This document shows, one piece after another, positions 1 through 64,000 of a stretch of DNA of 64,000 bases. The position numbers and the translations under genes were made by a program. Each line of letters opens with the position of its first letter. Position 1 is the first letter of the stretch. The stretch comes from Candidatus Gottesmanbacteria bacterium GW2011_GWA2_43_14. Its GTDB lineage: Bacteria; Patescibacteriota; Microgenomatia; 2-02-FULL-39-11. Location of the stretch: assembly GCA_000999095.1 (NCBI GenBank), contig LCFP01000002.1, positions 69,736 to 133,735 on the forward strand, given 5' to 3'. The notes beneath the pieces are model-generated. The model ran no database searches, had not been told where the DNA came from, and saw only the letters and a list, made by a program, of their open reading frames with translations.

Positions 1-528
1 ACATTGCTTAATTACGACCGCTACCAGGATTATTTCGGCAGTAAATCTGTCAAAAGGGAAATCCTATATTTTGACAATGAAGGCAAATTAAGTTTGGCTT
101 CTTCACTTGTTCCCAGCCAGGATGCCAGAACCTCCATCCTAAAAAAATTCCTGGCTTCCTACAATTCGCCGCTTATTGAGTCCACGGACGAGATCATAAA
201 ACAATCTGACATTTACGGGCTGGACTATGCCCTCATTCCCGCCATAGCCATGCAGGAATCAGGAGGCTGCAAAGTATTGCCTCCCGGCTCACACAATTGC
301 TGGGGTTTCGGGATTTATGGGGATAAGACAGTATCCTTTAATAATTATTCAGAGGCAATTAATGCTGTAGCCAAAACCATAAAAGAAGCCTATATAAAGA
401 AAGGGCTCACCAACCCTACGCTGGTCGAAGACCGTTGGACTCCATCAAGTAAAGGCAACTGGTCTTACTCCGTCAATTTCTTTATCGGAAAAATCAGGGA
501 ATTGGAAAGAAACTACCATGCCACTTGA
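1..528 (+). CDS. Lysozyme-like / transglycosylase-like domain protein, probably 5'-truncated by the window edge (the track starts it at a TTG at 4). It is paralogous to the next gene.
   Basis: The motif AIAMQESGGC...NCWGFG is shared with the ORF at 623..1144 (ESGFC...NCWGW). It resembles muramidase/Rpf-like (CESGGNW) lysozyme-fold active-site regions. No N-terminal signal is seen, consistent with truncation. Confidence 0.4.
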   Translation, partial: TLLNYDRYQDYFGSKSVKREILYFDNEGKLSLASSLVPSQDARTSILKKFLASYNSPLIESTDEIIKQSDIYGLDYALIPAIAMQESGGCKVLPPGSHNCWGFGIYGDKTVSFNNYSEAINAVAKTIKEAYIKKGLTNPTLVEDRWTPSSKGNWSYSVNFFIGKIRELERNYHAT

Positions 529-622
529 CAAGCCTATAATATATGGTATAATACCACGTTAGATCCTAAGGTTATCCTGACTCGTTCGGGAGCGCTTTAG
601 GATTTTTTTCTGCCCCGCGTTT

Positions 623-1144
623 ATGTATTTATTAGCGTCTGTTTTGGCCGTTATTATTCTCCTGTTGAATCCGGGCAGAGTCAGCGCGGTAGTAGACTCT
701 GCTTCCATTGTAAAAGAAATTAAAGAAGCAGAACCGGTTGATGACCGGGTCACCCGGCTGGAAAAAACCTTGACTGTCTATGGATCTGATTTGGCTCCTT
801 ACTCAAAATTTATTATAGCTGTATCTGATAAAAATAATTTACCGTGGCATCTGTTGGCTGCCATTTCCGGAGTTGAATCAGGTTTCTGCCGGAAAATACC
901 ATCTGTTTCCTACAATTGTTGGGGATGGGCAAACGGCAGGAAATACTTTACTGATTATGAAGATGCACTGGAGACTGTCGCGTCTGGCATTAAAAGCAAC
1001 TACATCGACAGGGGACTGACCACTCCGGAACTTATGAACAGGGTATATGCTCCGCCGTCAGCAACCTGGGCTTGGAAAGTGCGTTATTTTATGAATCTGA
1101 TAGAGTATCAGACCCCGGATATCAGTCTGGAGTTCAATTTGTAA
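623..1144 (+). CDS. Secreted or membrane-anchored lysozyme-like/transglycosylase-like domain protein, paralog of the preceding ORF.
   Basis: ATG start with an N-terminal hydrophobic segment (LLASVLAVIILLL). The conserved block LLAAISGVESGFC...SYNCWGWANG aligns to the upstream ORF. Two TATAAT boxes lie at 536-556. Confidence 0.45.
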   Translation: MYLLASVLAVIILLLNPGRVSAVVDSASIVKEIKEAEPVDDRVTRLEKTLTVYGSDLAPYSKFIIAVSDKNNLPWHLLAAISGVESGFCRKIPSVSYNCWGWANGRKYFTDYEDALETVASGIKSNYIDRGLTTPELMNRVYAPPSATWAWKVRYFMNLIEYQTPDISLEFNL

Positions 1145-1164
1145 TAGGGTATAATATTGACGCC

Positions 1165-1249
1165 GCCGGGGTGGCGAAACTGGCAGACGCGCAGGATTTA
1201 GGATCCTGTGTCCGAATAGGACGTGGAGGTTCAACTCCTCTCTCCGGCA
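1165..1249 (+). tRNA. tRNA-Leu (anticodon TAG)
   Basis: Hand-folded cloverleaf. Acceptor GCCGGGG/CTCCGGC (one G-T pair), 3-bp D stem with a long D loop, anticodon stem CAGGA/TCCTG with loop TTTAGGA giving anticodon TAG, a long variable arm (GTCC..GGAC) typical of Leu, and T-arm GGAGG-TTCAACT-CCTCT. A TATAAT box lies at 1150-1155. Confidence 0.8.
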
Positions 1250-1272
1250 CTTTTTTATGATATAATCGCCAC

Positions 1273-2127
1273 ATGGCTACGTCTACTTTAAAACAATTAC
1301 CTAAAGCAACTGCGGAAATCGAAATAAATATTCCCTGGGCAGAAATAAAATCAACTTATGACGAGGTACTGACCCAGGTCAGCCGGGAATCGGAATTGCC
1401 TGGTTTTAGAAAGGGAAAAGCACCCCAAAAAATAGTCGAAGGAAAAGTCGACAAGACTAAAATATACGAGGAAGTCATTAAAAAAATCATACCCAAAGCG
1501 TACGCTGAGGCTGTTTCCGAACATAAACTCCAGCCGATCACTTCGCCTAAAATTGAGGTAGTAAAAGCCAAGCAGGATCAGGACTGGACCGTCAAAGCCA
1601 CTCTTTCTTTGAAACCTAAAATCATTCTGAAAAATTACAAGGATAAAATCAGGGAACTGAAGAAGACTAAAGTAAAAATCTGGACTCCCGGGGAAGGTAA
1701 ACCGGACAAGGAAGAAGAAACCAAAAAGTTGACTGTGGATGAAATTATTGGTGCTTTGGCAAGCGAAGCAGAAGTCGAGCTCTCGGATGAACTGATCAGT
1801 CAGGAGGCAAACAGGCTGCTCTCGGAGCTGATTGACCAGACAAGACAACTGGGCTTAACCGTTGAACAGTACCTTATTTCCAAAGGTAAAACTAACGAAC
1901 AATTAAGGGCAGAATATGCGCAAACAGCCAAAAGGAACCTCTCCATCGAATTTGCTTTAGCAGAGGTGGCTGATAAGGAAAATATTACCGTCAGCCAGGA
2001 AGACCTCAATAAAATTTTGGACAAAGTGGAAAAACCGGAAGAGAAGGAAAAACTCAAAAAAGACAGCTATTATTTGGCGCATCTGATCAGGCAGCAAAAG
2101 ACACTTGATTTTCTCAGCAACCTATAG
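1273..2127 (+). CDS. tig: Trigger factor, short form with N-terminal ribosome-binding domain and C-terminal domain but no PPIase domain.
   Basis: Carries the trigger-factor signature ELPGFRKGKAP (GFRKGK motif) near the N-terminus. The C-terminal region is like the TF chaperone arm. Length is 284 aa versus ~430 aa canonical. A TATAAT box at 1261-1266 lies 6 nt before the ATG, consistent with a leaderless transcript. Confidence 0.75.
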   Translation: MATSTLKQLPKATAEIEINIPWAEIKSTYDEVLTQVSRESELPGFRKGKAPQKIVEGKVDKTKIYEEVIKKIIPKAYAEAVSEHKLQPITSPKIEVVKAKQDQDWTVKATLSLKPKIILKNYKDKIRELKKTKVKIWTPGEGKPDKEEETKKLTVDEIIGALASEAEVELSDELISQEANRLLSELIDQTRQLGLTVEQYLISKGKTNEQLRAEYAQTAKRNLSIEFALAEVADKENITVSQEDLNKILDKVEKPEEKEKLKKDSYYLAHLIRQQKTLDFLSNL

Positions 2128-2141
2128 TATAATCGGGCGCT

Positions 2142-2726
2142 ATGTTTGCCAAAAAGAGCAATCAAAAAATCAACCCCTGGGGAGATGACAATCACGAGAA
2201 ACTTACCCAAAGCCCCAAATCGGCTGTCAAAAAACAGTTAGGTGACCTTATCAGTCCGTCGAAAATGCTTGACCAGATTTTCGGCAATAATCCCTCAGGT
2301 GAATATTATCCCCGGCCTTCCATGCCGGAGAATCAGCCCAGCAAACCCTCCCGGGAAAATCTAGTATTTTCCTACCGCAACCGTTCGGAAGATGTCAAAA
2401 TTACCCAGGAAACCCAGGCTATCGTCAATGAGTTAAAAAAACAGGTTACCATCCTGGAAAAAAAGGAAAAAGGCATAACCCAGGAATTGGCGAAGATAAA
2501 AGTCGAACAGTTGCCTCCCAAAACCGGAATTTATTATTTACGGTTCCTGGAATGGCTGCTTCTGGAAGTCAAGAGACTGATTGTCAAAGTCGATGAAGGA
2601 AAAGCGTGGCTCTCTACCTTTAACCAGAAAAAAAAGAAAAGAATGGGCTATTGGAAAATGTACAAAAAACACGGTACAACTTTCGGCCTTTCCCACGAAC
2701 GGTCACTGGCTACCCAGTCCGGCTAA
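2142..2726 (+). CDS. Hypothetical protein with a disordered, basic N-terminus and a predicted coiled-coil.
   Basis: Clean ORF with ATG start; TATAAT at 2128-2133 lies 8 nt upstream. No recognisable catalytic motifs. It overlaps the convergent ATP-grasp gene by 24 nt. Confidence 0.35.
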   Translation: MFAKKSNQKINPWGDDNHEKLTQSPKSAVKKQLGDLISPSKMLDQIFGNNPSGEYYPRPSMPENQPSKPSRENLVFSYRNRSEDVKITQETQAIVNELKKQVTILEKKEKGITQELAKIKVEQLPPKTGIYYLRFLEWLLLEVKRLIVKVDEGKAWLSTFNQKKKKRMGYWKMYKKHGTTFGLSHERSLATQSG

Positions 2727-4100
2727 TAAATTATCCATAGCCGCCTCAATTTTTTCCGCCCGGCTGCGTGTGTTGCCGAATATCACATAACCTAAATAAT
2801 TTTGTTCCATCAGTCTCGTGCCTGTAATGACAATCCCTTCTTTTTTAACGGGATCATATAAAATCGGAGACAGGATTTCGAATAATTTATTTGCTTCTTC
2901 GGCCGGACCGCTTTTTTTTATCGGGTATAAATTGTTAGTCAGGATATAAGTGTCATACATAAAATCCTTACCGAACAAATACCTGGCCAAATGGTAAGCG
3001 TGGGTCCCGCCGGTTCTCCGTACATTCGATTCGGTTACAAAAATATCGCCGTTTTTGGAAGCGACAAAATCTATTTCATAATAACCACGGTAGCCACGGG
3101 AAGCCAATTGTTCGCCCAGGAAAAAACCGGTATCCATAATTTGGGCCGTATCCTGATCCGACAGAACCGTATTATTTATTTCCACACCCTTAAAAATGCC
3201 GCTTGCCGATATACGCATGGCGCAATAATACAGGAATTCCACCCGCCCGTTTTTATTTATTTTAAATTCGGCATTGGGGTAGCCTCCCCCGATAGTCACG
3301 GCTGGATCAATGTATTTTTCCACAATTATGGGAAACTTATTCCAATATGTTTCTTTGCGAAACGTATTTAAAATTGTTCCTACGCATTCGTTGTAACTTT
3401 TAGGCAAGTCGTTTTCCCGGAAGATCAAAAGGCCCGCACCGGCATGTCCTTTATTGGTTTTAATGACAATGCCGTTTTCCTTGACATACATCTTGGCAGC
3501 CATTTTAGCCGTATTTTCAATATCGATTGATATAAGTCCCGGCGGCATTTTAAAATCGGGCTCCTGGATGCCTGATTGCTGGGAAAGCTGTCTGATACCC
3601 GATTTGCTGCCAAAAAAATCGACTGTCCAGGAATCCGCTTCAACCGGAGATTCAGGCGTATGTATCACAACTCCCCGTTCCCTGATTGTTGAAACCAGAT
3701 GAAGAAACTGGGAAGAATTGGTGTAACTGATAAACTCTACCCGGGTATACCTGCGGGATATACTGACCAGTTCATCCAAAAGCTGGCTGTCCGATACGAT
3801 ATCTTTGGAAATCTCACCGGTGTGGAGTTTCGGCGTCAATATTTTGAAATTTTTATTACCTGACAAGCCAAGAAAATATTTAATATATTTTTCCTTAACC
3901 GGTTTCGGCAGGACCATAACGATGTTTTCCATTCCGGTAAAACTGAAAAGATCGTGTTCCGCCAGGCCAGTATTTTCTATAATTTCCGTTTGACGGACGT
4001 AAGGGTTGGAAATTGACTGGATAAAAGGCCAGACATCTTCGGACATGTTGGATATATATATGGTGATCACCGATGAGTCTTTAACAATTGTTTTTTTCAT
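2703..4100 (-). CDS. ATP-grasp family protein (carboxylate-amine ligase-like)
   Basis: 465-aa ORF. The central region (KTNKGHAGAGLLIF..., EKYIDP...) and the C-terminal YYEIDFV...TESNVRRTGGTH are consistent with ATP-grasp nucleotide-binding and catalytic subdomains. The assignment is by motif resemblance only. Confidence 0.4.
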   Translation of the reverse strand: MKKTIVKDSSVITIYISNMSEDVWPFIQSISNPYVRQTEIIENTGLAEHDLFSFTGMENIVMVLPKPVKEKYIKYFLGLSGNKNFKILTPKLHTGEISKDIVSDSQLLDELVSISRRYTRVEFISYTNSSQFLHLVSTIRERGVVIHTPESPVEADSWTVDFFGSKSGIRQLSQQSGIQEPDFKMPPGLISIDIENTAKMAAKMYVKENGIVIKTNKGHAGAGLLIFRENDLPKSYNECVGTILNTFRKETYWNKFPIIVEKYIDPAVTIGGGYPNAEFKINKNGRVEFLYYCAMRISASGIFKGVEINNTVLSDQDTAQIMDTGFFLGEQLASRGYRGYYEIDFVASKNGDIFVTESNVRRTGGTHAYHLARYLFGKDFMYDTYILTNNLYPIKKSGPAEEANKLFEILSPILYDPVKKEGIVITGTRLMEQNYLGYVIFGNTRSRAEKIEAAMDNLLAGLGSQ

Positions 4101-4130
4101 AATTAAATCAGTATAAATCCTTGAGAAAAC

Positions 4131-4159
4131 TTGTCAAACAGTATTTTGACAATTATAAT
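4131..4159 (+). promoter_or_regulatory. Near-consensus sigma70-type promoter (TTGTCA-N17-TATAAT) driving tRNA-Val.
   Basis: TTGTCA at 4131-4136, a 17-nt spacer, and TATAAT at 4154-4159. The tRNA begins at 4182. Confidence 0.45.
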
Positions 4160-4181
4160 CACAATGAAGAAATTTGAATCC

Positions 4182-4257
4182 GGATCCGTAGCTCAGACGG
4201 CTAGAGCGTTTCGTTGACATCGAAAAGGTCAGAGGTTCGAGTCCTCTCGGATCCACC
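4182..4257 (+). tRNA. tRNA-Val (anticodon GAC)
   Basis: Acceptor GGATCCG/CGGATCC, D-arm GCTC-AGACGGCTA-GAGC, anticodon stem TTTCG/CGAAA with loop TTGACAT giving anticodon GAC, T-arm AGAGG-TTCGAGT-CCTCT, discriminator A, followed by CC. Confidence 0.85.
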
Positions 4258-4320
4258 GACGGCTAGAGCGGTCCGATGTCCATCGGACAGGTCAGAGGTT
4301 CGAGTCCTCTCGGATCCACC
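4258..4320 (+). pseudogene. Tandem partial copy of tRNA-Val: a tRNA-like fragment containing the D-loop piece plus the identical 31-nt T-arm and acceptor 3' half. The anticodon arm is replaced by a perfect 8-bp inverted repeat.
   Basis: GACGGCTAGAGCG and GGTCAGAGGTTCGAGTCCTCTCGGATCCACC are repeated exactly from the upstream tRNA. Between them lies GTCCGATG-TC-CATCGGAC (perfect 8-bp inverted repeat, no canonical 7-nt anticodon loop). There is no 5' acceptor or D-stem unless it borrows the palindromic GGATCC of the first tRNA. The copy ends in an encoded CCA. Confidence 0.5.
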
Positions 4321-4328
4321 ATAATTAC

Positions 4329-4979
4329 ATGCCCGACAAAATCACCTCTCAAAAAGTAATTACTCTTCTGAACATTCACTATCCTAACGCCAAGATTGTC
4401 TTGAATTATTCCGATAATTGGGAATTATTGGTGGCTGTAATACTGTCAGCCCAGTGCACCGACAAAATAGTCAATAAGATCACTGAAAAACTGTTCAGGA
4501 AATATTCTAGCCTGAATGATTATGTAAACGCAGATCCGGCTGAATTCGCCCAGGATATAAAATCTGCCGGTTTCTATAATGCCAAGTCGAAAAATATTCT
4601 GGCCGCGGCAAATTTGATAAAAACAAATTACCAAGGGCGGGTTCCTGACAGCATGGAGCAGCTTTTAAAAATCCCCGGTGTGGCCAGAAAAACCGCCAAT
4701 ATCATCCTCGGGAATGCGTTCAATATTTCCGAGGGAATTACCGTCGATACCCATGTCAGAAGATTGTCACAGAGGTTGGGTTTGACAAAAAATGAAGATC
4801 CAGTAAAAATCGAACAGGACTTAATGGATCAATTCGATCAAAAAGACTGGTTTAAACTGACATATTTATTGATTGACCACGGCCGCCAAATTTGTGATGC
4901 CAGGAAGCCGAAATGCGATCAGTGTTTTTTAAATAAAGTGTGTCCTTCTGCCTTCCGGTTTCCGCATTTTGCCAAATAG
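4329..4979 (+). CDS. nth: Endonuclease III (DNA-(apurinic or apyrimidinic site) lyase)
   Basis: HhH motif (LLKIPGVARKTANIILGNAF), catalytic Lys/Asp region (VDTHVRRL), and C-terminal 4Fe-4S ligands C-X6-C-X2-C-X5-C (CDARKPKCDQCFLNKVC). Confidence 0.9.
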   Translation: MPDKITSQKVITLLNIHYPNAKIVLNYSDNWELLVAVILSAQCTDKIVNKITEKLFRKYSSLNDYVNADPAEFAQDIKSAGFYNAKSKNILAAANLIKTNYQGRVPDSMEQLLKIPGVARKTANIILGNAFNISEGITVDTHVRRLSQRLGLTKNEDPVKIEQDLMDQFDQKDWFKLTYLLIDHGRQICDARKPKCDQCFLNKVCPSAFRFPHFAK

Positions 4980-5146
4980 TGTATAATTGACAAAGTTTAA
5001 TCTCAGCGTTTGCATAGAGACTCACCAACTCTAAAGCTGAGCGTTTCTCCCGATTCGAAATCGGGAACAATTAAGAGCCGTTTCTGGAATTGCGATGGAA
5101 CCGTCCGACTTAACATCGGACTCGCAAAAAAAGAACGGTATTTTTT
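4980..5146 (+). promoter_or_regulatory. Putative structured 5' leader of thrS: an extended -10 (TGTATAAT, 4980-4987) followed by a ~150-nt leader with three stem-loops.
   Basis: Three hairpins: CTCAGCG..CGCTGAG (loop ~27 nt), TCCCGATT-CGAA-AATCGGGA, and GTCCGA-CTTAACA-TCGGAC. No T-box consensus (AATTAGGGTGGTACCGCG) was recognised. thrS is classically autoregulated or T-box-regulated in other bacteria. Confidence 0.3.
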
Positions 5147-7027
5147 ATGACTAAAGTAAATCTGGAAAACCTCAGGCATTCAACAGCCCATTTATTGGCG
5201 GCTGCGGTCATGGAATTGTGGCCGCAGTCCAAAAGGACCATCGGGCCTGCAATTGAAAACGGCTTTTATTTTGATTTCGACTTTGGTGATATCAAAATAT
5301 CCGAAAACGATTTTCCCAAAATCGAGGCTAAAATGCGGCAACTTTTGAAGGGTTGGCAAGATTTCCAAAGGCATGAACTGTCAGCTGAAGAAGCTAAAAA
5401 AGAGTATCCAGGAAATCCTTTTAAACATGAACTGATTGATGAATTTTCTGCCGAGGGTCAAAAACTGACTTTTTACAAATCAGGTGAATATTGGGACCTT
5501 TGCCGGGGAGGGCACGTCGACCATCCCGATCAGAATCTGAAATATTTCAAATTGTTGAAAGTGGCCGGGGCTTATTGGCGTGGAAACGAGAAGAATAAAA
5601 TGCTGACCAGAATTTACGGTACCAGCTTTCCTTCGCAAAAAGAGCTGGAGGACTATTTGAAATCGCTTGAGGAAGCGGAAAAACGCGACCACCGCAAACT
5701 TGGCAGGGAATTGGATTTGTTTTCCACAAGCCCTCTGACCGGCGCCGGTCTGATACTCTGGCATCCCAAACTTGCTACTGTCAGAAATATTGTCGAGCAA
5801 TTCTGGAAAGATGAACATTACAAAGAAGGCTACCAGTTGGTAAACACGCCGCATATTGCCTCAACGGATATGTTTGTACTCTCACGACACCTGTCCAAAT
5901 ACATCGACTATATGTTCCCCATCATGATGCATGAATTTATCGAAGGGGATAGTGCCGGGGATTACTCAGCTGATGAAGTATTAAAACCCATGAACTGTCC
6001 CAACCATATCCAGATATTCAAAGCACGGCCCAGAAGTTACCGCGATCTTCCTGTCAGAATGGGTGAATTGGGTACCGTCTACCGCTATGAACGGGCAGGG
6101 GTTCTCCATGGCATGACGCGCGTCCGAGGTTTTACCCAGGACGATTCGCATATCTTCTGCGCACCTGAACAGGTTATCGAAGAAGTCCGGCGGGTATTAG
6201 CCATCATGAAACGATTTTACCGGGTATTCGGATTTTCCGGCTACCAGGCATATATCTCCACCCGTCCGGAGAAATTTCTGGGAGAACTAAAAATGTGGGA
6301 CTTTGCCGAAGAATCGCTCAAAAAAGCCGCTGCTCTTGAAGGTCTTGCTTATAAAATAGATGAAGGGGCCGGAGTTTTTTACGGGCCAAAAATCGACATG
6401 AAAGTCAAAGATTCTCTGGGACGCGAGTGGCAGCTGGGTACGGTTCAATTCGATTTCAACCAACCGTCTCGGGCGGAAACAACCGAGGAGGAAATTGACG
6501 AATTCTGGAATTTGAAATCATTCAAATTAAAATTCAAATCCAGGGAAAACACGGCCAAATATTTAAAAAAACTGGGCAGGGGATTCGATGTCACCTATAT
6601 TAACCATGAGGGAGCTGAAAAACAATGCGTCATGATACACAGAGTAGTGTTGGGCTCAATGGAACGGTTTTTCGGCATCCTGATCGAACATTACGGTGGA
6701 GCCTTTCCCCTGTGGCTGTCTCCGGTGCAGGTTGAGTTAATCCCGATTGCCGAAAGGCATTTGGAATATGCCCAAAATGCCGAAAATGTATTGAAAACTG
6801 CGGGTGTCAGAACGGAAACGGACAAAAGGCCGGAACGCATGCAGGCAAAAATTCGCGACCATACTTTACAAAAAGTGCCGTATTTGGGTATAATAGGGGA
6901 TAAAGAAGTTGAAAAAAAAGACGGTGTCTATCTCTCAGTAAGATCAAGAGATGGCAAAGATTTAGGCCAGCTTAGACTGGACCGTTTTTTAGTAACCTTA
7001 AAAGAACAGATTGAAAAAAAGTTTTAA
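5147..7027 (+). CDS. thrS: Threonyl-tRNA synthetase (form lacking the N-terminal TGS/N1 domain)
   Basis: The editing-domain His motif (HSTAHLLAAAV) lies at residues ~10-20. Class II catalytic core (FRAR.., RVRGFTQDDSHIF) and C-terminal anticodon-binding domain are present. The conserved thrS-infC-rpmI-rplT neighbourhood supports the call. Confidence 0.93.
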   Translation: MTKVNLENLRHSTAHLLAAAVMELWPQSKRTIGPAIENGFYFDFDFGDIKISENDFPKIEAKMRQLLKGWQDFQRHELSAEEAKKEYPGNPFKHELIDEFSAEGQKLTFYKSGEYWDLCRGGHVDHPDQNLKYFKLLKVAGAYWRGNEKNKMLTRIYGTSFPSQKELEDYLKSLEEAEKRDHRKLGRELDLFSTSPLTGAGLILWHPKLATVRNIVEQFWKDEHYKEGYQLVNTPHIASTDMFVLSRHLSKYIDYMFPIMMHEFIEGDSAGDYSADEVLKPMNCPNHIQIFKARPRSYRDLPVRMGELGTVYRYERAGVLHGMTRVRGFTQDDSHIFCAPEQVIEEVRRVLAIMKRFYRVFGFSGYQAYISTRPEKFLGELKMWDFAEESLKKAAALEGLAYKIDEGAGVFYGPKIDMKVKDSLGREWQLGTVQFDFNQPSRAETTEEEIDEFWNLKSFKLKFKSRENTAKYLKKLGRGFDVTYINHEGAEKQCVMIHRVVLGSMERFFGILIEHYGGAFPLWLSPVQVELIPIAERHLEYAQNAENVLKTAGVRTETDKRPERMQAKIRDHTLQKVPYLGIIGDKEVEKKDGVYLSVRSRDGKDLGQLRLDRFLVTLKEQIEKKF

Positions 7028-7538
7028 ATATTACCGGATAAATTATCAGATTTCGGCAGCCAATTTAAGACTTTTGGATGAGTCGGGCAAACAAATCGGA
7101 GTCAAGACAAGGGAAGAAGCGTTAAAAATGGCCCAGGCAGAGGGAAAGGATTTGGTCGAAATTGCAGGGAAGGCAAATCCGCCGGTCGTCAGAATTATCG
7201 ACTACAAAAAATTTAAATACCTCGAAGCCAAACGCGAACGGGACGCCAAAAAGAAAACCAAAAACGTCACGGTCAAGGAAATCAGGCTGTCACCCTTTAT
7301 CGGAGAACACGATTTTCAGACCAGGATTAAAAAAGCTGAAGAATTCCTGAAGGAAGGCAACCAGCTGAAAATAAATCTGCCGTTTCGGGGGAGGGAAATT
7401 GTCCATAAAGAGTTCGGTATGGAAACGATGAAAAAGGCTATCCAGGAACTGAAGGAATCAGCCAAAGTCATCAGGGATCCTCACTTTGAAGGAAGGGTAC
7501 TGGTAGCTCAATTAGCACCGGCCAAGGGGTCAATTTAG
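7011..7538 (+). CDS. infC: Translation initiation factor IF-3. The start codon is non-ATG (TTG at 7011; ATA 7038 or ATT 7050 are alternatives) and overlaps the thrS 3' end.
   Basis: RINYQISAANLRLLDESGKQIGV aligns to the IF-3 N-terminal domain (RINGEIRAQEVRL..GEQLGI). The C-terminal domain motifs KEIRLSPFIGEHDFQTRIKKAEEFL are present. IF-3 genes classically use atypical start codons. Confidence 0.85.
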   Translation: MKKSFKYYRINYQISAANLRLLDESGKQIGVKTREEALKMAQAEGKDLVEIAGKANPPVVRIIDYKKFKYLEAKRERDAKKKTKNVTVKEIRLSPFIGEHDFQTRIKKAEEFLKEGNQLKINLPFRGREIVHKEFGMETMKKAIQELKESAKVIRDPHFEGRVLVAQLAPAKGSI

Positions 7539-7548
7539 AATAATTATT

Positions 7549-7743
7549 ATGCCAAAACAAAAAACCAGAAAAACAGTCGCCAAGAGATTTAAAATAACCA
7601 AAACCGGACTTGTTTTACGCGGACACCAGTATGCCAGGCACCGCAAAGCCCATAAGTCCAAAAGGACCATCAGTTCTTACCATGGCACTGTCAGACTTTC
7701 ACATAAAATGGCGGCCAAAATAAAAAAATTATTAAGGGGATAA
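7549..7743 (+). CDS. rpmI: 50S ribosomal protein L35
   Basis: MPKQKTRKTVAKRFKITKTG... is the canonical L35 sequence; length 64 aa. Confidence 0.9.
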   Translation: MPKQKTRKTVAKRFKITKTGLVLRGHQYARHRKAHKSKRTISSYHGTVRLSHKMAAKIKKLLRG

Positions 7744-7747
7744 AAAC

Positions 7748-8095
7748 ATGAGAATTAAAAGAGGCATTACCAGTCATAGGCGGCATAAAAAGCTTTTGGA
7801 GTCGGTTAAAGGGTACCGCATGTCCAAAAGACGATTAATAAAATCAGCTACAGAGGCTCATCTCCACGCGGGAGCTTATGCTTATCAGGGCCGGAAAAAG
7901 AAAAAATCAGATTTCCGGAAATTATGGATTATCAGAATTACTGCTGCCGTCAGAAGCGAAGGAATCTCTTACAGTCAATTCATCCATAAAATGAAATTAA
8001 AGAAAATCTCTTTAGACCGTAAAATTTTAGCTCTGCTGGTCAGGGAAGATCCTGAGACTTTCAAGGCTGTAGTTGACAGGATAAGAAAAAATTGA
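7748..8095 (+). CDS. rplT: 50S ribosomal protein L20
   Basis: MRIKRGITSHRRHKKLL..GYRMSKRRL is the canonical L20 N-terminus; 115 aa. Confidence 0.95.
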   Translation: MRIKRGITSHRRHKKLLESVKGYRMSKRRLIKSATEAHLHAGAYAYQGRKKKKSDFRKLWIIRITAAVRSEGISYSQFIHKMKLKKISLDRKILALLVREDPETFKAVVDRIRKN

Positions 8096-8219
8096 TAATC
8101 TTCAATATTGTGACAGGCCAAACCAACAACTGGTATTATTTTTATTTTACCCCTATACAGTCGGGGCTTGGTTTGATGCTTAGAAAATAACCTAATAACA
8201 ATAAATTATATACAACCAA

Positions 8220-8243
8220 CCCCGAAAGAATCGGGGTTTTTTT
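8220..8243 (+). terminator. Rho-independent terminator (CCCCGA-AAGAA-TCGGGG + T7) ending the thrS-rplT operon. Its T-run abuts the ATG of the DAHP synthase gene.
   Basis: A 6-bp GC stem followed by TTTTTTT (8237-8243), then ATG at 8244. Confidence 0.6.
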
Positions 8244-9257
8244 ATGATTATCGTTTTAAAAAATGATTTAAAGGAAGAAAACAGAAAAACACTCAGGCGT
8301 TTTCTGGTAGATTTGCGGGTGGAAGCAGTTCCTGTAACAACTATCACTCAGTCGCTTTTGGTTGTTGTCGGTAAATGCGGGGAACTGACCCGCGAAGAAA
8401 TCAGGAAACACTCTTCTGTTGCCCGTCTGATCGATGTTGACAGGCCGTACAAGCTGGCCTCGATCTCAAGTCTTAAAACCAAAACAAAATTCAAATTGGG
8501 CGAGAACATCACTATCGGCAACAAAAAAATCGTCATTATGGCGGGTCCCTGTTCGGTTGAATCCAAAGAGCAAATTCTGAATACCGCAGGCGAAATTAAA
8601 AAAACTGGCGCCCACATATTGCGGGGCGGAGCTTACAAACCGAGGACTGCGCCTTACGACTTCCAGGGATTGGGCAAGATTGGCTTGCGCTTCCTGAAAG
8701 ATGCCGCGGATAAGAACAATATGCCCGTTATCACCGAGGTCATGGATATCAGAGATATCGACACGATCGAAAGGTATACCGATGTTTTTCAGGTTGGCAC
8801 CCGCAATATGCAGAATTATCCGCTTCTAAAAGAATTGGGCAAACAGAAAAAGCCGGTCCTTCTAAAGCGCGGCATGTGGTCAACATATAAGGAGCTGCTT
8901 CTGGCGGCCGAATATATTCTGGTGGGAGGCAATGAAAATGTTATTTTATGCGAACGGGGAATCCGGACCCATGTGCCGGAAACCCGTTTTACTCTGGATC
9001 TCAATGCGGTGCCGTACCTGAAACATGAAACCCATTTGCCTGTTTTTGTCGATCCCAGTCATGGTACCGGCCGGGCAAGCTTGGTAAGAGCCATGAGCAG
9101 GGCGGCTGTAGCGGCCGGATGTGACGGGCTTCTTATAGAGGCTCATCTAGATCCCCGGCGTTCAGTCTCCGATGCCGACCAGGCCATATCCATGGTGGAG
9201 CTGGCTAAACTGATAAAAGAAGTCAGACTGGTAGCCAAAGCCGTTGACCGAATATGA
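8244..9257 (+). CDS. aroF: 3-deoxy-7-phosphoheptulonate (DAHP) synthase, type I-beta, with an N-terminal ferredoxin-like/ACT-like regulatory domain (Thermotoga type).
   Basis: Strong block-wise identity to Thermotoga-type DAHPS: MIIVLK..., IMAGPCSVES, LRGGAYKPRTAPYDFQGLG, LLKRGMWST, ILCERGIRT, VDPSHGTGR. Catalytic core of ~250 aa after an ~90-aa N-terminal extension. Confidence 0.88.
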   Translation: MIIVLKNDLKEENRKTLRRFLVDLRVEAVPVTTITQSLLVVVGKCGELTREEIRKHSSVARLIDVDRPYKLASISSLKTKTKFKLGENITIGNKKIVIMAGPCSVESKEQILNTAGEIKKTGAHILRGGAYKPRTAPYDFQGLGKIGLRFLKDAADKNNMPVITEVMDIRDIDTIERYTDVFQVGTRNMQNYPLLKELGKQKKPVLLKRGMWSTYKELLLAAEYILVGGNENVILCERGIRTHVPETRFTLDLNAVPYLKHETHLPVFVDPSHGTGRASLVRAMSRAAVAAGCDGLLIEAHLDPRRSVSDADQAISMVELAKLIKEVRLVAKAVDRI

Positions 9258-10087
9258 AAAAAATAAAGCAAATCTTCTATTTGGGCATAAAGGGATCAAA
9301 CAGCTTTTTGGCGGCAAGCCTTTCGGCTGGAAATAAGGTGAAATTATCCGGTCTGGCCAGTTTTGAAGAAATTTTCAGATCTGTTGAAAAAGAGAGTTCC
9401 GCCGCCGGAATCCTGCCATTGGAAAATTCTCTCAGCGGCAGCATATATGAAATTTATGATTTGCTGACGGATTCAAAAACCTTTATCACAGCTGAAACGG
9501 AAGTCAGGATCAATCATGCCTTGATGCAAAAAGAACGGACCGGTTTGCAAAAAATCCGGTACTGCCTGTCACACCCGGAGGTTTTCCGGCAGTGCCGCCG
9601 CTTTTTTTCGGACAATCCCTCAATTGAAACGGTACCTGTGGCGGATACCGCTTCAGCAGCCAAAATGCTCAAGGAGCTGGGTCCTGATACAGCTTGTGTG
9701 GCCAATCCGGCAGCTGCTGCCGTCAATAATTTGCGGATAAAAAAAGAACATCTTGAGGATAACAGGAATAATTATTCCAGATTCATAACTGTTGGCAGGA
9801 AACTGAAACAGCATGGAAATAAAATCAGTCTGATGTTCAACTTGAAACATGTGCCCGGTAGTCTATATAAAGCGCTGTCACCCTATGCACGGCTCGGATT
9901 AAATCTGACGAAAATCGAATCCAGGCCGATTCCGGGTAGGCTCTGGGAATATTTGTTTTATGTGGATTTTGAGCTTAACAATGGCAAACACGGGTTTGAC
10001 GAGATTATTACGGCCATGAAAATGTTAACAAAAAATTTAAAAGTCTTAGGCAGGTATGACAAATATGACAAAATTAAAAACAGCTGA
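9254..10087 (+). CDS. pheA: Prephenate dehydratase (PDT domain + C-terminal ACT domain)
   Basis: PDT motifs (GIKGSNSFLAA, ILPLENSLSGSIYEIYDLL) and ACT-domain motif ESRPIPGRLWEYLFYVDFE. ATGA start overlaps the upstream stop. Confidence 0.85.
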   Translation: MKKIKQIFYLGIKGSNSFLAASLSAGNKVKLSGLASFEEIFRSVEKESSAAGILPLENSLSGSIYEIYDLLTDSKTFITAETEVRINHALMQKERTGLQKIRYCLSHPEVFRQCRRFFSDNPSIETVPVADTASAAKMLKELGPDTACVANPAAAAVNNLRIKKEHLEDNRNNYSRFITVGRKLKQHGNKISLMFNLKHVPGSLYKALSPYARLGLNLTKIESRPIPGRLWEYLFYVDFELNNGKHGFDEIITAMKMLTKNLKVLGRYDKYDKIKNS

Positions 10088-10334
10088 ACTGCGAAAAGCT
10101 ATTGACCGGCTGGACAGCCGTCTGACCGGCCTGATTCAAAAAAGGATAGAACTGGCGGTCAAAATCGGCCGTCTGAAAAAGGAAAACGGCAAGCCAATCG
10201 AAGACAGAAAAAGGGAAAAACAGGTTCTGAGAAATTGGGAAAGCCGGGCTGTCAAACACGGCCTGGACAAAAGAATGGTCAAAAAAATTGCCCGCCTGTT
10301 GGTTGGGGCAGCCAAAACAAAGGAACAGTCATGA
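10056..10334 (+). CDS. Chorismate mutase (AroQ class, monofunctional)
   Basis: 92 aa, helical. LRKAIDRLDSRLTGLIQKRIELAVKIGRLK...EDRKREKQVL matches AroQ CM helix 1 and the catalytic Arg/Lys/Glu pattern. An alternative ATG lies at 10065. Confidence 0.7.
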   Translation: MTNMTKLKTAELRKAIDRLDSRLTGLIQKRIELAVKIGRLKKENGKPIEDRKREKQVLRNWESRAVKHGLDKRMVKKIARLLVGAAKTKEQS

Positions 10335-11371
10335 ATAAAATAATCATTGGCCAGGGACTATTGCCAGACCTGGACCGGCTGGTAAAGGGAAATCCGTATG
10401 ACGGATATCTTTTACTGACCGACAAACAGGTTTACGGCCTTTATGGAAAAAAAGTTGTCGGCTTATTGTCGAAAATTGCTCCGGTCAGAGTAAGTATTGC
10501 GGACGACGGAGAAAAAGCTAAAGACCTGAAAATATTGCCGGAATTGCTGGCTCCGTTTTTCGAAGGCAAATTGACCAGAAATTTTTGCCTGGTTTCACTC
10601 GGCGGGGGCTCGATTTCAGATATCGGCGGTTTTATCGCCGCCATTCTTTTGCGGGGTATTGCCCATCTCGTGATACCCACTACCTTATTAAGCATGGTTG
10701 ATGCGGCGATAGGCGGCAAAAACGGCCTGAATTTCAAACGCCGAGGCAGAATTTATAAAAACGCTGTCGGTACTTTCCGCCTACCTGATTTGGTCATTTG
10801 CGACATAAACCTGCTTCAGTCTCTTCCTGACAGGGAAGTCAGAAACGGTTTCGGCGAAATTATCAAATACCGACTGGCTTTCGGTAAACCCGAATTGAAC
10901 GGTGTTTCTGCCGCCGATTTTCAACAGCTTTCCAAACAGAAACTAACTTCTCTCATCCGGGAGTGTCAACAAATTAAAATGAAGATCGTTTCCCAAGATC
11001 CCTTGGACACCCGGGGACTCAGGGAAGCTCTGAATTTAGGCCATACTGTCGGTCATGCGGTGGAAGGTCTGTTTCCGGAGAAATTTTCCCATGGAGAAGC
11101 TGTCGCCCTGGGTCTTAGGTCTGCCGCTTTTATGAGTTGGGATAAAGGGCTTATTAATCACCATAAATATAACCAGATTGTTAAAATTATTGAAAAATGC
11201 GGATTGCAGCTAAAAATTCCGCGGGTGAGAACTGCGAAGATTAACGACCTGCTGGATAAAGATAAAAAAGGAGGAACTACGGTCTTGTTAAAAGACCTGG
11301 GTTTTGTAGTGACAAAACAAAAAACCGATCGCAAACTTATTTTAAAGGCAATCAGGGAAATCCAATCATGA
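10331..11371 (+). CDS. aroB: 3-dehydroquinate synthase
   Basis: Glycine-rich NAD-binding motif LGGGSISDIGGF, metal-binding HTVGHAVE and KNAVGTF motifs. The internal ATG at 10331 (ATGA-coupled to the CM stop) is preferred over the extended track ORF starting at 10235. Confidence 0.85.
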   Translation: MNKIIIGQGLLPDLDRLVKGNPYDGYLLLTDKQVYGLYGKKVVGLLSKIAPVRVSIADDGEKAKDLKILPELLAPFFEGKLTRNFCLVSLGGGSISDIGGFIAAILLRGIAHLVIPTTLLSMVDAAIGGKNGLNFKRRGRIYKNAVGTFRLPDLVICDINLLQSLPDREVRNGFGEIIKYRLAFGKPELNGVSAADFQQLSKQKLTSLIRECQQIKMKIVSQDPLDTRGLREALNLGHTVGHAVEGLFPEKFSHGEAVALGLRSAAFMSWDKGLINHHKYNQIVKIIEKCGLQLKIPRVRTAKINDLLDKDKKGGTTVLLKDLGFVVTKQKTDRKLILKAIREIQS

Positions 11372-11808
11372 AAATTTTAGTGATAAACGGACCCAATCTT
11401 AATCTGCTGGGACAAAGAGATCTGAAAATATACGGCCGTATAACTCTGGCACAAATTGAAGCAAAAATTACGAAAATGGCCGATAGGGCGCAAGTTAAGG
11501 TTCGTTTTTTCCAATCCAACCATGAAGGTGGTCTTATAGATTTTATCCAGGAAAATTTCAAAAAAGCAGACGGTATTCTGATCAATCCCGGAGCCTTGAC
11601 GCACTACGGATACAGCCTGCGCGACTGCCTCGAAGACAGCCGTCTTCCAGTTGTTGAAGTCCACCTGTCCAATACCGGGTCCAGGGAAGATTTCAGAAGG
11701 TTTGATGTCTTTGACGGTATCGTGGCGGCAAAAATTCAGGGACTTCGGGAAAAAAGTTATTTTGAAGGCTTTAAAAAATTAATCAAAATCATATCACCCC
11801 GGGGGTGA
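11368..11808 (+). CDS. aroQ: 3-dehydroquinate dehydratase, type II
   Basis: MKILVINGPNLNLLGQRD..IYG, HEGGLIDFIQE, INPGALTHYGYSLRD are canonical type II DHQase motifs. Confidence 0.9.
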   Translation: MKILVINGPNLNLLGQRDLKIYGRITLAQIEAKITKMADRAQVKVRFFQSNHEGGLIDFIQENFKKADGILINPGALTHYGYSLRDCLEDSRLPVVEVHLSNTGSREDFRRFDVFDGIVAAKIQGLREKSYFEGFKKLIKIISPRG

Positions 11809-11843
11809 TATAGCTAGACACCTCCGGGTGGTATTTATAAACT

Positions 11844-13130
11844 ATGAAAGTCATAATAACTCCATCGAAAATTTCGGGTACAGTTTCGGCGCCGTCGTCC
11901 AAATCATTAAGCCATCGTGCTTTGATTACGGCCTCACTGTCAGACGGAATATCAGAAATCGACAATCTGTCTGATTGCCGGGATGTGCTTTTGACGCTTG
12001 CCGGTTTGCAATCCCTGGGCGCCGGTATCATCCTTAAAAAAAAGCAGGTGAGGATTTCAACCGGCAGCCTGCTTAAGCCTGACAAACAGGTCCGCTGTAT
12101 TGACTGCGGAGATTCCGGCACTAGCGCCAGGTTTTTAACGGCAGTTGCCACAGTCTCCGGAAAAAAGATTTTAATTGACGGAAGCCGGCGCCTGAGAACA
12201 AGACCCATGGCTGAACTTATCAGGCTTTTGCGCTTAAATGGTGCTCATATTAAAGAAACACATAAAAACGGCCAACTGCCTCTGGAAATATATCCCGCCA
12301 AATTGACCGGCGGCAGTTTCCGGATCAACAGTGATGATTCCTCACAATTTATAAGTGCCATGCTGCTGATTGCCCCCTTAATGGAAAAAGCTCTGAGGCT
12401 AAACATCAATGGTAATCATTCCCGGCCATATATTGATATGACTGTTGAAACCATGGAGAAGTTCGGACTCAAAATCAAAACTCTGAAAAATAATTTGTCT
12501 GTTTCTGAAAACCAGCATTACCGGGCAAGAAAATTAACTCTGGAAGGGGATTATTCTGCCGCTGCATATTTTTTTGCTGCTGCCATGATGACACAATCCA
12601 CAGTGACGGTAAAGAATTTAAAAACCGCTTCTCTGCAGGCTGACAGGAGATTTTTATCAGTCGCTTCTGAAATGGGTGCCCATGTCAGAATTAAAAATAA
12701 GGGTACTGTTGAAATTTCAGGAAAAGAGAAAAAATATAGGGGTTTGAAAATTAATCTGGGCCAAAGCCCTGACCTGGTTCCGGTTGTGGCTGTTTTAGCG
12801 GGAAATACAACAGGCCCGATTGAAATTTATGACATCGCCCACCTAAGGCACAAAGAATCAGACCGGATAAAGTCACTGACTCACAATCTGACTATGATGG
12901 GTCTCAAGGTCAATACATCCGAAAGCAAATTAAAGGTCTTTCCGGGTTTATTACAGGCAGCCAGAATCGATGCCTTTGACGATCACCGCATCTGCATGGC
13001 ATTCACTGTGGCAGCTTTGGCAGCCGGCGGACAGACTGTAATTAAGGGAGCTGAATCGGTAAACAAATCGTATCCCGGATTTTTCGCGGATTTACTGAAA
13101 CTCGGAGCCAAAGTGAGGTTATCATCATGA
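11844..13130 (+). CDS. aroA: 3-phosphoshikimate 1-carboxyvinyltransferase (EPSP synthase)
   Basis: PSSKSLSHRALITASL, DCGDSGTSARFL, RPM..L...L motifs; 428 aa. Confidence 0.9.
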   Translation: MKVIITPSKISGTVSAPSSKSLSHRALITASLSDGISEIDNLSDCRDVLLTLAGLQSLGAGIILKKKQVRISTGSLLKPDKQVRCIDCGDSGTSARFLTAVATVSGKKILIDGSRRLRTRPMAELIRLLRLNGAHIKETHKNGQLPLEIYPAKLTGGSFRINSDDSSQFISAMLLIAPLMEKALRLNINGNHSRPYIDMTVETMEKFGLKIKTLKNNLSVSENQHYRARKLTLEGDYSAAAYFFAAAMMTQSTVTVKNLKTASLQADRRFLSVASEMGAHVRIKNKGTVEISGKEKKYRGLKINLGQSPDLVPVVAVLAGNTTGPIEIYDIAHLRHKESDRIKSLTHNLTMMGLKVNTSESKLKVFPGLLQAARIDAFDDHRICMAFTVAALAAGGQTVIKGAESVNKSYPGFFADLLKLGAKVRLSS

Positions 13131-13639
13131 ACCTGATCCTGATCGGCATGCGCGGCAGCGGCAAATCGACTGTTGCCAAAATTTTGTCCGAAACACTGAA
13201 CCTGAATCTGATTGATGTTGATAAACTGATCGAATTAAAGGCAAAAAAGAGTGCCTCAGATATAATTAAAACAAACGGTCTTGAATATTTCCGGGACCTT
13301 GAAAGTGAAATTGTTCAGAATCTGCCGGATAAAAATAAAAGCATTATCGCCACTGGCGGCGGAACCGTGGAGAGGGAAATCAATATGCAGGCATTAAAAA
13401 AAGACTCTCTCATTATTTATCTGAGAACAATGCCTGTGACTTCAGCAGGCAGGCTGGCAAACATTTGCGACCGGCCAGTTTTGACGGGTGCCGGCAGCAT
13501 GCGTGAGGATCTGGAGAATTTATACACAATAAGAAAAACTGTCTATGAAAAATGGGCTGACATCATTGTTGAAACAGACGGAAAATCTTTTAAAGAAGTT
13601 GCGGATTCAATATTAAGAGAATTGTTCGAAAAATTATGA
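13127..13639 (+). CDS. aroK: Shikimate kinase
   Basis: Walker A motif LIGMRGSGKSTVAKIL, 170 aa, GGG motif IATGGG. Confidence 0.85.
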   Translation: MNLILIGMRGSGKSTVAKILSETLNLNLIDVDKLIELKAKKSASDIIKTNGLEYFRDLESEIVQNLPDKNKSIIATGGGTVEREINMQALKKDSLIIYLRTMPVTSAGRLANICDRPVLTGAGSMREDLENLYTIRKTVYEKWADIIVETDGKSFKEVADSILRELFEKL

Positions 13640-14442
13640 TCAGTGCCAAAACAAAAGTCTGTTGCATAATCGGCAATCCGGTAGATCATTCACTTTCACC
13701 GCAAATGCATAATGCGGCCTTTAAGGCCTTGAGTCTGGATTACGTTTTCCTGGCTTTCAAGGTTGAAAATGCACTGAAGGCTCTTTCCGGATTCCGCAGC
13801 GTGGGCATGGAAGGTATAGTGGTCACCGTGCCACACAAACAGGCTATCATCAAATCTCTTGACAGCCTGGATGAGGCAGCCCGGAAAATAGGAGCGGTCA
13901 ATGCCATAAAAAACAGCCATGGTATTTTAAAGGGTACCAATACCGACTGGATAGGCGCTGTGAAATCACTGGAAGAAAAAACTATACTTACAGGTAAAAA
14001 AGTAGCACTTCTCGGAGCAGGAGGTGCGGCACGGGCGATTATCTACGGCCTGAAAAAAAAGCAGGCAGAAATAACTCTGTTCAACCGCACGCCTGAAAAA
14101 GCCGAAAGTCTGGCAAAGGAATTCGGTTTAGCCCGAACAGGCAGTCTTGACGATATAAATAAAATAAGGCAAAACGAAATTATTATAAACAGCACTTCAG
14201 TCGGCATGGAAGAAGATAAATCACCCATTCCCGCCGGAGCGGTTACAAATCAGCTGGTTTTTGATATTATCTATACTCCGCACAAGACCAGACTGATCAG
14301 GATTGCCCTGGAAAAGAAATGCCCTGTAGTCTATGGTTATAAAATGGTACTTTTCGGAGGCACGGAAATATTTAAATTTTTTACAGGACTGCAGGCGCCG
14401 CAAAAAATTATGGAAAAAGCGTTATTAAAAAATTTACATTAA
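13636..14442 (+). CDS. aroE: Shikimate dehydrogenase
   Basis: N-terminal GNPVDHSLSPQMHNAAF substrate-binding motif and Rossmann motif LLGAGGAARA. Confidence 0.85.
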   Translation: MISAKTKVCCIIGNPVDHSLSPQMHNAAFKALSLDYVFLAFKVENALKALSGFRSVGMEGIVVTVPHKQAIIKSLDSLDEAARKIGAVNAIKNSHGILKGTNTDWIGAVKSLEEKTILTGKKVALLGAGGAARAIIYGLKKKQAEITLFNRTPEKAESLAKEFGLARTGSLDDINKIRQNEIIINSTSVGMEEDKSPIPAGAVTNQLVFDIIYTPHKTRLIRIALEKKCPVVYGYKMVLFGGTEIFKFFTGLQAPQKIMEKALLKNLH

Positions 14443-14443
14443 T

Positions 14444-15577
14444 ATGTCATTAAGATTTTTAACCGCAGGGGAATCTCACGGACCGGCAATCACAGCCATT
14501 TTGGAAGGCATGCCGGCCGGCCTAAGCCTTGATACTGAAGAAATCCAAAAGGATTTGGATAAAAGAAGAGGCGGATCAGGCCGGGGCGGCCGGGGTTTGA
14601 TTGAAACCGACACTGTCGAAATATTGTCAGGCGTACTTTCAAATCTAACCATCGGCAGTCCCATCACTCTGCAGATAAAAAACCTCGATTTTGCCAATTG
14701 GCAGAATAAAAAATTAGCCGAAATTAAAAATCCCAGGCCCGGACATGCGGATTACGTTGGGTTTCTGAAATACGGGTTTTCCGATATCCGCAATGTCCTG
14801 GAAAGGGCAAGCGCGCGGGAAACTGCCGCCCGGGTAGCTGTCGGAGCCGTCTGCAGGAAGCTTTTAGCTGTTTTCGGCATGGCCATTGCCAGCCACACTA
14901 TTGCCATAGGTAAAGAAAAGTTATTCCGTCGAAATTATACATTTGCTGAAGTTGCTAAAGTCAGCAAAACCGATCCGGATACCCGCTGTATCGATGCACC
15001 GACCTCCGCCAAAATGAAAGCAGCCATACTTGTTGCGCTTAAAACTAAAAATACCCTGGGCGGGGTAGTGGAAATTTTGGCGGTAAATATTCCTCCTGGT
15101 TTGGGCAGTTACGTGCATTATGACCGGAAACTGGACGGTTTGTTTGCTCAATCTCTGATGAGCATACCTTCAGTCAAAGCTGTAGAAATCGGGACCGGCA
15201 TATCTTTAGCCCATGAACCGGGAAGCCTGGTTCACGATGAACTTTTCCTTCATGAAAATAAAATCAGCAGAAGGACTAATAATGCCGGCGGACTGGAGGG
15301 GGGAGTGACCAATGGCGAACAATTGATTCTGCGGGTTTTTCACAAACCGATCTCCACTTTGGGCAATCCCCTGAGAACAGTCAACGTTGAGACCAAAAAG
15401 GCATCTCCGGCCCTTATTGAACGGTCGGACATTTGCGTTGTGCCCCGTGCAGGCATAATTTCCGAATCCATGACTGCTTTTGTCTTAGCTTCCGCATTTT
15501 TGGAAAAATTTGGCGCTGACAGTTTAATTGACATTAAGGAAAGTTATGCGCAATATCTGGGAAGAATTAAAAAATAG
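14444..15577 (+). CDS. aroC: Chorismate synthase
   Basis: MSLRFLTAGESHGPA..., RRGGSGRGGRGLIETD, and the 377-aa length are canonical AroC signatures. Confidence 0.9.
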   Translation: MSLRFLTAGESHGPAITAILEGMPAGLSLDTEEIQKDLDKRRGGSGRGGRGLIETDTVEILSGVLSNLTIGSPITLQIKNLDFANWQNKKLAEIKNPRPGHADYVGFLKYGFSDIRNVLERASARETAARVAVGAVCRKLLAVFGMAIASHTIAIGKEKLFRRNYTFAEVAKVSKTDPDTRCIDAPTSAKMKAAILVALKTKNTLGGVVEILAVNIPPGLGSYVHYDRKLDGLFAQSLMSIPSVKAVEIGTGISLAHEPGSLVHDELFLHENKISRRTNNAGGLEGGVTNGEQLILRVFHKPISTLGNPLRTVNVETKKASPALIERSDICVVPRAGIISESMTAFVLASAFLEKFGADSLIDIKESYAQYLGRIKK

Positions 15578-15591
15578 TTTTACAAACTTTT

Positions 15592-16836
15592 ATGAAGCAG
15601 CATACTCACATTAATAAACATTCCGTACTGGCAACTTCGGCCGGGTATCGGGAAGTACCGGAAGCAGCTGAAAGACTGAAAAATACCAGCGTTTCCGTCA
15701 TCAAGGAAATGATGTACCTGGGTGCCATGGAAAAAGCCAAAGGCCGCGACATTGTTTCCCTGGGTGTAGGACTGCCATTTTATCCCGCACCCCAATTTAT
15801 CCATGAAGAAGTTGTTAAGGCTCTTAAATCAAAAAGAGACATCGATAAATATACCCTCCTGACCGGTTTGCCTGTACTTCGCCGGATTATAGCCGCACTT
15901 TCCGCTCAAATGCTGGGATTTGCAGTTACAGATGAAGAAATTCTGGTCACTCCCGGCAGCATGGCCGCTCTTTTTGATTCATTATTGGCTCTGGTTAATC
16001 CCGGAGATGAAGTCATACTTCCCTCTCCTTATTTCTCATCCAATGCAGAGCAGGTTTCACTCGCTTCCGGCAAGGTTGTACCGGTAGCTATGACAATCGA
16101 CGGGGAAAACGGCTACCGCCTGGATGTAGCTGCCATAAAAAAAGCCATAAGTAAAAAAACAAAAGCCATAATTCTCAATAATCCCCAAAATCCGACGGGT
16201 GCCGTCTTTCTCAAGGAAGATCTAATGGAATTGGCCGGAATATTAGCTGACACTTCTGTTTTTGTCATCACCGACGAAGTCTATGATTACCTTTTATTCG
16301 ACAATGCCGAGTACTTCAATATTGCCAAAGTGAAAGAACTCTGGCCGAGAGTTATCCGCTGCGCCTCACTCTCCAAAAAATACGGCATGATGGGCTGGAG
16401 GGTAGGCTACCTTCATACCAACAAAGACCTGCTGATGCAGATTCTGAAAATTCATGATGCCTCAATCGTTTGTGCCCCTCATATTTCCCAGGTCGCTGCC
16501 ATTGCCGCTTTGACCGGACCCCAGAAGGTAGTTGAACATCACCGGACCATGCTTGCCGAAAACCGTGAAGTTATCCTGAAAAGGTTGGATGCGCTTGCCA
16601 ATCTTTTTGATTATGTCAGGCCCCTGGGTACTTATTACGTATTTCCCGAATATAAGTTGAATTTATCCAGTATCGAAATGGCCAAAAAACTGCTATATGA
16701 AGCCGGTGTGGTTACTGTTCCCGGTATCGGTTTCGGCCGGCAGGGTGAGCACCATTTAAGACTGTCATACGGTTCCTCCATTGCTGATATCAATAGGGCT
16801 TTTGACCTCATAGAAAAATGGCTACGAAAAGAATAA
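15592..16836 (+). CDS. Class I/II pyridoxal-phosphate-dependent aminotransferase (aspartate/aromatic aminotransferase-like; probable phenylpyruvate transaminase in this operon context).
   Basis: PLP-lysine motif SLSKKYGMMGWRVGY, N-terminal VISLGVGLPFY, and NPQNPTG motif. Confidence 0.8.
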   Translation: MKQHTHINKHSVLATSAGYREVPEAAERLKNTSVSVIKEMMYLGAMEKAKGRDIVSLGVGLPFYPAPQFIHEEVVKALKSKRDIDKYTLLTGLPVLRRIIAALSAQMLGFAVTDEEILVTPGSMAALFDSLLALVNPGDEVILPSPYFSSNAEQVSLASGKVVPVAMTIDGENGYRLDVAAIKKAISKKTKAIILNNPQNPTGAVFLKEDLMELAGILADTSVFVITDEVYDYLLFDNAEYFNIAKVKELWPRVIRCASLSKKYGMMGWRVGYLHTNKDLLMQILKIHDASIVCAPHISQVAAIAALTGPQKVVEHHRTMLAENREVILKRLDALANLFDYVRPLGTYYVFPEYKLNLSSIEMAKKLLYEAGVVTVPGIGFGRQGEHHLRLSYGSSIADINRAFDLIEKWLRKE

Positions 16837-16846
16837 ACTGGAATAT

Positions 16847-17899
16847 ATGGACCAAAAACTGCAGCAACTCCGAAACAGTACAATTAAAGAAATATCGGGT
16901 ATAAAATCCCGTGTTGACTTGAACCGCCTTTATTTAAAAATTTTCGGTTCCTCCGGAGAGTTTACCTTACTTCTCAAATCTATCCCTGAATTGCCCAAGG
17001 AAGTCAGGCCGAAAATCGGAAAACTGGCTAATCAGGTGAAAAAGGAACTGGAACAGGCAATTCTGATAAAAGGCCGGGATTTGGAAAAAGGCCGGTTAAC
17101 GGAAAAAATGGATGTTACCTTTCCGGCTGTTTTGCCTCCCCTGGGACATTTGCATATCGTTACCAAGGCGATTGAGGAGATCGTGCTAATTTTTGAGAAA
17201 ATAGGCTTTAACAACAGGCATTACCGGGAAATTGAATGGGACTGGTATGCCTTTGAAAGCCTGAACATGCCGAAAAACCATCCGGCTCGCGATGATTTCG
17301 AGACTTTTTACATTGACGAACCTCCTTCACCTTCATTCGGACAGATGGTCCTGTCACCCCATACTTCCAGCGGACAGGTCAGGGAAATGGAGGCTTTAAA
17401 AAGCCGGCCGCCTGTCAGGATGATCAATATCGCCAAATGTTACCGCCCTAACTGGGATTTGACCCATACACCCATGTTCCATCAGTTTGAAGGGCTGGTC
17501 GTCGATAAGGGGATCAATATTACCCACCTCAAGGGAACCCTTGATTATTTCGCCAGGGAGTTTTTCGGCAGCGAAAGGAAAACCCGCCTGAGACCATTCC
17601 ACTTCCAGTTTACCGAACCCTCATTCGAGGTTGATATAAATTGCGGTATCTGTCTGGGCAAAGGCAAATTGGAAAACGGGGAAAACTGCAGGTTTTGTAA
17701 AAGCGGCTGGCTGGAATTGGGCGGCGCGGGCATGGTGCATCCCGAGGTGCTGAAGGCGGGTAAAATCAACAGCCAGGACTATACAGGATTTGCTTTCGGC
17801 TGGGGTATTGAACGGACTTATATGATGAAATCGGGGACCAGGCTTGATGATATCAGGCTTTTATACGGCAATGATATCAGATTTTTGGAGCAATTCTGA
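16847..17899 (+). CDS. pheS: Phenylalanyl-tRNA synthetase alpha subunit
   Basis: Class II motifs (FEGLVVDKGINITHLKGTL, RLRPFHFQFTEPSFEVD, GWLELGGAGMVHPEVL). Carries a Cys4 insertion (CGICLGKGK...CRFCKSGW). Confidence 0.9.
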   Translation: MDQKLQQLRNSTIKEISGIKSRVDLNRLYLKIFGSSGEFTLLLKSIPELPKEVRPKIGKLANQVKKELEQAILIKGRDLEKGRLTEKMDVTFPAVLPPLGHLHIVTKAIEEIVLIFEKIGFNNRHYREIEWDWYAFESLNMPKNHPARDDFETFYIDEPPSPSFGQMVLSPHTSSGQVREMEALKSRPPVRMINIAKCYRPNWDLTHTPMFHQFEGLVVDKGINITHLKGTLDYFAREFFGSERKTRLRPFHFQFTEPSFEVDINCGICLGKGKLENGENCRFCKSGWLELGGAGMVHPEVLKAGKINSQDYTGFAFGWGIERTYMMKSGTRLDDIRLLYGNDIRFLEQF

Positions 17900-19902
17900 T
17901 GAATATCTTAGTTCCCGATTCATGGCTGAGAGAATATTTGCAAACGGAAGCTACACCCCTTGATATCAAACGCTGCCTGTCGCTTTGCGGCCCGTCTGTG
18001 GAAAAAGTTAATGACATAGATAAAGAGAAGGTTTATGAAATCGAGATTACCACAAACCGGGTCGATATGGCTTCCGTTTACGGAATAGCCCGGGAAGCAT
18101 CGGCCATCCTGCCGCGTTTCGGCTTTACCGCCAAATTAAAACCGCTGCCTTTGCCGGAAAAAATCTCAGCGGCCAACGTGTTACCACTTGATATCAGCGA
18201 CCCCCGGCAGCTTTGCCGCCGCATCCTCGCAATTGTCATGGACAATGTCACTCTGGGGCAATCGCCGGAGTCTGTCAGCAAACGCCTGGAAGATAGCGGT
18301 GTCCGCAGTCTGAACAATGCCGTAGACGTGACAAATTACGTCATGCTCGAACTGGGTCATCCTGTACATGTCTTTGACTACGACCGCATAAAAACAAACC
18401 GCTTTTTGATCAGAACCGCCAAAAAATATGAGCCGATAGTCACTTTGGACGGAAAAAAATATCTCCTTAATGAAAATGACGTCATTATCGACGACGGTAC
18501 GGGCAGAGTCATAGATTTACCGGGAATTATGGGAACGGAAAACAGTGTGGTAGCGGAAAATACCAAAAGGATTATCCTTTTTATCGAATCCAACGATCCG
18601 GCCCGTATCAGAAAATCTTCACTTACCTACGGCATCAGGACCATGGCCGCCGCCATCAACGAGAAATCGCCAGATCCGGAACTGGCCTATCTGGCCCTTG
18701 AACGGGGAATCGTTTTGATGAAAAAGTTATGCGGTGCTGAACCGGCCGGCCAAATTATTGACATTTACCCCGAACGGCTAAAGAAAGTGTCAATATCTGT
18801 TTCACCTGAATTCATCAACAGCCGGTTGGGCAAAGATCTGTCCCGGAAGGAAATAACTTCAATACTTTCCTCCTTAAATTTCGATGTAAGTGAGGATAAT
18901 GATAAATTAATCAAAGTTATACCTCCTTCATACCGAAGTTTCGATGTCAGGCTGGCTGAAGACATTGTTGAAGAAGTAGCCCGCATTTACGGCTACCATA
19001 ATTTGCCTTCGTGCCTTATGGAAGGACAAATCCCCATATCGGGCAGTTCCATAAATTTCATCAGGAAAAATCAAATAAAAAAAATGCTGAAATACTGGGG
19101 CTATACCGAAACCTACAGCTATTCATTTATATCAGATGAGCTGATATCCAAAACAAAACTGGACATTACGGATCATCTGAAAATCTCAAATCCGCTGACG
19201 AATGATTTTGCATATATGCGGATATCTCTCGTTCCTTCAATTTTGGAGGCATATGCTAAAAACCAGGCTCTGAAAAAAGACCTCAAGCTTTTCGAACTAT
19301 CTGCGGTATATCAAAAAAAGAAAAATGATTTACCGGTTGAACCGGAGCGGCTGGTCATTGCCGAAAATGCTGATTTTTACCGTCATAAAGGAACAGTTGA
19401 AGGCGTTTTCCGTGAAATTGGCTTAACGGGTTGGACTGTCAAAATTAGTGCTCCGGAATTTTGGCATCCCGGAAAATCACTAACCTATCATTTGGGTAAA
19501 GATATTCTTGGGTATGCGGGACAATTACACCCTGAAGTCGCTTCTTCCTTCCGGATTAAAGAGGAAGTCTGCCTGGCTGAACTGGATATTGAAATTTTAT
19601 TGAAATTCGCCAGTGACGCCAAAATCTTCAAGAGGATTATTTCGACCCCCGAGGTCATTGAAAACTTTTCCGTATATTTAACACCGGAAATTATGGTCGG
19701 AACGCTGATAAGTGACATCAGAAGGATAAATAAATTTATCAGCCTGGTCAGTCTGACAGAGAAGTATTCTGACAGCATTAATCTGGAAATCCGTTATCGG
19801 CACCCCGAACGCAATCTGGATAAAAAGGAAATCGAGTATATTAGACGACAGATAGAAAATCTTATCAAGAAACAATTCGGACTCAAACTTAAAAATATTT
19901 AA
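17899..19902 (+). CDS. pheT: Phenylalanyl-tRNA synthetase beta subunit
   Basis: B3/B4 and B5 domain motifs (ITTNRVDMASVYGIAREASA), 667 aa, ATGA-coupled to pheS. Confidence 0.85.
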   Translation: MNILVPDSWLREYLQTEATPLDIKRCLSLCGPSVEKVNDIDKEKVYEIEITTNRVDMASVYGIAREASAILPRFGFTAKLKPLPLPEKISAANVLPLDISDPRQLCRRILAIVMDNVTLGQSPESVSKRLEDSGVRSLNNAVDVTNYVMLELGHPVHVFDYDRIKTNRFLIRTAKKYEPIVTLDGKKYLLNENDVIIDDGTGRVIDLPGIMGTENSVVAENTKRIILFIESNDPARIRKSSLTYGIRTMAAAINEKSPDPELAYLALERGIVLMKKLCGAEPAGQIIDIYPERLKKVSISVSPEFINSRLGKDLSRKEITSILSSLNFDVSEDNDKLIKVIPPSYRSFDVRLAEDIVEEVARIYGYHNLPSCLMEGQIPISGSSINFIRKNQIKKMLKYWGYTETYSYSFISDELISKTKLDITDHLKISNPLTNDFAYMRISLVPSILEAYAKNQALKKDLKLFELSAVYQKKKNDLPVEPERLVIAENADFYRHKGTVEGVFREIGLTGWTVKISAPEFWHPGKSLTYHLGKDILGYAGQLHPEVASSFRIKEEVCLAELDIEILLKFASDAKIFKRIISTPEVIENFSVYLTPEIMVGTLISDIRRINKFISLVSLTEKYSDSINLEIRYRHPERNLDKKEIEYIRRQIENLIKKQFGLKLKNI

Positions 19903-19965
19903 GCTTTTGCTTCACCTTCTCTTCGGCTGATTTTATGTTAAAATACAGGCGCTTCTAACTATTTA

Positions 19966-20064
19966 ATGGGTAAAATGTCATTTTCCAAAGGTTTTATTTT
20001 TCAGAAATTAGAACAAAAAACGATAATTTTTGACGGAGAAAACTCATTTCTGCATAAAAGGTAA
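19966..20064 (+). pseudogene. 32-aa ORF equal to the N-terminal third of a PqqD-like protein, ended by a premature stop (probable decayed PqqD-like gene).
   Basis: MGKMSFSKGFIFQKLEQKTIIFDGENSFLHKR aligns closely to residues 13-45 of the PqqD-like protein at 48931..49248 (MKKITVNKGFVSRKLGKKTMIFDGEKSLLI). It lies 20 nt upstream of the HprK-like paralog. Confidence 0.4.
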
Positions 20065-20084
20065 TATCAAATGCTTAAAAATTA

Positions 20085-20885
20085 ATGACGAATAATTGTC
20101 TCTTCTTGAATATCGCCGATTATTACTTCAAAATAAATTTTTTGGAAAATGACCTTAAATTTATTTTTGATAATCTCAAAAAAGAAATTGGCAGTAAATT
20201 TTCAGGATTTATCAGTACCAATATCCCAAAAAAATATCAATTTGAAATAAATATTATTGTAAGTAATAAATTTGATGTTTTTTTTAACCGTAATAAAAAA
20301 GATGTATATATAAAGTTTTACAGATATACATCACCTTATACTGTTGAGACTTACTATCAAATAAGTATCTACCAGTTTCAACTGATTTTAATAGATGGGA
20401 TTTACAGAATTTTGATAAAAAATAAAGCCTTTATATTTCATGCATCGGCCAATCTGATCAACGGAAAGGCAAGTTTATTTTTAGGCGGTGATGGCGCAGG
20501 AAAATCAACAATCATGAAAATTTTAAGAAATAAATTTACGCCTTTGGCCGATGACAGCATGATTATCCGGAAAATTAAGGATAAATATTATGCTTTCCAA
20601 ACTCCTTTTATAGAAAAAGAAACGTGGTTAAAGAGAAAAAAGGGGAAATATCTGCTTGGTAAAATATATTTTATAAATAAAGCTGATTTTTATTCGATTA
20701 AAAAAATCAGCAGTATAGAATCAGCACTTAAAAAAACTATAGAGCTAAATAAGCATTTCAGCATAACTGACAAGGAATATTACCAGCAAGTTAAATCGCA
20801 AATGGAATTTACTTCAGACTTTCCCTACCAGTATAATCTCCATTTCGGACTCAATAAAAAGAAGGTATTATCCTTATTCATTTAA
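20085..20885 (+). CDS. HPr-kinase/phosphorylase-C-domain-like P-loop protein (paralog of 48086..48934)
   Basis: AFIFHASANLINGKASLFLGGDGAGKSTIMKIL...PLADDSMII matches the Hpr_kinase_C Walker-A region (H..v..G.G.L..G.SG.GKS...L....LvADD) and aligns to the second copy in the window. A+T-rich codon usage. Confidence 0.55.
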   Translation: MTNNCLFLNIADYYFKINFLENDLKFIFDNLKKEIGSKFSGFISTNIPKKYQFEINIIVSNKFDVFFNRNKKDVYIKFYRYTSPYTVETYYQISIYQFQLILIDGIYRILIKNKAFIFHASANLINGKASLFLGGDGAGKSTIMKILRNKFTPLADDSMIIRKIKDKYYAFQTPFIEKETWLKRKKGKYLLGKIYFINKADFYSIKKISSIESALKKTIELNKHFSITDKEYYQQVKSQMEFTSDFPYQYNLHFGLNKKKVLSLFI

Positions 20886-22077
20886 AATAACGACTGACGA
20901 CAAATTCGGGACTGGTTTTTAACGGAAGGAATGGTAAATATTTTTTTTCAGAATAACCTGCTTTTAAACTCTTCTTCATGATCAGAATGCCGTTGCTGAT
21001 TTTTTTTATCTTTAATCTTTGAAAATATTTTACTAAATTCTCAGTTTGTTGCAGATATATTTTATAATCGGCTTTTAACAAATCATGGCTGATCAGCCAT
21101 GAATAATGATACGGGTCACTTTCACTGAGTATTAAATATAGAATTTTATATTTTTTTTTATTTTGGCCTAACCATCTATCGGCTGATTTTCTAAATTCAT
21201 CTTGTTCTGATTCATGGATAGTACAATTTACATGGCTAAATCCATCATCTGAAAGATGATCGGGAATGCTGCTTATAATCTTTTCCAAAATGTTTATACC
21301 TGGTTTTTGAGATAAGGAAGATATATCACCATTTTCAAGTATTGATTTTATACTGGGGGGATTGGCAACTATTAAATCATATTTTTCGCCGGCTGCAGAT
21401 TCGAATAAATTACTTAATTTGAATTCAATATTTCCTGCTTGATTTAACCGGAAATTAAAATTGCTATAGTTTATTGCCCGAGGATTAATATCAACGGCTG
21501 CAACTTTTTGAGAAATTAGGGAAGATATAATTGCATGAAAACCGCACCCTGTCCCCAAATCAAATACTGATCTGTATTTTTTTTTAACTACGGATTCCCA
21601 GAGATTGATAGAATCATGACTGATGGGGTAAACTGTTTCCTTAAAGGAATATAAAACAAGTTTATCTTCACTGTAGTCAAATCTGAACAAAAAATCGCAG
21701 GTAAAAAAAAGATTGTGATAAGGCAAAATTGAGACTTTGGACTGTATCGCGTTTCCGTATGTTTCCTCTAAGATACTGAGATGTATGTACCTTTTAATCA
21801 TACTGACCGGAATAATTGCGGCTAAATCTTTAATTAATACTTTATTTCCTAAAAAAAATAAATAAAAGCCGATTCCCTGAAATTTCAGGTGTCTGACTTT
21901 CTGGATTAAAACTGCATATTCCGCAAATGATCTTCTGTATGGATCTATATTAGATTGACGGAAGTCTGAAGTAGTATAACCAAGTTGATGAAATAAATTC
22001 CTTAGGGAATCATAGTCCTGCCGCTTAAACAGATGAAGTGGAAGGGTAGTATCAGGAACAATTCTGTCGATTACCAT
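20878..22077 (-). CDS. Class I SAM-dependent methyltransferase, HemK/PrmC-like (NPPS motif), with an ~150-aa N-terminal extension.
   Basis: SAM motif I VFDLGTGCGFHAI, AAVDINPRAI, and catalytic motif IVANPPS (NPPY-type). Confidence 0.6.
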   Translation of the reverse strand: MVIDRIVPDTTLPLHLFKRQDYDSLRNLFHQLGYTTSDFRQSNIDPYRRSFAEYAVLIQKVRHLKFQGIGFYLFFLGNKVLIKDLAAIIPVSMIKRYIHLSILEETYGNAIQSKVSILPYHNLFFTCDFLFRFDYSEDKLVLYSFKETVYPISHDSINLWESVVKKKYRSVFDLGTGCGFHAIISSLISQKVAAVDINPRAINYSNFNFRLNQAGNIEFKLSNLFESAAGEKYDLIVANPPSIKSILENGDISSLSQKPGINILEKIISSIPDHLSDDGFSHVNCTIHESEQDEFRKSADRWLGQNKKKYKILYLILSESDPYHYSWLISHDLLKADYKIYLQQTENLVKYFQRLKIKKISNGILIMKKSLKAGYSEKKYLPFLPLKTSPEFVVSRYFK

Positions 22078-22100
22078 TTAAGGCTGTACTCCCGGGAAAA

Positions 22101-22595
22101 TTATAGTGAAGTATATTTTTCTACTCGCTTTTCAAGCATTCTCAATTTTTTTTCCGTTATACTATTTTTTTCTGTAAGTTCTTTTATTGCTTCAACTAAA
22201 ATTGCTGTAAAGGCAGGGTAGTTAACCCCCAGATAATTTCGGTTAATTTTTTTAGCAAGTTGAGGAAAGGCAATTTTTACGTCTTGTGCCAGCAAACCCA
22301 TGGAGTCGGTGTTTTTCTGAATGCCTAACGACTTAAAAGATCTTTTCCATTGAAATTCATAAGCCTGAAGTCTTTTAATTTTTTCCAAAACCTTCTTAAC
22401 CGGCTTGAGTTTATTTTTTAATTTCCTGTCACTACAGGAGAAACAAGTTCCACAGCAGGCTAAGAGTTCACCATTGACTTCCGGAATGAAATTAAAATAA
22501 CCATCGTATTCATCATATAAATTAAAAAACATATTCAGCTTTATTTTTACTGATTTAATAGCAGGCTTTCTGTAAATGGGATATTTTTTCTTCAT
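22101..22595 (-). CDS. Small protein: an N-terminal ~54-aa Lys-rich/Cys-rich peptide fused to a C-terminal Peptidase-S74-type intramolecular chaperone auto-processing domain.
   Basis: The C-terminal region SDRKLKNKL..LEKIKRLQAYEFQWK..MGLLAQDVKIAFPQL..YLGVNYPAFTAILVEAIKEL matches the phage tail-spike chaperone consensus (sDrrLK..pvsY.y......G.iAQeve...Pe..dYs.LvpllieAikeL). The N-terminal part, ending ..ELLACCGTCFSC, is homologous to the peptide at 47940..48131. Confidence 0.55.
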   Translation of the reverse strand: MKKKYPIYRKPAIKSVKIKLNMFFNLYDEYDGYFNFIPEVNGELLACCGTCFSCSDRKLKNKLKPVKKVLEKIKRLQAYEFQWKRSFKSLGIQKNTDSMGLLAQDVKIAFPQLAKKINRNYLGVNYPAFTAILVEAIKELTEKNSITEKKLRMLEKRVEKYTSL

Positions 22596-22678
22596 AACAG
22601 GGTAATTTTATTAATCTAATTTATAATACCGAAATTAGAGCTTCTATGTCAATCATTTGCATCCGCCCGGCAAATACA

Positions 22679-23701
22679 TCAGCTCTTTTTTAATTCAGTC
22701 CTTTTCTTTTTAATCTCTCCGGCAATTATCTGATGAATTTCTTTTGCATAATGGCAGTGGAAAAAAGTAGAAGGGTTTGCCTGTGATTGAAGATAACGAT
22801 TAATGGCCTCAGACGGATCAAGACAGAGATTGCTGTTTTTACGGCAATATGAAAGATATACCGGATTATTTGCTTCCCCTGCCGAAGTCAGTTCTTTATA
22901 ACTTGGAATATTTACCAGCATCATTGTTGCACCGGATTCGACAACTGCTGTTTGCATTTCATTAAGCAAAGCCATGGCTATTTTATTGGTTTCAGAACGG
23001 ACTTTTTCCTGATTTACATAATATTTATCATAAATCATGCTTAAGATATCTGATAAGATTAAATGAAATTGCCCGGCATATTTTTTGGGGTCTGTTAAAG
23101 GTTGATTAACCTGCGTTAATTTTCCCCCGACAAAGGCGAATTTAGGCTTTTGATAATCAATAAAGCCGTATTTCACTCTTTCTACATCATCACTGTAAAA
23201 ACCAACTATTACCATATCAGGTTGATATTTCAATGCCCGTTTTAATTTTAAGTACTCCTGATCCAAACCATAGCCATGAACTCCCATATTAAAGACTTCA
23301 GTATCTTCGGAGATTTTTTCCAAATAATAGGAATAAGTTTCCTCATCATCCGCACACTCCCCGAATGTATAGGAGTCTCCAATGGCGATAATTCTGTTTT
23401 TTTTTCGTTGATTGATATAATTATCAGGGGCTCTGAAACCTTCTGAATTGATAGTGACTTTCGTGCCGTCAACAAGCTGGGCTTTGGTGTCTTTTTTAGG
23501 AATCCACCCCAATAGAGGATCGAATTCGTAGATTTCAGGAAGATGGGTAGGCGAGTTATTGGTTCGCTGGGTGTGCCAATACCATTTCCACCAGCCTTCT
23601 GATTTTTGATAGTTTATTTGATAGAAAGGTGTTCTTAAAAAAACTTCAGTTATAATTATTCCTGATGTCAAACCAATAATAATTAATAATATTTTTTTCA
23701 T
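22679..23701 (-). CDS. Membrane-anchored SGNH/GDSL-family hydrolase (paralog 1 of 3)
   Basis: N-terminal TM helix; GDS block IIAIGDSYTFGEC. More distant from the two paralogs at 55024 and 60577. Confidence 0.55.
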   Translation of the reverse strand: MKKILLIIIGLTSGIIITEVFLRTPFYQINYQKSEGWWKWYWHTQRTNNSPTHLPEIYEFDPLLGWIPKKDTKAQLVDGTKVTINSEGFRAPDNYINQRKKNRIIAIGDSYTFGECADDEETYSYYLEKISEDTEVFNMGVHGYGLDQEYLKLKRALKYQPDMVIVGFYSDDVERVKYGFIDYQKPKFAFVGGKLTQVNQPLTDPKKYAGQFHLILSDILSMIYDKYYVNQEKVRSETNKIAMALLNEMQTAVVESGATMMLVNIPSYKELTSAGEANNPVYLSYCRKNSNLCLDPSEAINRYLQSQANPSTFFHCHYAKEIHQIIAGEIKKKRTELKKS

Positions 23702-23826
23702 TTCCGGCTTGTTTTTTACCTTATGTATGATATTGTCTGAATTAATCTTATTGAAAGAGATTTTTTATAAGTAATTTTTTAACCCGATCTTCGGCATTAT
23801 CTTAACATATGTTTAATGATTGACTT

Positions 23827-25845
23827 ATGAATTCTAAAAAAAACTCATATAAGAGAATCTCTTTCTTGAAAAAGATTTTTATTCTATCATTTTTATTATC
23901 GATCCCTGTAATATATATTTTTTATGATGATTTTATTCGATCAGCAAAAACTGTTTACTATTTTGATATGGATGACTCTTCACAGGAATTATTGATTCCT
24001 TCCGGTCAAAATCATCCGGTATTGAAAATAGCGGGTAAAGTCAGGGAAATTACAGGCATCAAAAATAAAGCCTTAGAGCTTGAAGAACAGAACCGTTTGA
24101 CCTGCCTAAATAATATTACTTGCCTCAAATTAGATATCGACAAAGGTTTGAGTCTGATTCTTTGGATTAAAATAAAATCCGGTGATAAAAAACCCTTTCA
24201 ACAGGAAATTATCTCATTAACCCAGAATTACGGTGATAATTTTAAGAAAAAAAGTTTTTACAACGTCTTTGACTTGGCAACATTAAACAGTCAGGCCAAG
24301 GGATATATCAGCGGTATCTTTGACGGCAGGTACCTATATTTAATTCCGATAAAAAATGATTTGAAATATCATGGTCTCGTTGCTAGGTATGATACATCCA
24401 AAGTTTTTAACCAAACCAACTCCTGGGAGATATTTGATACGGAAAAAATCAATAAAGCCGCCAAAGGCTACGGCGGGGGAGTCTTTGACGGTCAATATAT
24501 CTACCTGGTTCCCAATTATAACGATAATACCCGTTCCGGTCTTGTAGTCAGATTTGATACCCGAAAGGAATTCCGGAATAAGTCTTCCTGGGAGATTTTT
24601 GATACCACTCTGCTTAATGACAATTCCCGAGGTTTTTGGGGCGGGATATTTGACGGCCGTTATATTTATTTTGTACCACATCACCACAACAAAGATTATT
24701 CCGGCGTAATTACGCAATATGACACAACTTCAGCATTTTCTTCTCCTGATGCCTGGAGAATTACCGACATCACTAAATTCAACAGTCGAGCCAAAGGATT
24801 TTTAGGAGGAATATATGACGGCAGGTATGTCTATTTTATCCCTAACCGTACCGGCGTAGACATTTTCAGCGGTTTGTTGGGGATTTATGACACCGGAAAA
24901 GATCTGCAATCAGCCTCTGCCTGGCAATTTTTCGATATTCAAAAATTGAATCCCCAGGCAAAAGGCTTTGCCGGTGGAGTCTTTGACGGCAGGTACATCT
25001 ACCTGGCACCTTTATTTTCCGATCCTGTTAATTTTAACGGACTGTCGGCCAGGTATGACACCCGGTTGCCCCTGCTTTCTCCTTTAGCCTGGCAATTTAA
25101 CAACTTGAGCAATCTGGATCAGAATGCTAAAGGCTTTATTGATATCGCCTTTGACGGTAAAAATCTATACTATATTCCGTTCAGAAACCGCTACACTGAA
25201 AGTGAAGAAATTATGGCTGGAGGACTGAAATCCTGGTGTTCTGCCGATCAAACAGGCGGATTCAGCGGTACTATTGCCCGTTATAAGACAGGTGATGATT
25301 TTAGCCGAAATCAGTCATGGTCTTTTTTCGATTTAACTTCTATTGATTCAACATATAAAGGTTTTTGGGGCGGCGCTTTTGACGGGCGTTTCCTTTATTA
25401 TATTCCGGTTAAGTTTGCCTGCTCAATCTTAAGCAGCCAAATTATAAGGTATGATACGGTCGATACAGCACTCAGCCAAATAAAACTGATTGTCTCTCCC
25501 GTCTTTCAAAGCAGCTTTTCGTCCCAGAATAAGTCGGATCTTGTTTTAACCGGAAATATATTACGTCAGAATATCTCAATCTACTCCGGGGAAAATATTG
25601 CCGATAATCAGTGGCATCAGCTTGCTTTGGTAATTGACGGTTCTTCAGCCAGTCTCTATGTTGATGGCAAACAAAAAAAGGTAAAATATCCTGATCAGAT
25701 CAAGAATAAAATCGGGGATTTTTTGCTGACTGTCGGTAATGCAGACAGGGAGAATACGGCCGACTTTGCAATTGACGAAATTCAAATATATAATCACTCC
25801 CTGACTATAGAGAACATTAATCAACTGTATCTTAAATTCAAATGA
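23827..25845 (+). CDS. Membrane-anchored repeat protein: ~7-8 tandem ~48-aa repeats (probable beta-propeller) plus a C-terminal LamG/concanavalin-like domain.
   Basis: Repeats N..AKGF.GG[IV]FDGRY[IV]Y[LF][IV]P....sGL[VI].RYDT......SW.[IF]FD recur at least 7 times. The C-terminus NQWHQLALVIDGSSASLYVDGK...EIQIYNHSLT is a LamG-like motif. N-terminal TM anchor. Confidence 0.5.
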   Translation: MNSKKNSYKRISFLKKIFILSFLLSIPVIYIFYDDFIRSAKTVYYFDMDDSSQELLIPSGQNHPVLKIAGKVREITGIKNKALELEEQNRLTCLNNITCLKLDIDKGLSLILWIKIKSGDKKPFQQEIISLTQNYGDNFKKKSFYNVFDLATLNSQAKGYISGIFDGRYLYLIPIKNDLKYHGLVARYDTSKVFNQTNSWEIFDTEKINKAAKGYGGGVFDGQYIYLVPNYNDNTRSGLVVRFDTRKEFRNKSSWEIFDTTLLNDNSRGFWGGIFDGRYIYFVPHHHNKDYSGVITQYDTTSAFSSPDAWRITDITKFNSRAKGFLGGIYDGRYVYFIPNRTGVDIFSGLLGIYDTGKDLQSASAWQFFDIQKLNPQAKGFAGGVFDGRYIYLAPLFSDPVNFNGLSARYDTRLPLLSPLAWQFNNLSNLDQNAKGFIDIAFDGKNLYYIPFRNRYTESEEIMAGGLKSWCSADQTGGFSGTIARYKTGDDFSRNQSWSFFDLTSIDSTYKGFWGGAFDGRFLYYIPVKFACSILSSQIIRYDTVDTALSQIKLIVSPVFQSSFSSQNKSDLVLTGNILRQNISIYSGENIADNQWHQLALVIDGSSASLYVDGKQKKVKYPDQIKNKIGDFLLTVGNADRENTADFAIDEIQIYNHSLTIENINQLYLKFK

Positions 25846-25880
25846 AGGAAAACGCTGACAGAAGCCTGTTCTTCCTATTT

Positions 25881-26438
25881 CTATAATCGGGTTATTTGCC
25901 AAGCATAAAGTGCCTGCCCGCTTTTTGACTGGGAGATATCCATGGAAACTGTTATTTTAATCCTGTCTCCGAGCTGAAGTTCGGTTAATTCCAATTTATT
26001 TTCCGACAAATCCGTAAAAGTGTACTGTGATTTCTGTTTTTCAGTATCTTCAGGAAACTTCATCGGATGAAGTCCACCATCTTCACCTCTAAGGATAAAA
26101 GTAAAAGGAGGCTTATCAGAAATCATAATTTCCTGAATTTCTCCCTCTAAAGTTACGCTGACGACAAATTGTTTAAGCACATCAGGGTTAATTTTGAGGG
26201 AGCTGTCGAGCAAATTCATCAAGAGAACACTGTCCAATCCGTTAATACTCACAGCCGGTGACGGAAAAGCCGGCGCCGGAAAATTGCTCTTGTTATTTTG
26301 TTCATTTATTCCAGCCAGATTCCGGAAGATAGCCTGGAAGTTGAAATTGAGAGAGTAATAGTAAATAATTTCAATAATCGTCAGAGTCAATAAAAGACCC
26401 AGTATTATTATTAGGAGTTTGCGAGAACGAATTATCAT
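25881..26438 (-). CDS. Hypothetical membrane-anchored protein
   Basis: ORF with an N-terminal TM segment (LLIIILGLLLTLTIIEII). Start set at the internal ATG (MIIRSRK) to avoid abutting the divergent downstream gene. No motif recognised. Confidence 0.3.
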   Translation of the reverse strand: MIIRSRKLLIIILGLLLTLTIIEIIYYYSLNFNFQAIFRNLAGINEQNNKSNFPAPAFPSPAVSINGLDSVLLMNLLDSSLKINPDVLKQFVVSVTLEGEIQEIMISDKPPFTFILRGEDGGLHPMKFPEDTEKQKSQYTFTDLSENKLELTELQLGDRIKITVSMDISQSKSGQALYAWQITRL

Positions 26439-26471
26439 CTTCCTTCTTATCGTATAAAATGACTGATACAT

Positions 26472-27935
26472 ATGTCAATAAAAATTTATATCAGGCATAT
26501 TCCGGTTTTAATCAATAAGCATAAAGTATTCTTTTTAATTTTTTGTCTTACTTCAGTTTTATTCATCGGATTTCTGTATCGGGATCCGCTGTCCGACTGG
26601 GATGAGTGTATCTATGCAGAATATGCCAAAGAAATGAAATTAACCGGTAATTTTTGGACTTATACCTGGAATGGCAACCCGATTCTGGAAAAACCTCCTC
26701 TTTACGGTTGGCTTATGCAAATACCCTATCTTTGGGGGATTAATGAATTCACCTCCAGAATATCATCCGTTATCTTCAGTCTGGGAATCCTGACCTTAAT
26801 TTACTTTTTTGCTTCCAAATATATGTCACGGAAAATCGCTCTGATGGCTGTCCTTATTTATTTAGCAAGTCCGACGAATCTTAATTATGCCGTAAAAGTC
26901 AATACCGATATCGGTTTTACTTTTTGGCTAAATTTATATGCTTTTCTAATAATTTTTTCAGGCCGTAGACTTTTAACTTTATCTGTGGCTGCTTTCTCTC
27001 TGACCCTAGCCACATTGCATAAGGGATTAAGTTCTTTATTCTTCCTGTCTGTCATGCCGGTAATTGATATATACCAGCGTAAAAAACAAGTGTCTTCAAA
27101 TTTTCTACTTCTCTTTGTAATTGTTTTTTCTTTAATTATTCCCTGGCATATATATCAATTTCTGATCTGGAAAAATGGTTTTTCCAATACCTACCTGACA
27201 GAACACCTTTTCATCCGTTTTTTCAATAACATCTTTCTGCATAAAAATTTATTTTATTACCCGGTTGTTTTAGCCCGTGATTTTTTTCCCTGGTGGATGA
27301 TTCTGGTCATTTTCTGTTACCAGTATTTCAGAAAAGAAATAAAGTTATCACAATTTTACGAAAAGTATTTTCCGAATGTTTTTTTAATGACTGCTATTCC
27401 GGGTTTATTTTTTATGGCGGCAAGAACTCAGGTTAAATGGTATTTAATGCCCCTCTATCCCTTAATCTCAATCTTACTGGCGGTTATACTTAACAGGTAT
27501 TTTTTAAAAATGAACTTAAAACTGCAGACGGTCATTAAAATTCTGCTCATCTCCAATGTAATATATTCATTTTTACTGATAATTCAACCGTTTCGTTTCA
27601 AAAAAAATGTTTCTCCAAGCACTGAATCATTCCGTTACATAAACAATCTTCCCCAGAAAAGCTTTAATTATTTGGTTGAATCAAATTACCGCCAAATATA
27701 TAATAAACCCCCGGTCCGTACAATACCGGCACAATTCATTTATGGTGAAAAACCGTGTTCGGTATTTTATAGCGGTAAAAAAGTTAATTTATTCTATCAT
27801 CCGGACGAATTTGCCGCTGCTCTGGAAACTAAGTCCGGACTATATTTATTCAGCAAATCTGACAAGAGTCTGCTTGGTAAAATCACACTGAAGTATATTT
27901 TCCAAAATGAAGACTATGGTTTAATTTTAAGGTGA
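26472..27935 (+). CDS. GT-C fold glycosyltransferase, family 39/83-like (PMT/ArnT-like)
   Basis: Polytopic membrane protein with the first-loop motif DPLSDWDECIYAEYAKEM (DE..YA.. acceptor-loop signature of PMT/ArnT). Confidence 0.6.
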   Translation: MSIKIYIRHIPVLINKHKVFFLIFCLTSVLFIGFLYRDPLSDWDECIYAEYAKEMKLTGNFWTYTWNGNPILEKPPLYGWLMQIPYLWGINEFTSRISSVIFSLGILTLIYFFASKYMSRKIALMAVLIYLASPTNLNYAVKVNTDIGFTFWLNLYAFLIIFSGRRLLTLSVAAFSLTLATLHKGLSSLFFLSVMPVIDIYQRKKQVSSNFLLLFVIVFSLIIPWHIYQFLIWKNGFSNTYLTEHLFIRFFNNIFLHKNLFYYPVVLARDFFPWWMILVIFCYQYFRKEIKLSQFYEKYFPNVFLMTAIPGLFFMAARTQVKWYLMPLYPLISILLAVILNRYFLKMNLKLQTVIKILLISNVIYSFLLIIQPFRFKKNVSPSTESFRYINNLPQKSFNYLVESNYRQIYNKPPVRTIPAQFIYGEKPCSVFYSGKKVNLFYHPDEFAAALETKSGLYLFSKSDKSLLGKITLKYIFQNEDYGLILR

Positions 27936-27957
27936 AGATTGGCGCCTTAATCATTTA

Positions 27958-30603
27958 TCAGGGAGCAGAAGTTACAGTTAATATCTGGCCGACAGTTGGA
28001 GTCGGACTGAGGTAATTCGGGTCGGTATTTATACCGACGGTGATTTCGGCCTCGCCTGTTTTTCCTCCTTCGACATAGACTTTAACTTTTATTTTTCTGA
28101 TTCCGTTATCCATCTGGATGGTTTTGCCGATTGAATTTCCGTCATTTTTTTCCCTGAGATTGCCGTCTACGTAAATTTCCATTCTCTCTATCCGGGCAAC
28201 GGCTCTGCCCTCCGCTTCTATTTCCACGCTGTTTATGTCAATCCTGGCTTTATCAGAAGGCTTTTTAATATTTACCACCACCTGATCCTGGTTTGAAGTT
28301 GATTTTTCTTTGGGATATTTATAGGAAGGATCAGATTGTGTTTCCAGCCATTTATCAATGCCTTCCTGCCAGCGGTTGGGGTCGCTGCCGGCCGGGTCAT
28401 TCTCTTCAAAGACTATAAAATCCTTTTCTTCGTATTGGCCTGTGGCGATCTCGACCAGGTTAGCCAGCTTATTTGAATCATTTTTGGAAATTTTCAATTT
28501 TTGATAGATGGGTGCGCTCTGTGTTGGTTCCGTCCCTTTAATGAAATATTCGCTTCTGGTCGGCCGGCCGTCGCGGGGCAGTCCTCCCCCGTAAGCATCT
28601 ATCACCAGGGAAACGACATTGCCGGGGATTGGGAATGACTGATCTTTATGCTCGGCTGTTATTTCCTTCATTAAGCGGTTCCAAATCGGCGAAGCCCCCG
28701 TTGCTCCGGAAGCCAGACGCGGGTCCATGGGACTGTTATCGTTATTGCCTACCCAGACTCCGGCCACGGCATAGGGTGTATATCCGACTGCCCAGTTGTC
28801 TTTTTTATCGTCGGTCGTACCGGTTTTGACACTGACTGTTTTGCCCGGGATAACGAGGTAGCTTCTTTCCCCGAAGACATCCCGGCGGGCGACATTGTCC
28901 AGAAGGATATGGCTGACCAGAAATGAAACATCCTCGCCCAATACGCGTTTGCCGGACATCTTTTTATGTTCGAATAGTGTTTTATCATTTGTGTCTGAAA
29001 CTTTGAGGATTGAAACAGGCTCATATTTTATGCCTCCTGTGGCAAACACGCCGTAAGCTGAAGTAAGTTCCAGCAGTCTGACTTCACCGCCGCCCAATGT
29101 AATTGACAAACCTAAACGGTTTTCATTGTCCCGGGTCGGCTCAAGAGTGGTCAAACCCATATTATAAGCCGTTTCCAGGATTTCCCGGATGCCTACCAGG
29201 GCTGTCAGTTTCACGGCCGGCACATTGATGGAATTGCCCAGGGCAAAACGTAACTGGACCGGGCCGCGGAACTTGCCGTCGTAATTTTTGGGGATGTAGT
29301 CCGGTTTATCGGTGCCTCCGGGAAATTTGGTCTCGACATCCATGATCAGTGATGCCGGAGTATAGTTTTTACTGAAGGAAACTGCATAAGTAATCGGTTT
29401 GAGAGCGCTGCCCGGCTGTCTTAAACCGAGGCTGACCACATCATATTTGCCCTGGAATTTCTCATCATCGGAATCGTATTGTTTGCTGCCGACATAGGCT
29501 AAAATTTCACCGCTGGCAGGATCAATAACCACAGCCGCGCCGTTGCCGACTTTCAAATTCTTGACCTTCTCCACCTCCTCAAAAACAATATCTTCAGCTT
29601 TTTTCTGCAAATCCAAATCCAGCGTAGTTACTACTTTCAGTCCGCCCTGTTCAACTTTTTTCTCGCCGAATTTGGCTATCAGCTGTTTTTTGACGTATTC
29701 CACGAAATGTGGAGCCCGGAAAGACAGGTCTCCCTGTTTAAACTTATAATCATTTAGCGATTTTTTGTAATCATTTTCCTGCTTGGTGGTAATGTAATTG
29801 TCTTCCCTCATCCTCCGCAGGACTTCTTCGCTTCGTTCCTTATAGGCATCTTTGGAGCCGTTAAAAGGCGAATAGAAACTCGGTCTTTGGGGAAGACCGG
29901 CCAAAATAACCGACTCGAGTAAATCGAGTTCCTTGGTCGTTTTGCCGAAATATCCCTGGGCGGCTGATTCAATACCCCACATGGTGCCGCCGTAGGGCGC
30001 TTCATTTAAATACATCTGTAAAATCTCATCTTTCGAGTATTTACGTTCGATTTCAACAGCCAGGATAAACTCCTTGAATTTTCGCGGCAGTGTTCTTTCC
30101 GAAGTTAAAAGAACATTTTTTACCAATTGTTGCGTCAGGGTTGAACCACCCTGCAAGCCTTTAAGGGTCAGAATATTAATGACAGCGCGCAACATCCCAC
30201 GGGTGGAAAATCCCTGATGCTTGTAAAAATCCTTGTCTTCTATGGCTATGGTGGCTTTTTTCAGGTGGTCGGGAATTTGATCAAATTTAACGGGAATGGT
30301 ATTGCGGTCAGTATAGATGTCATAAACCGTTTTGCCGTTCCGGTCGAGTATGACAGTGGAAAATCCTTCCCGGCGCTGGATTTTTTCCGGGGAAGGCAAA
30401 TCCCGGGAATAAACGGCAAATAGAAGCAGCAAAAAAACTACCGTCCCTCCGACAATATACCAAAGGTAAGCCAGGATAAAATTCAAAAGGCGGACTCTGA
30501 GAAGACGCAGCTTATAACTGAACCGGGATTGCTGCCGCCGTGAAGCTTGCGGCAGTCTGATGCGGCGAAAACGCCTGTTATAAGCATAACTCATCTTGTG
30601 CAC
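27958..30603 (-). CDS. Class A penicillin-binding protein (bifunctional glycosyltransferase/transpeptidase, PBP1A-like) with a C-terminal extension.
   Basis: GT51 motifs (AIEDKDFYKHQG, GGSTLTQQLVKN), transpeptidase SALKP (SxxK), SIN, KTGTT; TM anchor; 881 aa. Confidence 0.85.
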   Translation of the reverse strand: MHKMSYAYNRRFRRIRLPQASRRQQSRFSYKLRLLRVRLLNFILAYLWYIVGGTVVFLLLLFAVYSRDLPSPEKIQRREGFSTVILDRNGKTVYDIYTDRNTIPVKFDQIPDHLKKATIAIEDKDFYKHQGFSTRGMLRAVINILTLKGLQGGSTLTQQLVKNVLLTSERTLPRKFKEFILAVEIERKYSKDEILQMYLNEAPYGGTMWGIESAAQGYFGKTTKELDLLESVILAGLPQRPSFYSPFNGSKDAYKERSEEVLRRMREDNYITTKQENDYKKSLNDYKFKQGDLSFRAPHFVEYVKKQLIAKFGEKKVEQGGLKVVTTLDLDLQKKAEDIVFEEVEKVKNLKVGNGAAVVIDPASGEILAYVGSKQYDSDDEKFQGKYDVVSLGLRQPGSALKPITYAVSFSKNYTPASLIMDVETKFPGGTDKPDYIPKNYDGKFRGPVQLRFALGNSINVPAVKLTALVGIREILETAYNMGLTTLEPTRDNENRLGLSITLGGGEVRLLELTSAYGVFATGGIKYEPVSILKVSDTNDKTLFEHKKMSGKRVLGEDVSFLVSHILLDNVARRDVFGERSYLVIPGKTVSVKTGTTDDKKDNWAVGYTPYAVAGVWVGNNDNSPMDPRLASGATGASPIWNRLMKEITAEHKDQSFPIPGNVVSLVIDAYGGGLPRDGRPTRSEYFIKGTEPTQSAPIYQKLKISKNDSNKLANLVEIATGQYEEKDFIVFEENDPAGSDPNRWQEGIDKWLETQSDPSYKYPKEKSTSNQDQVVVNIKKPSDKARIDINSVEIEAEGRAVARIERMEIYVDGNLREKNDGNSIGKTIQMDNGIRKIKVKVYVEGGKTGEAEITVGINTDPNYLSPTPTVGQILTVTSAP

Positions 30604-30660
30604 ATCGAGTGTAGCAGAAAGTATTTAAGTTTGGCAACTGAAGCTGATATAATTCGGAGT

Positions 30661-31854
30661 ATGGATGCCATCGAAGAAACGCTTAGTAGGGCTGTTGATA
30701 AAATTTATCCCTCCAGGGAAGCTTTGGTAAAGGTTTTACGGTCAGGTAAAAAAATAAAACTTTACCAGGGTTTTGACCCTTCCGGCATCCAATTGCACAT
30801 CGGTCACCTGACAGGTCTTATGAAACTGAGGCAGTTCCAAAAACTGGGTCATCAGGTCATTTTCCTGGTTGGAGACGGCACAGGGCAGGCCGGCGACCCT
30901 TCCGGTAAGTCCAGGACCAGGGATAAATTTTTAAACCGGGAGGAACTTCGGGAAAACGCCCGGGATTATGTCTTGCAGGCATCCAAAATAATAGATTTTG
31001 AAGGAGAGAACAAGGCCGAAATTCTGTATAACGGAGACTGGCTGAACAGGCTCTCATTGCCGGAGCTTCTTGAGATTGCCGGCCATTTTACCCTGCAGCA
31101 GCTGGAAGAAAGGGACATGTATATCGAACGGAAAAACCAGGGCATCCCCATCAATTTCCGGGAGTTTTTATATCCCTTACTGCAGGGTTATGATTCTGTG
31201 GCCATGGAAGTTGACCTGGAAATCGGAGGCACAGACCAGACGTTCAACATGCTTTGCGGCCGTCAGTTGGTCAAAGATTATTTAAAGAAGGAAAAATTCG
31301 TCCTGACAACTCCCTTATTAACCGATGCTTCAGGCAAAAAAATCGGCAAAACGGAAGGCAATGTCATCGCCTTGACCAGTATACCGGAAGACCTTTACGG
31401 ATTAATCATGAATCTACCGGACACAGCCATCATCAACAGTTTTTATTACATCACCGATCTACCACTTAAAGAGGTAAAGCAAATGGAAGACTCTCTTGAT
31501 GCGGGTGACAATCCGATGAAATATAAAAAACAGCTCGCCTTCCGTTTAACCCGCATGCTCAATTCCGAAAAAGAAGCTCTGGCTGCCCAGGCCTACTTTG
31601 AAGCTGTGTTTCAAAAACGGTCGGAATCAGCCGATATACCGGAATTTAAAATTGACCGGGATAATATTCCCCTGACCGAACTCCTGCTTACACTGAATAT
31701 GGTAAAATCAAAAGGTGAGGCCAAACGGTTAATACGGGAAGGGGCGGTGGACGTTGACCGGACAAGAATAAAAGATGAAAAATATTCCGTCGCCGTTACC
31801 GACGGCAGGGTTATAAGGACCGGCAAACACAAATTTGTCAGACTCAGGAAATAA
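30661..31854 (+). CDS. tyrS: Tyrosyl-tRNA synthetase
   Basis: HIGH motif (LHIGHL), KMSKS-like KIGKT, and C-terminal S4 domain (RLIREGAVDVD). Internal ATG at 30661 is preceded by TATAAT (30647-52, 8 nt upstream). The extended track ORF is rejected. Confidence 0.9.
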   Translation: MDAIEETLSRAVDKIYPSREALVKVLRSGKKIKLYQGFDPSGIQLHIGHLTGLMKLRQFQKLGHQVIFLVGDGTGQAGDPSGKSRTRDKFLNREELRENARDYVLQASKIIDFEGENKAEILYNGDWLNRLSLPELLEIAGHFTLQQLEERDMYIERKNQGIPINFREFLYPLLQGYDSVAMEVDLEIGGTDQTFNMLCGRQLVKDYLKKEKFVLTTPLLTDASGKKIGKTEGNVIALTSIPEDLYGLIMNLPDTAIINSFYYITDLPLKEVKQMEDSLDAGDNPMKYKKQLAFRLTRMLNSEKEALAAQAYFEAVFQKRSESADIPEFKIDRDNIPLTELLLTLNMVKSKGEAKRLIREGAVDVDRTRIKDEKYSVAVTDGRVIRTGKHKFVRLRK

Positions 31855-31857
31855 ACT

Positions 31858-31962
31858 ATGAATTTTTTCAGAAAACACAGAAAATTTTGGACTGTCATTA
31901 TCATTATCTCAACCGTAGCCCTGGTAGTCACCTCACTTGCTCCGGTATTGTTCCTGCCTTGA
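31858..31962 (+). CDS. Possible 34-aa hydrophobic small membrane peptide (not in the ORF track).
   Basis: ATG..TGA ORF MNFFRKHRKFWTVIIIISTVALVVTSLAPVLFLP between tyrS and recG. A single predicted TM helix; no homology evidence. Confidence 0.2.
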   Translation: MNFFRKHRKFWTVIIIISTVALVVTSLAPVLFLP

Positions 31963-31971
31963 CCGCTCTTT

Positions 31972-34014
31972 ATGTTCGAACTTAGCTCGAAAGTCGATAC
32001 GCTGGCGATGATCGGTCCGGTTTACCGGAAACTGCTGGAGAAACTGGGGATCAATACAATCGGCGATCTTCTCTACCATGTTCCTTTCCGTTATGAAAAC
32101 TATTCCCTGGTATCCAAAATAAATCAACTGCAACCTGGTGAAACCGTTTCTGTCCACGGCCGGATTACCGATTTTAAAAATATTTATACCCGGACCGGCA
32201 AAAAACTCCAGAAAGCCAAACTTTCGGATGAAACAGGAGAAATCAGCCTTATCTGGTTTAATCAGACATTTTTGTCTTCAATACTAATACCGGGCACTGA
32301 GCTGACGGTAGCCGGAGAGGTTAAATTTTATGAGAGGAGATTGGCTTTTATTGTGCCGCAGTATGAAATCTATACCAACAACAGCCTCCATATTCACACA
32401 GCCGGTCTAATTCCCGTTTACCCGGAAACAAAAGGCCTGACTTCCAAATGGTTAAGAGCCAAAATCGCCGTAATCCTGAAGAGGCTGAATCCGGAAATAA
32501 GGGAATTTTTGCCCCCCACACTTCTCGAGGCATATAATTTGCCGGTCCTGAAAGAGGCACTCGGCAATATCCACTTTCCCAAAGATTATAAACAGGCAGA
32601 ATCCGCCCGCCGGAGAATGGCTTTTGAAGAACTCTTAATCATCCAGTTGGCCGCCGCCTTCAGAAAAAAAGCCCTGGACAGGCAAAGTAACGCTAAAATG
32701 ATCACTGTTGATGAAAAGTCTCTGGCTGCCTTTATAAAGTCTTTGCCGTTTCAACTGACACGGGCTCAGGAAAGAGCCCTCTCGGAAATTCTTGGGGACA
32801 TTAAAAGAGATAAGCCCATGCTCCGACTGTTGTCCGGCGATGTCGGCAGCGGCAAAACCATCGTGGCTGTTTTAGCCGTTTTTGCCACCTGTCTGGCCGG
32901 CTATAAATCAATACTTCTGGCCCCTACGGAAATTCTGGCAAGCCAGCACTACCGGACAATTTCCAAACTGCTTGATCCCTGGGGAATCAAAATAGCTTAT
33001 ATCACTTCCCGGGAAAAAACAGCACGTCCCGAGGACTATCCTGTCACAGTGGGTACCCATGCACTTTTATATAATTATTCTCCCGGAAACGACCTGGGTC
33101 TTTTGATTATTGATGAACAGCATCGCTTCGGTGTGGAGCAAAGGGCAGTATTGAGCCTGAAAAATAAACAGCCTCATGTACTGTCCATGACCGCCACTCC
33201 CATCCCCAGAACTATCGGTATGACTCTTTTTGCCGATCTGGATTTGTCCCTGATCGATGAAATGCCCCGCAACCGGCTGGCGGTGAAAACCTATATCGTA
33301 AAGACTGAAAAAAGAGAAGCGGCGTACGGCTGGATTAAAGAGAAAATTCTGAAGAGCAGGCATAACAGTCCGGAACAGGTTTTTATCATCTGCCCGTTTA
33401 TTGAAGCCTCAGAAACACTGGCCACTGTTAAAAGCGCCAATGAAGAATATGACCGCCTTGGAAAAGATGTTTTACCCGGTCTCAACCTGGGCCTTTTGCA
33501 CGGACGGCTGAAACCTGCGGAAAAATCAGCTGTTTTGGCTAAATTTCAAAATAAGGAAATTGACATTTTGGTGGCTACTCCGATCGTCGAAGTCGGCATT
33601 GATTTTCCTTCGGCTACCGTGATTTTAATTGAAGCTGCCGACCGATTCGGCCTGGCACAGCTCCATCAGCTTCGGGGCCGTGTCGGCCGGGGCAATCTTC
33701 AATCATACTGCCTGCTGTTTACCGAAAGCCGTGAAGCAAAAGTTTTGGACCGTCTCAATACACTGACCAGATTCAGGCAGGGACATGAATTGGCTGAATA
33801 TGATTTAAAAATGCGGGGTCCCGGGGAATTTTTCGGCACCCGCCAGCATGGCGGACTGGGACTAAAATTTGCCGATTTTTCCGATCTTTCTTTAATCAAA
33901 AAAACCCGCTCTGAAGCGGTAAAGCTGCTTAAACAAGATCCCGAATTAAAGTCGTCCAGCCTCTTGCGTGATAAAGTTCTAGCATATACAATTATAAAAG
34001 ATACGATTGATTGA
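31972..34014 (+). CDS. recG: ATP-dependent DNA helicase RecG
   Basis: Wedge/N-terminal motif (GDLLYHVPFRYENY), Walker A (GDVGSGKT), DEQH box (DEQHRFGV), and helicase C motifs (QLRGRVGRG). Confidence 0.9.
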   Translation: MFELSSKVDTLAMIGPVYRKLLEKLGINTIGDLLYHVPFRYENYSLVSKINQLQPGETVSVHGRITDFKNIYTRTGKKLQKAKLSDETGEISLIWFNQTFLSSILIPGTELTVAGEVKFYERRLAFIVPQYEIYTNNSLHIHTAGLIPVYPETKGLTSKWLRAKIAVILKRLNPEIREFLPPTLLEAYNLPVLKEALGNIHFPKDYKQAESARRRMAFEELLIIQLAAAFRKKALDRQSNAKMITVDEKSLAAFIKSLPFQLTRAQERALSEILGDIKRDKPMLRLLSGDVGSGKTIVAVLAVFATCLAGYKSILLAPTEILASQHYRTISKLLDPWGIKIAYITSREKTARPEDYPVTVGTHALLYNYSPGNDLGLLIIDEQHRFGVEQRAVLSLKNKQPHVLSMTATPIPRTIGMTLFADLDLSLIDEMPRNRLAVKTYIVKTEKREAAYGWIKEKILKSRHNSPEQVFIICPFIEASETLATVKSANEEYDRLGKDVLPGLNLGLLHGRLKPAEKSAVLAKFQNKEIDILVATPIVEVGIDFPSATVILIEAADRFGLAQLHQLRGRVGRGNLQSYCLLFTESREAKVLDRLNTLTRFRQGHELAEYDLKMRGPGEFFGTRQHGGLGLKFADFSDLSLIKKTRSEAVKLLKQDPELKSSSLLRDKVLAYTIIKDTID

Positions 34015-34017
34015 ACT

Positions 34018-34176
34018 ATGACACCGTTACCTAAAAGAAGACATTCATCCAGGCGTCAGGGAAAAAGGGAAAAAGCCAACCTGAAATCACGGCTTTTGCT
34101 TACTATTAAATGTCCCAAGTGCGGTCAGGCACGGCTTCCGCATCGCGCATGTCCCAAGTGCGGTTTTTATAAATGA
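34018..34176 (+). CDS. rpmF: 50S ribosomal protein L32 (not in the ORF track)
   Basis: 52-aa [22 protein letters not shown]...[21 protein letters not shown] with the L32 C4 zinc-ribbon pattern. Confidence 0.8.
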
Positions 34177-34541
34177 AGAAAACGGACGACCCCAGGCACC
34201 GTAAACGGATTTCAATCATGCAGTCACTTTTCTCAAACAGTTTTGATGAACATACAGTTCCTGCTTCAGATTTGCCGGAATTGATATCAATCAGACAAAA
34301 TCTGAAAGCTATAGATTTACTCATTGAAGAGGCAGCCCCGCAATTTCCAATAGCCAAAATCGCCAGACTCGACGCTGCCATCCTGCGGTTGGCAGTTTAT
34401 GAAATGAAAGTGGTAAAACAAGTACCGCCAAAAGTCATCATTGATGAGGCAATTGAATTGGCCAAAGAATTCGGCTCTGATACCAGCCCGGGTTTTATTA
34501 ACGGTGCTCTGGGTACCATCTATAAAAAAATCTATGGATAA
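34173..34541 (+). CDS. nusB: Transcription antitermination factor NusB
   Basis: [41 protein letters not shown] matches NusB helices. ATGA-coupled to rpmF. Confidence 0.75.
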
Positions 34542-34773
34542 TTATAAAGCCGTTAAAAAAATACTCAGCGATAAATTCGGTGTCTCTGATGAAAATATTA
34601 CTCCTGAGGCTGACTTAACAGGCGATCTCAACCTGGCCAACCTTGAAATTAACGATCTGATGGCGCTAATCGCCAGGGAATTTAAATTGACTTTCAGCGA
34701 TACTGACACCATTTCCCCTCAAACAGTCAATGATCTTCTGGATATAATCGAAGAATTCGGAGAAGGAATTTAA
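34534..34773 (+). CDS. Acyl-carrier-protein-like four-helix protein lacking the phosphopantetheine-attachment serine (DSL replaced by ANL).
   Basis: [50 protein letters not shown] aligns to ACP (…[20 protein letters not shown]) with Ser replaced by Asn. Sits in the acpP position upstream of rnc, as in Bacillus. Confidence 0.5.
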   Translation: MDNYKAVKKILSDKFGVSDENITPEADLTGDLNLANLEINDLMALIAREFKLTFSDTDTISPQTVNDLLDIIEEFGEGI

Positions 34774-35477
34774 TGCAGGTATATCAAAAACTATCCGAGG
34801 TTATCGGCCTTCAATTCAAAGATCTCAGCTTAATCAACCTGGCCTTTATCCACCGCTCATATCTTAACGAAGCCAAGGATAAAATTCCGTCCAACGAACG
34901 ACTTGAATTTTTAGGTGACAGCATTTTATCGTTTTTAACTTCTGAATATCTGTACCGCAATTATCCGAAACTGCCCGAAGGAGATTTGACTAACCTCAGG
35001 TCAAGCGTCGTTAAAACATCGACTTTAGCCAAGTTGGCAAAACAGCTTGATTTGGGTCTGTATCTGAAATTATCCCATGGCGAGGAAGAAGGCGGCGGCA
35101 GGCAAAATACTTCGATCCTCGCTGATACGTTTGAGGCATTTTTAGGTGCAGTCTACCTGGACGGCGGACTGGAACCTGTAATTACCATTTTGGAAAAATC
35201 CCTTTTTCCCCTGATTCCGGTCATTTATAAAGACAAGTCGTATAAAGATGCCAAGAGTTCCTTTCAGGAATTGGTACAGGAACAGATTAAAATGTCTCCG
35301 GTTTACAGGGTCCTGGAAGAGAAAGGTCCCGATCACGCCAAAGAGTTTACCGTGGGGGTTTTTGTCGGTGAGACTAAATGGGGGAGCGGATTGGGTAAAA
35401 ACAAACAGGAGGCGGAACAAAAAGCAGCCACCGATGCTCTTGTGAAGTGGAAGAAAAAACCGTATAATACAGGCTAA
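34773..35477 (+). CDS. rnc: Ribonuclease III
   Basis: Catalytic signature ERLEFLGDSIL and a C-terminal dsRBD (AKEFTVGVFVG...GSGLGKNKQEAEQKAA). Confidence 0.9.
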   Translation: MQVYQKLSEVIGLQFKDLSLINLAFIHRSYLNEAKDKIPSNERLEFLGDSILSFLTSEYLYRNYPKLPEGDLTNLRSSVVKTSTLAKLAKQLDLGLYLKLSHGEEEGGGRQNTSILADTFEAFLGAVYLDGGLEPVITILEKSLFPLIPVIYKDKSYKDAKSSFQELVQEQIKMSPVYRVLEEKGPDHAKEFTVGVFVGETKWGSGLGKNKQEAEQKAATDALVKWKKKPYNTG

Positions 35478-35488
35478 AGATAAAATTT

Positions 35489-35719
35489 ATGTCAGCAAAA
35501 ATTAAACTGCATCGTCTGGGTAGAAAAAAAAGGGAATTTTTCCGTATCGTAGTTGCTGATGAAGCAACTGCTGTAGGCGGTAAAGTTGTGGCTAACTTGG
35601 GCTATTATGACCCTCTGACTAAACCTCCGAAAATCGAAATCAACAAAGAAGAATTGAAAAAATGGCTCTCCCACGGTGTTCAACCGACAGATGCCGTCAG
35701 AAAACTTCTTAAAATATGA
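35489..35719 (+). CDS. rpsP: 30S ribosomal protein S16
   Basis: MSAKIKLHRLGRKKREFFRIVVAD... is the canonical S16 sequence. Confidence 0.9.
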   Translation: MSAKIKLHRLGRKKREFFRIVVADEATAVGGKVVANLGYYDPLTKPPKIEINKEELKKWLSHGVQPTDAVRKLLKI

Positions 35720-35946
35720 AAGATTTTCTGCATTATCTCTTAAATCAGATAGTGAACCACCCTGAAGACCTCGAGATCGAGGAAGAGCAAATCAATGAAT
35801 TGAGTTTCCAGTATACTTTAAAAGCAGAAGCTTCGGACGTCGGCAAAATTATCGGCCGTGACGGTAAAATCATTCAGGCAATCAGAAATGCGGCAAAAAT
35901 ATTGGCTGTTAAAGAAGGCATTCACGTCCGCATCCAAATAGCTTAA
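35716..35946 (+). CDS. KH-domain RNA-binding protein (YlqC-like)
   Basis: GKIIGRDGKIIQAIRNAAKI (KH GXXG loop); conserved position between rpsP and trmD. Confidence 0.7.
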   Translation: MKDFLHYLLNQIVNHPEDLEIEEEQINELSFQYTLKAEASDVGKIIGRDGKIIQAIRNAAKILAVKEGIHVRIQIA

Positions 35947-35948
35947 AC

Positions 35949-36605
35949 GTGCTGATTACCATCTTAACCCTTTTTCCCGAAATTCTAAAACCGTATTTAT
36001 CCTCCTCAATTATCGGCAAAGCGCAAAAAAAAGAACAGGTTGCAGTTAAACTTGTCAATATCAGAGATTATGCAAAAGACAGCCATAAAACAGTTGATAA
36101 CCGTCCTTACGGCGGGGGAGCAGGGATGCTTTTGCGGGTAGATATCGTCCATAAAGCCATCATAGATAACAGGTTGAGCCAGTCTGGCGGTAAAGCGTCC
36201 CCGAATGAAAAGATCATCTTGACCGATCCGGCCGGGAAAATTTATAACCAGGCTAAAGCTAGGCGTTTCAGCCGGCTGGACCACCTGATGATTGTGGCCG
36301 GACACTATGAAGGCATAGATGAACGCATAAAGAGCTTTACTGATGAAACCGTCTCAATCGGCCGTTTCATACTGACAGGGGGAGAATTGCCCTCTTTGGC
36401 CATTGCCGACAGCGTAATCCGATTGATACCGGGAGTACTGAAAAAAGCGGAAGCAGTCAGGGATGAATCCTATTCAAAAAAAGGTTTGACAGAATCACCC
36501 CAGTTTACCCGGCCTCGTGAATATCTGGGATTAAAAGTCCCTGAAGTCTTAACCCGAGGCAACCACTCGGAATTAGACGACTGGAAAAAAAGCCACCGTA
36601 AATAA
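35949..36605 (+). CDS. trmD: tRNA (guanine37-N1)-methyltransferase
   Basis: ILTLFPEI, YGGGAGMLLRVD, MIVAGHYEGIDERI motifs; GTG start. Confidence 0.9.
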   Translation: MLITILTLFPEILKPYLSSSIIGKAQKKEQVAVKLVNIRDYAKDSHKTVDNRPYGGGAGMLLRVDIVHKAIIDNRLSQSGGKASPNEKIILTDPAGKIYNQAKARRFSRLDHLMIVAGHYEGIDERIKSFTDETVSIGRFILTGGELPSLAIADSVIRLIPGVLKKAEAVRDESYSKKGLTESPQFTRPREYLGLKVPEVLTRGNHSELDDWKKSHRK

Positions 36606-36624
36606 AGAAATATTAAACACTATT

Positions 36625-37359
36625 TCAAAAGAATAAATTATCATTGCCTACAGGAACCTGTGACGGAAATTCCGGCGGTTGACGATCCAAAACCATATTT
36701 TGCGAGACTCTTTCAATAATTTGCCGGTATTCGTGTTTGATTTGCGGCAGGGGCGAATCAATTTTGCCTATGGTCTTTGGCAGCGGATTAAAATAGGCAT
36801 TACCGTCAATACTGGAGCGGACCGAACCGTCATCAAGCATGGTCAGCTGTAAGTGGTTAACAGTTATCATTCTCCCCGATAAATTAGTTAAGGATCTCAA
36901 AAAAATTTCTATTTGCCCGATATCTCCGGTCACTTCAAGGTTAATCGGTAAAAGAAATGAAGGCTCCCCGACCGGTTTTTTTAAAAGTGCCGATGAAGTA
37001 GATACTACCCCAAGCTGAAAATCGCTTCTGGTAACAAAGACTCCGGTTGACTGCTGTAATTGGTCAAGTGTAGAAAATAAAAGGACATAGTCTTTTGAGG
37101 CGGGAACAATCATATTTAACCTGGCGAAATCTTCCGCCAGGACGTCCCTGTTTTGCAAAGTCAACAATGCTTCTTTTTTTTTCAGCTGCACTAATTTAGT
37201 TGTCAGTTCTTTCCGCTCAGTAAAAATAGTCGTAATCCGCAGGAAATTCGGCAGAAGAAGTTTGACAGTCAATATCAGTATAAACAAAACTACCACAAAA
37301 GAGGAAAGGACTGATTCGTATTTAAGGATAAAAGATTTAATTTTCAGACGGTTTTTCAT
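36625..37359 (-). CDS. Type IV pilus assembly protein PilO-like (bitopic, coiled-coil)
   Basis: N-terminal TM, coiled-coil, then a periplasmic domain. Positioned after pilM-pilN and overlapping by 4 nt. Assignment is by context and architecture only. Confidence 0.4.
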   Translation of the reverse strand: MKNRLKIKSFILKYESVLSSFVVVLFILILTVKLLLPNFLRITTIFTERKELTTKLVQLKKKEALLTLQNRDVLAEDFARLNMIVPASKDYVLLFSTLDQLQQSTGVFVTRSDFQLGVVSTSSALLKKPVGEPSFLLPINLEVTGDIGQIEIFLRSLTNLSGRMITVNHLQLTMLDDGSVRSSIDGNAYFNPLPKTIGKIDSPLPQIKHEYRQIIERVSQNMVLDRQPPEFPSQVPVGNDNLFF

Positions 37360-37922
37360 GAAGTAGCTGCCGGACTTTTCCTATATTTCAGGGAAATGGT
37401 CATGGTGTAACTGCCGTCCTTGTCACGCAAAATCCCCTGAGCTTTTATATCTGAAAACACGGCATCTATCTGCTTGTTTAAAAGCTCGCCTACAAAAACT
37501 TCCAGAGCCGTCAGGGAATAGGCTGTCAGGGAAAATGACATCTGTCCGTTGCGGTCGACAGTCAGTGTTTTTATATCAATCTCATCTGAATCTATCCCAT
37601 AGACTTCCGGTAAAGTATCGGCAACGGTACTGAAATTTTTAGCTAAAATTTTGTTGATCACATCAAGTATATTGAAAGTTGCCAGATATAAGCCTTCAGT
37701 CGCCTGGTAAGACGTTATTTTCTTTTCGCTGGAGGTTACTTCGGCTTTTAATTTGTTGTATTCGCTGGTATTCAACTTGAGATAAATCAGGGAAATGGAA
37801 TATAACAGGACAAACAATATAAGGCAGACAGCCGCGGTTACGGGGGCAAATTTTTTCAGCCTTTTCAATACAGGCAAGTCATCATCTTTCTCGATTATCA
37901 GATTGATTGTTTTCTTGCTCAT
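37356..37922 (-). CDS. Type IV pilus assembly protein PilN-like
   Basis: INLIIEKDD N-terminus (INLLP-like), a single TM, and a coiled-coil. Coupled to pilM. Confidence 0.5.
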   Translation of the reverse strand: MSKKTINLIIEKDDDLPVLKRLKKFAPVTAAVCLILFVLLYSISLIYLKLNTSEYNKLKAEVTSSEKKITSYQATEGLYLATFNILDVINKILAKNFSTVADTLPEVYGIDSDEIDIKTLTVDRNGQMSFSLTAYSLTALEVFVGELLNKQIDAVFSDIKAQGILRDKDGSYTMTISLKYRKSPAATS

Positions 37923-38944
37923 AATTCCTTTAAAGCCAGACCTACGGCTGTGGTATAGATCGGACTGTCAGCGGTCAAAGAATTCAAGATTTCCTCATTA
38001 GCCTGGATATTGATGAAAGGATTTGAGATTTGTGAATTGATGCCGATATTTTTGGTTGTAGAAAGCATAAGACCGGGCATTTTGGCCGTTCCGCCCAGGA
38101 TAACCACCGTCATCAGTTCCTCTTTGGGGTATTCTTCCTTAAAGTAAGCGATATTTTTTTCCATTTCGGTAAATATATTGTTAAAAAAAGGAGTGACGAT
38201 TTTATATATTTTGCCTTCAAGTTTCGATTCATCCATGCCATAAGTGTTTTTATATTCTTCAGCCTGGGCAAAATCAAATCCCAATTCTTCTGAAATGGCC
38301 CGCGTCAAAGTATTGCCTCCCAAAGGATACGTCCTGGTAAATATCATCAGGTGGTTTCTGATTAAGGCAATATCGGTATTGTTGGAACCGATCGAAACCA
38401 GCAGCAGGTTGGGCAAGGTCGGCAGTGAATGCACGACACTCCTGGCCGAAGAGATTATCTCCGTTTCCAAAGCTACCGGATTTAACCCGGCCAGATTGAT
38501 GATGCGCATGTATTTTTCAATCAGCGTAATCGGTGCCGCAACCAAAATTATCTTGAGTTTGCTATTGCTTTCACTTTTGCCGATAACTGAATAGTCAAGT
38601 TTGACTTTTGAAAGCGGCAGGGGAATATACTGTTCAGCTTCCCACTGGATACTCTGCTCGATCTCCTTTTCGTTCATTTCAGGGATTTCGATTACCTGGG
38701 TAATAACTTTGTATGAAGGTAGGGATGCGGCTACATCCGCGGAATTAACTTTCATATCGGAAACCAGCTGGTTTATGGCTTTTGCCATGATTTGCTCATC
38801 GGTTCTGCCGACCATGTCAATTTCAACTTTTGGAGTCAGAATATAGCCGGCCGATAACAGAGAAACATTATTTTTGGAACGGGACAACTGAACAGCTTTT
38901 ATTGTATGGGAACCGATGTCCAAACCGAGCAGTATTTTGGCCAT
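37919..38944 (-). CDS. pilM: Type IV pilus assembly protein PilM (actin-like ATPase fold)
   Basis: GLDIGSHTIKAVQL, IQWEAEQYIPLP, ILGGTAKMPGL are canonical PilM motifs. Confidence 0.8.
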   Translation of the reverse strand: MAKILLGLDIGSHTIKAVQLSRSKNNVSLLSAGYILTPKVEIDMVGRTDEQIMAKAINQLVSDMKVNSADVAASLPSYKVITQVIEIPEMNEKEIEQSIQWEAEQYIPLPLSKVKLDYSVIGKSESNSKLKIILVAAPITLIEKYMRIINLAGLNPVALETEIISSARSVVHSLPTLPNLLLVSIGSNNTDIALIRNHLMIFTRTYPLGGNTLTRAISEELGFDFAQAEEYKNTYGMDESKLEGKIYKIVTPFFNNIFTEMEKNIAYFKEEYPKEELMTVVILGGTAKMPGLMLSTTKNIGINSQISNPFINIQANEEILNSLTADSPIYTTAVGLALKEL

Positions 38945-39004
38945 ATATTTAGTATCTAATCACCCGGCAACAATGTCAATCCGGCAAGGAAAAAATAACT
39001 CAGG

Positions 39005-39859
39005 CTAATTTTCGGAGAAGAAGGAAAAATCAAGTAAAGTAGGCAGAACAGGAAATCCCTGGTATACCTGAATTTTTCTGACAATATTAGTATTGGTCTG
39101 GCCTATTGAAGTGATGATTTTCCCCTGCAGAGGTAAATTTTGCGCCGGATCGACTGCAAATGAAGTCGGGGCATACAATGGCTGAAGGCGCATCAAAAGC
39201 ATTAAAGCGTCAGCCGGTAAACCGAAATCATCCGTAGCCGGATCAATGTCGGAACCGGCTACTATGACTATGCGGTAAGAGTAATCACCCTGGCAATAAC
39301 CTCCCAAAATCTCAGCCGGAATGAAGTTATTACCGCGGTTTTCAGGGTCATAGGCTTTTTTGGCCACTTTATAACTGCCTGCATCCTTGTAAAAAAGTGT
39401 AATCAGAACAGCGGCTGCTCCTGTCGATTGACTTCCCCAGCAAATTTCCAAATTGCTTCCGGCAGGATAAGCATAGCCGGCCTCATTCAGACTGTCATCC
39501 GGGTTGTGGTCTAACAGCCAAACATGCTGGGTATCTCCCGGAACTGTCAAAGGCATAACCAGAGGATCACTGGAACCACCGATCGTTTTCACTGAGTAAT
39601 TGGCGGAAGCCCCAGGCAGATTTACGGTACCGGTCGGGCCAATTGCCACGTTTCCTCCTAAGGCAGTTTCAATACCGGCTTCAGCAGCGGAAAAAGCCCG
39701 TGATGACTGTTCTATTTGTGAGGTAATGCGTACATCGGTAATGGTGCGTGAAATCAGGGAAAGACCGATTGTCAAACCGACTACCGTCAGTAGGACTAAT
39801 ATCAGGACAATTTGGCCCCGGTTCTCCCTCTGCATTTTTTTTATATAGTTATTTTTCAT
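39005..39859 (-). CDS. PilX-like minor-pilin/pilus assembly protein (PilX_N-type N-terminus)
   Basis: RGQIVLILVLLTVVGLTIGLSLISRTITDVRITSQIEQSSRAFSAAEAGIE matches the PilX N-domain pattern (RG..L..LL.L..L......E.R.....Q..AF.AAEAG). Confidence 0.45.
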   Translation of the reverse strand: MKNNYIKKMQRENRGQIVLILVLLTVVGLTIGLSLISRTITDVRITSQIEQSSRAFSAAEAGIETALGGNVAIGPTGTVNLPGASANYSVKTIGGSSDPLVMPLTVPGDTQHVWLLDHNPDDSLNEAGYAYPAGSNLEICWGSQSTGAAAVLITLFYKDAGSYKVAKKAYDPENRGNNFIPAEILGGYCQGDYSYRIVIVAGSDIDPATDDFGLPADALMLLMRLQPLYAPTSFAVDPAQNLPLQGKIITSIGQTNTNIVRKIQVYQGFPVLPTLLDFSFFSEN

Positions 39860-42800
39860 GGTGATAAATCCTGCCAGTTCACCCTGGACCGGCCCAGGAA
39901 CGGCAATAGCTTTACCAAATAGCCTGGCTGGTATATGAACTGGTAGGTCGGTATATTCTGGTCAATAAAAGTCCTGGCAAAATTAAACCGTTTGGCATAA
40001 AGCATACCGTCAATGATTATCGGCAGATCGGATGAGGCTATACTGATAGTCTGGCTGCTGATGTAAAGCCCTGGAATCCGGCTGACATTGGCACCGATCT
40101 GGATATAGCCGTTAACAATAAATACCACAATGTCCTCAGGATCGGCAAGAGAAAAATTATCACTAATTTCCATAGTGCCGGAAACAAGCATCACTGTTAC
40201 ATCAGGACCGGCGGTACGGTTGCCGTCAAAAGACGGATCAAGTGTATATAATCCAGATCCCAGGTAAGCATAAACGGAATTTTGCTCATCCAAATCACCC
40301 GAACCTTCAGGAGTGGGGGTGGGAGCGGAAACATTGGGTAAAACAATAACGGTATACATCGATTTGCCCGTAGCTCCGTTTGTGCCGACCGTGACTGTGC
40401 CCGCCGGAAATTCTTTGGCATAAAGACGGAAATTTTTAGGTATATTTTCACTGTTAACAAGATAAAAACCCGTATCAGTCCAGCCGGAAAGCCAGGCGGG
40501 TTTAGGTGTAATAGTACTTTCATGAGCGACATAAGCGGTAACGTCAATATTGACTTCAAAGGTCACCAATGGTTCTGTAGTATAAGCCCGGGAATCATTG
40601 GCTGATTGTACCCAGGCAGCACCCAGGAATTCGGCAGGAATTGAGTTCAAAACATAAGTTCTGTCACCGAACTGGGTATCTCCTGTCTGTAAATTGCTTT
40701 TAATATGCCAGTCAACAGCATTGGCCATATCATTTACTGCCAAATTGGAAATAGCCAGGGGAGCCGGCGTGACTTCAGCCGGGGCATTGATTACACCGAT
40801 TACATTATTGTTTACACTTTTAGCCTTGTTTTTCAATGATTCCCAATAGTAGCTGAATGAATAGGCGTTGGTAAACGTCCCCGGAACTTCCCAGTCAATT
40901 GGAGCGGATGATCCCAAACCGTAGTTGCCGCTGCCGCTGTTGGACCAGATCAGGCCGGCTGAATAAGGATTTTCGACCGGAGTCGGCAGGAGATCAAGGA
41001 AGTACTTGCCGCTGGGTACGGGCTGATTTATCACTGGCTGATAGATATCGCCGCCGAGAATTTGCAGCCAGGCACCCAAGGTGGGTGTCGGTGTGACTGT
41101 CGGACTTGGGGGCACTGCTGTCGGTCCTCCCGGTGTCGGTGTATTTCCGTAATTTATCCTGGGGGCGGTGAAACTGCCTCCGGTATCGGATTTTTCAGAG
41201 ATATTGCCTGCTGAATCCTGAGTGGCCACTTCGGCATATAACTCCTGGCCGTCTTCAACAACCACTGTTATGGAAGTCTGATCTCCAATCCAGCCTGGAT
41301 CCCAGCTCTCTCCGGTCGAAGTCCAGAAGTAAGGATGGTAATTGACGGTATTGGCACAGCCCTCAGAAACAGTTTCAAACCAGGTGCATGTAAAAAAGGA
41401 TTCTCCTGTAACATAATTCTGGTAATCCAAAGTGCATACCGGCGGATCAGGCGGTTCAGGGGGAGTATAATCTAAAGAAAGCAACCTGGAAGGTGCCTGT
41501 CCCGAATCAGGGCAGGATGAAGACTGGGTTATGGCTGACCACCAGAATGACTCAGTCTGATTCAACTCCATCTCTCCCGGCGTCCAGACACTATCACCTG
41601 AAGGTATGACGGAATTCCCGTTTACGTCCAGTCCGTTTGATAAGAAAAAATGAGCCCAGACATTATCGCCGTTGGGATCTTCAACGTAAGCTGAAAAGTC
41701 AGGCTTAAAGTTCAGGCAGACATCGTGTTCCGGAGACTGCAAATCAGGTGTGGGTAAAGTTTGACATTCAGTCGGCGGTTCAATGGCTGAAGTCGGGGTT
41801 ACCTGGGCAGTCGGGGCAATTCCGGAAAGAGTCGGAGTCGGGGTGTTTTCAGGCAGGCCGCCGCCGGGTGGTGTCGGAGTCGGGGTGCCCGGCTGATAGG
41901 TTGGAGTTATGGTTATATAAGGAAAATCAACAATAACTTCACTGCCGGCCACGATAGCCATCTGGGGATTTGTATAATTGAGATAAGGTACTGAATTCGC
42001 TGGTTCCGATAAAAGCTCAACCGTATAAATACCGTCAATGGTATTACTAAAACGGTAATTGCCCAATATTCCGGAAATCTGGGAATTTTGACTGGTAGTG
42101 GAATTATAAAGTGTTCCGTACAAATTTATGCCTATTCCGCCGATTAATCCTTCTGAGGCTGCCGTAGACCTGTTTATATTATTATTGGTTTCGTTGTAAA
42201 GCCAACCGTAAATCTGGTATTGCGTGGGGGTCGGGGAGGAAGTCGGTTGCGGTGCAGGCCTAATTGCTAATCCGTTCATCACCCAGTCAGTATTTCCGGA
42301 AAACAGATGATTGACATTGTCTGAACCGGAAACAGCCAGCATACGGTCATGAATATAAAGACGTGTTCTTACACCCACAAAATCGGTGGCTCTCTGAGTG
42401 TAATCAGGATCAGCAGTCTGGATAGTTGTATTCCTGGCATCAGTAGCTGCGAATAAAACCGAATTCGGGGTCGTTGAAGTTAAAGTCAAAAGCGAATTGG
42501 TGTTATTAACACCTCCGGTACAGGTAGTATCATTCTGACCCAAGGTATTTGAACCGGCCCAGTTTTGCACCGGATTTGCCGGATCCGCCCCGGAATAGCC
42601 GGATACGGAGCCAACGACCTCAGAAACTGACACTCCATAATTAATGGTTACATTCCCATTAGCCGGAGAACCGAAGGCGGTCCAAATATCCATGCGACTG
42701 GCGCTGTTTGCTGAACACTGAGTTCTCCTCTTAGTCCAGGATAAACCTAACCCGCTGACAGCGGATACCGTTGATGTACCCCTGTTAGCAGCTGTCACGA

Positions 42801-43041
42801 CATACAGCCTGTTGGTACCGCCCGTAGCCGGACAGACCACCTGGGTGACATTTGTACCTTTACAGATCTGCGTAATTATGTGGGTAGGAATAATCGGTGT
42901 CGGTGTCGGTGCTGAAGTTATTTCAGGTATGGTTGGATATTGGGCTTGGGCTTGTCTGCCCCATGAGCGTGAAATCAATCCGGTTAAGAATACTATTACC
43001 ACTAATGGAATAATAGACAACCAATACCTTTTGCCAAGCAT
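39856..43041 (-). CDS. Large secreted surface protein with Pro/Thr-rich linkers; candidate pilus-associated adhesin (PilY1-like role).
   Basis: 1061 aa, N-terminal signal peptide, multiple PTPTPT linkers. Encoded immediately upstream of the PilX-like gene in the same operon. No catalytic motif recognised. Confidence 0.45.
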   Translation of the reverse strand: MLGKRYWLSIIPLVVIVFLTGLISRSWGRQAQAQYPTIPEITSAPTPTPIIPTHIITQICKGTNVTQVVCPATGGTNRLYVVTAANRGTSTVSAVSGLGLSWTKRRTQCSANSASRMDIWTAFGSPANGNVTINYGVSVSEVVGSVSGYSGADPANPVQNWAGSNTLGQNDTTCTGGVNNTNSLLTLTSTTPNSVLFAATDARNTTIQTADPDYTQRATDFVGVRTRLYIHDRMLAVSGSDNVNHLFSGNTDWVMNGLAIRPAPQPTSSPTPTQYQIYGWLYNETNNNINRSTAASEGLIGGIGINLYGTLYNSTTSQNSQISGILGNYRFSNTIDGIYTVELLSEPANSVPYLNYTNPQMAIVAGSEVIVDFPYITITPTYQPGTPTPTPPGGGLPENTPTPTLSGIAPTAQVTPTSAIEPPTECQTLPTPDLQSPEHDVCLNFKPDFSAYVEDPNGDNVWAHFFLSNGLDVNGNSVIPSGDSVWTPGEMELNQTESFWWSAITQSSSCPDSGQAPSRLLSLDYTPPEPPDPPVCTLDYQNYVTGESFFTCTWFETVSEGCANTVNYHPYFWTSTGESWDPGWIGDQTSITVVVEDGQELYAEVATQDSAGNISEKSDTGGSFTAPRINYGNTPTPGGPTAVPPSPTVTPTPTLGAWLQILGGDIYQPVINQPVPSGKYFLDLLPTPVENPYSAGLIWSNSGSGNYGLGSSAPIDWEVPGTFTNAYSFSYYWESLKNKAKSVNNNVIGVINAPAEVTPAPLAISNLAVNDMANAVDWHIKSNLQTGDTQFGDRTYVLNSIPAEFLGAAWVQSANDSRAYTTEPLVTFEVNIDVTAYVAHESTITPKPAWLSGWTDTGFYLVNSENIPKNFRLYAKEFPAGTVTVGTNGATGKSMYTVIVLPNVSAPTPTPEGSGDLDEQNSVYAYLGSGLYTLDPSFDGNRTAGPDVTVMLVSGTMEISDNFSLADPEDIVVFIVNGYIQIGANVSRIPGLYISSQTISIASSDLPIIIDGMLYAKRFNFARTFIDQNIPTYQFIYQPGYLVKLLPFLGRSRVNWQDLSP

Positions 43042-43072
43042 GATTTAAGAATAGTAATTTGACCCGGTAAAG

Positions 43073-44791
43073 TCAATGAATAATGTTGGCCGCACATGAT
43101 TTAACTTCCTCAGGAGAAAAAGAGATTGATTGGACATTTTTTTTTGCCGATTCGAGATATGCTCTGAAGTCATAATCCGCGGGAAAATCCCTGTTTAAAT
43201 GGAAATGAAACACCGGGCAAAGCCTTGTGGAAATCGATAGGTAGGCATATGCCTTATCCGGATTATCCTGGTTAAAAGCATCTTCAGCCTGGGAGATATA
43301 ATATAAATAGTCCTTCTTCAACAGGCTTTCACTGTCCAGCATATTCAATTCAATTGCCCGACTTAAAAGGACATGGGCCATGTCAGCATATCCCCTCATC
43401 CAATATATCTCGGCTGATTTAAGATAAAGTTCCCGGTTTGACCCGTCCCAGATCAATCCATCGGACAGCACTTTCCGGGCGCCGTCAAAATCACCTTTAT
43501 CAATCAGCTTTTCCGCGTTTTGCATTCGTTTTTCAGTTGTCGGAAGCACTAAAGAACCAACCGTACCTGCGGTCAGCAGCAAAAGTATAAAAAAAAGGGG
43601 CAACCGGATTTGAAACTTTTTACCTTTGGGGACAACCAGAGCTAAAAAGATTAAAAAATACAGCATCAGGGAAAGGAATTGCCAGTCATAATCCATCAGA
43701 TTATGCATCAGTGAAACAAAAAGGACTGTCAGTGCAGTTAAAACCTGTCTGCTGCCGGGACCCGAAAAAAATGACCTGAGAAATAACTGCAAAGATATAC
43801 AGAGGAATAAAACAAACAATAAAACTCCAATCAGTCCCGTATCTGACAACAACTGCAGAATGAAATTATGAGCATACCATGACCATGATAATGGCTGTGT
43901 CTGGTACTTTTGGGATATGTACCGGAAAGTGTCAGGCCCGTTTCCGATGAGAGGCGATTGCCGGAAACCGGAAAGTGACTGGAGGAAATAGCCGGTTCTT
44001 TGTTCAAATCTGAATGGCTTATAATATCCTGCCGGCCTGCCGCTTAAATTAAGGAATTCCGAGTAAAAGTAAGTAAATATAACAAAAACAAAAGATGCCG
44101 CCACAACTGCTTTTGCCGACTTCCGGCTGTACTTCAGCAGATTGGGATCTTTGAAAAATAAAATGGCAACAAGTGACGCTGCCAGGGAAAGATTGGCTCC
44201 GCGGCCGCCTGATAATAACAGCATTCCCGTAAATAAAACCAGAAAACCCATATTAAGCCATTTTTTCCCGTTAATCGGATAGTTAAAAATTAAGACGGGT
44301 ATGGCTAAAATCAAAACCGCGGAGATCCGGTTATGGCCGAAAGAGGCAAAAAATAAGTTCATGCCGTGAGGCAGAGGTAATCGGGGAATAAATTTGTAAA
44401 TTACCGCAAAAAGAGTCAGTACTGTGCTGTTAAAAATTAAGGAAAAATAAAGTAGTCTCCTGGCTTTATTTTTGGCCTCATCTTCCAGCTGACTTACGTA
44501 AATAAAAATTAATAAATAGGCGAGATAACGGAGGACTTCCGCCAGCGAGTAATATAAGGAAGATGAAAACGGTAAAATCAGCACTGTCCAAATTACAAAT
44601 ATTAAAAATAAAATGGACGGTAGGCCGCCGACAAAACTGCGTCGTAAGATTTTTGCCGACAGGATAAGGGAAAATATGACTAAAACCAGTAAAGCAACAG
44701 ACCTATTAACGGATTCAACAAGTGGCAGGGCGAAAAGAAGGCAAAATACGGATAGGGAAAAATATTTTGCGGTCCTTATGAAAATGTTCAT
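43073..44791 (-). CDS. Wzy_C (O-antigen ligase/O-oligosaccharyltransferase family) polytopic membrane protein with C-terminal TPR repeats.
   Basis: About 12 TM helices with a large loop; C-terminal TPR-like repeats (KLIDKGDFDGARKVL..AEIYWMRGYADMAHVLLSRAIE). Confidence 0.55.
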   Translation of the reverse strand: MNIFIRTAKYFSLSVFCLLFALPLVESVNRSVALLVLVIFSLILSAKILRRSFVGGLPSILFLIFVIWTVLILPFSSSLYYSLAEVLRYLAYLLIFIYVSQLEDEAKNKARRLLYFSLIFNSTVLTLFAVIYKFIPRLPLPHGMNLFFASFGHNRISAVLILAIPVLIFNYPINGKKWLNMGFLVLFTGMLLLSGGRGANLSLAASLVAILFFKDPNLLKYSRKSAKAVVAASFVFVIFTYFYSEFLNLSGRPAGYYKPFRFEQRTGYFLQSLSGFRQSPLIGNGPDTFRYISQKYQTQPLSWSWYAHNFILQLLSDTGLIGVLLFVLFLCISLQLFLRSFFSGPGSRQVLTALTVLFVSLMHNLMDYDWQFLSLMLYFLIFLALVVPKGKKFQIRLPLFFILLLLTAGTVGSLVLPTTEKRMQNAEKLIDKGDFDGARKVLSDGLIWDGSNRELYLKSAEIYWMRGYADMAHVLLSRAIELNMLDSESLLKKDYLYYISQAEDAFNQDNPDKAYAYLSISTRLCPVFHFHLNRDFPADYDFRAYLESAKKNVQSISFSPEEVKSCAANIIH

Positions 44792-44884
44792 TGATCTTAA
44801 TACTTTTTACCCGGAATTATTCTATGTCAAGCCGGGTTTTTAATAAAGGATGAAAGACGGATCAATAATATATAATACCTTCAA

Positions 44885-46048
44885 ATGAAAATCGCCATGG
44901 TTGTTTATGCCCAATATTCCCGCGATGCCAGAGTCAGGCGTTATGCCGAAAGCCTGGCAGGCAAAGGACACCAGGTTGATATTATTTGTTTAAAGGAGGA
45001 TTATTCACCGCAATATAAAAAGCTGAAGCTTTATAAGTTTCCTTTTCCCAGAAGAAGGAAAAACTTTTCCTGGTATTTTTTAGAGTACGGTTTATTTTTT
45101 TGCTATACTTTCGGTCTTCTGTCAATTCTCTCTTTGTTCAAAAAATATAAGATTGTCCATATTCACAATATGCCGGATTTCCTGGTTTTTACTGCCGTTA
45201 TGCCCAAATTCCGGGGCAGCCGGATCATTCTTGACATGCATGATCCCATGCCGGAACTGTTGATGACTAAATACCGTTTGAATCACTCCCACTGGCTGAT
45301 GAATTTGGTATATTTTTTGGAGAGGCAAGCCTTTATTTTCGCCGACAAAATAATAACTGCCAACAGTGAGTTTAAAAAGATATTTTTGGAAAGGCAGACT
45401 ATTTCCGCTGATAAGATTGAAGTCATACTGAATTACCCTGATCCCAAATTATTTAAACCCGTGAGCAGAAAAACGGCATCGGAAAATTTCATTTTAATGT
45501 ACATGGGAACAGTTGACGAGCGTTTCGGGCTGGATATCGCCTTGGAGGCAATCCCGGCAATTAAAAATAAAATTCCTCAAATCAAGTTGATTATCATCCC
45601 GAAAATATCCGGCGAGGGCAATTACTACAGCCAATTAGTGCAGCGTATTACCAAGCTGAAAATCGGACGGTATGTGGAAATACGTAAGCCGGTGGCGCTG
45701 GATGAAATCGCCAAAGAAATTCACCTGGCTGATATCGGGTTAACCTTGGTCAAAAAAAATCTTTTTACGGAAAAAATCTTACCTTTGAAACTGACGGAAT
45801 TTATGGCGGGCGGTATTCCCGTGATTGCCACAAGAACCAAACTACTGAGCAGATATTTTTCCGGCAAAATGATCTGTTATCTTACGGAAAATACTTCAGC
45901 GGAATTCAGCCGTAAAGTTCTGTTTCTATACCGGAATAAAAAACAAAGGGAATTATACGGCAAAAATGCCCTGTTGTTTTTCCGGAAATATAACTGGCAC
46001 ATGGAAGAAAAAAAATATTACCGCATAATCCGGACATTGACACAGTAA
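44885..46048 (+). CDS. Glycosyltransferase family 4 (GT-B fold)
   Basis: C-terminal E..GIPVIAT motif (LTEFMAGGIPVIATRT). TATAAT 8 nt upstream of the ATG. Confidence 0.7.
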   Translation: MKIAMVVYAQYSRDARVRRYAESLAGKGHQVDIICLKEDYSPQYKKLKLYKFPFPRRRKNFSWYFLEYGLFFCYTFGLLSILSLFKKYKIVHIHNMPDFLVFTAVMPKFRGSRIILDMHDPMPELLMTKYRLNHSHWLMNLVYFLERQAFIFADKIITANSEFKKIFLERQTISADKIEVILNYPDPKLFKPVSRKTASENFILMYMGTVDERFGLDIALEAIPAIKNKIPQIKLIIIPKISGEGNYYSQLVQRITKLKIGRYVEIRKPVALDEIAKEIHLADIGLTLVKKNLFTEKILPLKLTEFMAGGIPVIATRTKLLSRYFSGKMICYLTENTSAEFSRKVLFLYRNKKQRELYGKNALLFFRKYNWHMEEKKYYRIIRTLTQ

Positions 46049-47325
46049 TGACGTACTCCCGAATATTAAATCTTCTGATAAAAAAAAAACAGATAATAGT
46101 CAGTGCTGAAGGCGGCAGCATGCTGCCCGTACTTCATCCCGGTGATGTGCTGTATCTGACGAAAACCAATTTCTCAAAAGTCAATGAAGGGGAAATCATT
46201 TTTGCCAAAAAAAAAGGTAAATTTTTCATCCACAGGATAATTTATAAAGGGAAGAATTATCTTATCACCAAAGGAGACGCAAACCGTGTTTCAGACGGTA
46301 AAATTGCACCGGGTCAAATTTTTGCCAAACTGATTAAACTGAAAAGGCAAGGCCGGATTCTTTCTCCGGAATACTATAACCTCATCCAGTCCACCTATTA
46401 CATCAGGGAAATAAACCGTGTAATAAAGGCTTTTAAACGCCATCAGCTTGATTATGTGTTCCTAAAAGGTTTACCCCTTTATCTTTATCTTCAGAAGATG
46501 ATCCCATTGCGTTTCTATGCAGATTGTGATCTTTTGATCGCCCGGAAGGATTACCGGAAGGCAGCCTTTCTTTTGGAAAAAATAGGATTTAAATTCAATG
46601 ACCGGTCATTTTCCGGCCTCCATCGTCTGCTTAAAAAAAAACCGACCGAATATATGTTTATCAAGAAAAAAGGGGTTTTCCCGGTAGTTCTGGATATCCA
46701 CTTGGAACCGGTATTTTTAATGAACCAGTTAAGCGGGCTGGATTGCTTATATCCCCAACTTTACCTCGATAAATTATCCTCGGATTTTCTTAAAAAAAAG
46801 CAAGACGCCGTCATCAACAACAGTATGTTCAGACTGCTGTCTTCCTCTCATCAAATCATTTATCTTGCCCTTCATTTTTTCCATCACAATTTCAGGGGTT
46901 TTCACAGATTACAGCTTCTCCGGGATTCAGTTCAACATTATTCGGGACCATGGGAGAAACCGGCTGAAATGATTAAAAAATACAAGCTGGATAATTTCGT
47001 TTACCCTGCATTTGCGGCCGTTAAGCGCTTCTACCCGGGGACATTAACCGGCAAATACCTGACTGCTATAACTCCTTCGGCCGCAGTCTTAGATAAAACA
47101 AAAGCAATATTGAAGGATATTGAACTTTCTTCTGAAGAAAGCCAACTGAAAGAGGGAATCGAGAGGTTTATGAATATATTTCTGTTTTCCCCTCAGCCGA
47201 ATTTAAAAAAAATATCCGTATTCCTCAATCCGCAGGTTCTATATTCAATTTTATTCACAGTTTTTGAACAGCTGCAACATATTGACCGGTTGATATTTCT
47301 TAAGAAAAAATCCGCCGAATCGTAA
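46048..47325 (+). CDS. Fusion protein: an N-terminal SipW/Sec11-type (S26B) signal-peptidase-like domain without a TM anchor, plus a C-terminal PF14907-like nucleotidyltransferase domain.
   Basis: S26B motifs GGSMLPVLHPGDVLYL (Ser), FIHRIIY (His), ITKGDANRVSDG (Asp). The nucleotidyltransferase pattern FLKGLPLYLYLQKMIPLRFYADCDLLIARKDY..AAFLLEKIGF matches (hKG..Y...R...DxDLLV...A..LL...GF). TAATG-coupled to the upstream GT4. Confidence 0.55.
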   Translation: MTYSRILNLLIKKKQIIVSAEGGSMLPVLHPGDVLYLTKTNFSKVNEGEIIFAKKKGKFFIHRIIYKGKNYLITKGDANRVSDGKIAPGQIFAKLIKLKRQGRILSPEYYNLIQSTYYIREINRVIKAFKRHQLDYVFLKGLPLYLYLQKMIPLRFYADCDLLIARKDYRKAAFLLEKIGFKFNDRSFSGLHRLLKKKPTEYMFIKKKGVFPVVLDIHLEPVFLMNQLSGLDCLYPQLYLDKLSSDFLKKKQDAVINNSMFRLLSSSHQIIYLALHFFHHNFRGFHRLQLLRDSVQHYSGPWEKPAEMIKKYKLDNFVYPAFAAVKRFYPGTLTGKYLTAITPSAAVLDKTKAILKDIELSSEESQLKEGIERFMNIFLFSPQPNLKKISVFLNPQVLYSILFTVFEQLQHIDRLIFLKKKSAES

Positions 47326-47373
47326 TTGACGGGCAATGATTTATAGCCTATTCTGAGAGTAGTATGTATTAAT

Positions 47374-47934
47374 ATGGCTAAACTACTGAAAACAGCCTTT
47401 GTTATTCTATTGGTCATAAGTTTTATTGAGGTTTTTTATTATTTATTTTACTTGAATTCCTTTAAACTGCTGTTCTCCAAACCGGATACAGCTGATATCA
47501 GCGGGAAACAGGCTGTTAATGAAACGGAGCCTCCTGGTACTCCGGCTATATCGGTCACTCCTGCCGTTCATCCCGATGTATTAGAACGGCTGCGTAATTA
47601 TAAGTATGATCCCAAATCGAAAATGTCGATTAAAACTGAATTACAAACAGAGATAAAAGACATCGATTATGACGGCAGGCAAAGTGGAGGGGATTTTTAC
47701 CCGTTTGCCTTAAAAATCGTCACTACCTCCGGAAGAGATTTTTGGATGTACTTTCCTAATTTCTTATATCAAAAGGTAAAAGTCTACTCGAAAACTGACG
47801 GAGTAGATCAACCGCTGAAGCCTGGGGATCTAAAAATCGGGGATACTGTCCTGCTGGTAGAAACATATAATCCTCGTTTTGCTCCTGATAATCCTGAACA
47901 GGTTATTAGTTATGAAATATTCAGGATTCAATAG
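47374..47934 (+). CDS. Hypothetical membrane-anchored protein
   Basis: N-terminal TM (AFVILLVISFIEVFYYLF) and a Pro/Thr linker. No motif recognised. Confidence 0.35.
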   Translation: MAKLLKTAFVILLVISFIEVFYYLFYLNSFKLLFSKPDTADISGKQAVNETEPPGTPAISVTPAVHPDVLERLRNYKYDPKSKMSIKTELQTEIKDIDYDGRQSGGDFYPFALKIVTTSGRDFWMYFPNFLYQKVKVYSKTDGVDQPLKPGDLKIGDTVLLVETYNPRFAPDNPEQVISYEIFRIQ

Positions 47935-47939
47935 CCCAT

Positions 47940-48131
47940 ATGCCTCACAGTCGTAAAAGAAGTTCGTCTAAAAAATATAGTAGACCAAAATTAACCCTTT
48001 CCAAAGTAAAATTAAATCTGTTTTCATTTCCTTTGGAATATTTTCCGGATGAGGATTTTTTTTTAAATTCGGTTAATGCAGCAGTTTATTGTCCTGGTTT
48101 TTGTGATCCGGAAGCCTGCAATAAATGCTGA
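47940..48131 (+). CDS. Candidate 63-aa Lys/Arg-rich, C-terminally Cys-rich peptide (putative modified-peptide precursor), paralogous to the N-terminal part of 22101..22595.
   Basis: MPHSRKRSSSKKYSRPKLTLSKVKLNLFSFPLEYFPDEDFFLNSVNAAVYCPGFCDPEACNKC aligns to KKKYPIYRKPAIKSVKIKLNMFFNLYDEY..FNFIPEVNGELLACCGTCFSC. It overlaps the convergent HprK-like gene 3' end by 46 nt and contains a T9 run, so a spurious ORF cannot be excluded. Confidence 0.4.
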   Translation: MPHSRKRSSSKKYSRPKLTLSKVKLNLFSFPLEYFPDEDFFLNSVNAAVYCPGFCDPEACNKC

Positions 48132-48934
48132 TTCCCTTTCAAAAATAAATCCCATAGTTTTTGCCTATCAAGTCCCGAATGGAGGTCAAAAAATGTGTCA
48201 TTTTTATCAATAAAATCCAGCAAGTATTTCATCTGCTTTCCGGTATGACCGCTGTCCGTGAAAAAAACCCTGATCAATTTTTTCAGGACAAGCTGTTTGT
48301 CTTTTATTTTTTTAGACCGGTAATTCATGTCCTTGTGTAGAAAAAATAATTTACCCATTTTATAACGCCTGACGGATTTCCCGACCCATGCCTGTTTATC
48401 AATCATCGGAGCCTGATATAGAAAATAGTTATTTTTTTCTTTTTTGATTATAAGCGTATCATCTGCCAGCGGAAGACATTTTTCAGCCAGAAGGCGAAGG
48501 ATGGTGGATTTCCCCGCTCCTGATTTTCCCAAGAAAATATGAGCCTGATCATCAATATAAACAGCGGAACCGTGGAATATAAACCCTTTGTTCTCTGCCA
48601 GTAAATTCTGCAGAATAGTCCTTATGATGATGATAAGCTGCACAATTCCTATATGATAAAATGAAATTGCGGTATTCTTCCCTTTATTTTCATAAAAATT
48701 AATAAAGTGCTTGTTGCTTTTCTTTTCGCTTAAGACATCCATACCCAATCTGTCAATAAAATGTACGGTGGCATCCACGTGGATGTAGGTTTTTTTGACT
48801 ATAAAACCTCCCAGGGAAAATTCAACCTCTTTTATCAGATGATGCCGGGTGGAAGGCCAGTCTGTCGGATGGAAAACGAGTCTGAAGGTAAAGCCTGCAA
48901 TTTTAAGATAAACGGAGGAGTTTGACTGTTTCAT
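48086..48934 (-). CDS. HPr-kinase/phosphorylase-C-domain-like P-loop protein (putative peptide kinase)
   Basis: GFIFHGSAVYIDDQAHIFLGKSGAGKSTILRLLAEKCLPLADDTLII matches the Hpr_kinase_C Walker-A region. Coupled by a 4-nt overlap to the PqqD-like gene. Confidence 0.6.
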   Translation of the reverse strand: MKQSNSSVYLKIAGFTFRLVFHPTDWPSTRHHLIKEVEFSLGGFIVKKTYIHVDATVHFIDRLGMDVLSEKKSNKHFINFYENKGKNTAISFYHIGIVQLIIIIRTILQNLLAENKGFIFHGSAVYIDDQAHIFLGKSGAGKSTILRLLAEKCLPLADDTLIIKKEKNNYFLYQAPMIDKQAWVGKSVRRYKMGKLFFLHKDMNYRSKKIKDKQLVLKKLIRVFFTDSGHTGKQMKYLLDFIDKNDTFFDLHSGLDRQKLWDLFLKGNQHLLQASGSQKPGQ

Positions 48935-49248
48935 CCATGATCGGCTTTATTTCCTATACTGATGATGTTTTCTTTGGCTAATACTTTTAAAAAGTCATCG
49001 ACATCCCGTTTGGCCGTATCGTTATTCAAGCCGTATTCCGACTTAAGAAATAAAGTTATTTCTTCCTTTCCTTCCCCCTTTAACAGTCTTTTAAATATTT
49101 CCGAGGCGGTTTCATTCAGAGTTATCAGCAGGGATTTTTCTCCGTCAAAGATCATCGTCTTTTTGCCCAACTTCCTGCTTACGAATCCCTTGTTGACAGT
49201 GATTTTTTTCATGACTTTTCCTCGACTGATGTGATGAGCCCATCCCAT
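48931..49248 (-). CDS. PqqD-family protein (RiPP recognition element-like)
   Basis: ~105 aa; KKTMIFDGEKSLLITLNETASEIFKRLLKGEGKEEITLFLKSEYGL..AKRDVDDFLKVLAKENII follows the PqqD pattern (beta-strands then helices; ..L.D.E.G.YY.LN..A..IW.LL.G..T..EI...L...Y.V..E.A..DV..FL..L...GLI). Confidence 0.6.
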   Translation of the reverse strand: MGWAHHISRGKVMKKITVNKGFVSRKLGKKTMIFDGEKSLLITLNETASEIFKRLLKGEGKEEITLFLKSEYGLNNDTAKRDVDDFLKVLAKENIISIGNKADHG

Positions 49249-49976
49249 AAGATGACGTTTTTGAAAAATAAATTAATATTTTCTCCTGTTTTTATTTTGC
49301 TGATCTCGGTGAAATAATCAATACCGTAGATATCTTTTGCCGTCACCTCAACCGATATCTCCACATTGCTTCTGGCCTCAGTATTAAGGGTAGTCGGCAC
49401 AAGGTTGACGCTGATAATTTTTGCCATGACCTCACCCTTGTTATTGAGCATGACGTCATTGGGTTTAAATTCCTTGGCAATAAACGGCAGCTCATTGTCT
49501 TTAGCAACAGTCAGCAAAACCTGTTTTTTCTTGAATTTCGAGGGTTTCAAAGAAAGATAGGTGATAAAGCCCCGGTGTTTGAATTTACCGAAATTAAAAT
49601 TTACCCATTTGTTTAATTCAAGTGACTGGCCTTTATAAAAATAATTATCCTCCCTGTCTTTCTGGACAAAAAGCTTCAGCTCAAGTACCAGGTGCTTTCC
49701 ATGGCTGCCTCCCTCATATGATTCCACCTCAATTACTTCGGCTGTGGTACCGCCAAAAGCGGATTTTTCTTTGTTGCCCTTTTCAACCTGGTTTGCCACC
49801 CAGTAAGGGACGGCTACTTTTAAATCATCGCTTTCGGAAAATATTGCCCGGCCGTATAGTACTATACCGCTGCGGGATTTATTATAGAAAAAATAAATTA
49901 CAAACAGGGCAAAAACAAGAATCAACAGGCTGAAGAGATTATAGCGGGTCATAAGTGAAAAATTTTTAAGTTTCAT
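49209..49976 (-). CDS. Hypothetical membrane-anchored protein
   Basis: N-terminal TM (LFSLLILVFALFVIYFF). No motif recognised. Overlaps the PqqD-like gene start by 40 nt. Confidence 0.35.
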   Translation of the reverse strand: MKLKNFSLMTRYNLFSLLILVFALFVIYFFYNKSRSGIVLYGRAIFSESDDLKVAVPYWVANQVEKGNKEKSAFGGTTAEVIEVESYEGGSHGKHLVLELKLFVQKDREDNYFYKGQSLELNKWVNFNFGKFKHRGFITYLSLKPSKFKKKQVLLTVAKDNELPFIAKEFKPNDVMLNNKGEVMAKIISVNLVPTTLNTEARSNVEISVEVTAKDIYGIDYFTEISKIKTGENINLFFKNVILWDGLITSVEEKS

Positions 49977-51405
49977 ACTGCGGCTTATTGTATACCAAGA
50001 GCATTACTATAAGCAAAAAAAGGGTTTTCATCTGTCCTGTATGGAAAAAGGGGTTGACGTAGGAAATAACGATAAGTCCCAATAAACCCGCGTAGACTGC
50101 CAGTCCGATATCATCCGTCTCTGTTCTCTTCTGCATGTTTCTGACGACCGAACCCAGAAAAAGCAGAAACAGCAGAAGGCCGGGCAGTCCGGTTTCCGAG
50201 GCGATTTCCAGAAAAGTATTATGGATTTTATAAAATGCCCCCGGCTGTTCACTTTCAAAAATATTGGTCACGGGGTATAGGGCGTAAGTCTCAAGCGACC
50301 TGTTGAGTCCTGTGCCGAAAATATAATTCTTACTTATTAAATTAAAGGCCTCGATATCCAGTTTGACCCTGATTCCCATTGAACCGAATTCATCCAGGGA
50401 AACCGGGCTTGTATTGACTCGGGAGAAAAAATACGGTGACAGGATATAAAGTGAAAAAAATAAGGCTACTGCGGAAATCAGAACTTTTTTGTTCAGCCAG
50501 GCTTTTTTCTTAAACCAATAATAATTCCGGGAAAAAGGGCTTATCGGTATTAACAATAAATAAACGGTGATCAGCACAATCCAGGCAATCCGGCTGAAAG
50601 TAAATATCAAAACAAGCAATACCATGATTTTGGCCAAAGTCATCCACTGACTTTTATGCGGGTAATGAAGAAGCAGGGGGAAGACCGAGAGCAGAAAAGC
50701 GGCGAAAGCATTCGGATGTCCGAATGCCGCTGTGACCCTGAAAAGATTTATATTTTCGACAGCTGTGATTCCCGCCGGATTATAAAAAAGAACCGATTCC
50801 AATACCAGTCCGAGCGGATGCCTGAAAAAAAATTGAAGCAAGGCGATAAGGGATTGAAAAAGAAGCATAAAAATAAGCAGAATCCGGACTTGGGGTAAGT
50901 CTTTTTCGCTTAAATTCAGCCTGAGCAAATAATAGAGGGCAGCCATTTCAAACAACTGGATAAGTCCGATAAAGGAATTGTGGCTTATATTGACGTAAAA
51001 TGAGATGCCGGACCAGACAAAAAAGGCAAACAAAGCCAAATCAGCCGTCTCAAATTTTCGCAGCCTTTTTTTATATGAAACCAAAGCCAGAAACGGCACA
51101 AACACCGTCAGCGAAGAAATCCACCAGCCTGAACCCATGTTCAGGCTGGCAGGCTCCAGCCTGAAAAAAGCCGCACCCAGGCTGATATCTGAAAATATAG
51201 CCAGGATGACAACAAATACTAATGCTTTGGCAATGCTTTTAAAATAATTCAGAAAAATAAAATAGGTTAAAAAGAATGAAAAAAAATAGAAAGGCTTATT
51301 GGGGGCCAAAAAGAGAAGGAGGAAATGCAATGACAGACCAAAAATAAACAAATTTACATCCACCCCTGAAAACCTCTTCAACTGCTTTTTAATGATTCCG
51401 GACAT
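49966..51405 (-). CDS. O-antigen ligase/polymerase-like (Wzy_C family) polytopic membrane protein
   Basis: About 10-12 TM helices with a periplasmic loop; general Wzy/WaaL architecture. Confidence 0.5.
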   Translation of the reverse strand: MSGIIKKQLKRFSGVDVNLFIFGLSLHFLLLFLAPNKPFYFFSFFLTYFIFLNYFKSIAKALVFVVILAIFSDISLGAAFFRLEPASLNMGSGWWISSLTVFVPFLALVSYKKRLRKFETADLALFAFFVWSGISFYVNISHNSFIGLIQLFEMAALYYLLRLNLSEKDLPQVRILLIFMLLFQSLIALLQFFFRHPLGLVLESVLFYNPAGITAVENINLFRVTAAFGHPNAFAAFLLSVFPLLLHYPHKSQWMTLAKIMVLLVLIFTFSRIAWIVLITVYLLLIPISPFSRNYYWFKKKAWLNKKVLISAVALFFSLYILSPYFFSRVNTSPVSLDEFGSMGIRVKLDIEAFNLISKNYIFGTGLNRSLETYALYPVTNIFESEQPGAFYKIHNTFLEIASETGLPGLLLFLLFLGSVVRNMQKRTETDDIGLAVYAGLLGLIVISYVNPFFHTGQMKTLFLLIVMLLVYNKPQYET

Positions 51406-51406
51406 C

Positions 51407-53248
51407 TCAGAGTATATTTAGCTGACCAAGCCATTTTTTAAAACACAAAAGAGACCATATCAGATAAGCATGGTCATTAATGCCTTCTGCATGTTCCTTT
51501 AATACTTTATTAATATAGGACATGTCGAACAAATCGGATCCGCTTAATACGCCGTCAAAAAATTCATCCCTGACCTGCTTTTCATACTTACCTCTGAACC
51601 AGGAAGCCAAAGGCGGTAAAAAACCGTGCTTTTGCCTGATGGGCAAACCGGGAAATTTCCGGGCGATAATTTTACGCATGATATATTTACGCTGCAGGCC
51701 GTTAATTTTTAAACGGTCAGGCAGCTGGGCAGACAACTCAAAGAGTGTATGGTCGAGAAGGGGAGAACGCACTTCCAGGGAATGTGCCATGGAAGCAATA
51801 TCCACTTTGGGCAGCAGGTAATCAGCTAAATAGGATTTCCTGTCATAAGCCAGGACGTCGTCCAAAGAATTTAATTGCATCTTCTGAAAATGTTTTCGAT
51901 TTTTTTTAAGCAGCAGGCCGACTTCCTTTTCCCCTGTCAGAGCTGAAGCTGATAAATAAGCATTTACACGATCTTTCCCCAATGCCGGCAGGTATTTTCC
52001 GCTGACAACAGACAGGGACCTGATTTTCAATATCCGGTAAAAAATCTTTAAAAGAGATACTGCTTCTTTTTGCCAGGGCAGACTATTTAACTGACGATGG
52101 TATTTCCAGAATAAATAACGCGGGTATCCGGCAAAATTTTCATCACCGCCGTCTCCGTTTATAGCTACCCTGACCATTTTACCCGTCTTCTTCATTAACA
52201 TCCAGGTGGGCAGCATTGACGGATCGGCAAAAGGTTCTTCATAACTTTTAACAATATCTCCCAGGAATTTAAGACTGTTTTCTCTCACGGTCAATTCATG
52301 ATGTGAACTGCCGATGGCAGCGGCAATATTTCTGGCATACGGCAATTCGTTATATTCATTTTCAGCAAAACCGACGGAGAATGTGTTGATTTTTTTGCCT
52401 GAAACGGAGGCGGCAATGGCACAGACCAGGCTGGAATCCATGCCTCCAGATAAATGAAAACCCAGAGGTACATCACTCTCCAGTCTGATTTTCACACATT
52501 CAACCAGTTTATCGGACAGGATTTCTATCCATTCATTTTCAGATAAGTTAAGTTTGTGCGAATAGTCAATATCCCAATATTTGTGCAATGATTGTTTTCC
52601 CGAAGAAGAAACAACCAAATAATGGGCAGGAGGCAATTTAAAAATATTTTTATAACCGGTCTGCGGTGATTTTACATATCCGTTGGTAAAATATTCCTGT
52701 AAAACCGTTTCATCAAAGATGCTTGGGATACCCGGCTGGGAGATAAGGGCTTTCAGCTCTGAAGCGAAAGCAAAAAAATTGTCGTCAAAATAATATTTCA
52801 GAGGCTTTTTTCCCAGTCTGTCCCTGGCCAGAAAAAGTTTATTCAACCTCCCGTCCCAGACCACAAAGGCAAACATGCCCCTTAAAAAGGCCAAGCACTT
52901 TATCCCGTAATGAAGATACATGGCCAAGAGTACCTCGCTGTCACCTCTCGATTTAAAACTGTACTTATTTTTAAGCTTCTCCCTTAAATTTCTGTAGTTG
53001 TATATTTCGCCGTTAAAAACCAAAACCACTTTGCCGTCGGGTGAAATCATCGGCTGATGACCGGCAGCTGACAAATCAAGGATGGCCAGTCTCGTGGAAA
53101 CCAGCCAAATTTTCGCTGATAAAAATGATCCGGCATCATCAGGTCCCCGGTGATGTAATTTGCTCAGGACGGAGCGGATAGCGGATTTTTCAGCTTGAGA
53201 GTTTACTTCCCTGGTCTTAAAATAAAGTTTACCGGCAATACCGCACAT
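51407..53248 (-). CDS. asnB: Asparagine synthetase B-family glutamine amidotransferase
   Basis: N-terminal nucleophile MCGIAG, PP-loop SGGMDSS, about 612 aa. Start set at the MCGI ATG (53248), not the extended track start. Confidence 0.85.
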   Translation of the reverse strand: MCGIAGKLYFKTREVNSQAEKSAIRSVLSKLHHRGPDDAGSFLSAKIWLVSTRLAILDLSAAGHQPMISPDGKVVLVFNGEIYNYRNLREKLKNKYSFKSRGDSEVLLAMYLHYGIKCLAFLRGMFAFVVWDGRLNKLFLARDRLGKKPLKYYFDDNFFAFASELKALISQPGIPSIFDETVLQEYFTNGYVKSPQTGYKNIFKLPPAHYLVVSSSGKQSLHKYWDIDYSHKLNLSENEWIEILSDKLVECVKIRLESDVPLGFHLSGGMDSSLVCAIAASVSGKKINTFSVGFAENEYNELPYARNIAAAIGSSHHELTVRENSLKFLGDIVKSYEEPFADPSMLPTWMLMKKTGKMVRVAINGDGGDENFAGYPRYLFWKYHRQLNSLPWQKEAVSLLKIFYRILKIRSLSVVSGKYLPALGKDRVNAYLSASALTGEKEVGLLLKKNRKHFQKMQLNSLDDVLAYDRKSYLADYLLPKVDIASMAHSLEVRSPLLDHTLFELSAQLPDRLKINGLQRKYIMRKIIARKFPGLPIRQKHGFLPPLASWFRGKYEKQVRDEFFDGVLSGSDLFDMSYINKVLKEHAEGINDHAYLIWSLLCFKKWLGQLNIL

Positions 53249-53258
53249 AAAAAAAGTT

Positions 53259-54101
53259 ATGCGATTCTCACCAGCCATTATACTACTGATTTTACCGGTG
53301 GCAGTCACCTATATCTGGTTTTCCGCCGGAGATTATCATACACTCCACCGGGATTATGAGACATTCGCTGACTCGATTAAATACCGGCAACTGCCTAACT
53401 GTACCGATAAAACCGTTTTTACGGACTTGGAAATCGCCTTAAAAGAATCTTCCTCTGTCTGCACACTGTTATTGCCTAATCAGAAATTGTCGGAGGTACC
53501 TGAAGCAATAACGGAACTGGTAAATCTGGAACGTCTGGATTTGCATGAAAACCAACTGACATTTCTTCCTTCGGGACTGGAACGTCTCCGTGCCTTGAAA
53601 ACCCTGGATTTGGGGGCCAACCGCTTCATTGAATTTCCGGAAATATTGGGCATTTTACCGAAATTGGAAACTCTTGAGATTGCCTTCAACGGTCTGACGG
53701 ATATTCCTCCTTTTGTCTCCCGTTTGTATAATCTGAGAATTTTATCATTAAATAATAACCTGTTAACCGGGTTTCCGGCTGCAGTTTCAGGATTGGCTGG
53801 TCTGGAAATTTTAGAACTCGGAAACAACAAAATCACCGTCATAGACAGCTCTATCGGGTTCGCGAACGGCCTTAAAGAATTATATTTATACGGAAATCAT
53901 CTGACCGGATTGCCGGACAATATTAAAAATCTGAAAAATCTGGAAGTACTCAATCTACAGAATAACCGTTTAAGTTCGATTCCTGAAGCGCTTTTTTCGA
54001 TGCCGCAACTCACTGAATTAAATCTAAGGGGAAATAATATTAAGCCTGAATCTATAAATGAATTTCAGAATAAGCTGCCTGAGACTGATCTGATTTTTTG
54101 A
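53259..54101 (+). CDS. Leucine-rich repeat (LRR) protein with N-terminal signal/TM
   Basis: At least 9 consecutive LxxLxLxxNxL repeats (LERLDLHENQLTFLP, LKTLDLGANRFIEFP, LEILELGNNKITVI, ...). Confidence 0.75.
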   Translation: MRFSPAIILLILPVAVTYIWFSAGDYHTLHRDYETFADSIKYRQLPNCTDKTVFTDLEIALKESSSVCTLLLPNQKLSEVPEAITELVNLERLDLHENQLTFLPSGLERLRALKTLDLGANRFIEFPEILGILPKLETLEIAFNGLTDIPPFVSRLYNLRILSLNNNLLTGFPAAVSGLAGLEILELGNNKITVIDSSIGFANGLKELYLYGNHLTGLPDNIKNLKNLEVLNLQNNRLSSIPEALFSMPQLTELNLRGNNIKPESINEFQNKLPETDLIF

Positions 54102-54155
54102 TCCGTTTGTAATCCCACTTGACAAATTTTATTTTATTTCTTTATACTGATTTTA

Positions 54156-55016
54156 ATGTCCGAAAAAAAATACCTAATCCTCACCGTTGTTTTCATTTTC
54201 CTATCAGTTATCGCCGGTATATCCTATGTCTTTATAAAAAACAGTCAACAGCCGCTTCAGCTGGCTGAAAATACGGAAACTGCTGACGGGGCGCAGGCAC
54301 TGGAAAATTGTAACGATGATACGCTTTATGACTGGGACAGCATGGATAAAGCTTTGGAGAAACCGGACTCTGTCTGCAAATTGGATATCAGTAAACATGA
54401 TGTGACTGAAGTTGTAGCTGATGTTTTTCAATTTCCCAATCTTGAAGTACTAATCGCCGAAAACAATTTAATTGAATCCATTCCTGACCAGCTGGAGACT
54501 TTGACGAAGCTTAAAAGCGTTGACCTCAGTAACAATAAACTCCAGGAATTCCCTCCGGTTTTATTGCGAATGCCTAACCTTCAATATTTGGATCTGGGAG
54601 GAAACCAGATAGCTGCTATACCGGCAGGCATCAGCAGTCTGACCAACCTCTATAAACTGGACATGAAAGAAAATCTGATAACCGAAGTACCAGCGGAAAT
54701 CGGTAGCCTGACCAGTTTGGAAACCCTGGAATTAAGCTATAACAACATAAACCTGGTCAGTGCAGATATAGGAAATTTAACAGCTTTGTGGGAATTGTTC
54801 CTGGGGGATAACAGTCTGAGCGCTTTGCCCTCCGAATTAGGTAATTTATCAAATCTTAAAGTATTTTATCTGAGTAATAATCAATTCACTTCGGTTCCAG
54901 AAGTTATCAAAGCCATGAGCGGGCTGGTTGAACTCCATCTGGAAGGCAATCCCTTAAATCAGGATGATGTGTCGGCATTAAAGAATTCCCTGCCCGGTGC
55001 TCAGGTAACCTTCTGA
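54156..55016 (+). CDS. Leucine-rich repeat (LRR) protein, membrane-anchored, paralog of the preceding gene
   Basis: N-terminal TM, then ~9 LRRs (LKSVDLSNNKLQEFP, LQYLDLGGNQIAAIP, ...). Promoter TTGACA-N17-TATACT at 54120-54148, 7 nt upstream of the ATG. Confidence 0.75.
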   Translation: MSEKKYLILTVVFIFLSVIAGISYVFIKNSQQPLQLAENTETADGAQALENCNDDTLYDWDSMDKALEKPDSVCKLDISKHDVTEVVADVFQFPNLEVLIAENNLIESIPDQLETLTKLKSVDLSNNKLQEFPPVLLRMPNLQYLDLGGNQIAAIPAGISSLTNLYKLDMKENLITEVPAEIGSLTSLETLELSYNNINLVSADIGNLTALWELFLGDNSLSALPSELGNLSNLKVFYLSNNQFTSVPEVIKAMSGLVELHLEGNPLNQDDVSALKNSLPGAQVTF

Positions 55017-55023
55017 ACTTTTC

Positions 55024-56088
55024 CTATAACTTATTTTTTATTTCTTCAGCGATTTCTTTTCCGATCAGATCATTTGCAAAAACTGTAGGATGTGCGTGAT
55101 CGTAATACAATTTATGCTGCCTGAAGTCCCGTAATACAGGCAAAAGGTCAATGTATTCCAATTTCAGCTTGTCAGCAATATTTTTCAGCATAGTTTGCGG
55201 GTAATTTTCCGAATAATCAGCATAAACCTGATAGGATACCGGAAAACAGACTATAACTACCTTAAAATTATGTTTTTTTGACAATAAAACCAGTCTCTCT
55301 AGTTGTTTTTCTACAGAAATCCAGCTCTCTTTGGTCCAGGCGGCACCCCAATCATACTGAGTAGCCTGAATCATTTCTTTAAATTGCCCGGGATCCTGCC
55401 GCCAATTTTTATTTCCTATCCTGCTCCAGTCGCGATAATTAACATTATTTTCCTTGACCCATTTTCTAAATACCAGTTCCCTGTATATAGTCTCGATTAA
55501 AACGCTCTGGCGGCGCCAGAAATTACGGTAATCAATATCAATGGGAAACCCGTGAGGCGGCCGGCTGTCATTGAGATAGAAACCGACAACAATCATATCC
55601 GGTTTTATCGCGAGTCCTTTCTCCTCCAAAATATCCACTTCTTCCGCCAGTCCTATATCGCTGACCCCGGCATTAACAACCTGCAGCTTTTTACCGGAGA
55701 AATTGCTTTCAAGGTATTTGCCTATTTTTTCAACATAGACTTCATCGGCTTTTAGATAATCTCCCAATGTTATGGAGTCACCCAAAACCAAAATTCTGAA
55801 TTCAGACTGGACTTTTTCACCGATTTCCTCATCTCGGAAGCCCAAGGAATTTGTCGAAACAGGAATATCCCTTTTAGAAAGATAGTGATTCTTTATGGTA
55901 ACCCGGACATTGGGAACCAGTCTTCTGCCCGAAGTTGTATTTCTGACTAAAAACTCCGGGTCGTTTTCAATTACTGATCCGGCGGACATTCTGTCCCTGA
56001 CTACATAGGATTCCGTCAGCCTCAATATTGACTCGGCAACCAAAAGTGCTGAAATCAGTCCCAGGCAAAATAGCATTAACTTTCTCAT
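55024..56088 (-). CDS. Membrane-anchored SGNH/GDSL-family hydrolase (paralog 2 of 3)
   Basis: N-terminal TM; TNSLGFRDEEIGEK...FRILVLGDSITLGDY block shared with 60577..61731. Confidence 0.6.
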   Translation of the reverse strand: MRKLMLFCLGLISALLVAESILRLTESYVVRDRMSAGSVIENDPEFLVRNTTSGRRLVPNVRVTIKNHYLSKRDIPVSTNSLGFRDEEIGEKVQSEFRILVLGDSITLGDYLKADEVYVEKIGKYLESNFSGKKLQVVNAGVSDIGLAEEVDILEEKGLAIKPDMIVVGFYLNDSRPPHGFPIDIDYRNFWRRQSVLIETIYRELVFRKWVKENNVNYRDWSRIGNKNWRQDPGQFKEMIQATQYDWGAAWTKESWISVEKQLERLVLLSKKHNFKVVIVCFPVSYQVYADYSENYPQTMLKNIADKLKLEYIDLLPVLRDFRQHKLYYDHAHPTVFANDLIGKEIAEEIKNKL

Positions 56089-57299
56089 ATCATCTCCCCG
56101 TATAGCTTCATTACTTTCCGGTAGTGATCGACCGGATTAAATTTATCTACGGCCATTTTTCTGGCATTTCCCCCCAACCTTATAACCGATCCTTTGTCTC
56201 CGGAAAGCTTTTTAATTTTTTCCAACAAATCATCCAGGTCACCTGGTTTAAACAAATAGCCCGTGTAATTATCATCAACCAGTTCCGGAATGCCGCCGAT
56301 ATCAGAGGCGATTACCGGTTTACCGCAGGCAAAAGCCTCCAAAATAGACATACCGAATACTTCAGGCCACAAAGAGGGCAAAATAACAGCCAGGCTCCGG
56401 CTGATTACTTTCTTAAGCGCTGCTCCCTCTAAAAAACCGCTGAATTCCACATTTTTCATCCGTTTTTCTTTGACAAAATTTTTCAGTTCATCCTCCTGTT
56501 GCCCCCGGCCGGCAATTTTCAATTTAATGTCCGGTAAATTTTTCATTGCTTTTAACAGTAAAAGCAGCCCTTTTTCCGGCGATAATCTGCCGAAATACAA
56601 CAGATATTCTCCGGCTGATTTCCTGTATGGATATTCATGGCTGATTATAAAATGTGGTATCGTTCTGATTTTTTCTTCCCTGATACCGGATTCAATCAGT
56701 TTCTTTTTCATAAAAACCGAAGGAGAAATGTATTTATCTATCAGGTTATGCTCCCAACCTGCCAATTGGTGAAAATATTTTTCCAATACTTCAATGGAAC
56801 TGTAGAATCTAGAATTACGTATACATCTGTGCGCTATAGCCTTGTAAAATCTACCGCCGAGGGTTATTTCACAAACAGCACCGTTATGAAACAAATTATA
56901 ATTCGGGGAGATCAGATGATAATCGCCCAGATTCTGGACAATCGGTAAATGCTTTTTTTTTACGGCCGGCAGAATGGAAGGGGAAAGATGGTGATATATA
57001 GTATGAAGATGGACGATGTCAGGTTTTACCTGGTCAATCAGTCTGCTTATCTTATTGTTAGCTTCGGGTGAATAGAATAACCTGATAAATTGCCTGAGAC
57101 GCTGATATAATTGCGAATTGTCATAAGATACATTGGATACGGCAAAATCAGCCCATCTGCTTTGTCCGTCAGCGGCTGATTGCATGTAAAAATATGAAGT
57201 CCTGTTTCCCCGGGCCTCCATCAGTTTACCCAGCTCAAAAAAATATCTTTCCACGCCTCCGACCAGATGGAAAAATTTATTGACATAAAGTATATTCAT
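56085..57299 (-). CDS. Glycosyltransferase family 4 (GT-B)
   Basis: EVFGMSILEAFACGKPVIASDIGGIPELV (E-X7-E motif region). Confidence 0.75.
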   Translation of the reverse strand: MNILYVNKFFHLVGGVERYFFELGKLMEARGNRTSYFYMQSAADGQSRWADFAVSNVSYDNSQLYQRLRQFIRLFYSPEANNKISRLIDQVKPDIVHLHTIYHHLSPSILPAVKKKHLPIVQNLGDYHLISPNYNLFHNGAVCEITLGGRFYKAIAHRCIRNSRFYSSIEVLEKYFHQLAGWEHNLIDKYISPSVFMKKKLIESGIREEKIRTIPHFIISHEYPYRKSAGEYLLYFGRLSPEKGLLLLLKAMKNLPDIKLKIAGRGQQEDELKNFVKEKRMKNVEFSGFLEGAALKKVISRSLAVILPSLWPEVFGMSILEAFACGKPVIASDIGGIPELVDDNYTGYLFKPGDLDDLLEKIKKLSGDKGSVIRLGGNARKMAVDKFNPVDHYRKVMKLYGEMI

Positions 57300-57307
57300 A
57301 AATTGTT

Positions 57308-58435
57308 ATGAAACAAATTGTTGTGCTGTCGGGAGGCAATTATTACTCGGATCTGGTCAGGATTGAACAGATGCTTCCCGGTTTTCTTTCAAAACATTAC
57401 CAGGTACTTTTTATTGAATACCCTAAGTTTAGCAGAATTATCCGGTTGATTGCAGGCAAGCAGACATACCTGGAAAAAGTGAATAACCAGCTTACAGTCA
57501 TCCATACTTTCGGACTGTTACCATGTGGCAGATCAGTAGCTCAAATAAACCTGCTGAATCACCGCCTCAACTATTTTCTTGTGAAAAACCTGATAAATAA
57601 AAAATATCTTTTACTTTCATTTACTCCGGAAGCGGTTCTTATACCCCTATTGATGTCAGGAGCAAACCGGGTTTATTATTGGGTGATTGATGATTATGTT
57701 ACCCTCCCATTTTGGAACAATCCATGGCAAAAACGGCAATTCAGATATCTGGACAAACTGATGGTATCCGGATCTGACAGGATTATCGCCGCATCAACGA
57801 CCCTCTATGAACAATACCGCAAGGATAAGCCTCAAACATTCTACTTTCCTACTCCGGCGGACTTATCGGATGTAAAGATAATCGATAATGAAATTCCCGG
57901 CGATTTAAAGGCAATGGAAGGTCTTAAAATAGGCTTTATCGGAGCTTTCTATGACTGGAGGATAGATATTGATCTGTTACTGAAAACAGCCGCATATTAC
58001 AGTAATCATTCCTTTATTTTTATCGGCAGTTTTAAGGTACGGAAAAAATATCTGCGGGACAGGCTATACAGCATGAAAAATCTTCACTTTCTGGACTATA
58101 AAAAGCCTGAATACCTGTCTCTATATATCAACGCTTTTGATGTTTGTCTTATTCCCTATAGAATGAATGCTTATGGCATTTCGGCCTATCCGGTGAAAAT
58201 CAACGAATACCTTTATGCGGGTAAACCGGTTGTCACTACTGCCTTACCGGCTCTTAAAGACCTGGCAAACAGAAAATTAATCTACTGGGCTGATAATAAT
58301 CGGACTTTTATAAAGTACATTGGCAAAGCGATCAGGGAAAATGATCCTGAATTAAAAAAGGCCAGGAAAAAAACAGCCTCCGCCAATTCATGGCAGGCCA
58401 GATCCGCTGCTTTACTAAAATTGCTGGAACAATGA
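57308..58435 (+). CDS. Glycosyltransferase, GT-B fold (GT4-like)
   Basis: C-terminal YPVKINEYLYAGKPVVTTALPALKDL nucleotide-sugar-binding region. Confidence 0.55.
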   Translation: MKQIVVLSGGNYYSDLVRIEQMLPGFLSKHYQVLFIEYPKFSRIIRLIAGKQTYLEKVNNQLTVIHTFGLLPCGRSVAQINLLNHRLNYFLVKNLINKKYLLLSFTPEAVLIPLLMSGANRVYYWVIDDYVTLPFWNNPWQKRQFRYLDKLMVSGSDRIIAASTTLYEQYRKDKPQTFYFPTPADLSDVKIIDNEIPGDLKAMEGLKIGFIGAFYDWRIDIDLLLKTAAYYSNHSFIFIGSFKVRKKYLRDRLYSMKNLHFLDYKKPEYLSLYINAFDVCLIPYRMNAYGISAYPVKINEYLYAGKPVVTTALPALKDLANRKLIYWADNNRTFIKYIGKAIRENDPELKKARKKTASANSWQARSAALLKLLEQ

Positions 58436-59337
58436 TTAAACTTACCGCCATCATCGTTACCGTCAAAAAAGATAAACATCTGCTTAAAACCTGCCTGGTA
58501 TCACTTGATAAATCAGTAAAGCATGCAGGGGCTGATATAAATTATCTCATCGTTGCCAATGGCACCGTAATAAGAAAAGAAGAATACCCCGCAACCGGCG
58601 TTTCCATTTTGAAATTAAAAAAAAATGCTGGATTCGGCCCCGCCGTAAATTCAGCCATGAAAAAGGTTGAAAGTGACTGGGTGATAATTGTCTGTCCTGA
58701 TGTTATTACCGGAAAAAGCTGCCTTAATGAAATTTTGCCGTTTAGCCTCGACACTACAGCCGGCATAATCGCCCCTCTTGTCAGACTTAAAGATAAAAGA
58801 ATCCAAAAAACTATTCTGCCCGTCCCCTCAATTAAAGAAATTTTTATCGAATCTTCATATTTGTATAGGCTACTGCCGGCACTATTTAAATCCCCGCTAT
58901 CTGATAATTCTTTTTATAAAAGGACAGGCAAAGTCGGGGCGGTAGCGGCTATTTGGTGGCTGGTCAGGAAGGAGGCATTTCAGAAGGCAGGCGGATTTGA
59001 CAATCGCTTTTTCCTCTACTTTGAAGATGTTGACCTCTGCTGCCGGATGAGAAAATCCGGTTATGATCTTATATTCGCTCATAGGGCTGAAGCTTTGCAT
59101 CTGCCTCATCAAAGCACAGGAGGTAAGACAGACGGCAGACTCTACCTGATATCACTAAAAAGATTCCTTAGGAAATATTACGGAAAAAATACCTCCGCTT
59201 TTGCCATTATCATTTTTGCAATCGGCAGCTATCTCAGATTTTTTTACTGGCTGTTTATATATTTGACAGGACGAAATTTGAACACCAGAAAAACAGCGGT
59301 GGATAAACTCTTTTTTTTTAAAAGCATGGCATCTTAA
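58432..59337 (+). CDS. Glycosyltransferase family 2 (GT-A)
   Basis: LTAIIVTVKKD N-terminus, DxD-type YFEDVDLCCRM motif, WWLVRKEAFQKAGGFDNRF. Internal ATG at 58432 is ATGA-coupled to the upstream stop. Confidence 0.7.
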   Translation: MIKLTAIIVTVKKDKHLLKTCLVSLDKSVKHAGADINYLIVANGTVIRKEEYPATGVSILKLKKNAGFGPAVNSAMKKVESDWVIIVCPDVITGKSCLNEILPFSLDTTAGIIAPLVRLKDKRIQKTILPVPSIKEIFIESSYLYRLLPALFKSPLSDNSFYKRTGKVGAVAAIWWLVRKEAFQKAGGFDNRFFLYFEDVDLCCRMRKSGYDLIFAHRAEALHLPHQSTGGKTDGRLYLISLKRFLRKYYGKNTSAFAIIIFAIGSYLRFFYWLFIYLTGRNLNTRKTAVDKLFFFKSMAS

Positions 59338-59342
59338 TTTCT

Positions 59343-60641
59343 ATGAATCCAAAATTAAAATGGCTTTTTGCTCTGGCATTGACCGGTTATCTTTTAATCA
59401 ACTTTTTACTTATCCCCTCTAAAGGCACCGGGGATGTTGAGAATTGGACCGGGATTATCAGCTATGTCAGATTGAATCCTGATAAAAATCTGTTTCCCTC
59501 CTGTCTAAACCATCAATGCGGGGTTTTCTATCCGGTTACCTATCCTCCCGGGCATTTTCTAGTAGTATACTTAGCAGCCAGACTGTTTCCGGCAAATGTG
59601 ACTCCGCTGTCAACCTTCAAACTCACTGTTGCCTTATTCTATCTGCTGGGATTTGCAGCTTTATATTTCTATAACCGTTCACAATCGAAAATTAAATTTT
59701 CTTCCCTTAAACTCGCCTTGCTTTATTTTTCCCTGCCCAGCTTCATTATTAATACCCAGGGATTAGGCTATACCGATATTTTTTATGTGCCGTTTTTAAT
59801 TTTATTCCTGATGCTTATCCGGAATGAACGCTATTTTTGGTCAGGTCTTTGTTTCGGTGTAACACTTCTGATAAAGTGGCAGCCGATAATCCTTTTGCCC
59901 CTGACTTTGGTTTTTATAACTTTTGGCAAGGGCAAAATTATCAATTGGCGCAAAACCTCACTTTTTATCGGCGGACTCTTTTTAATGCAATTGCCAATTT
60001 TGCTGTTGAACAAAAACTATCTTTTTACCACCTGGAATTATTTAATAAACGGAGCCATCGGCAATACTATTTTGTCCGCAGCCCTGAATCTCCAATGGCT
60101 TGTCTCCTTCTACTTCCAAAATATCCTGGAAATCAGGGCCGGAAGTCTGCCTGGCTTTCTGATCTTTTCCCCTGATGATCCCTTCAGGTATCTGCTTGAT
60201 TTAGCGAAAATCAGTTACCTGATAATTTATTTACTGATTGTTGTTTTTTTCATTGGAAAGCGAAGCCGGCGGGGAATTGATTTTCCCTTTTACCTCCACA
60301 CATTGTTTGCAGTTTATTTCAGTTATTTCATGCTGTCCGCAGGTGTTCATGAAAATCACCTGATAATGGCCGTAGTCCTGGCATTGCTACTTTTCATTCA
60401 GCATCGTACTAACAAAAACAAAATTCTCTTATTTTTTACTGATCAGGTTTGCTTCTGGAATATGTTCATCTTTTACGGATTAACCGGTATCCCGTTGTTT
60501 GCCCAACCCTATGATAATCCCCGGTTGTATTTAGCGGCTGCCATTATTATTTTTCCCTTATACCTTCTGGTTATTTTTAATTACTTCCTGGGTCAAAAAC
60601 CGGAGGATTATTATCAGGAAATCCGTATTTTTCGGTCATAA
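59343..60641 (+). CDS. Polytopic membrane protein, possible GT-C-fold glycosyltransferase (DUF2029/GT87-like)
   Basis: More than 10 TM helices. Assignment from architecture and context only. Confidence 0.35.
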   Translation: MNPKLKWLFALALTGYLLINFLLIPSKGTGDVENWTGIISYVRLNPDKNLFPSCLNHQCGVFYPVTYPPGHFLVVYLAARLFPANVTPLSTFKLTVALFYLLGFAALYFYNRSQSKIKFSSLKLALLYFSLPSFIINTQGLGYTDIFYVPFLILFLMLIRNERYFWSGLCFGVTLLIKWQPIILLPLTLVFITFGKGKIINWRKTSLFIGGLFLMQLPILLLNKNYLFTTWNYLINGAIGNTILSAALNLQWLVSFYFQNILEIRAGSLPGFLIFSPDDPFRYLLDLAKISYLIIYLLIVVFFIGKRSRRGIDFPFYLHTLFAVYFSYFMLSAGVHENHLIMAVVLALLLFIQHRTNKNKILLFFTDQVCFWNMFIFYGLTGIPLFAQPYDNPRLYLAAAIIIFPLYLLVIFNYFLGQKPEDYYQEIRIFRS

Positions 60642-61731
60642 ATTGCGCCAGTTCATTTCCGATTAAGTCATTGGCAAATTCTCTGGGATGGCAATGATCA
60701 TAAAAAAGTTCCCGGTCCTTATTTTTCCTTAATAGAGGCAATAAATCCAAATAGGTAAACCCGTACTTACCGGTCAGATCAGCTAATTTCGTTTGGGGAA
60801 AATTTTCGAGAAAATCGGCTTCTACCTGATATTTTACCGGGAAAGCTGCTATCAGCACCTTAAAGCCATGGTTTTGCGATAACCGGTTCAGTCTTTTAAA
60901 CTGGTCGCCGATCAGACTCCATGTCTCATCTTTCCAGGCGCTGCCCCAGTCCAGTTCAGCTGCAGCGACCAGTTCCATGAATTCCCTTCTGTCGTCAATC
61001 CAACCGTCTTTTATTTTATTATTAAGAAGGGAAACCCATTTGGCTTTATCGATTCCCTTAATACTTATCCATTGTCTGATCAGAAATTCCCGGTAAATTG
61101 CCTGGACCAGATAACTGTATCTTCTTAATAAACTCTTATTTTCCGAATCACCCGGAAAACCCCAAGGCGGGCGGCCGTCATTGAGATAAAAGGCTACCGC
61201 AACTATATCGGGTTTTGTGCTCAATCCGCTTTCCTCAAGGAGATCGATTTCCTCTTTTATTCCGATATCGGCAACGGATGCATTAATGACCTGATAATTC
61301 ACTGAATTTTGTTTCTGATTTAAATAATGCTCAATCCTGGAAACGAACACCTTTTCTACAGGCAAATAATCGCCCAGGACTATTGAGTCACCAAGTACCA
61401 GAATTCTGAATTCATTTTCCTTCTTCCCGGTTATCTCCTCATCACGAAAACCCAATGAGTTTGTCATAACGGATATGTTGTCATACTCTGAAAAAGGGTG
61501 GTTTCTGATAATTATATTGGCATTGGGGATCAATCGTCGACCTCGGGCAGATTCCGTCACCAGAAACGGCGTATCCGCATCTCCCTCGGAAAGATGGAAT
61601 TTATTATTTTCCCCTTTGATTATTCTGACAGCGTGATTTCTGTAAAAAATCTCGGCAATAAGAAGCGGCAGAATAAAAGAAGCGGAAAAAAGCAGTAGTC
61701 TGAAAAAATATTTAGCTGATTTTTTTTTCAC
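60577..61731 (-). CDS. Membrane-anchored SGNH/GDSL-family hydrolase (paralog 3 of 3)
   Basis: TNSLGFRDEEITGKKENEFRILVLGDSIVLGDY; close paralog of 55024..56088. Confidence 0.6.
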   Translation of the reverse strand: MKKKSAKYFFRLLLFSASFILPLLIAEIFYRNHAVRIIKGENNKFHLSEGDADTPFLVTESARGRRLIPNANIIIRNHPFSEYDNISVMTNSLGFRDEEITGKKENEFRILVLGDSIVLGDYLPVEKVFVSRIEHYLNQKQNSVNYQVINASVADIGIKEEIDLLEESGLSTKPDIVAVAFYLNDGRPPWGFPGDSENKSLLRRYSYLVQAIYREFLIRQWISIKGIDKAKWVSLLNNKIKDGWIDDRREFMELVAAAELDWGSAWKDETWSLIGDQFKRLNRLSQNHGFKVLIAAFPVKYQVEADFLENFPQTKLADLTGKYGFTYLDLLPLLRKNKDRELFYDHCHPREFANDLIGNELAQFMTEKYGFPDNNPPVFDPGSN

Positions 61732-62465
61732 GACGGTATTTTTTTTCCTAATGCCACCACGGATGAACCGAAAGGCAATGATATATATTTCAGAAGCTGA
61801 TTTTCACAGTTAAGGATCAGATAGAAAATTTCATTTATAAGAAGGGGCAGGGGATGGCTGTCGGAATGAAAATATCTTTTCCCTTTAATTCTTTCCAGAC
61901 TTCTTTTAATTAATAGAGGCACGGTCAGCAGCATGTTGGCATAGGAAATCCCTACAACCGTAAATCCTGAAGTTTTCATCTTACGACCTACTTCTCCGGT
62001 AGTGTATCGGTGACGGGTTTCCACTACAATATCATGTGCTCCCCTCAATATCTCGAGAGCGGGCAGACGGAGCAATAATAATCCTTTCGGTTTCAGAACG
62101 CGGTATAATTCTTTAAGTGCAGCAGTATCATCCGTAACTTTTTTGTGGTAGAGAACGTCCAGACAGACAACCAGATCAAAATAATCATCCTGAAAAGGCA
62201 ACTCGGAGACGCTGGCTTTGATTACATGCCTCAAGCCCTTTTTTTGGGCAAATTTTAAAGCAGTTTCGTTGATATCAACAGCGTAAACGGTCCCGAACCG
62301 TGTCAACTTTAATGACATGCCCCCTGTTCCGCAGCCGGCATCAAGTATGACTTTTTTTTTCCGGACAAAGGAGGCTATGCTTTCTATAACCTGTTCTCCC
62401 ATCGCCCGGTACCAGAAATGTTTGTTTTCCAGTTCTTCTATCCTCTTGTATTCCGACTTATGCAT
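61728..62465 (-). CDS. Class I SAM-dependent methyltransferase (Methyltransf_11/25-like)
   Basis: SAM-binding motif ILDAGCGTGGMSLKL and acidic loop AVDINETAL. Confidence 0.7.
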   Translation of the reverse strand: MHKSEYKRIEELENKHFWYRAMGEQVIESIASFVRKKKVILDAGCGTGGMSLKLTRFGTVYAVDINETALKFAQKKGLRHVIKASVSELPFQDDYFDLVVCLDVLYHKKVTDDTAALKELYRVLKPKGLLLLRLPALEILRGAHDIVVETRHRYTTGEVGRKMKTSGFTVVGISYANMLLTVPLLIKRSLERIKGKRYFHSDSHPLPLLINEIFYLILNCENQLLKYISLPFGSSVVALGKKIPS

Positions 62466-62508
62466 TGATAAAAGTTATTATATATTATAAGAGAGGAACA
62501 ACATTACT

Positions 62509-63732
62509 GTGACTTACGTCAAATTACAGTCCTTCTATAATTCGGGCCGGAAACCCGGAGTCTTATTGCTGGCGGCAATTCTGGTTTCTTTCCTTTTTTT
62601 AAAAATTTTTCTTAATCCTTTATATGATGATGAATACAGCAATTACGGCCAGATAAAACTTTTTTTGGAAGGGAATTATTCCGCCTATCCGAAAATCGGC
62701 GTTATCCCCGGATACCACTTTTTTGTTTCTTCCATGGGAATTTTGCTCGGTTTAACCCAAATCCCCCAGTTAAGAATAATTAACTTTATTATGGTACTCT
62801 TATCTTTCTATCTGTTCTGGAAAACTGCCGGATTACTTGAAGATTATGGATCAATTAATCTTAAAACCCTGCAATTTATTTTCCTGCCCGTAATTTTTCC
62901 GTACAGATTTCTTCTCTATACTGAGAATTTGTCAGTGCCGCTTATACTCGGCTCACTTTTCTTTCTGCATAACAAAAGGCATTGGCTGGCAGGGCTTTTG
63001 GCCTGTTTAAGCATGCTTGTCAGACAACTGAATGTATTTCTGGTGATTTACCTCATTTTACATATTACAGCGGAAACAATGGGTAAGCAGAAAAAATTGA
63101 AAACAATTATCAAAAATAATTTAATTAATATATTTGGACTACTGGCATTTGCAGGGTTGTTCATAATCAATAAAGGCACTGCCATAGGAGTTCAGGACCT
63201 GCATCCCGATTTTTTCATTTCCCCCGGAAATTTATACTGGGCCCTTTTCCTGTTTTTTATCATGTTTATCCCCATAAACATTGCCAATTTTTGGGCAATC
63301 AGGACCTTTATCAGACAGCATAAAAAAATTTTAATATTCGCCATGATATTTATTATTTCTGCGGTTATAACCTTTACGGCCAATCACCCCTGGAATCAGT
63401 CGCCTGAACATCTCAGAAACCGGCTGCTCCTGGCCGTCAACGGCAATATTATCACGGAGATTCTCTTTTTTAGCGCCGTCGTATATGCCATTTTCTCGCT
63501 GGCTATGATCAAACTCAACCGACCGCTGAATTATCTCATTTATCCTCTATCGATCCTGTCACTTCTGCCGATCTGGCTGATTGAATCAAGATATGCCCTC
63601 TTACCGCTTCTTCTGTTTATGCTTTACCGGAAACCTACGGAAAAGCGGTTGGAATATCTTACATTGGCCGGCTTTATTATTTTTTCTGCTTACCTGTATT
63701 ACGGTTACTTAAAGCAGGTCTTTTACTTTTAA
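62509..63732 (+). CDS. Polytopic membrane protein, possible GT-C-fold glycosyltransferase
   Basis: More than 10 TM helices; GTG start. Architecture and context only. Confidence 0.35.
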   Translation: MTYVKLQSFYNSGRKPGVLLLAAILVSFLFLKIFLNPLYDDEYSNYGQIKLFLEGNYSAYPKIGVIPGYHFFVSSMGILLGLTQIPQLRIINFIMVLLSFYLFWKTAGLLEDYGSINLKTLQFIFLPVIFPYRFLLYTENLSVPLILGSLFFLHNKRHWLAGLLACLSMLVRQLNVFLVIYLILHITAETMGKQKKLKTIIKNNLINIFGLLAFAGLFIINKGTAIGVQDLHPDFFISPGNLYWALFLFFIMFIPINIANFWAIRTFIRQHKKILIFAMIFIISAVITFTANHPWNQSPEHLRNRLLLAVNGNIITEILFFSAVVYAIFSLAMIKLNRPLNYLIYPLSILSLLPIWLIESRYALLPLLLFMLYRKPTEKRLEYLTLAGFIIFSAYLYYGYLKQVFYF

Positions 63733-63797
63733 ACTGACGGAAAAGTGCTATAATTTTTATTTTATCGGGCTTCCTTCTGACCGGTTATCTGCAATTT

Positions 63798-64000
63798 ATG
63801 TCAAAAAAATTAACCTTTTTTCTTTTTACAATCGTTGTTTTAGGCACGTTATTACGCATCTACAAGTTGGACCGGACGCTTTCCTTTGATACAGATCAGG
63901 CTGCCGCTTATCTGATTGCAGACAGAATTTTAAGCGGAAAAAATCTGCTGCTGGTCGGCCCGTTGACCACTATCTGGCAGGTTAACCTGCTCCCGCCCAC
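63798..64000 (+). CDS. N-terminal fragment of a GT39/83-like (PMT/ArnT-like) membrane glycosyltransferase, truncated by the window end.
   Basis: MSKKLTFFLFTIVVLGTLLRIYKLDRTLSFDTDQAAAYL resembles the PMT/ArnT N-terminus (TM1 followed by the D-x-D/E loop motif). Confidence 0.4.
   Translation, partial: MSKKLTFFLFTIVVLGTLLRIYKLDRTLSFDTDQAAAYLIADRILSGKNLLLVGPLTTIWQVNLLPP

Follow-up and report, generated by a model that had tools for sequence, protein, structure and literature searches.

Lasso peptide leaders bear a YxxPxL motif (PMC10368454). A lasso precursor can be phosphorylated by an HprK-family kinase, with an uncharacterised NTP transferase needed for the addition of hexose to the phosphate (PMC6993621), and some lasso clusters encode the nucleotidyltransferase as a fusion with the B2 leader protease (PMC8498205). 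In CPR bacteria, Sharrar et al. (2020; PMC7298704) reported linear azol(in)e peptide (LAP) clusters containing YcaO, a nitroreductase and a "peptidase" from 31 Microgenomates genomes. We compared these systems with a group of genes at 46 to 49 kb of a 64-kb stretch of DNA (the window). These genes are a real, conserved and uncharacterised peptide-maturation system of Microgenomates bacteria, and they probably form a lasso-related but cyclase-less RiPP-type maturation locus of Gottesmanbacteria (CPR, Microgenomates) in which an S26B peptidase takes the place of the B2 protease. The RiPP-type character, already put forward in the original prediction for this DNA, is supported by a precursor family with a lasso-like leader, by a lasso-like PqqD profile and by recurrent linkage of the genes.

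The fusion, PqqD and HprK-like genes

The four open reading frames that had been singled out as adjacent (fusion, small peptide, HprK-like and PqqD genes) are all in place, except that a conserved gene, p186 (47374-47934, plus strand), sits between the fusion and the small reading frame. The fusion gene (46048-47325, plus strand) encodes 425 amino acids and is proposed to supply both a leader peptidase and a tailoring enzyme. A Sec11/SipW-type S26B serine peptidase domain (residues ~11-105, nt 46078-46362) is followed by a pol-beta-type PF14907 nucleotidyltransferase domain (residues 114-329, nt 46387-47034) and then by a helical C-terminal region. Both predicted domain assignments are firmly supported: PF14907 scored 80.8 bits (cut-off 31.2), Peptidase_S24 scored 24.1 bits (cut-off 23.3), and SEC11C and SEC11A were the top PDB sequence matches. 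The score against TIGR02228 (archaeal/ER-type signal peptidase I; E 1.7e-13) was narrowly below its cut-off (50.8 versus 51.85). In a 25-sequence alignment, Ser24 was present in all sequences covering that column, His62-Arg63, Gly76, Asp83-Gly84, Asp159 and Asp161 were invariant, and Asp77 was nearly so. No transmembrane-like segment was found in the fusion (KD-19 maximum, 1.35), bearing out the claim that its peptidase domain has no membrane anchor, and the structure prediction that had been suggested yielded a confident model in which the S26B and nucleotidyltransferase folds were both recovered. The fusion family is discrete, with approximately 200 clusters at 50% identity, and all named homologues and loci belonged to Microgenomates or unclassified Patescibacteria.

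The PqqD-family RiPP recognition element (48931-49248, minus strand) is a firm assignment as well, with PF05402 scoring 46.4 bits (cut-off 23.4). Its top NCBIfam match was the lasso PqqD chaperone, and the PqqD profile matched TbiB1 (5v1u) and TfuB1 (6jx3) at E 1.3e-8 versus E 0.11 for PqqD proper; this lasso B1-like protein matches the lasso leader-binding proteins best. An ATGA overlap of 4 nt joins its gene to the HprK-like gene, as expected from the translational coupling that had been predicted.

The HprK-family (ScmC-like) P-loop protein (48086-48934, minus strand) is the proposed precursor kinase. The original assignment to Hpr_kinase_C was weak in Pfam (E 0.011, under the cut-off) but consistent with the matches to TIGR00679 (E 1.5e-6) and to the ScmC model (E 1.6e-4). 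A profile of 36 HprK-like sequences matched HPr kinase/phosphatase 1ko7 at E 1.3e-4 over 82 aligned residues, and the H..S, GxSGxGKST and ADD motifs are conserved and collinear. A homologue in locus L004 bears the precomputed family PF27840 ScmC. The HprK assignment stayed below all curated cut-offs, which we count against our main reading.

The precursor peptide family

The 63-amino-acid reading frame at 47940-48131 (plus strand; hypothetical protein UV73_C0002G0122), which had been proposed as a small peptide gene, belongs to a real and conserved precursor family with at least 46 distinct members in 39 related loci (E-values as low as 5e-22 among 15,266 ORFs searched). The window precursor matched the family HMM at E 2.4e-11, and only two reading frames within the 64-kb window matched the family, each adjoining an HprK-like gene. 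Members have in common a Y-x-x-P-x-(I/L) leader and an L-L-Ala junction that hardly varies; their cores are hypervariable. Met1, Tyr13 and Pro16 were invariant in the precursor alignment and Ala47 was found in over 90% of it; 41 of 45 sequences had the junction Ala, with Leu or Val and then Leu, Tyr or Phe before it. In the window precursor, the leader motif is YSRPKL (residues 13-18, nt 47976-47993), the junction is Ala47 (nt 48078-48080) and the core is AVYCPGFCDPEACNKC (nt 48081-48128), whose C-terminal CNKC also occurs in the precursor of locus L007. The Cys-rich C terminus that had been taken as a hallmark is found in the window peptide and often in the family, but other core types occur besides it; some precursors carry a self-cleaving Hint or S74 domain at the C-terminal end.

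As described originally, the precursor gene lies between the fusion and the HprK-like and PqqD genes, but it is more than wedged in: the two convergent genes, precursor and HprK-like, share 46 nt at the 3' end of the latter. That its Cys-rich tail falls within this overlap, and that the family profile had only 6 matches in a large protein database, would fit a chance frame antisense to the terminal part of the HprK-like gene, with the enzymes acting on some other substrate. We regard this as very improbable: homologues in the 39 loci usually have no overlap and keep both the leader and the place after p186, the same overlap arrangement recurs in locus L011, and the overlapped stretch is a non-conserved tail extension of the HprK-like protein, 13 amino acids above the family median, whose extra length is the source of the overlap.

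The precursor gene starts 5 nt past the stop codon of p186, with which it forms a cassette. The p186 protein (186 amino acids) consists of an N-terminal transmembrane anchor joined through a disordered Pro-rich linker to a beta domain of approximately 110 amino acids, in which no residue is invariant across the family. It is encoded just upstream of almost all precursors, the precursor directly following a p186 homologue in 37 of 48 cases. Missing from the original prediction were p186, the operon context of glycan genes, the second module and the YcaO-bearing relatives described below.

Linkage, the second module and surrounding genes

Linkage was counted for genes within 6 kb of the fusion at the 32 fusion loci with at least 5 kb on both sides. 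PqqD was present at 28 of these, the HprK-like gene at 24, p186 at 21 and the precursor at 19, and the fusion and PqqD genes were convergent and usually overlapping. The linkage of fusion, PqqD, HprK-like and precursor genes recurs over dozens of Microgenomates loci. Against our main reading, the closest syntenic Gottesmanbacteria loci (L001-L003 and L006) retain the fusion, yet PqqD, HprK-like and precursor genes were absent within 8-10 kb of it.

A further copy of the system, though only a partial one, occupies 19966-26471 of the window. It begins with a PqqD gene remnant of 32 N-terminal codons and then a stop (19966-20064, plus strand) and a second HprK-like (ScmC-like) paralogue (20085-20885, plus strand; ScmC E 5.9e-6), with 33% identity to the product of 48086-48934 (E 5e-42). 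On the minus strand lie a second precursor of 164 amino acids (22101-22595; family HMM E 2e-15), a HemK/PrmC-like SAM methyltransferase immediately downstream of it (20878-22077), which is a candidate tailoring enzyme, and a p186 paralogue (25881-26471). The second precursor has the leader YRKPAI ... ELLA, the core CCGTCFSC (nt 22434-22457) and, following the core, a self-cleaving Peptidase_S74 domain at residues 55-113 (nt 22257-22433; PF13884, 43.8 bits versus a cut-off of 22).

In 15 related loci, a YcaO and a nitroreductase-type gene lie beside p186, the precursor and the HprK-like gene, and clusters of that type are already known from published work as CPR LAP clusters (PMC7298704). Variable tailoring genes next to precursors, such as these two and the methyltransferase in the window, are typical of RiPP clusters. 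The YcaO-bearing relatives, the 31 Microgenomates genomes with such clusters and the truncated PqqD of the second module could mean that the window locus is a decayed YcaO-type LAP cluster that has lost its cyclodehydratase and dehydrogenase and now performs leader processing only, or nothing. Neither YcaO nor a nitroreductase/dehydrogenase gene was found in the 64-kb window. The decayed-cluster account is decidedly unlikely, as most loci have no YcaO, many long contigs among them, and none of the five core genes at 46-49 kb is disrupted, their catalytic residues being conserved. Core style tends to differ too: YcaO-linked cores are often Gly/Ser/Cys-rich with an A-Q-S/T-G start, whereas those at YcaO-less loci are mostly multi-Cys or 3-6 residues long.

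Upstream, PqqD and the HprK-like gene share a minus-strand run with p255 (49209-49976, transmembrane-anchored), a Wzy_C protein (49966-51405) and an AsnB-type amidotransferase (51407-53308), the genes from 49209 to 53308 being spaced by at most 60 nt or overlapping. These three are cell-envelope glycan context and have no assigned part in peptide maturation; p255 was linked to the fusion in 22 of the 32 loci. PqqD and the HprK-like gene are predicted from this run to be co-transcribed with glycan genes, and a link to envelope biosynthesis is therefore possible. The peptide might then be a carrier, primer or glycosylation target in glycan or glycoprotein assembly, the kinase and nucleotidyltransferase-fold domain building a phosphodiester-linked sugar on it and a neighbouring phosphoglycosyl transferase and Wzy_C (O-antigen-ligase/PglL-type) extending or transferring the glycan. 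We judge this unlikely, though it is the alternative to be taken most seriously. The association may be mere inherited synteny within one lineage, no Bac_transf homologue was found in the 64-kb window, many cores have no Ser or Thr for glycosylation, and the hypervariable cores, several cassettes per locus and YcaO/dehydrogenase partners resemble secreted RiPPs.

The same run would also allow a cryptic lasso cluster with the asparagine-synthase homologue (51407-53308) as its macrolactam cyclase, given the lasso-like RRE, the YxxPxL in the leader and an Asp at the eighth core residue from Val49 (ninth from Ala48), within ring-forming range. We give this hardly any weight. The protein keeps a Met-Cys-Gly-Ile glutaminase N terminus, passed the asparagine-synthase model (434 bits versus a cut-off of 267) and failed the lasso cyclase models (256 versus 525 and 55 versus 300), and only 7 of 75 loci showed it linked to the fusion. 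Asp or Glu at core positions 7-9 is not conserved in the family, leader position -2 is not Thr, and a B2 protease is missing. The original statement that the locus has no B2 protease, cyclase or ABC exporter was correct, in that neither a B2 protease nor an ABC exporter nor a qualifying cyclase is present there. No exporter was found near the locus within the window, and this too counts against our main reading.

Proposed maturation route and comparison with known systems

In the lasso-related, cyclase-less route that we favor, the lasso-B1-like PqqD protein would bind the 63-amino-acid precursor through its Y-x-x-P-x-L leader, and the HprK-family enzyme would, more speculatively as regards acceptor and chemistry, phosphorylate the bound precursor. 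No conserved hydroxyl residue was found in the precursor cores, the cores AICC, KLCC, VPEC and DVPR having none and the window core having no Ser or Thr; therefore a Ser/Thr kinase step cannot be universal. The PF14907 domain might then place a hexose or nucleotide on the phosphate, a speculation made by analogy with PsmK and PsmN of pseudomycoidin. PsmN may be a PF14907 member; the two share a structural match to ANT(2'') 4xje. The cytoplasmic Sec11-type S26B domain would cut off the leader after the L-L-Ala junction, in the role of the B2 protease. Leader removal by this domain is plausible: P1 of the junction is Ala in 41 of 45 sequences, P3 is Leu or Val, and lasso clusters are known in which a nucleotidyltransferase is fused to the B2 protease, which is not homologous to S26B. 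Finally, the membrane-anchored p186 might, speculatively, act as a cognate binding or immunity partner of the precursor.

With the kinase/nucleotidyltransferase lasso clusters (paeninodin pade, pseudomycoidin psm and Bradymonas bsf) the locus has in common a discrete PqqD-type RRE, a Y-x-x-P-x-L leader, an HprK-family kinase and an uncharacterised nucleotidyltransferase-fold tailoring enzyme. Unlike them, it lacks both a macrolactam cyclase and a B2 protease of the transglutaminase type, and whereas lasso fusions join the nucleotidyltransferase to B2, here it is joined to a non-homologous Sec11-type S26B serine peptidase. The leaders are longer than lasso leaders, with approximately 35 residues from Tyr to the junction, and have Leu rather than Thr at position -2, and the hypervariable cores show no conserved Ser at the C terminus.

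The CPR LAP clusters come from the same phylum-level group, Microgenomates, and resemble the 15 YcaO-bearing relatives, but the window lacks their YcaO and dehydrogenase. The 2020 description (PMC7298704) makes no mention of PqqD, HprK-like, PF14907, p186 or a shared leader, and its "peptidase" may correspond to the fusion. The ScmC/ScmD pair of the SynChlorMet cassette (NCBIfam/TIGRFAM definitions) likewise combines an HprK-like P-loop protein with a PqqD-family protein, and ScmC was the top specific NCBIfam match of both window HprK-like paralogues, but these reached 21-26 bits versus a cut-off of 125 and have no radical SAM/SPASM partners. The HprK-related kinase A model and its PqqD model had no match among the window proteins at E <= 0.1. 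Compared with the cytoplasmic or non-canonical S26 peptidases SodX (the Ni-SOD maturation protease) and SipA (a pilus chaperone), the fusion has a Sec11/SipW-type catalytic signature, Ser/His with a GDxN..D box, and its S26B domain shares a polypeptide chain with a nucleotidyltransferase and is genetically linked to an RRE.

Domain content of the fusion, PqqD, and HprK-like proteins

The four open reading frames (ORFs) flagged in the original prediction were all present in the ORF list. The fusion of an S26B signal-peptidase domain to a PF14907 nucleotidyltransferase (NTase) domain occupies 46048-47325 (plus strand, 425 aa) and is followed on the same strand by a gene for a 186-aa protein (p186, 47374-47934) and by the 63-aa ORF p63, the candidate precursor (47940-48131). 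On the minus strand are the genes for the HPr kinase-like (HprK-like) protein (48086-48934, 282 aa) and the PqqD-family protein (48931-49248, 105 aa), and the ATGA overlap on which their suggested coupling was based is present in the sequence. On that strand, PqqD is preceded by the gene for a TM-anchored 255-aa protein (p255, 49209-49976), which is preceded in turn by a Wzy_C gene (49966-51405) and an asparagine synthase-type gene (AsnB, 51407-53308); the run AsnB, Wzy_C, p255, PqqD, HprK has only overlaps or gaps of no more than 60 nt. Two of the window's proteins are 100% identical to database entries UV73_C0002G0121 and UV73_C0002G0122. Just beyond the asparagine synthase-type gene are tandem leucine-rich-repeat proteins (53259-54101 and 54156-55016), each with an N-terminal hydrophobic segment, and this pair is also kept in syntenic Gottesmanbacteria loci. 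Type IV pilus assembly genes lie within 36625-43041 (PilM, 37919-38944; PilO, a weak match, 36625-37359), followed by a gene for a 1,061-aa Pro/Thr-rich protein with no Pfam match, and these adjoin a Wzy_C+TPR protein gene and the GT4 gene abutting the fusion.

The fusion scored above cut-off for PF14907 (Pfam, 80.8 bits) and Peptidase_S24 (24.1 bits) and did not pass the NCBIfam model for archaeal/ER-type signal peptidase I (TIGR02228, E 1.7e-13; 50.8 versus a cut-off of 51.85) or the SipW model (16.8 versus 190). Among PDB sequences, SEC11C (E 9.5e-6) and SEC11A were matched. Residue conservation was read from a 25-sequence alignment, in which the catalytic Ser24 of the G-x-S-M-x-P box (Ser24-Met-Leu-Pro in the window) was found in all sequences covering that column; His62-Arg63, Gly76, Asp83, and Gly84 were invariant and Asp77 was near-invariant, a Sec11/SipW-type signature that places the Ser in an SM.P box and the His in an HR[VI] box, together with the GDNN..D box of S26B enzymes. 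In the NTase part, Gly141, Asp159, Asp161, and Asp216 were invariant, and the PF14907 score above gathering was thus accompanied by the pol-beta G[S/x]...DxD...D catalytic carboxylates. The AlphaFold model of the fusion was confident (pLDDT 89.5, pTM 0.87). Its NTase domain was matched by MenT1 (14.8), ANT(2'') 4xje (12.2), LnuA (11.6), and FKRP (8.3), with 4xje ranking fourth among matches to the fusion model, and its peptidase domain by SipA (13.2), LexA (11.8), E. coli SPase I (9.9), and SEC11A (7.6, 30% identity). No TM-like segment was found in the fusion, so that it lacks the membrane anchor of an S26B signal peptidase. The domain scores, residues, PDB matches, structure model, and absent TM-like segment therefore show that the fusion had been correctly described as S26B::PF14907 with no membrane anchor. 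Judged by its sequence, the protein would work like an S26B peptidase, yet would not be a signal peptidase proper. The NTase domain has a MenT/AbiEii-like fold, which prompted a toxin-antitoxin reading; this was rejected, as it leaves unexplained the peptidase fusion, the linkage to a PqqD-type RiPP recognition element (RRE), and the precursor family.

A database search returned more than 200 full-length homologues of the fusion; those with names came from Gottesmanbacteria or Patescibacteria and were annotated "hypothetical," "nucleotidyltransferase family," or "signal peptidase I." When 1.84 billion cluster representatives were searched exhaustively, 200 matched at an E value of ≤1e-30, and nearly all of those listed were 380 to 450 aa long. 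Many database gene calls (P0012, P0031, P0035, P0098, and others) begin at the Met (residue 25 of the query) that immediately follows the catalytic Ser and so lose the active-site serine of the S26 domain, presumably because the true start codon was overlooked. The literature searched, of which coverage was incomplete, yielded no description of an S26B::PF14907 fusion.

The PqqD protein belongs to the family to which it had been assigned (PF05402, 46.4 bits versus a gathering score of 23.4). A profile of 34 PqqD sequences matched the lasso leader-binding proteins TbiB1 (5v1u) and TfuB1 (6jx3) over the full length at an E value of 1.3e-8, versus 0.11 for PqqD proper. The HPr-kinase-C-like assignment of its neighbor held for motifs and profile comparison but not for the family models, since both Hpr_kinase_C (E 0.011; 15.8 bits versus 33.3) and TIGR00679 (E 1.5e-6; 27.7 versus 240) fell below cut-off. 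The protein carries the collinear His...GxSGxGKS P-loop...ADD motifs of the HPr kinase/phosphatase family, with H121, S123, G141-K142-S143-T144, and D158-D159 conserved among 36 sequences, and its profile aligned with 1ko7 across 82 residues (E 1.3e-4). ScmC was matched at an E value of 1.6e-4, with the two window paralogues scoring 21.1 and 25.8 bits against the TIGR04249 cut-off of 125, and no radical SAM gene appeared in the census of neighboring genes. Neither model of the HprK-related kinase A system (TIGR04352 and TIGR04353) matched at an E value of ≤0.1, and only HprK_rel_B was found (E 0.0034); PF27840 was recorded for a homologue of the HprK-like protein only. Scanning with PADLOC returned nothing beyond general similarities to P-loop and methyltransferase proteins, indicating that no known defense system is involved.

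The precursor family and the p186 cassette

When p63 was compared to the ORFs of 75 related loci, its matches adjoined HprK-like genes. An iterated profile collected 49 ORFs from 39 loci, with E values down to 5e-22 among 15,266 ORFs. In their alignment, Met1, Tyr13, and Pro16 were invariant within the leader consensus M-K-K-x-x-Y-x-K-P-x-I-x-x-K-K-I-x-x-N-x-F, and an Ala at the leader-core junction (Ala47 in p63) was near-invariant (41 of 45 sequences), preceded by L/V and then L/Y/F. The sequences C-terminal of the junction Ala were mutually unrelated and could be sorted into four styles: long cores with multiple Cys residues, exemplified by the AVYCPGFCDPEACNKC of the window; Gly/Ser/Cys-rich cores; cores of only 3 to 6 residues (TLIR, SVIS, AICC, and KLCC); and short cores followed by a folded domain. 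A conserved leader and a variable core are encoded with an RRE and a peptidase, as in RiPP pathways generally. No description of this precursor family was found in the literature searched, which was incompletely covered.

The overlap of p63 with the HprK-like gene raised the alternative that p63 is a chance ORF. The 46-nt overlap lies within a C-terminal tail of the HprK-like protein that extends 13 residues beyond the family median and is not conserved. A locus designated L011 has the same convergent arrangement (precursor at 11160-11354, plus strand; HprK-like gene at 11300-12154, minus strand), and there a 43-residue unconserved tail of the HprK-like protein is read from the strand opposite the Cys-rich core that the adjoining precursor gene encodes. 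In addition, the precursor of locus L007 shares a C-terminal CNKC with that of the window. On these observations and the conserved leader of the family, a chance ORF was rejected, and the 46 distinct members in 39 loci bear out the claim that p63 is a real gene. For a synonymous/nonsynonymous test of the overlapped core, the sole close relative was L076, which is from the same organism and identical in DNA save for a 72-nt deletion in p186. The precursor profile had six matches in a set of 5.8 billion proteins, where short sequences fall short of significance.

Some precursors are fused to Hint domains that begin a few residues past the junction. Four scored above Pfam cut-offs (L047, 2088-2654, minus strand; L050, 6713-7270, minus; L016, 1731-2327, plus; and L027, 3459-4037, plus), and one was weak (L059, 4932-5513, minus). 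As read from the sequences, these domains have Cys1 and a terminal His-Asn with no nucleophile at +1 and are thus of the cleavage rather than the splicing type, which would imply release of the peptide with a thioester or free C terminus.

A partial second copy of the system lies at 19966-26471, where the G+C content is 0.30 to 0.40 versus about 0.42 to 0.49 elsewhere in the window. It contains a 32-codon PqqD remnant (19966-20064), a second HprK-like paralogue (20085-20885; 33% identity, E 5e-42), a HemK-like methyltransferase (20878-22077), a second precursor (22101-22595, minus strand; E 2e-15), and a p186 paralogue (25881-26471). The second precursor has the same leader and the core CCGTCFSC, after which a Peptidase_S74 domain begins at Ser55 (43.8 bits). 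By the precedent of that family, the second precursor would be cleaved just before Ser55. The region also holds a GDSL-like protein and a LamG-domain protein.

The p186 protein consists of a TM helix at the N terminus, a linker that is disordered, and a beta domain without any invariant residue; its structure model was moderate, with only weak likeness to OB folds, and it is not an enzyme. A p186 homologue lies immediately upstream of, and on the same strand as, 37 of 48 precursor genes, the gap being 5 nt in the window, and several loci have two or three p186-precursor cassettes per enzyme set. This one-to-one pairing with hypervariable precursors suggests that p186 is a cognate binding or immunity protein. 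Over some 940 nt, the short metagenome contig L076 matches the window exactly save for its in-frame 72-nt deletion (window 47665-47736), which takes out 24 residues of the beta domain and reflects either variation within the population or an artifact of assembly.

Linkage across related loci and the glycan gene context

A fusion-alignment scan of 185,579 species genomes gave 71 loci, and all those that were informatively titled came from Microgenomates lineages or unclassified Patescibacteria. Many TPA MAG records with the fusion (L008, L010, L012, L014, and others) are titled "uncultured Gammaproteobacteria," probably a taxonomic mislabel. Linkage was counted with iterated profiles within 6 kb of the fusion in the 32 loci having at least 5 kb on each side of it. 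PqqD was present in 28 of these loci, the HprK-like gene in 24, p255 in 22, p186 in 21, and the precursor in 19, so that the neighborhood is conserved. In the commonest layout, the fusion (plus strand) converged on PqqD (minus strand), and the HprK-like gene lay next to them; elsewhere the HprK-like gene had moved beside the p186-precursor cassette, with PqqD remaining next to the fusion.

We also clustered the remaining genes lying up to 4 kb from those of the system and scanned representatives. The recurrent partners were Wzy_C (34 loci), the phosphoglycosyl transferase Bac_transf (29 loci), the nitroreductase family (15 loci), YcaO (14 loci), an ABC exporter (9 loci), and sulfatase (7 loci). 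Bac_transf was directly upstream of the HprK-like gene or PqqD, on the same strand and within 60 nt, in 20 of 61 loci, and Wzy_C was directly upstream of either gene in 7 of 61. This association may reflect glycosylation of the peptide or a link between it and envelope assembly, which is the main rival to, or extension of, RiPP maturation; alternatively, it may be inherited synteny. In the closest syntenic Gottesmanbacteria loci (L001 to L003 and L006), the fusion is retained between Wzy_C and GT4 genes, and no PqqD, HprK-like, or precursor gene was found within 8 to 10 kb. The sulfatase genes adjoin the fusion in their seven loci, and AbiEii-type nucleotidyltransferase genes lie near the system in eight, sometimes in the PqqD gene run; AbiEii or sulfatase genes recurred in L008, L012, L015, L022, L062, and L067.

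Proposed pathway and comparison with known systems

The precursor family with its conserved leader and junction, the lasso-type RRE, and the linked peptidase with intact catalytic residues are well supported. ER-type signal peptidases follow a (-3,-1) preference, with which the Ala at P1 and Leu/Val at P3 of the junction are compatible, and cleavage of the leader after the junction Ala is plausible. To our knowledge, within the literature searched, this would be the first S26B signal-peptidase domain to serve as a cytoplasmic RiPP leader peptidase. The case for the roles of the kinase and NTase steps is weak. No hydroxyl residue is conserved in the precursor cores, and some cores have none at all, so the acceptor must be something other than a core side chain, unless only some precursors undergo these steps. 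Leader Tyr13 carries the sole hydroxyl that is invariant across the family, and contact with the RRE is the simpler explanation for it. The window core contains neither Ser nor Thr, and on this ground we rejected a lanthipeptide-like route, in which kinase action is followed by elimination and Cys addition.

Taken together, the above-described results support and extend the RiPP-type interpretation, and we conclude that the system carries out RiPP maturation that depends on an RRE and includes lasso-type accessories. It is unusual in its S26B::NTase fusion, its precursors with self-cleaving domains, its p186 cassette, and a distribution that to date is confined to Microgenomates and unclassified Patescibacteria. 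It is conceivable, if somewhat unlikely, that it constitutes a new, cyclase-less RiPP class, so far found only in those groups and descended from or sister to the lasso peptides, in which the leader is removed by a Sec11-type serine peptidase that is cytoplasmic and joined to an NTase-fold enzyme resembling PsmN, the cores are hypervariable, some C termini are freed by Hint or S74 self-cleavage, and the product is decorated with a phospho-sugar or nucleotide and tied to the co-transcribed cell-surface glycan machinery. Patescibacteria (CPR) have tiny genomes with few reported biosynthetic clusters, and retention of the system in many Microgenomates genomes, some of which have two or more such loci, and the presence of several precursor cassettes at a locus indicate that the product is probably important for an episymbiotic or competitive lifestyle. 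The Hint- or S74-fused precursors suggest an unexplored route to releasing or activating a RiPP C terminus. The PqqD and HprK-like pair recurs in several uncharacterized systems, and a tractable precursor family offers a handle on its role. Having no YcaO, lasso cyclase, or radical SAM gene, the window form is unlikely to be recognized by rule-based genome mining.

In 15 related loci, a YcaO and/or nitroreductase-type gene lies directly beside the p186, precursor, and HprK-like genes (L014, L022, L026, L027, L038, L041, L042, L047, L050, L059, L062, L063, L067, L071 with nitroreductase only, and L074). Homologues of YcaO, the nitroreductase, the relatives' ABC exporter, and Bac_transf were found nowhere in the 64-kb window, which therefore lacks the YcaO, usually with an FMN dehydrogenase, that stands beside the precursor in LAP/TOMM clusters. 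No E1-like or ThiF-like YcaO partner was among the recurrent neighbor families, and PqqD, perhaps also the HprK-like protein, might thus partner YcaO; the combination of PqqD, HprK, and YcaO was not described in the literature searched, as far as that coverage extended. Compared by description, the related loci with both of these genes look like the "LAP" clusters reported in 31 Microgenomates genomes, with YcaO, nitroreductase, a "peptidase," and an 84-aa precursor (Sharrar et al., PMC7298704), but that report does not mention PqqD, HprK-like, PF14907, or p186 parts.

The likeness to kinase-containing lasso clusters noted at the outset was supported. The locus combines a B1-type RRE with the YxxPxL motif conserved in lasso leaders (PMC10368454). 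In the pseudomycoidin pathway, the HprK-family PsmK phosphorylates the precursor, and PsmN, an "uncharacterised NTP transferase" whose reported structural resemblance to ANT(2'') 4xje is limited, is required for adding one or two hexoses to the phosphate (PMC6993621); in several lasso clusters, the nucleotidyltransferase is fused to the B2 leader protease (PMC8498205). With these precedents, the RRE profile match and leader motif indicate that the locus has lasso-type parts. The predicted lack of a B2 protease and cyclase was likewise upheld, as domain scans of the locus revealed no transglutaminase-type B2 domain. A lasso reading with AsnB as the cyclase was rejected: AsnB passed TIGR01536 (434 versus 267), failed the lasso cyclase models NF033535 (256 versus 525) and NF033561 (55 versus 300), retains the Cys nucleophile at its glutaminase N terminus (…FFMCGIAG), and showed linkage to the fusion in just 7 of the 75 loci. 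Leader position -2 is Leu/Tyr/Phe, not the Thr (or Ile/Val) of lasso leaders, and an Asp/Glu at core position 7 to 9 is not conserved in the precursor family. The window locus thus resembles lasso pathways in its B1 protein, leader motif, kinase, and protease::NTase architecture and differs from them in its non-homologous S26B protease domain and lack of a cyclase; if this reading is true, it represents a clean non-homologous replacement of the lasso B2 protease inside the same protease::NTase fusion architecture.

Follow-up and report, generated by a model that had tools for sequence, protein, structure and literature searches.

A free-standing 63-aa peptide (W2) and the 54-residue N-terminal part (W1) of a 164-aa protein (22101-22595, minus strand) are probably paralogous precursors of an LPP-like RiPP pathway in a CPR bacterium, “Candidatus Gottesmanbacteria.” Both are encoded in a single 64,000-nt stretch of DNA, here called the window (Table 1), and, based on comparative family evidence, we conclude that they are homologous members of one peptide family. 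The LPP pathway, which has been described as restricted to Bacillota, comprises the precursor LppA, the RRE LppB, the HprK-like kinase LppK, the archaeal-type signal peptidase I LppS, the uncharacterized NTP transferase LppN, and the MsbA-like exporter LppD (Popov et al., Nat Commun 2026; PMC13381572).

Table 1. Coordinates of W1, W2, and the genes and gene remnants around them, with the basis of each assignment
Feature	Coordinates	Strand	Basis
PqqD remnant, 32 codons	19966..20064	+	55% identical to N-terminus of intact PqqD, E=5e-10
HprK-like (ScmC family) kinase, paralog 1	20085..20885	+	ScmC E=5.9e-6; PF27840 on record
HemK/PrmC-like SAM methyltransferase, 399 aa	20878..22077	-	Pfam MTS, PrmA; NCBIfam PRK14968, HemK-family below cutoffs
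Peptidase_S74 (intramolecular chaperone) self-cleaving domain plus helical C-terminal tail, residues 55-164	22101..22433	-	Pfam PF13884
W1, 54-residue N-terminal peptide part of 164-aa protein	22434..22595	-	Family HMM; S74-fused ortholog P0140
Membrane-anchored paralog (196 aa) of the 186-aa protein, cognate partner of W1	25881..26471	-	jackhmmer family member
Signal-peptidase-I-like (S24/S26, archaeal-type; residues ~11-89) plus NTP_transf_5 fusion, 425 aa	46048..47325	+	Pfam, TIGR02228
Partner protein (186 aa), N-terminal membrane helix plus beta-rich domain	47374..47934	+	Stop 5 nt before W2 start codon
W2, free-standing 63-aa precursor peptide	47940..48131	+	ATG ORF; existing annotation, hypothetical protein, “Candidatus Gottesmanbacteria”
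HprK-like (ScmC family) P-loop kinase, paralog 2	48086..48934	-	TIGR00679, ScmC, PF27840
Discrete PqqD-type RiPP recognition element (LppB/B1-like)	48931..49248	-	Pfam PqqD E=4.9e-12, above cutoff
255-aa protein adjoining PqqD	49209..49976	-	BLASTP to L011, L008; no family match

The N-terminus of W2 is rich in Lys, Arg, and Ser and contains the leader motif Y13-S-R-P16-K-L18, followed by a strand (K22-V-K-L-N-L-F28), an acidic spacer, and a C-terminus with four Cys residues (C51, C55, C60, and C63). Its gene and the convergent HprK-like gene overlap at their 3′ ends by exactly 46 nt, such that the last 15 codons of the HprK-like gene fall inside the overlap. An earlier note on this DNA had argued that the short ORF is real despite this overlap; the coordinates, sequences, and overlap length that it gave are all correct, and comparison with related genomes bears the argument out. 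An ortholog on a related metagenome contig (L010) occupies the same position and is identical at 31 of 63 residues (49%). The pair has a pN of 0.31 against a saturated pS of 0.71, and the flanking genes have pN values of ∼0.24 to 0.25. The peptide and kinase genes of L010 show no such overlap. At its C-terminus, the window kinase runs 17 aa beyond its window paralog and is extended far more than the two other aligned homologs. Since this extension is not common to the homologs, the overlap reflects local read-through of the kinase gene and is no argument against W2. Based on this conservation, we conclude that the 63-codon ORF represents a genuine and conserved gene. W2 had no match among PDB sequences, and in a word-index protein search it retrieved nothing but itself.

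The kinship of W1 and W2 is settled by family data and not by their pairwise match. BLASTP aligned 44 residues at 30% identity (E=0.003), and the Smith-Waterman score of 49 was matched by 10 of 20,000 shuffles. Among 652 window ORF segments of at least 40 aa, W2 was the best non-self match of W1 (49; next 39); with W2 as the query, three unrelated segments also scored at least 49. The pairwise match alone is thus weak and fails multiple testing, and the whole-length alignment claimed earlier gives way to a weak one over 44 residues, although the relatedness itself is upheld by a family HMM and by synteny.

The search for peptides of this family covered the neighborhoods of kinase homologs; of 12 related, independent HprK-like loci, 11 carry one with the family leader, Y-x-[KR]-P-x-[ILVF]...K-[ILV]-x-[ILM]-x-[FYL]-[FL]; the one exception (L016) had no peptide in the stretch examined. 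Most of the related loci were obtained by exact look-up of kinase homologs, and pattern scans based on the kinase alignment yielded no more than two loci from genome contigs and two from metagenome contigs. When an HMM built from 10 peptides from outside the window was run against 1,848 six-frame window segments, W2 ranked first (8.6e-5) and W1 second (7.6e-4), with the next segment at 0.63. The outside peptides were gathered with a regular expression partly derived from W1 and W2, so the independence of this test is incomplete where the YxKP core is concerned but holds for the strand that follows. A library-wide profile search added two further family members at E<1e-3. Across relatives, the leader is conserved and the C-terminal part is hypervariable. 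Of the motifs first proposed for the two peptides, the strand is corrected to K-[VI]-K-L-N-[LM]-F, and the anchor is Y-x-[KR]-P rather than a KKY start. Likewise, C-terminal Cys residues are present in both, but in place of a shared C-x2-3-C-x3-4-C cluster they follow C-x3-C-x4-C-x2-C in W2 and CC-x2-C-x2-C in W1.

Discrete RRE proteins of the lasso type bind a YxxPx[L/I/V] leader motif (PMC6784204; PMC13381572), a motif documented for both lasso and LPP precursors, which reads YSRPKL in W2 and YRKPAI in W1. Together with an adjacent lasso-type PqqD gene and the contrast between conserved leaders and hypervariable C-termini, this motif supports the earlier suggestion that W2 is a precursor peptide made up of a leader and a Cys-rich core.

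W2 lies in a locus (locus 2) that includes the PqqD protein, the HprK-like kinase, and the peptidase/NTP-transferase fusion and that sits inside a glycan locus. The fusion protein matches Pfam NTP_transf_5 at E=1.5e-22, Peptidase_S24 at 24.1 bits (cutoff, 23.3), and the sigpep_I_arch model TIGR02228 at E=1.7e-13 (50.8 bits, just under the cutoff of 51.85). Its peptidase domain contains GGSMLP, FIHR, and GDAN..D motifs, which are conserved in L006 and L008, and full-length homologs of the fusion occur in five related loci at 38 to 41% identity. Based on these features, the protein is a candidate leader peptidase (LppS-like) joined to a candidate glycosyl- or nucleotidyltransferase (LppN-like). 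The kinase beside W2 matches TIGR00679 at E=1.5e-6, below the cutoff of that model, and ScmC at E=1.6e-4; it has a precomputed assignment to family PF27840, and its GKSGAGKST and PLADD motifs are conserved. With PADLOC defense models, the sole signal was P-loop noise from the kinase. For the PqqD protein, the true start of which is likely M13 (coordinate 49212), the best NCBIfam match was the lasso PqqD chaperone, below its cutoff, and the best PDB matches were the lasso RREs TfuB1 (3.4e-5) and TbiB1 (1.1e-4). The 255-aa protein encoded next to it has BLASTP matches beside the cassette in both L011 (5213-5968; E=3.8e-8) and L008 (1126-1935; E=8e-4) and may be an accessory component.

The gene for the peptide usually starts at most 16 nt from the stop of a gene for a membrane-anchored protein of ∼180 aa, and this pair recurs in many related loci (L006, L007, L008, L009, L010, L011, L014, L015, L018, and L019) with spacings of −4 to +16 nt. 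The partner proteins are united as a family by jackhmmer. We found no match to the 186-aa window protein in Pfam or NCBIfam, and its AlphaFold2 model, based on a two-sequence alignment, has a mean pLDDT of 65.5; a Foldseek search of this model against the PDB returned nothing below E=0.06, just loose barrels resembling OB folds. The 196-aa paralog is weakly similar to the 186-aa protein in a pairwise comparison, and its gene is kept apart from the W1 gene in the window by two inserted genes. In L018, a gene whose product has a C-terminus homologous to that of the 196-aa protein ends 1 nt before an S74-fused peptide gene.

W1 has the same architecture as W2 (leader, Y8-R-K-P11-A-I13; strand, K17-I-K-L-N-M-F23; core ending in LLA-CCGTCFSC54) but is continued by an S74 domain. 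The Pfam match to Peptidase_S74 covers residues 55 to 113 (E=3.2e-11; 43.8 bits against a cutoff of 22), and S55, D56, L59, and K60 are invariant in an alignment with phage-type S74 domains. S74 domains cut N-terminal to a catalytic Ser, using a Ser/Lys dyad with the Lys at +5 (PMC8326128). By this rule, the predicted scissile bond lies between C54 and S55, and the predicted dyad is S55/K60. An S74-fused ortholog of W1 (P0140) is 39% identical overall and retains CCGTCFSC and the following SD without change. The last 110 residues of the W1 protein resemble the S74 domains found in phage tail spikes (endoNF) and in MYRF in their match to PF13884, in dyad spacing (S911/K916 and S587/K592 in the known proteins), and in the helical C-terminal tail. 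Unlike these known domains, which free large trimeric beta-helical fibers or a transcription factor, the W1 domain would release a predicted product of only 54 residues, consisting of leader and core and lacking a beta-helix. With the 164-aa protein as the query, a word-index search gave nothing beyond generic tail fiber fragments of the phage S74 type, none with a Cys-rich N-terminus, and a literature search for RiPP precursors fused to S74 or intein-like domains found nothing relevant.

The surroundings of W1 (locus 1) are less complete. Its kinase is 33% identical to that of locus 2 and starts 20 nt from the PqqD remnant, which is probably nonfunctional. On the same strand as W1 and 23 nt downstream of it lies the gene for the 399-aa methyltransferase, a candidate tailoring enzyme. 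The earlier note had placed each peptide within a PqqD/HprK-like locus; an HprK-like gene is indeed near both, but an intact PqqD gene is found only in locus 2. Most of PqqD is gone from locus 1, which also lacks a peptidase/NTP-transferase gene; W1 would therefore have to rely on locus 2 in trans.

Related loci show which enzymes accompany the family leader. Four of them (L006, L008, L011, and L015) have the peptidase/NTP-transferase arrangement of locus 2. In five others (L007, L013, L014, L017, and L019), the leader is followed by Cys/Ser/Gly-rich cores, and the peptide genes lie beside YcaO, nitroreductase-family dehydrogenase, and HprK-like genes. L021 encodes a kinase-peptidase fusion. 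The peptidase-NTP-transferase and kinase-peptidase fusions tie the three enzymes together. In L007 and L015, a Hint domain that begins with Cys occupies the position equivalent to that of S74 in the W1 protein. Some precursors of the family thus end in one of two unrelated self-cleaving modules, S74 (W1 and P0140) and Hint (L007 and L015).

From this gene content we infer a pathway in which the basic leader would form a strand on Y-x-[KR]-P-x-[L/I] and K-[VI]-K-L-N-[LM]-F, and PqqD (48931-49248) would bind that strand. PqqD would then present the peptide both to the HprK-like kinase, for phosphorylation of a Ser or Thr, and to the S24/NTP-transferase fusion, whose signal-peptidase-like domain would remove the leader. 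The core would be the hypervariable Cys-rich C-terminus, to which the nucleotidyltransferase domain and enzymes of the surrounding glycan locus may add further decoration. For W1, the S74 domain would trimerize and cut itself off between C54 and S55, leaving a peptide ending in CCGTCFSC. The membrane-anchored protein of ∼185 aa would be an obligatory partner, possibly with a role in export, immunity, or scaffolding.

Locus 2 resembles the LPP system in having a discrete RRE, a kinase of the HprK-like type, an archaeal-type signal-peptidase-like domain, and an NTP transferase; for the kinase, the likeness to LppK is one of family (HprK-like, PF27840 ScmC). As in LPP, there is no lasso cyclase, the locus lies among polysaccharide biosynthesis genes, and the precursors (35 to 200 aa) have a conserved N-terminus with YxxPx[V/L/I] and hypervariable C-termini. 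The differences begin with the host, which belongs to the Patescibacteria/CPR and not to Bacillota. In the window, the peptidase and transferase form one fused protein, and the precursor gene is paired with a translationally coupled gene for a ∼185-aa membrane-anchored protein. The cores are Cys-rich, a self-cleaving S74 or Hint domain forms the C-terminus of some family precursors, and in some sister loci YcaO and a dehydrogenase take the place of the peptidase-transferase. The LPP paper mentions neither S74/Hint-type precursor fusions nor CPR (PMC13381572). No MsbA-like exporter or any other ABC transporter was found among the ORFs scanned at 18 to 64 kb of the window.

The leaders themselves are alike in part. 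The N-terminal consensus of LppA is YxxPxVLxHQxIxFETxxS, and S3 of its core is phosphorylated (PMC13381572). W1, W2, and nearly all relatives carry YxxPx[L/I], but they lack the HQ and FET|xxS parts of that consensus and have K-[VI]-K-L-N-x-F instead; the leader consensus here is K-[VI]-K-[LI]-x-[FY]-F where LPP has L-x-HQ-x-I-x-FET. W2 has no clear counterpart of core S3; it reads VNAAVYC, with Val in place of the Ser found in its L010 ortholog (VNAASYC) and in several relatives (V[YF]AQSGG). The AQS of those relatives is suggestively similar to the AQS with which the LppA core begins, but the published consensus includes no more of it than the Ser. The CPR motif lies ∼20 residues past the strand, compared with directly after it in LppA.

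Several features of the loci would also fit unmodified, secreted Cys-rich peptides (bacteriocin-like, disulfide stabilized, or metal binding), with the membrane protein conferring immunity or export and the enzymes serving the glycan locus. The tightest and most constant linkage is that of the peptide gene to the membrane protein gene, not to the enzymes; W2 has no Ser at the position phosphorylated in LppA; and neither an exporter nor an evident Cys-modifying enzyme appeared among the window ORFs scanned. We nonetheless consider this explanation unlikely, since the leader carries the RRE-binding YxxPxL with a lasso-type RRE gene adjoining, 11 of the 12 loci around kinase homologs have a peptide, the leader is too little hydrophobic for a Sec signal, and sister loci join the same leader to YcaO and a dehydrogenase, which are unambiguous peptide modifiers. 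Those sister loci, which resemble the systems for linear azol(in)e peptides (TOMM; YcaO plus SagB-type dehydrogenase), raise the somewhat less likely alternative that W1 and W2 are azol(in)e precursors, with Cys residues cyclized by a YcaO/dehydrogenase pair from another part of the genome; the HprK-like protein would then be an accessory of that pathway and not an LPP-type kinase. In this respect, the Cys-rich cores of W1 and W2 and the company of same-leader peptides, YcaO/nitroreductase, and HprK-like genes in five loci are supportive, but no such enzyme genes were found among the window ORFs scanned (18 to 64 kb), locus 2 shows the peptidase/NTP-transferase arrangement of L006, L008, L011, and L015, and neither the HprK-like protein nor the membrane partner is a standard TOMM part.

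A link to lasso peptides is suggested by the YxxPxL leader and adjoining B1-like RRE, both shared with the phosphorylated or phosphoglycosylated lasso peptides of the paeninodin/pseudomycoidin type, in which the kinase (HPr-kinase homolog K) and nucleotidyltransferase (N) are of the same families as those of the window and are known tailoring enzymes. Some lasso clusters encode the nucleotidyltransferase and the leader peptidase as a fusion, although that peptidase is of the transglutaminase type and the one in the window is of the serine signal-peptidase type. An Asn-synthase-family gene (51407-53308) lies 3.3 kb from W2, but cyclization of W2 as a lasso precursor by its product is very improbable. 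We rejected this protein as a lasso cyclase: it passes the glutamine-hydrolyzing AsnB model (434 bits; cutoff, 267), keeps the MCGIAG nucleophile, and fails the lasso cyclase model (256 bits; cutoff, 525). The window ORFs scanned include no B2 transglutaminase-type cysteine protease, the gene lists of related loci include no Asn synthase, and by inspection W1 and W2 have neither a penultimate leader Thr nor the lasso core pattern of Gly1...Asp/Glu7-9. It is just as hard to credit that W2 is a chance ORF between two genes with a coincidental resemblance to W1. The weak pairwise match (equaled by three unrelated window ORFs), the overlap with the kinase gene, and the word-index search that recovered only the ORF itself would be expected of such an ORF, but the L010 ortholog keeps frame and sequence at saturated synonymous divergence, the family HMM and library-wide search back membership, the position is syntenic in many loci, and the kinase tail that causes the overlap is not conserved.

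An LPP-like pathway thus remains our preferred reading of the two loci. CPR bacteria have tiny genomes and are generally thought to be poor in secondary metabolism. The presence of an LPP-related cassette in an uncultured groundwater CPR bacterium would widen the range of the pathway beyond Bacillota and suggests that it is older or more mobile than reported. New relative to the LPP description are the coupled membrane partner, the peptidase-transferase and kinase-peptidase fusions, the hybrid loci with YcaO, and precursor ends set by S74 or Hint. For W1, a precursor self-trimmed at both ends to an 8-residue, 4-Cys core (CCGTCFSC) is predicted, for which we found no precedent in the searchable literature.

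In self-cleaving domains, a nucleophile attacks the preceding carbonyl. By analogy, the S74 and Hint modules may both form an acyl-(thio)ester intermediate at the peptide's final residue. A speculative extension, to which we give little weight, is that these modules are built-in groups that activate the peptide C-terminus for transfer to another nucleophile rather than mere removable followers. If so, the outcome could be macrocyclization, or the small Cys-rich peptide could become covalently linked to a lipid, glycan, or cell surface polymer made by the surrounding Wzy and glycosyltransferase genes, which would bring a Hedgehog-like ligation logic into a bacterial RiPP pathway. For CPR genome annotation, the conservation described here indicates that genes of 40 to 90 codons beside HprK-like and PqqD genes are real and are often left uncalled.

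The 63-residue ORF W2 and the 164-residue protein whose N-terminal part is W1 lie where the earlier note had placed them, and its description of a 46-nt convergent overlap between W2 and the HprK-like gene was accurate. The window comes from a candidate-phyla-radiation (CPR) bacterium, and a hypothetical protein on deposit for Candidatus Gottesmanbacteria GW2011_GWA2 has exactly the sequence of the W2 product. W1 is the 54-residue stretch ahead of the S74 domain, ending in CCGTCFSC. For the proposed homology between the two, BLASTP gave 44 aligned residues at 30% identity (E = 0.003 as a single comparison), and the Smith-Waterman score of 49 was equalled or beaten by 10 of 20,000 shuffles. Among the window ORF segments, W2 was the top non-self match of W1 (score, 49; runner-up, 39), and 3 unrelated segments scored at least 49 when W2 was compared with 652 segments of at least 40 aa. 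Because the number of comparisons is so large, the pair by itself is borderline and too weak to carry a homology claim, and relatives were therefore sought.

Features of the two peptide loci (locus 1, around W1; locus 2, around W2, from left to right)
Feature	Position	Strand	Remarks
PqqD remnant, locus 1	19966-20064		32 codons; directly upstream of kinase paralog 1
W1-bearing protein, locus 1	22101-22595	-	164 residues
Peptidase_S74 (Pfam) in W1-bearing protein	residues 55-113		E = 3.2e-11
HemK-like methyltransferase, locus 1			directly downstream of W1
196-aa paralog of membrane protein, locus 1			3.3 kb upstream of W1
GT4 glycosyltransferase, locus 2			gene 1
425-aa fusion, locus 2			gene 2; signal-peptidase-I-like domain plus NTP_transf_5 nucleotidyltransferase
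186-aa membrane-anchored protein, locus 2			gene 3
W2, locus 2	47940-48131	+	gene 4; ATG ORF, 63 codons
HprK-like kinase, locus 2	48086-48934	-	convergent to W2; 46-nt overlap
PqqD, locus 2			convergent to W2
255-aa protein without assigned function, locus 2			convergent to W2
Two Wzy-type proteins and AsnB-type amidotransferase, locus 2			further right
More glycosyltransferases, locus 2			beyond these

A word-index search with W2 returned no protein except W2 itself, and the neighbouring HprK-like protein, which is 33% identical to its paralog in the window, served as the handle for finding relatives. Scanning genome and metagenome contigs for patterns of the HprK-like proteins gave 4 loci. 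A profile search turned up 155 homologs, nearly all either without a name or assigned to Patescibacteria, Microgenomates, or Beckwithbacteria, and for several of them the surrounding contig was inspected. In 11 of 12 independent HprK-like loci one leader recurs, carried by a small ORF or at the N-terminus of a longer protein: a Lys-rich start is followed by Y-x-[KR]-P-x-[ILVF] and then K-[ILV]-x-[ILM]-x-[FYL]-[FL]. Beyond the leader, the family peptides diverge completely, with tails that are short and Cys-free (loci L006, L008, and L011), Cys-rich (L009, L010, and L015), or Cys/Ser/Gly-rich after a V[YF]AQSGG motif (L007, L013, and L017). The cassette of the CPR loci is also present in L006 and L007, which are AT-rich (GC, 0.31 to 0.33).

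An HMM built from 10 peptides from beyond the window, searched against 1,848 six-frame window segments (at least 20 aa), recovered W2 (E = 8.6e-5) and W1 (E = 7.6e-4) with the runner-up at 0.63; these outside peptides were chosen partly by a regular expression for the YxKP core, and much of the score comes from the post-core strand, which that expression does not contain. A joint W1 and W2 profile, run as a full HMMER scan of 1.84 billion representative proteins, found exactly two new proteins at E < 1e-3. One (P0139) is a 58-aa free-standing Cys-rich peptide whose gene directly follows that of a 160-aa membrane protein and precedes a YcaO gene. The other (P0140; 159 aa) has the architecture of the W1 protein, with 39% identity overall and an identical core and junction (CCGTCFSC/SD), and the S74 fusion is therefore conserved and no accident of assembly. 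Thus, although the pair alone is borderline, the family HMM supports both peptides, and W1 and W2 are members of one family.

W2 is also a real gene. The nearest case to its locus is L010, where the kinase is 59% identical to that of the window and an ortholog of W2, reading MNKVRRSKKLSRNYRKPELAVSKIKLNLFSYPFEYLPNEDLFIGTVNAASYCDPCGPDPPPSCNHC, lies just beyond it on the opposite strand. The two peptides have 31 of 63 residues in common, spread over the whole length; pS is saturated at 0.71, and pN is 0.31, only slightly above that of the flanking genes (0.24 to 0.25). The peptide and kinase genes of L010 do not overlap. The overlap in the window is caused by a C-terminal extension of the kinase. 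The window paralog lacks this extension (17 aa), and the homologs in L006 and L007 have far shorter ends; the overlap is therefore no argument against W2.

The most constant neighbour of the peptide gene is a membrane protein of ∼180 aa. In 10 loci the distance from its stop codon to the start of the peptide is between -4 and +16 nt, and jackhmmer unites these proteins in a single family. A structure model of this partner was of moderate quality and had no significant structural match, and PADLOC and PDB sequence searches returned nothing informative. The peptidase-transferase fusion recurs at full length in 5 related loci (38 to 41% identity) and PqqD in 6; in L021, the fusion partner of the peptidase domain is the kinase rather than the transferase. 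In this more distant locus (3272-4865), the fusion joins S24 peptidase and ScmC/HprK-like kinase domains. Genes for PqqD, NTP_transf_5, a radical-SAM enzyme, and an ABC transporter are its neighbours, and a candidate precursor with AYQKPLL (…KAYQKPLLRRIRLEKEESVLTACK…) lies immediately upstream. A B12-binding radical-SAM gene two genes upstream of the L006 kinase (58-1455) may be another tailoring option for the peptide family.

The precursor-peptide interpretation in the earlier note is supported by the leader, the PqqD, and the gene set. The leader matches the lasso motif YxxPxL, which binds B1 (PqqD-type) recognition proteins (PMC6784204), and among solved structures the window PqqD is closest to the lasso B1 proteins TfuB1 and TbiB1. 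We nonetheless rejected a lasso cluster, which would need a B2 protease and peptides with the lasso core pattern, neither of which is present; the Asn-synthase homolog, considered as a lasso cyclase, behaves as a genuine AsnB and is missing from related loci. Linear polyphosphorylated peptides (LPPs) sit in capsular-polysaccharide loci and were described as restricted to Bacillota (Popov et al., Nat Commun 2026, PMC13381572). Their precursors (35 to 200 aa) have a YxxPxV... N-terminus and hypervariable C-termini; a kinase places several phosphates on core Ser3, a peptidase removes the leader only if the RiPP recognition element (RRE) presents it, and the transferase has no assigned role (PMC13381572). 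The window gene set matches that of LPPs on four gene-content criteria but not on the exporter, which is absent from the ORFs scanned at 18 to 64 kb. The leader agrees with the LPP consensus only in part, differing past YxxPxV, a Ser shared by the W2 ortholog and several relatives is Val in W2 itself, the signal-peptidase match is marginally under the curated cutoff, and locus 1, without its RRE, would need locus 2 in trans. On this strong analogy, the window system probably works like LPP, and we classify it as a variant that forms a CPR branch within the LPP/lasso-RRE world. Features that it adds are a membrane partner, fused enzymes, YcaO hybrid loci, and precursors with self-cleaving C-terminal domains, none of them found in the LPP paper or in literature searches.

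Building on the observed leader motif, synteny, domain identities, and S74 dyad, and taking LPP and lasso systems as models, we propose that PqqD would bind the Y-x-[KR]-P-x-[L/I] strand and hand the peptide to two partners, the kinase and the signal-peptidase domain. Further groups may be attached by the transferase and by surrounding glycan enzymes, and the Cys-rich tail would be the core.

In the S74 domain of the W1 protein, the catalytic dyad is retained as Ser55 and Lys60, with the canonical spacing of +5. The S74 domains of MYRF and endoNF cut N-terminal to the catalytic Ser, and only as trimers (PMC8326128); by this precedent, the predicted W1 product would end at Cys54. Precursors in L007 and L015 instead carry a Hint domain (PT-HINT, E = 3.9e-11) with visible TxxH motifs, which begins with Cys at the position equivalent to the S74 start. 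Two unrelated self-cleaving modules in the same place suggest that both serve to set where the core ends or to activate its C-terminus. The Hint-fused precursors (L007, 9209-9808; L015, 6713-7303) end in ...LVN/SYWKDII and ...VHN/VKACT, with the C-terminal Asn present; the Ser after Asn in L007 makes C-terminal cleavage, or even splicing onto the short tail, possible. In an alignment with phage-type S74 domains, the pre-cleavage residues of phage tail fibres (V-D-G-D-V-I-A-F/Y-S-T) resemble those of W1 (V-N-G-E-L-L-A-C-C-G; window 22434-22480) and also the G-D-V-Y-A-Q-S motif of free CPR peptides, which could be chance or a trace of S74 module recruitment.

Locus 1 is a low-GC island (window 20000-28000; GC, 0.30 to 0.35 versus 0.42 to 0.48 in the flanks) between pheT and a PBP1a gene and looks horizontally acquired. 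An identical 164-aa protein occurs on short contigs from other samples (GC, 0.33). The PqqD gene of locus 1 seems to have lost about 65 codons. In L018, the homolog of the 196-aa protein stops 1 nt before the S74-fused peptide gene, which suggests that in the window two genes have been inserted into such a pair. These genes, between W1 and the membrane partner, encode a GDSL-like protein (22679-23701) and a 672-aa protein (23827-25845) that has a LamG domain at its C-terminus and in which a G-G-[IV]-F-D-G-R-Y-[IV]-Y-like unit is repeated ∼8 times. Elsewhere in the window, two neighbouring leucine-rich-repeat proteins (280 and 286 aa; 53259-55016) lie inside the glycan locus, and PilM/PilO-like pilus assembly genes stand beside genes for 1,061-aa and 284-aa proteins without a Pfam match (36625-43041).
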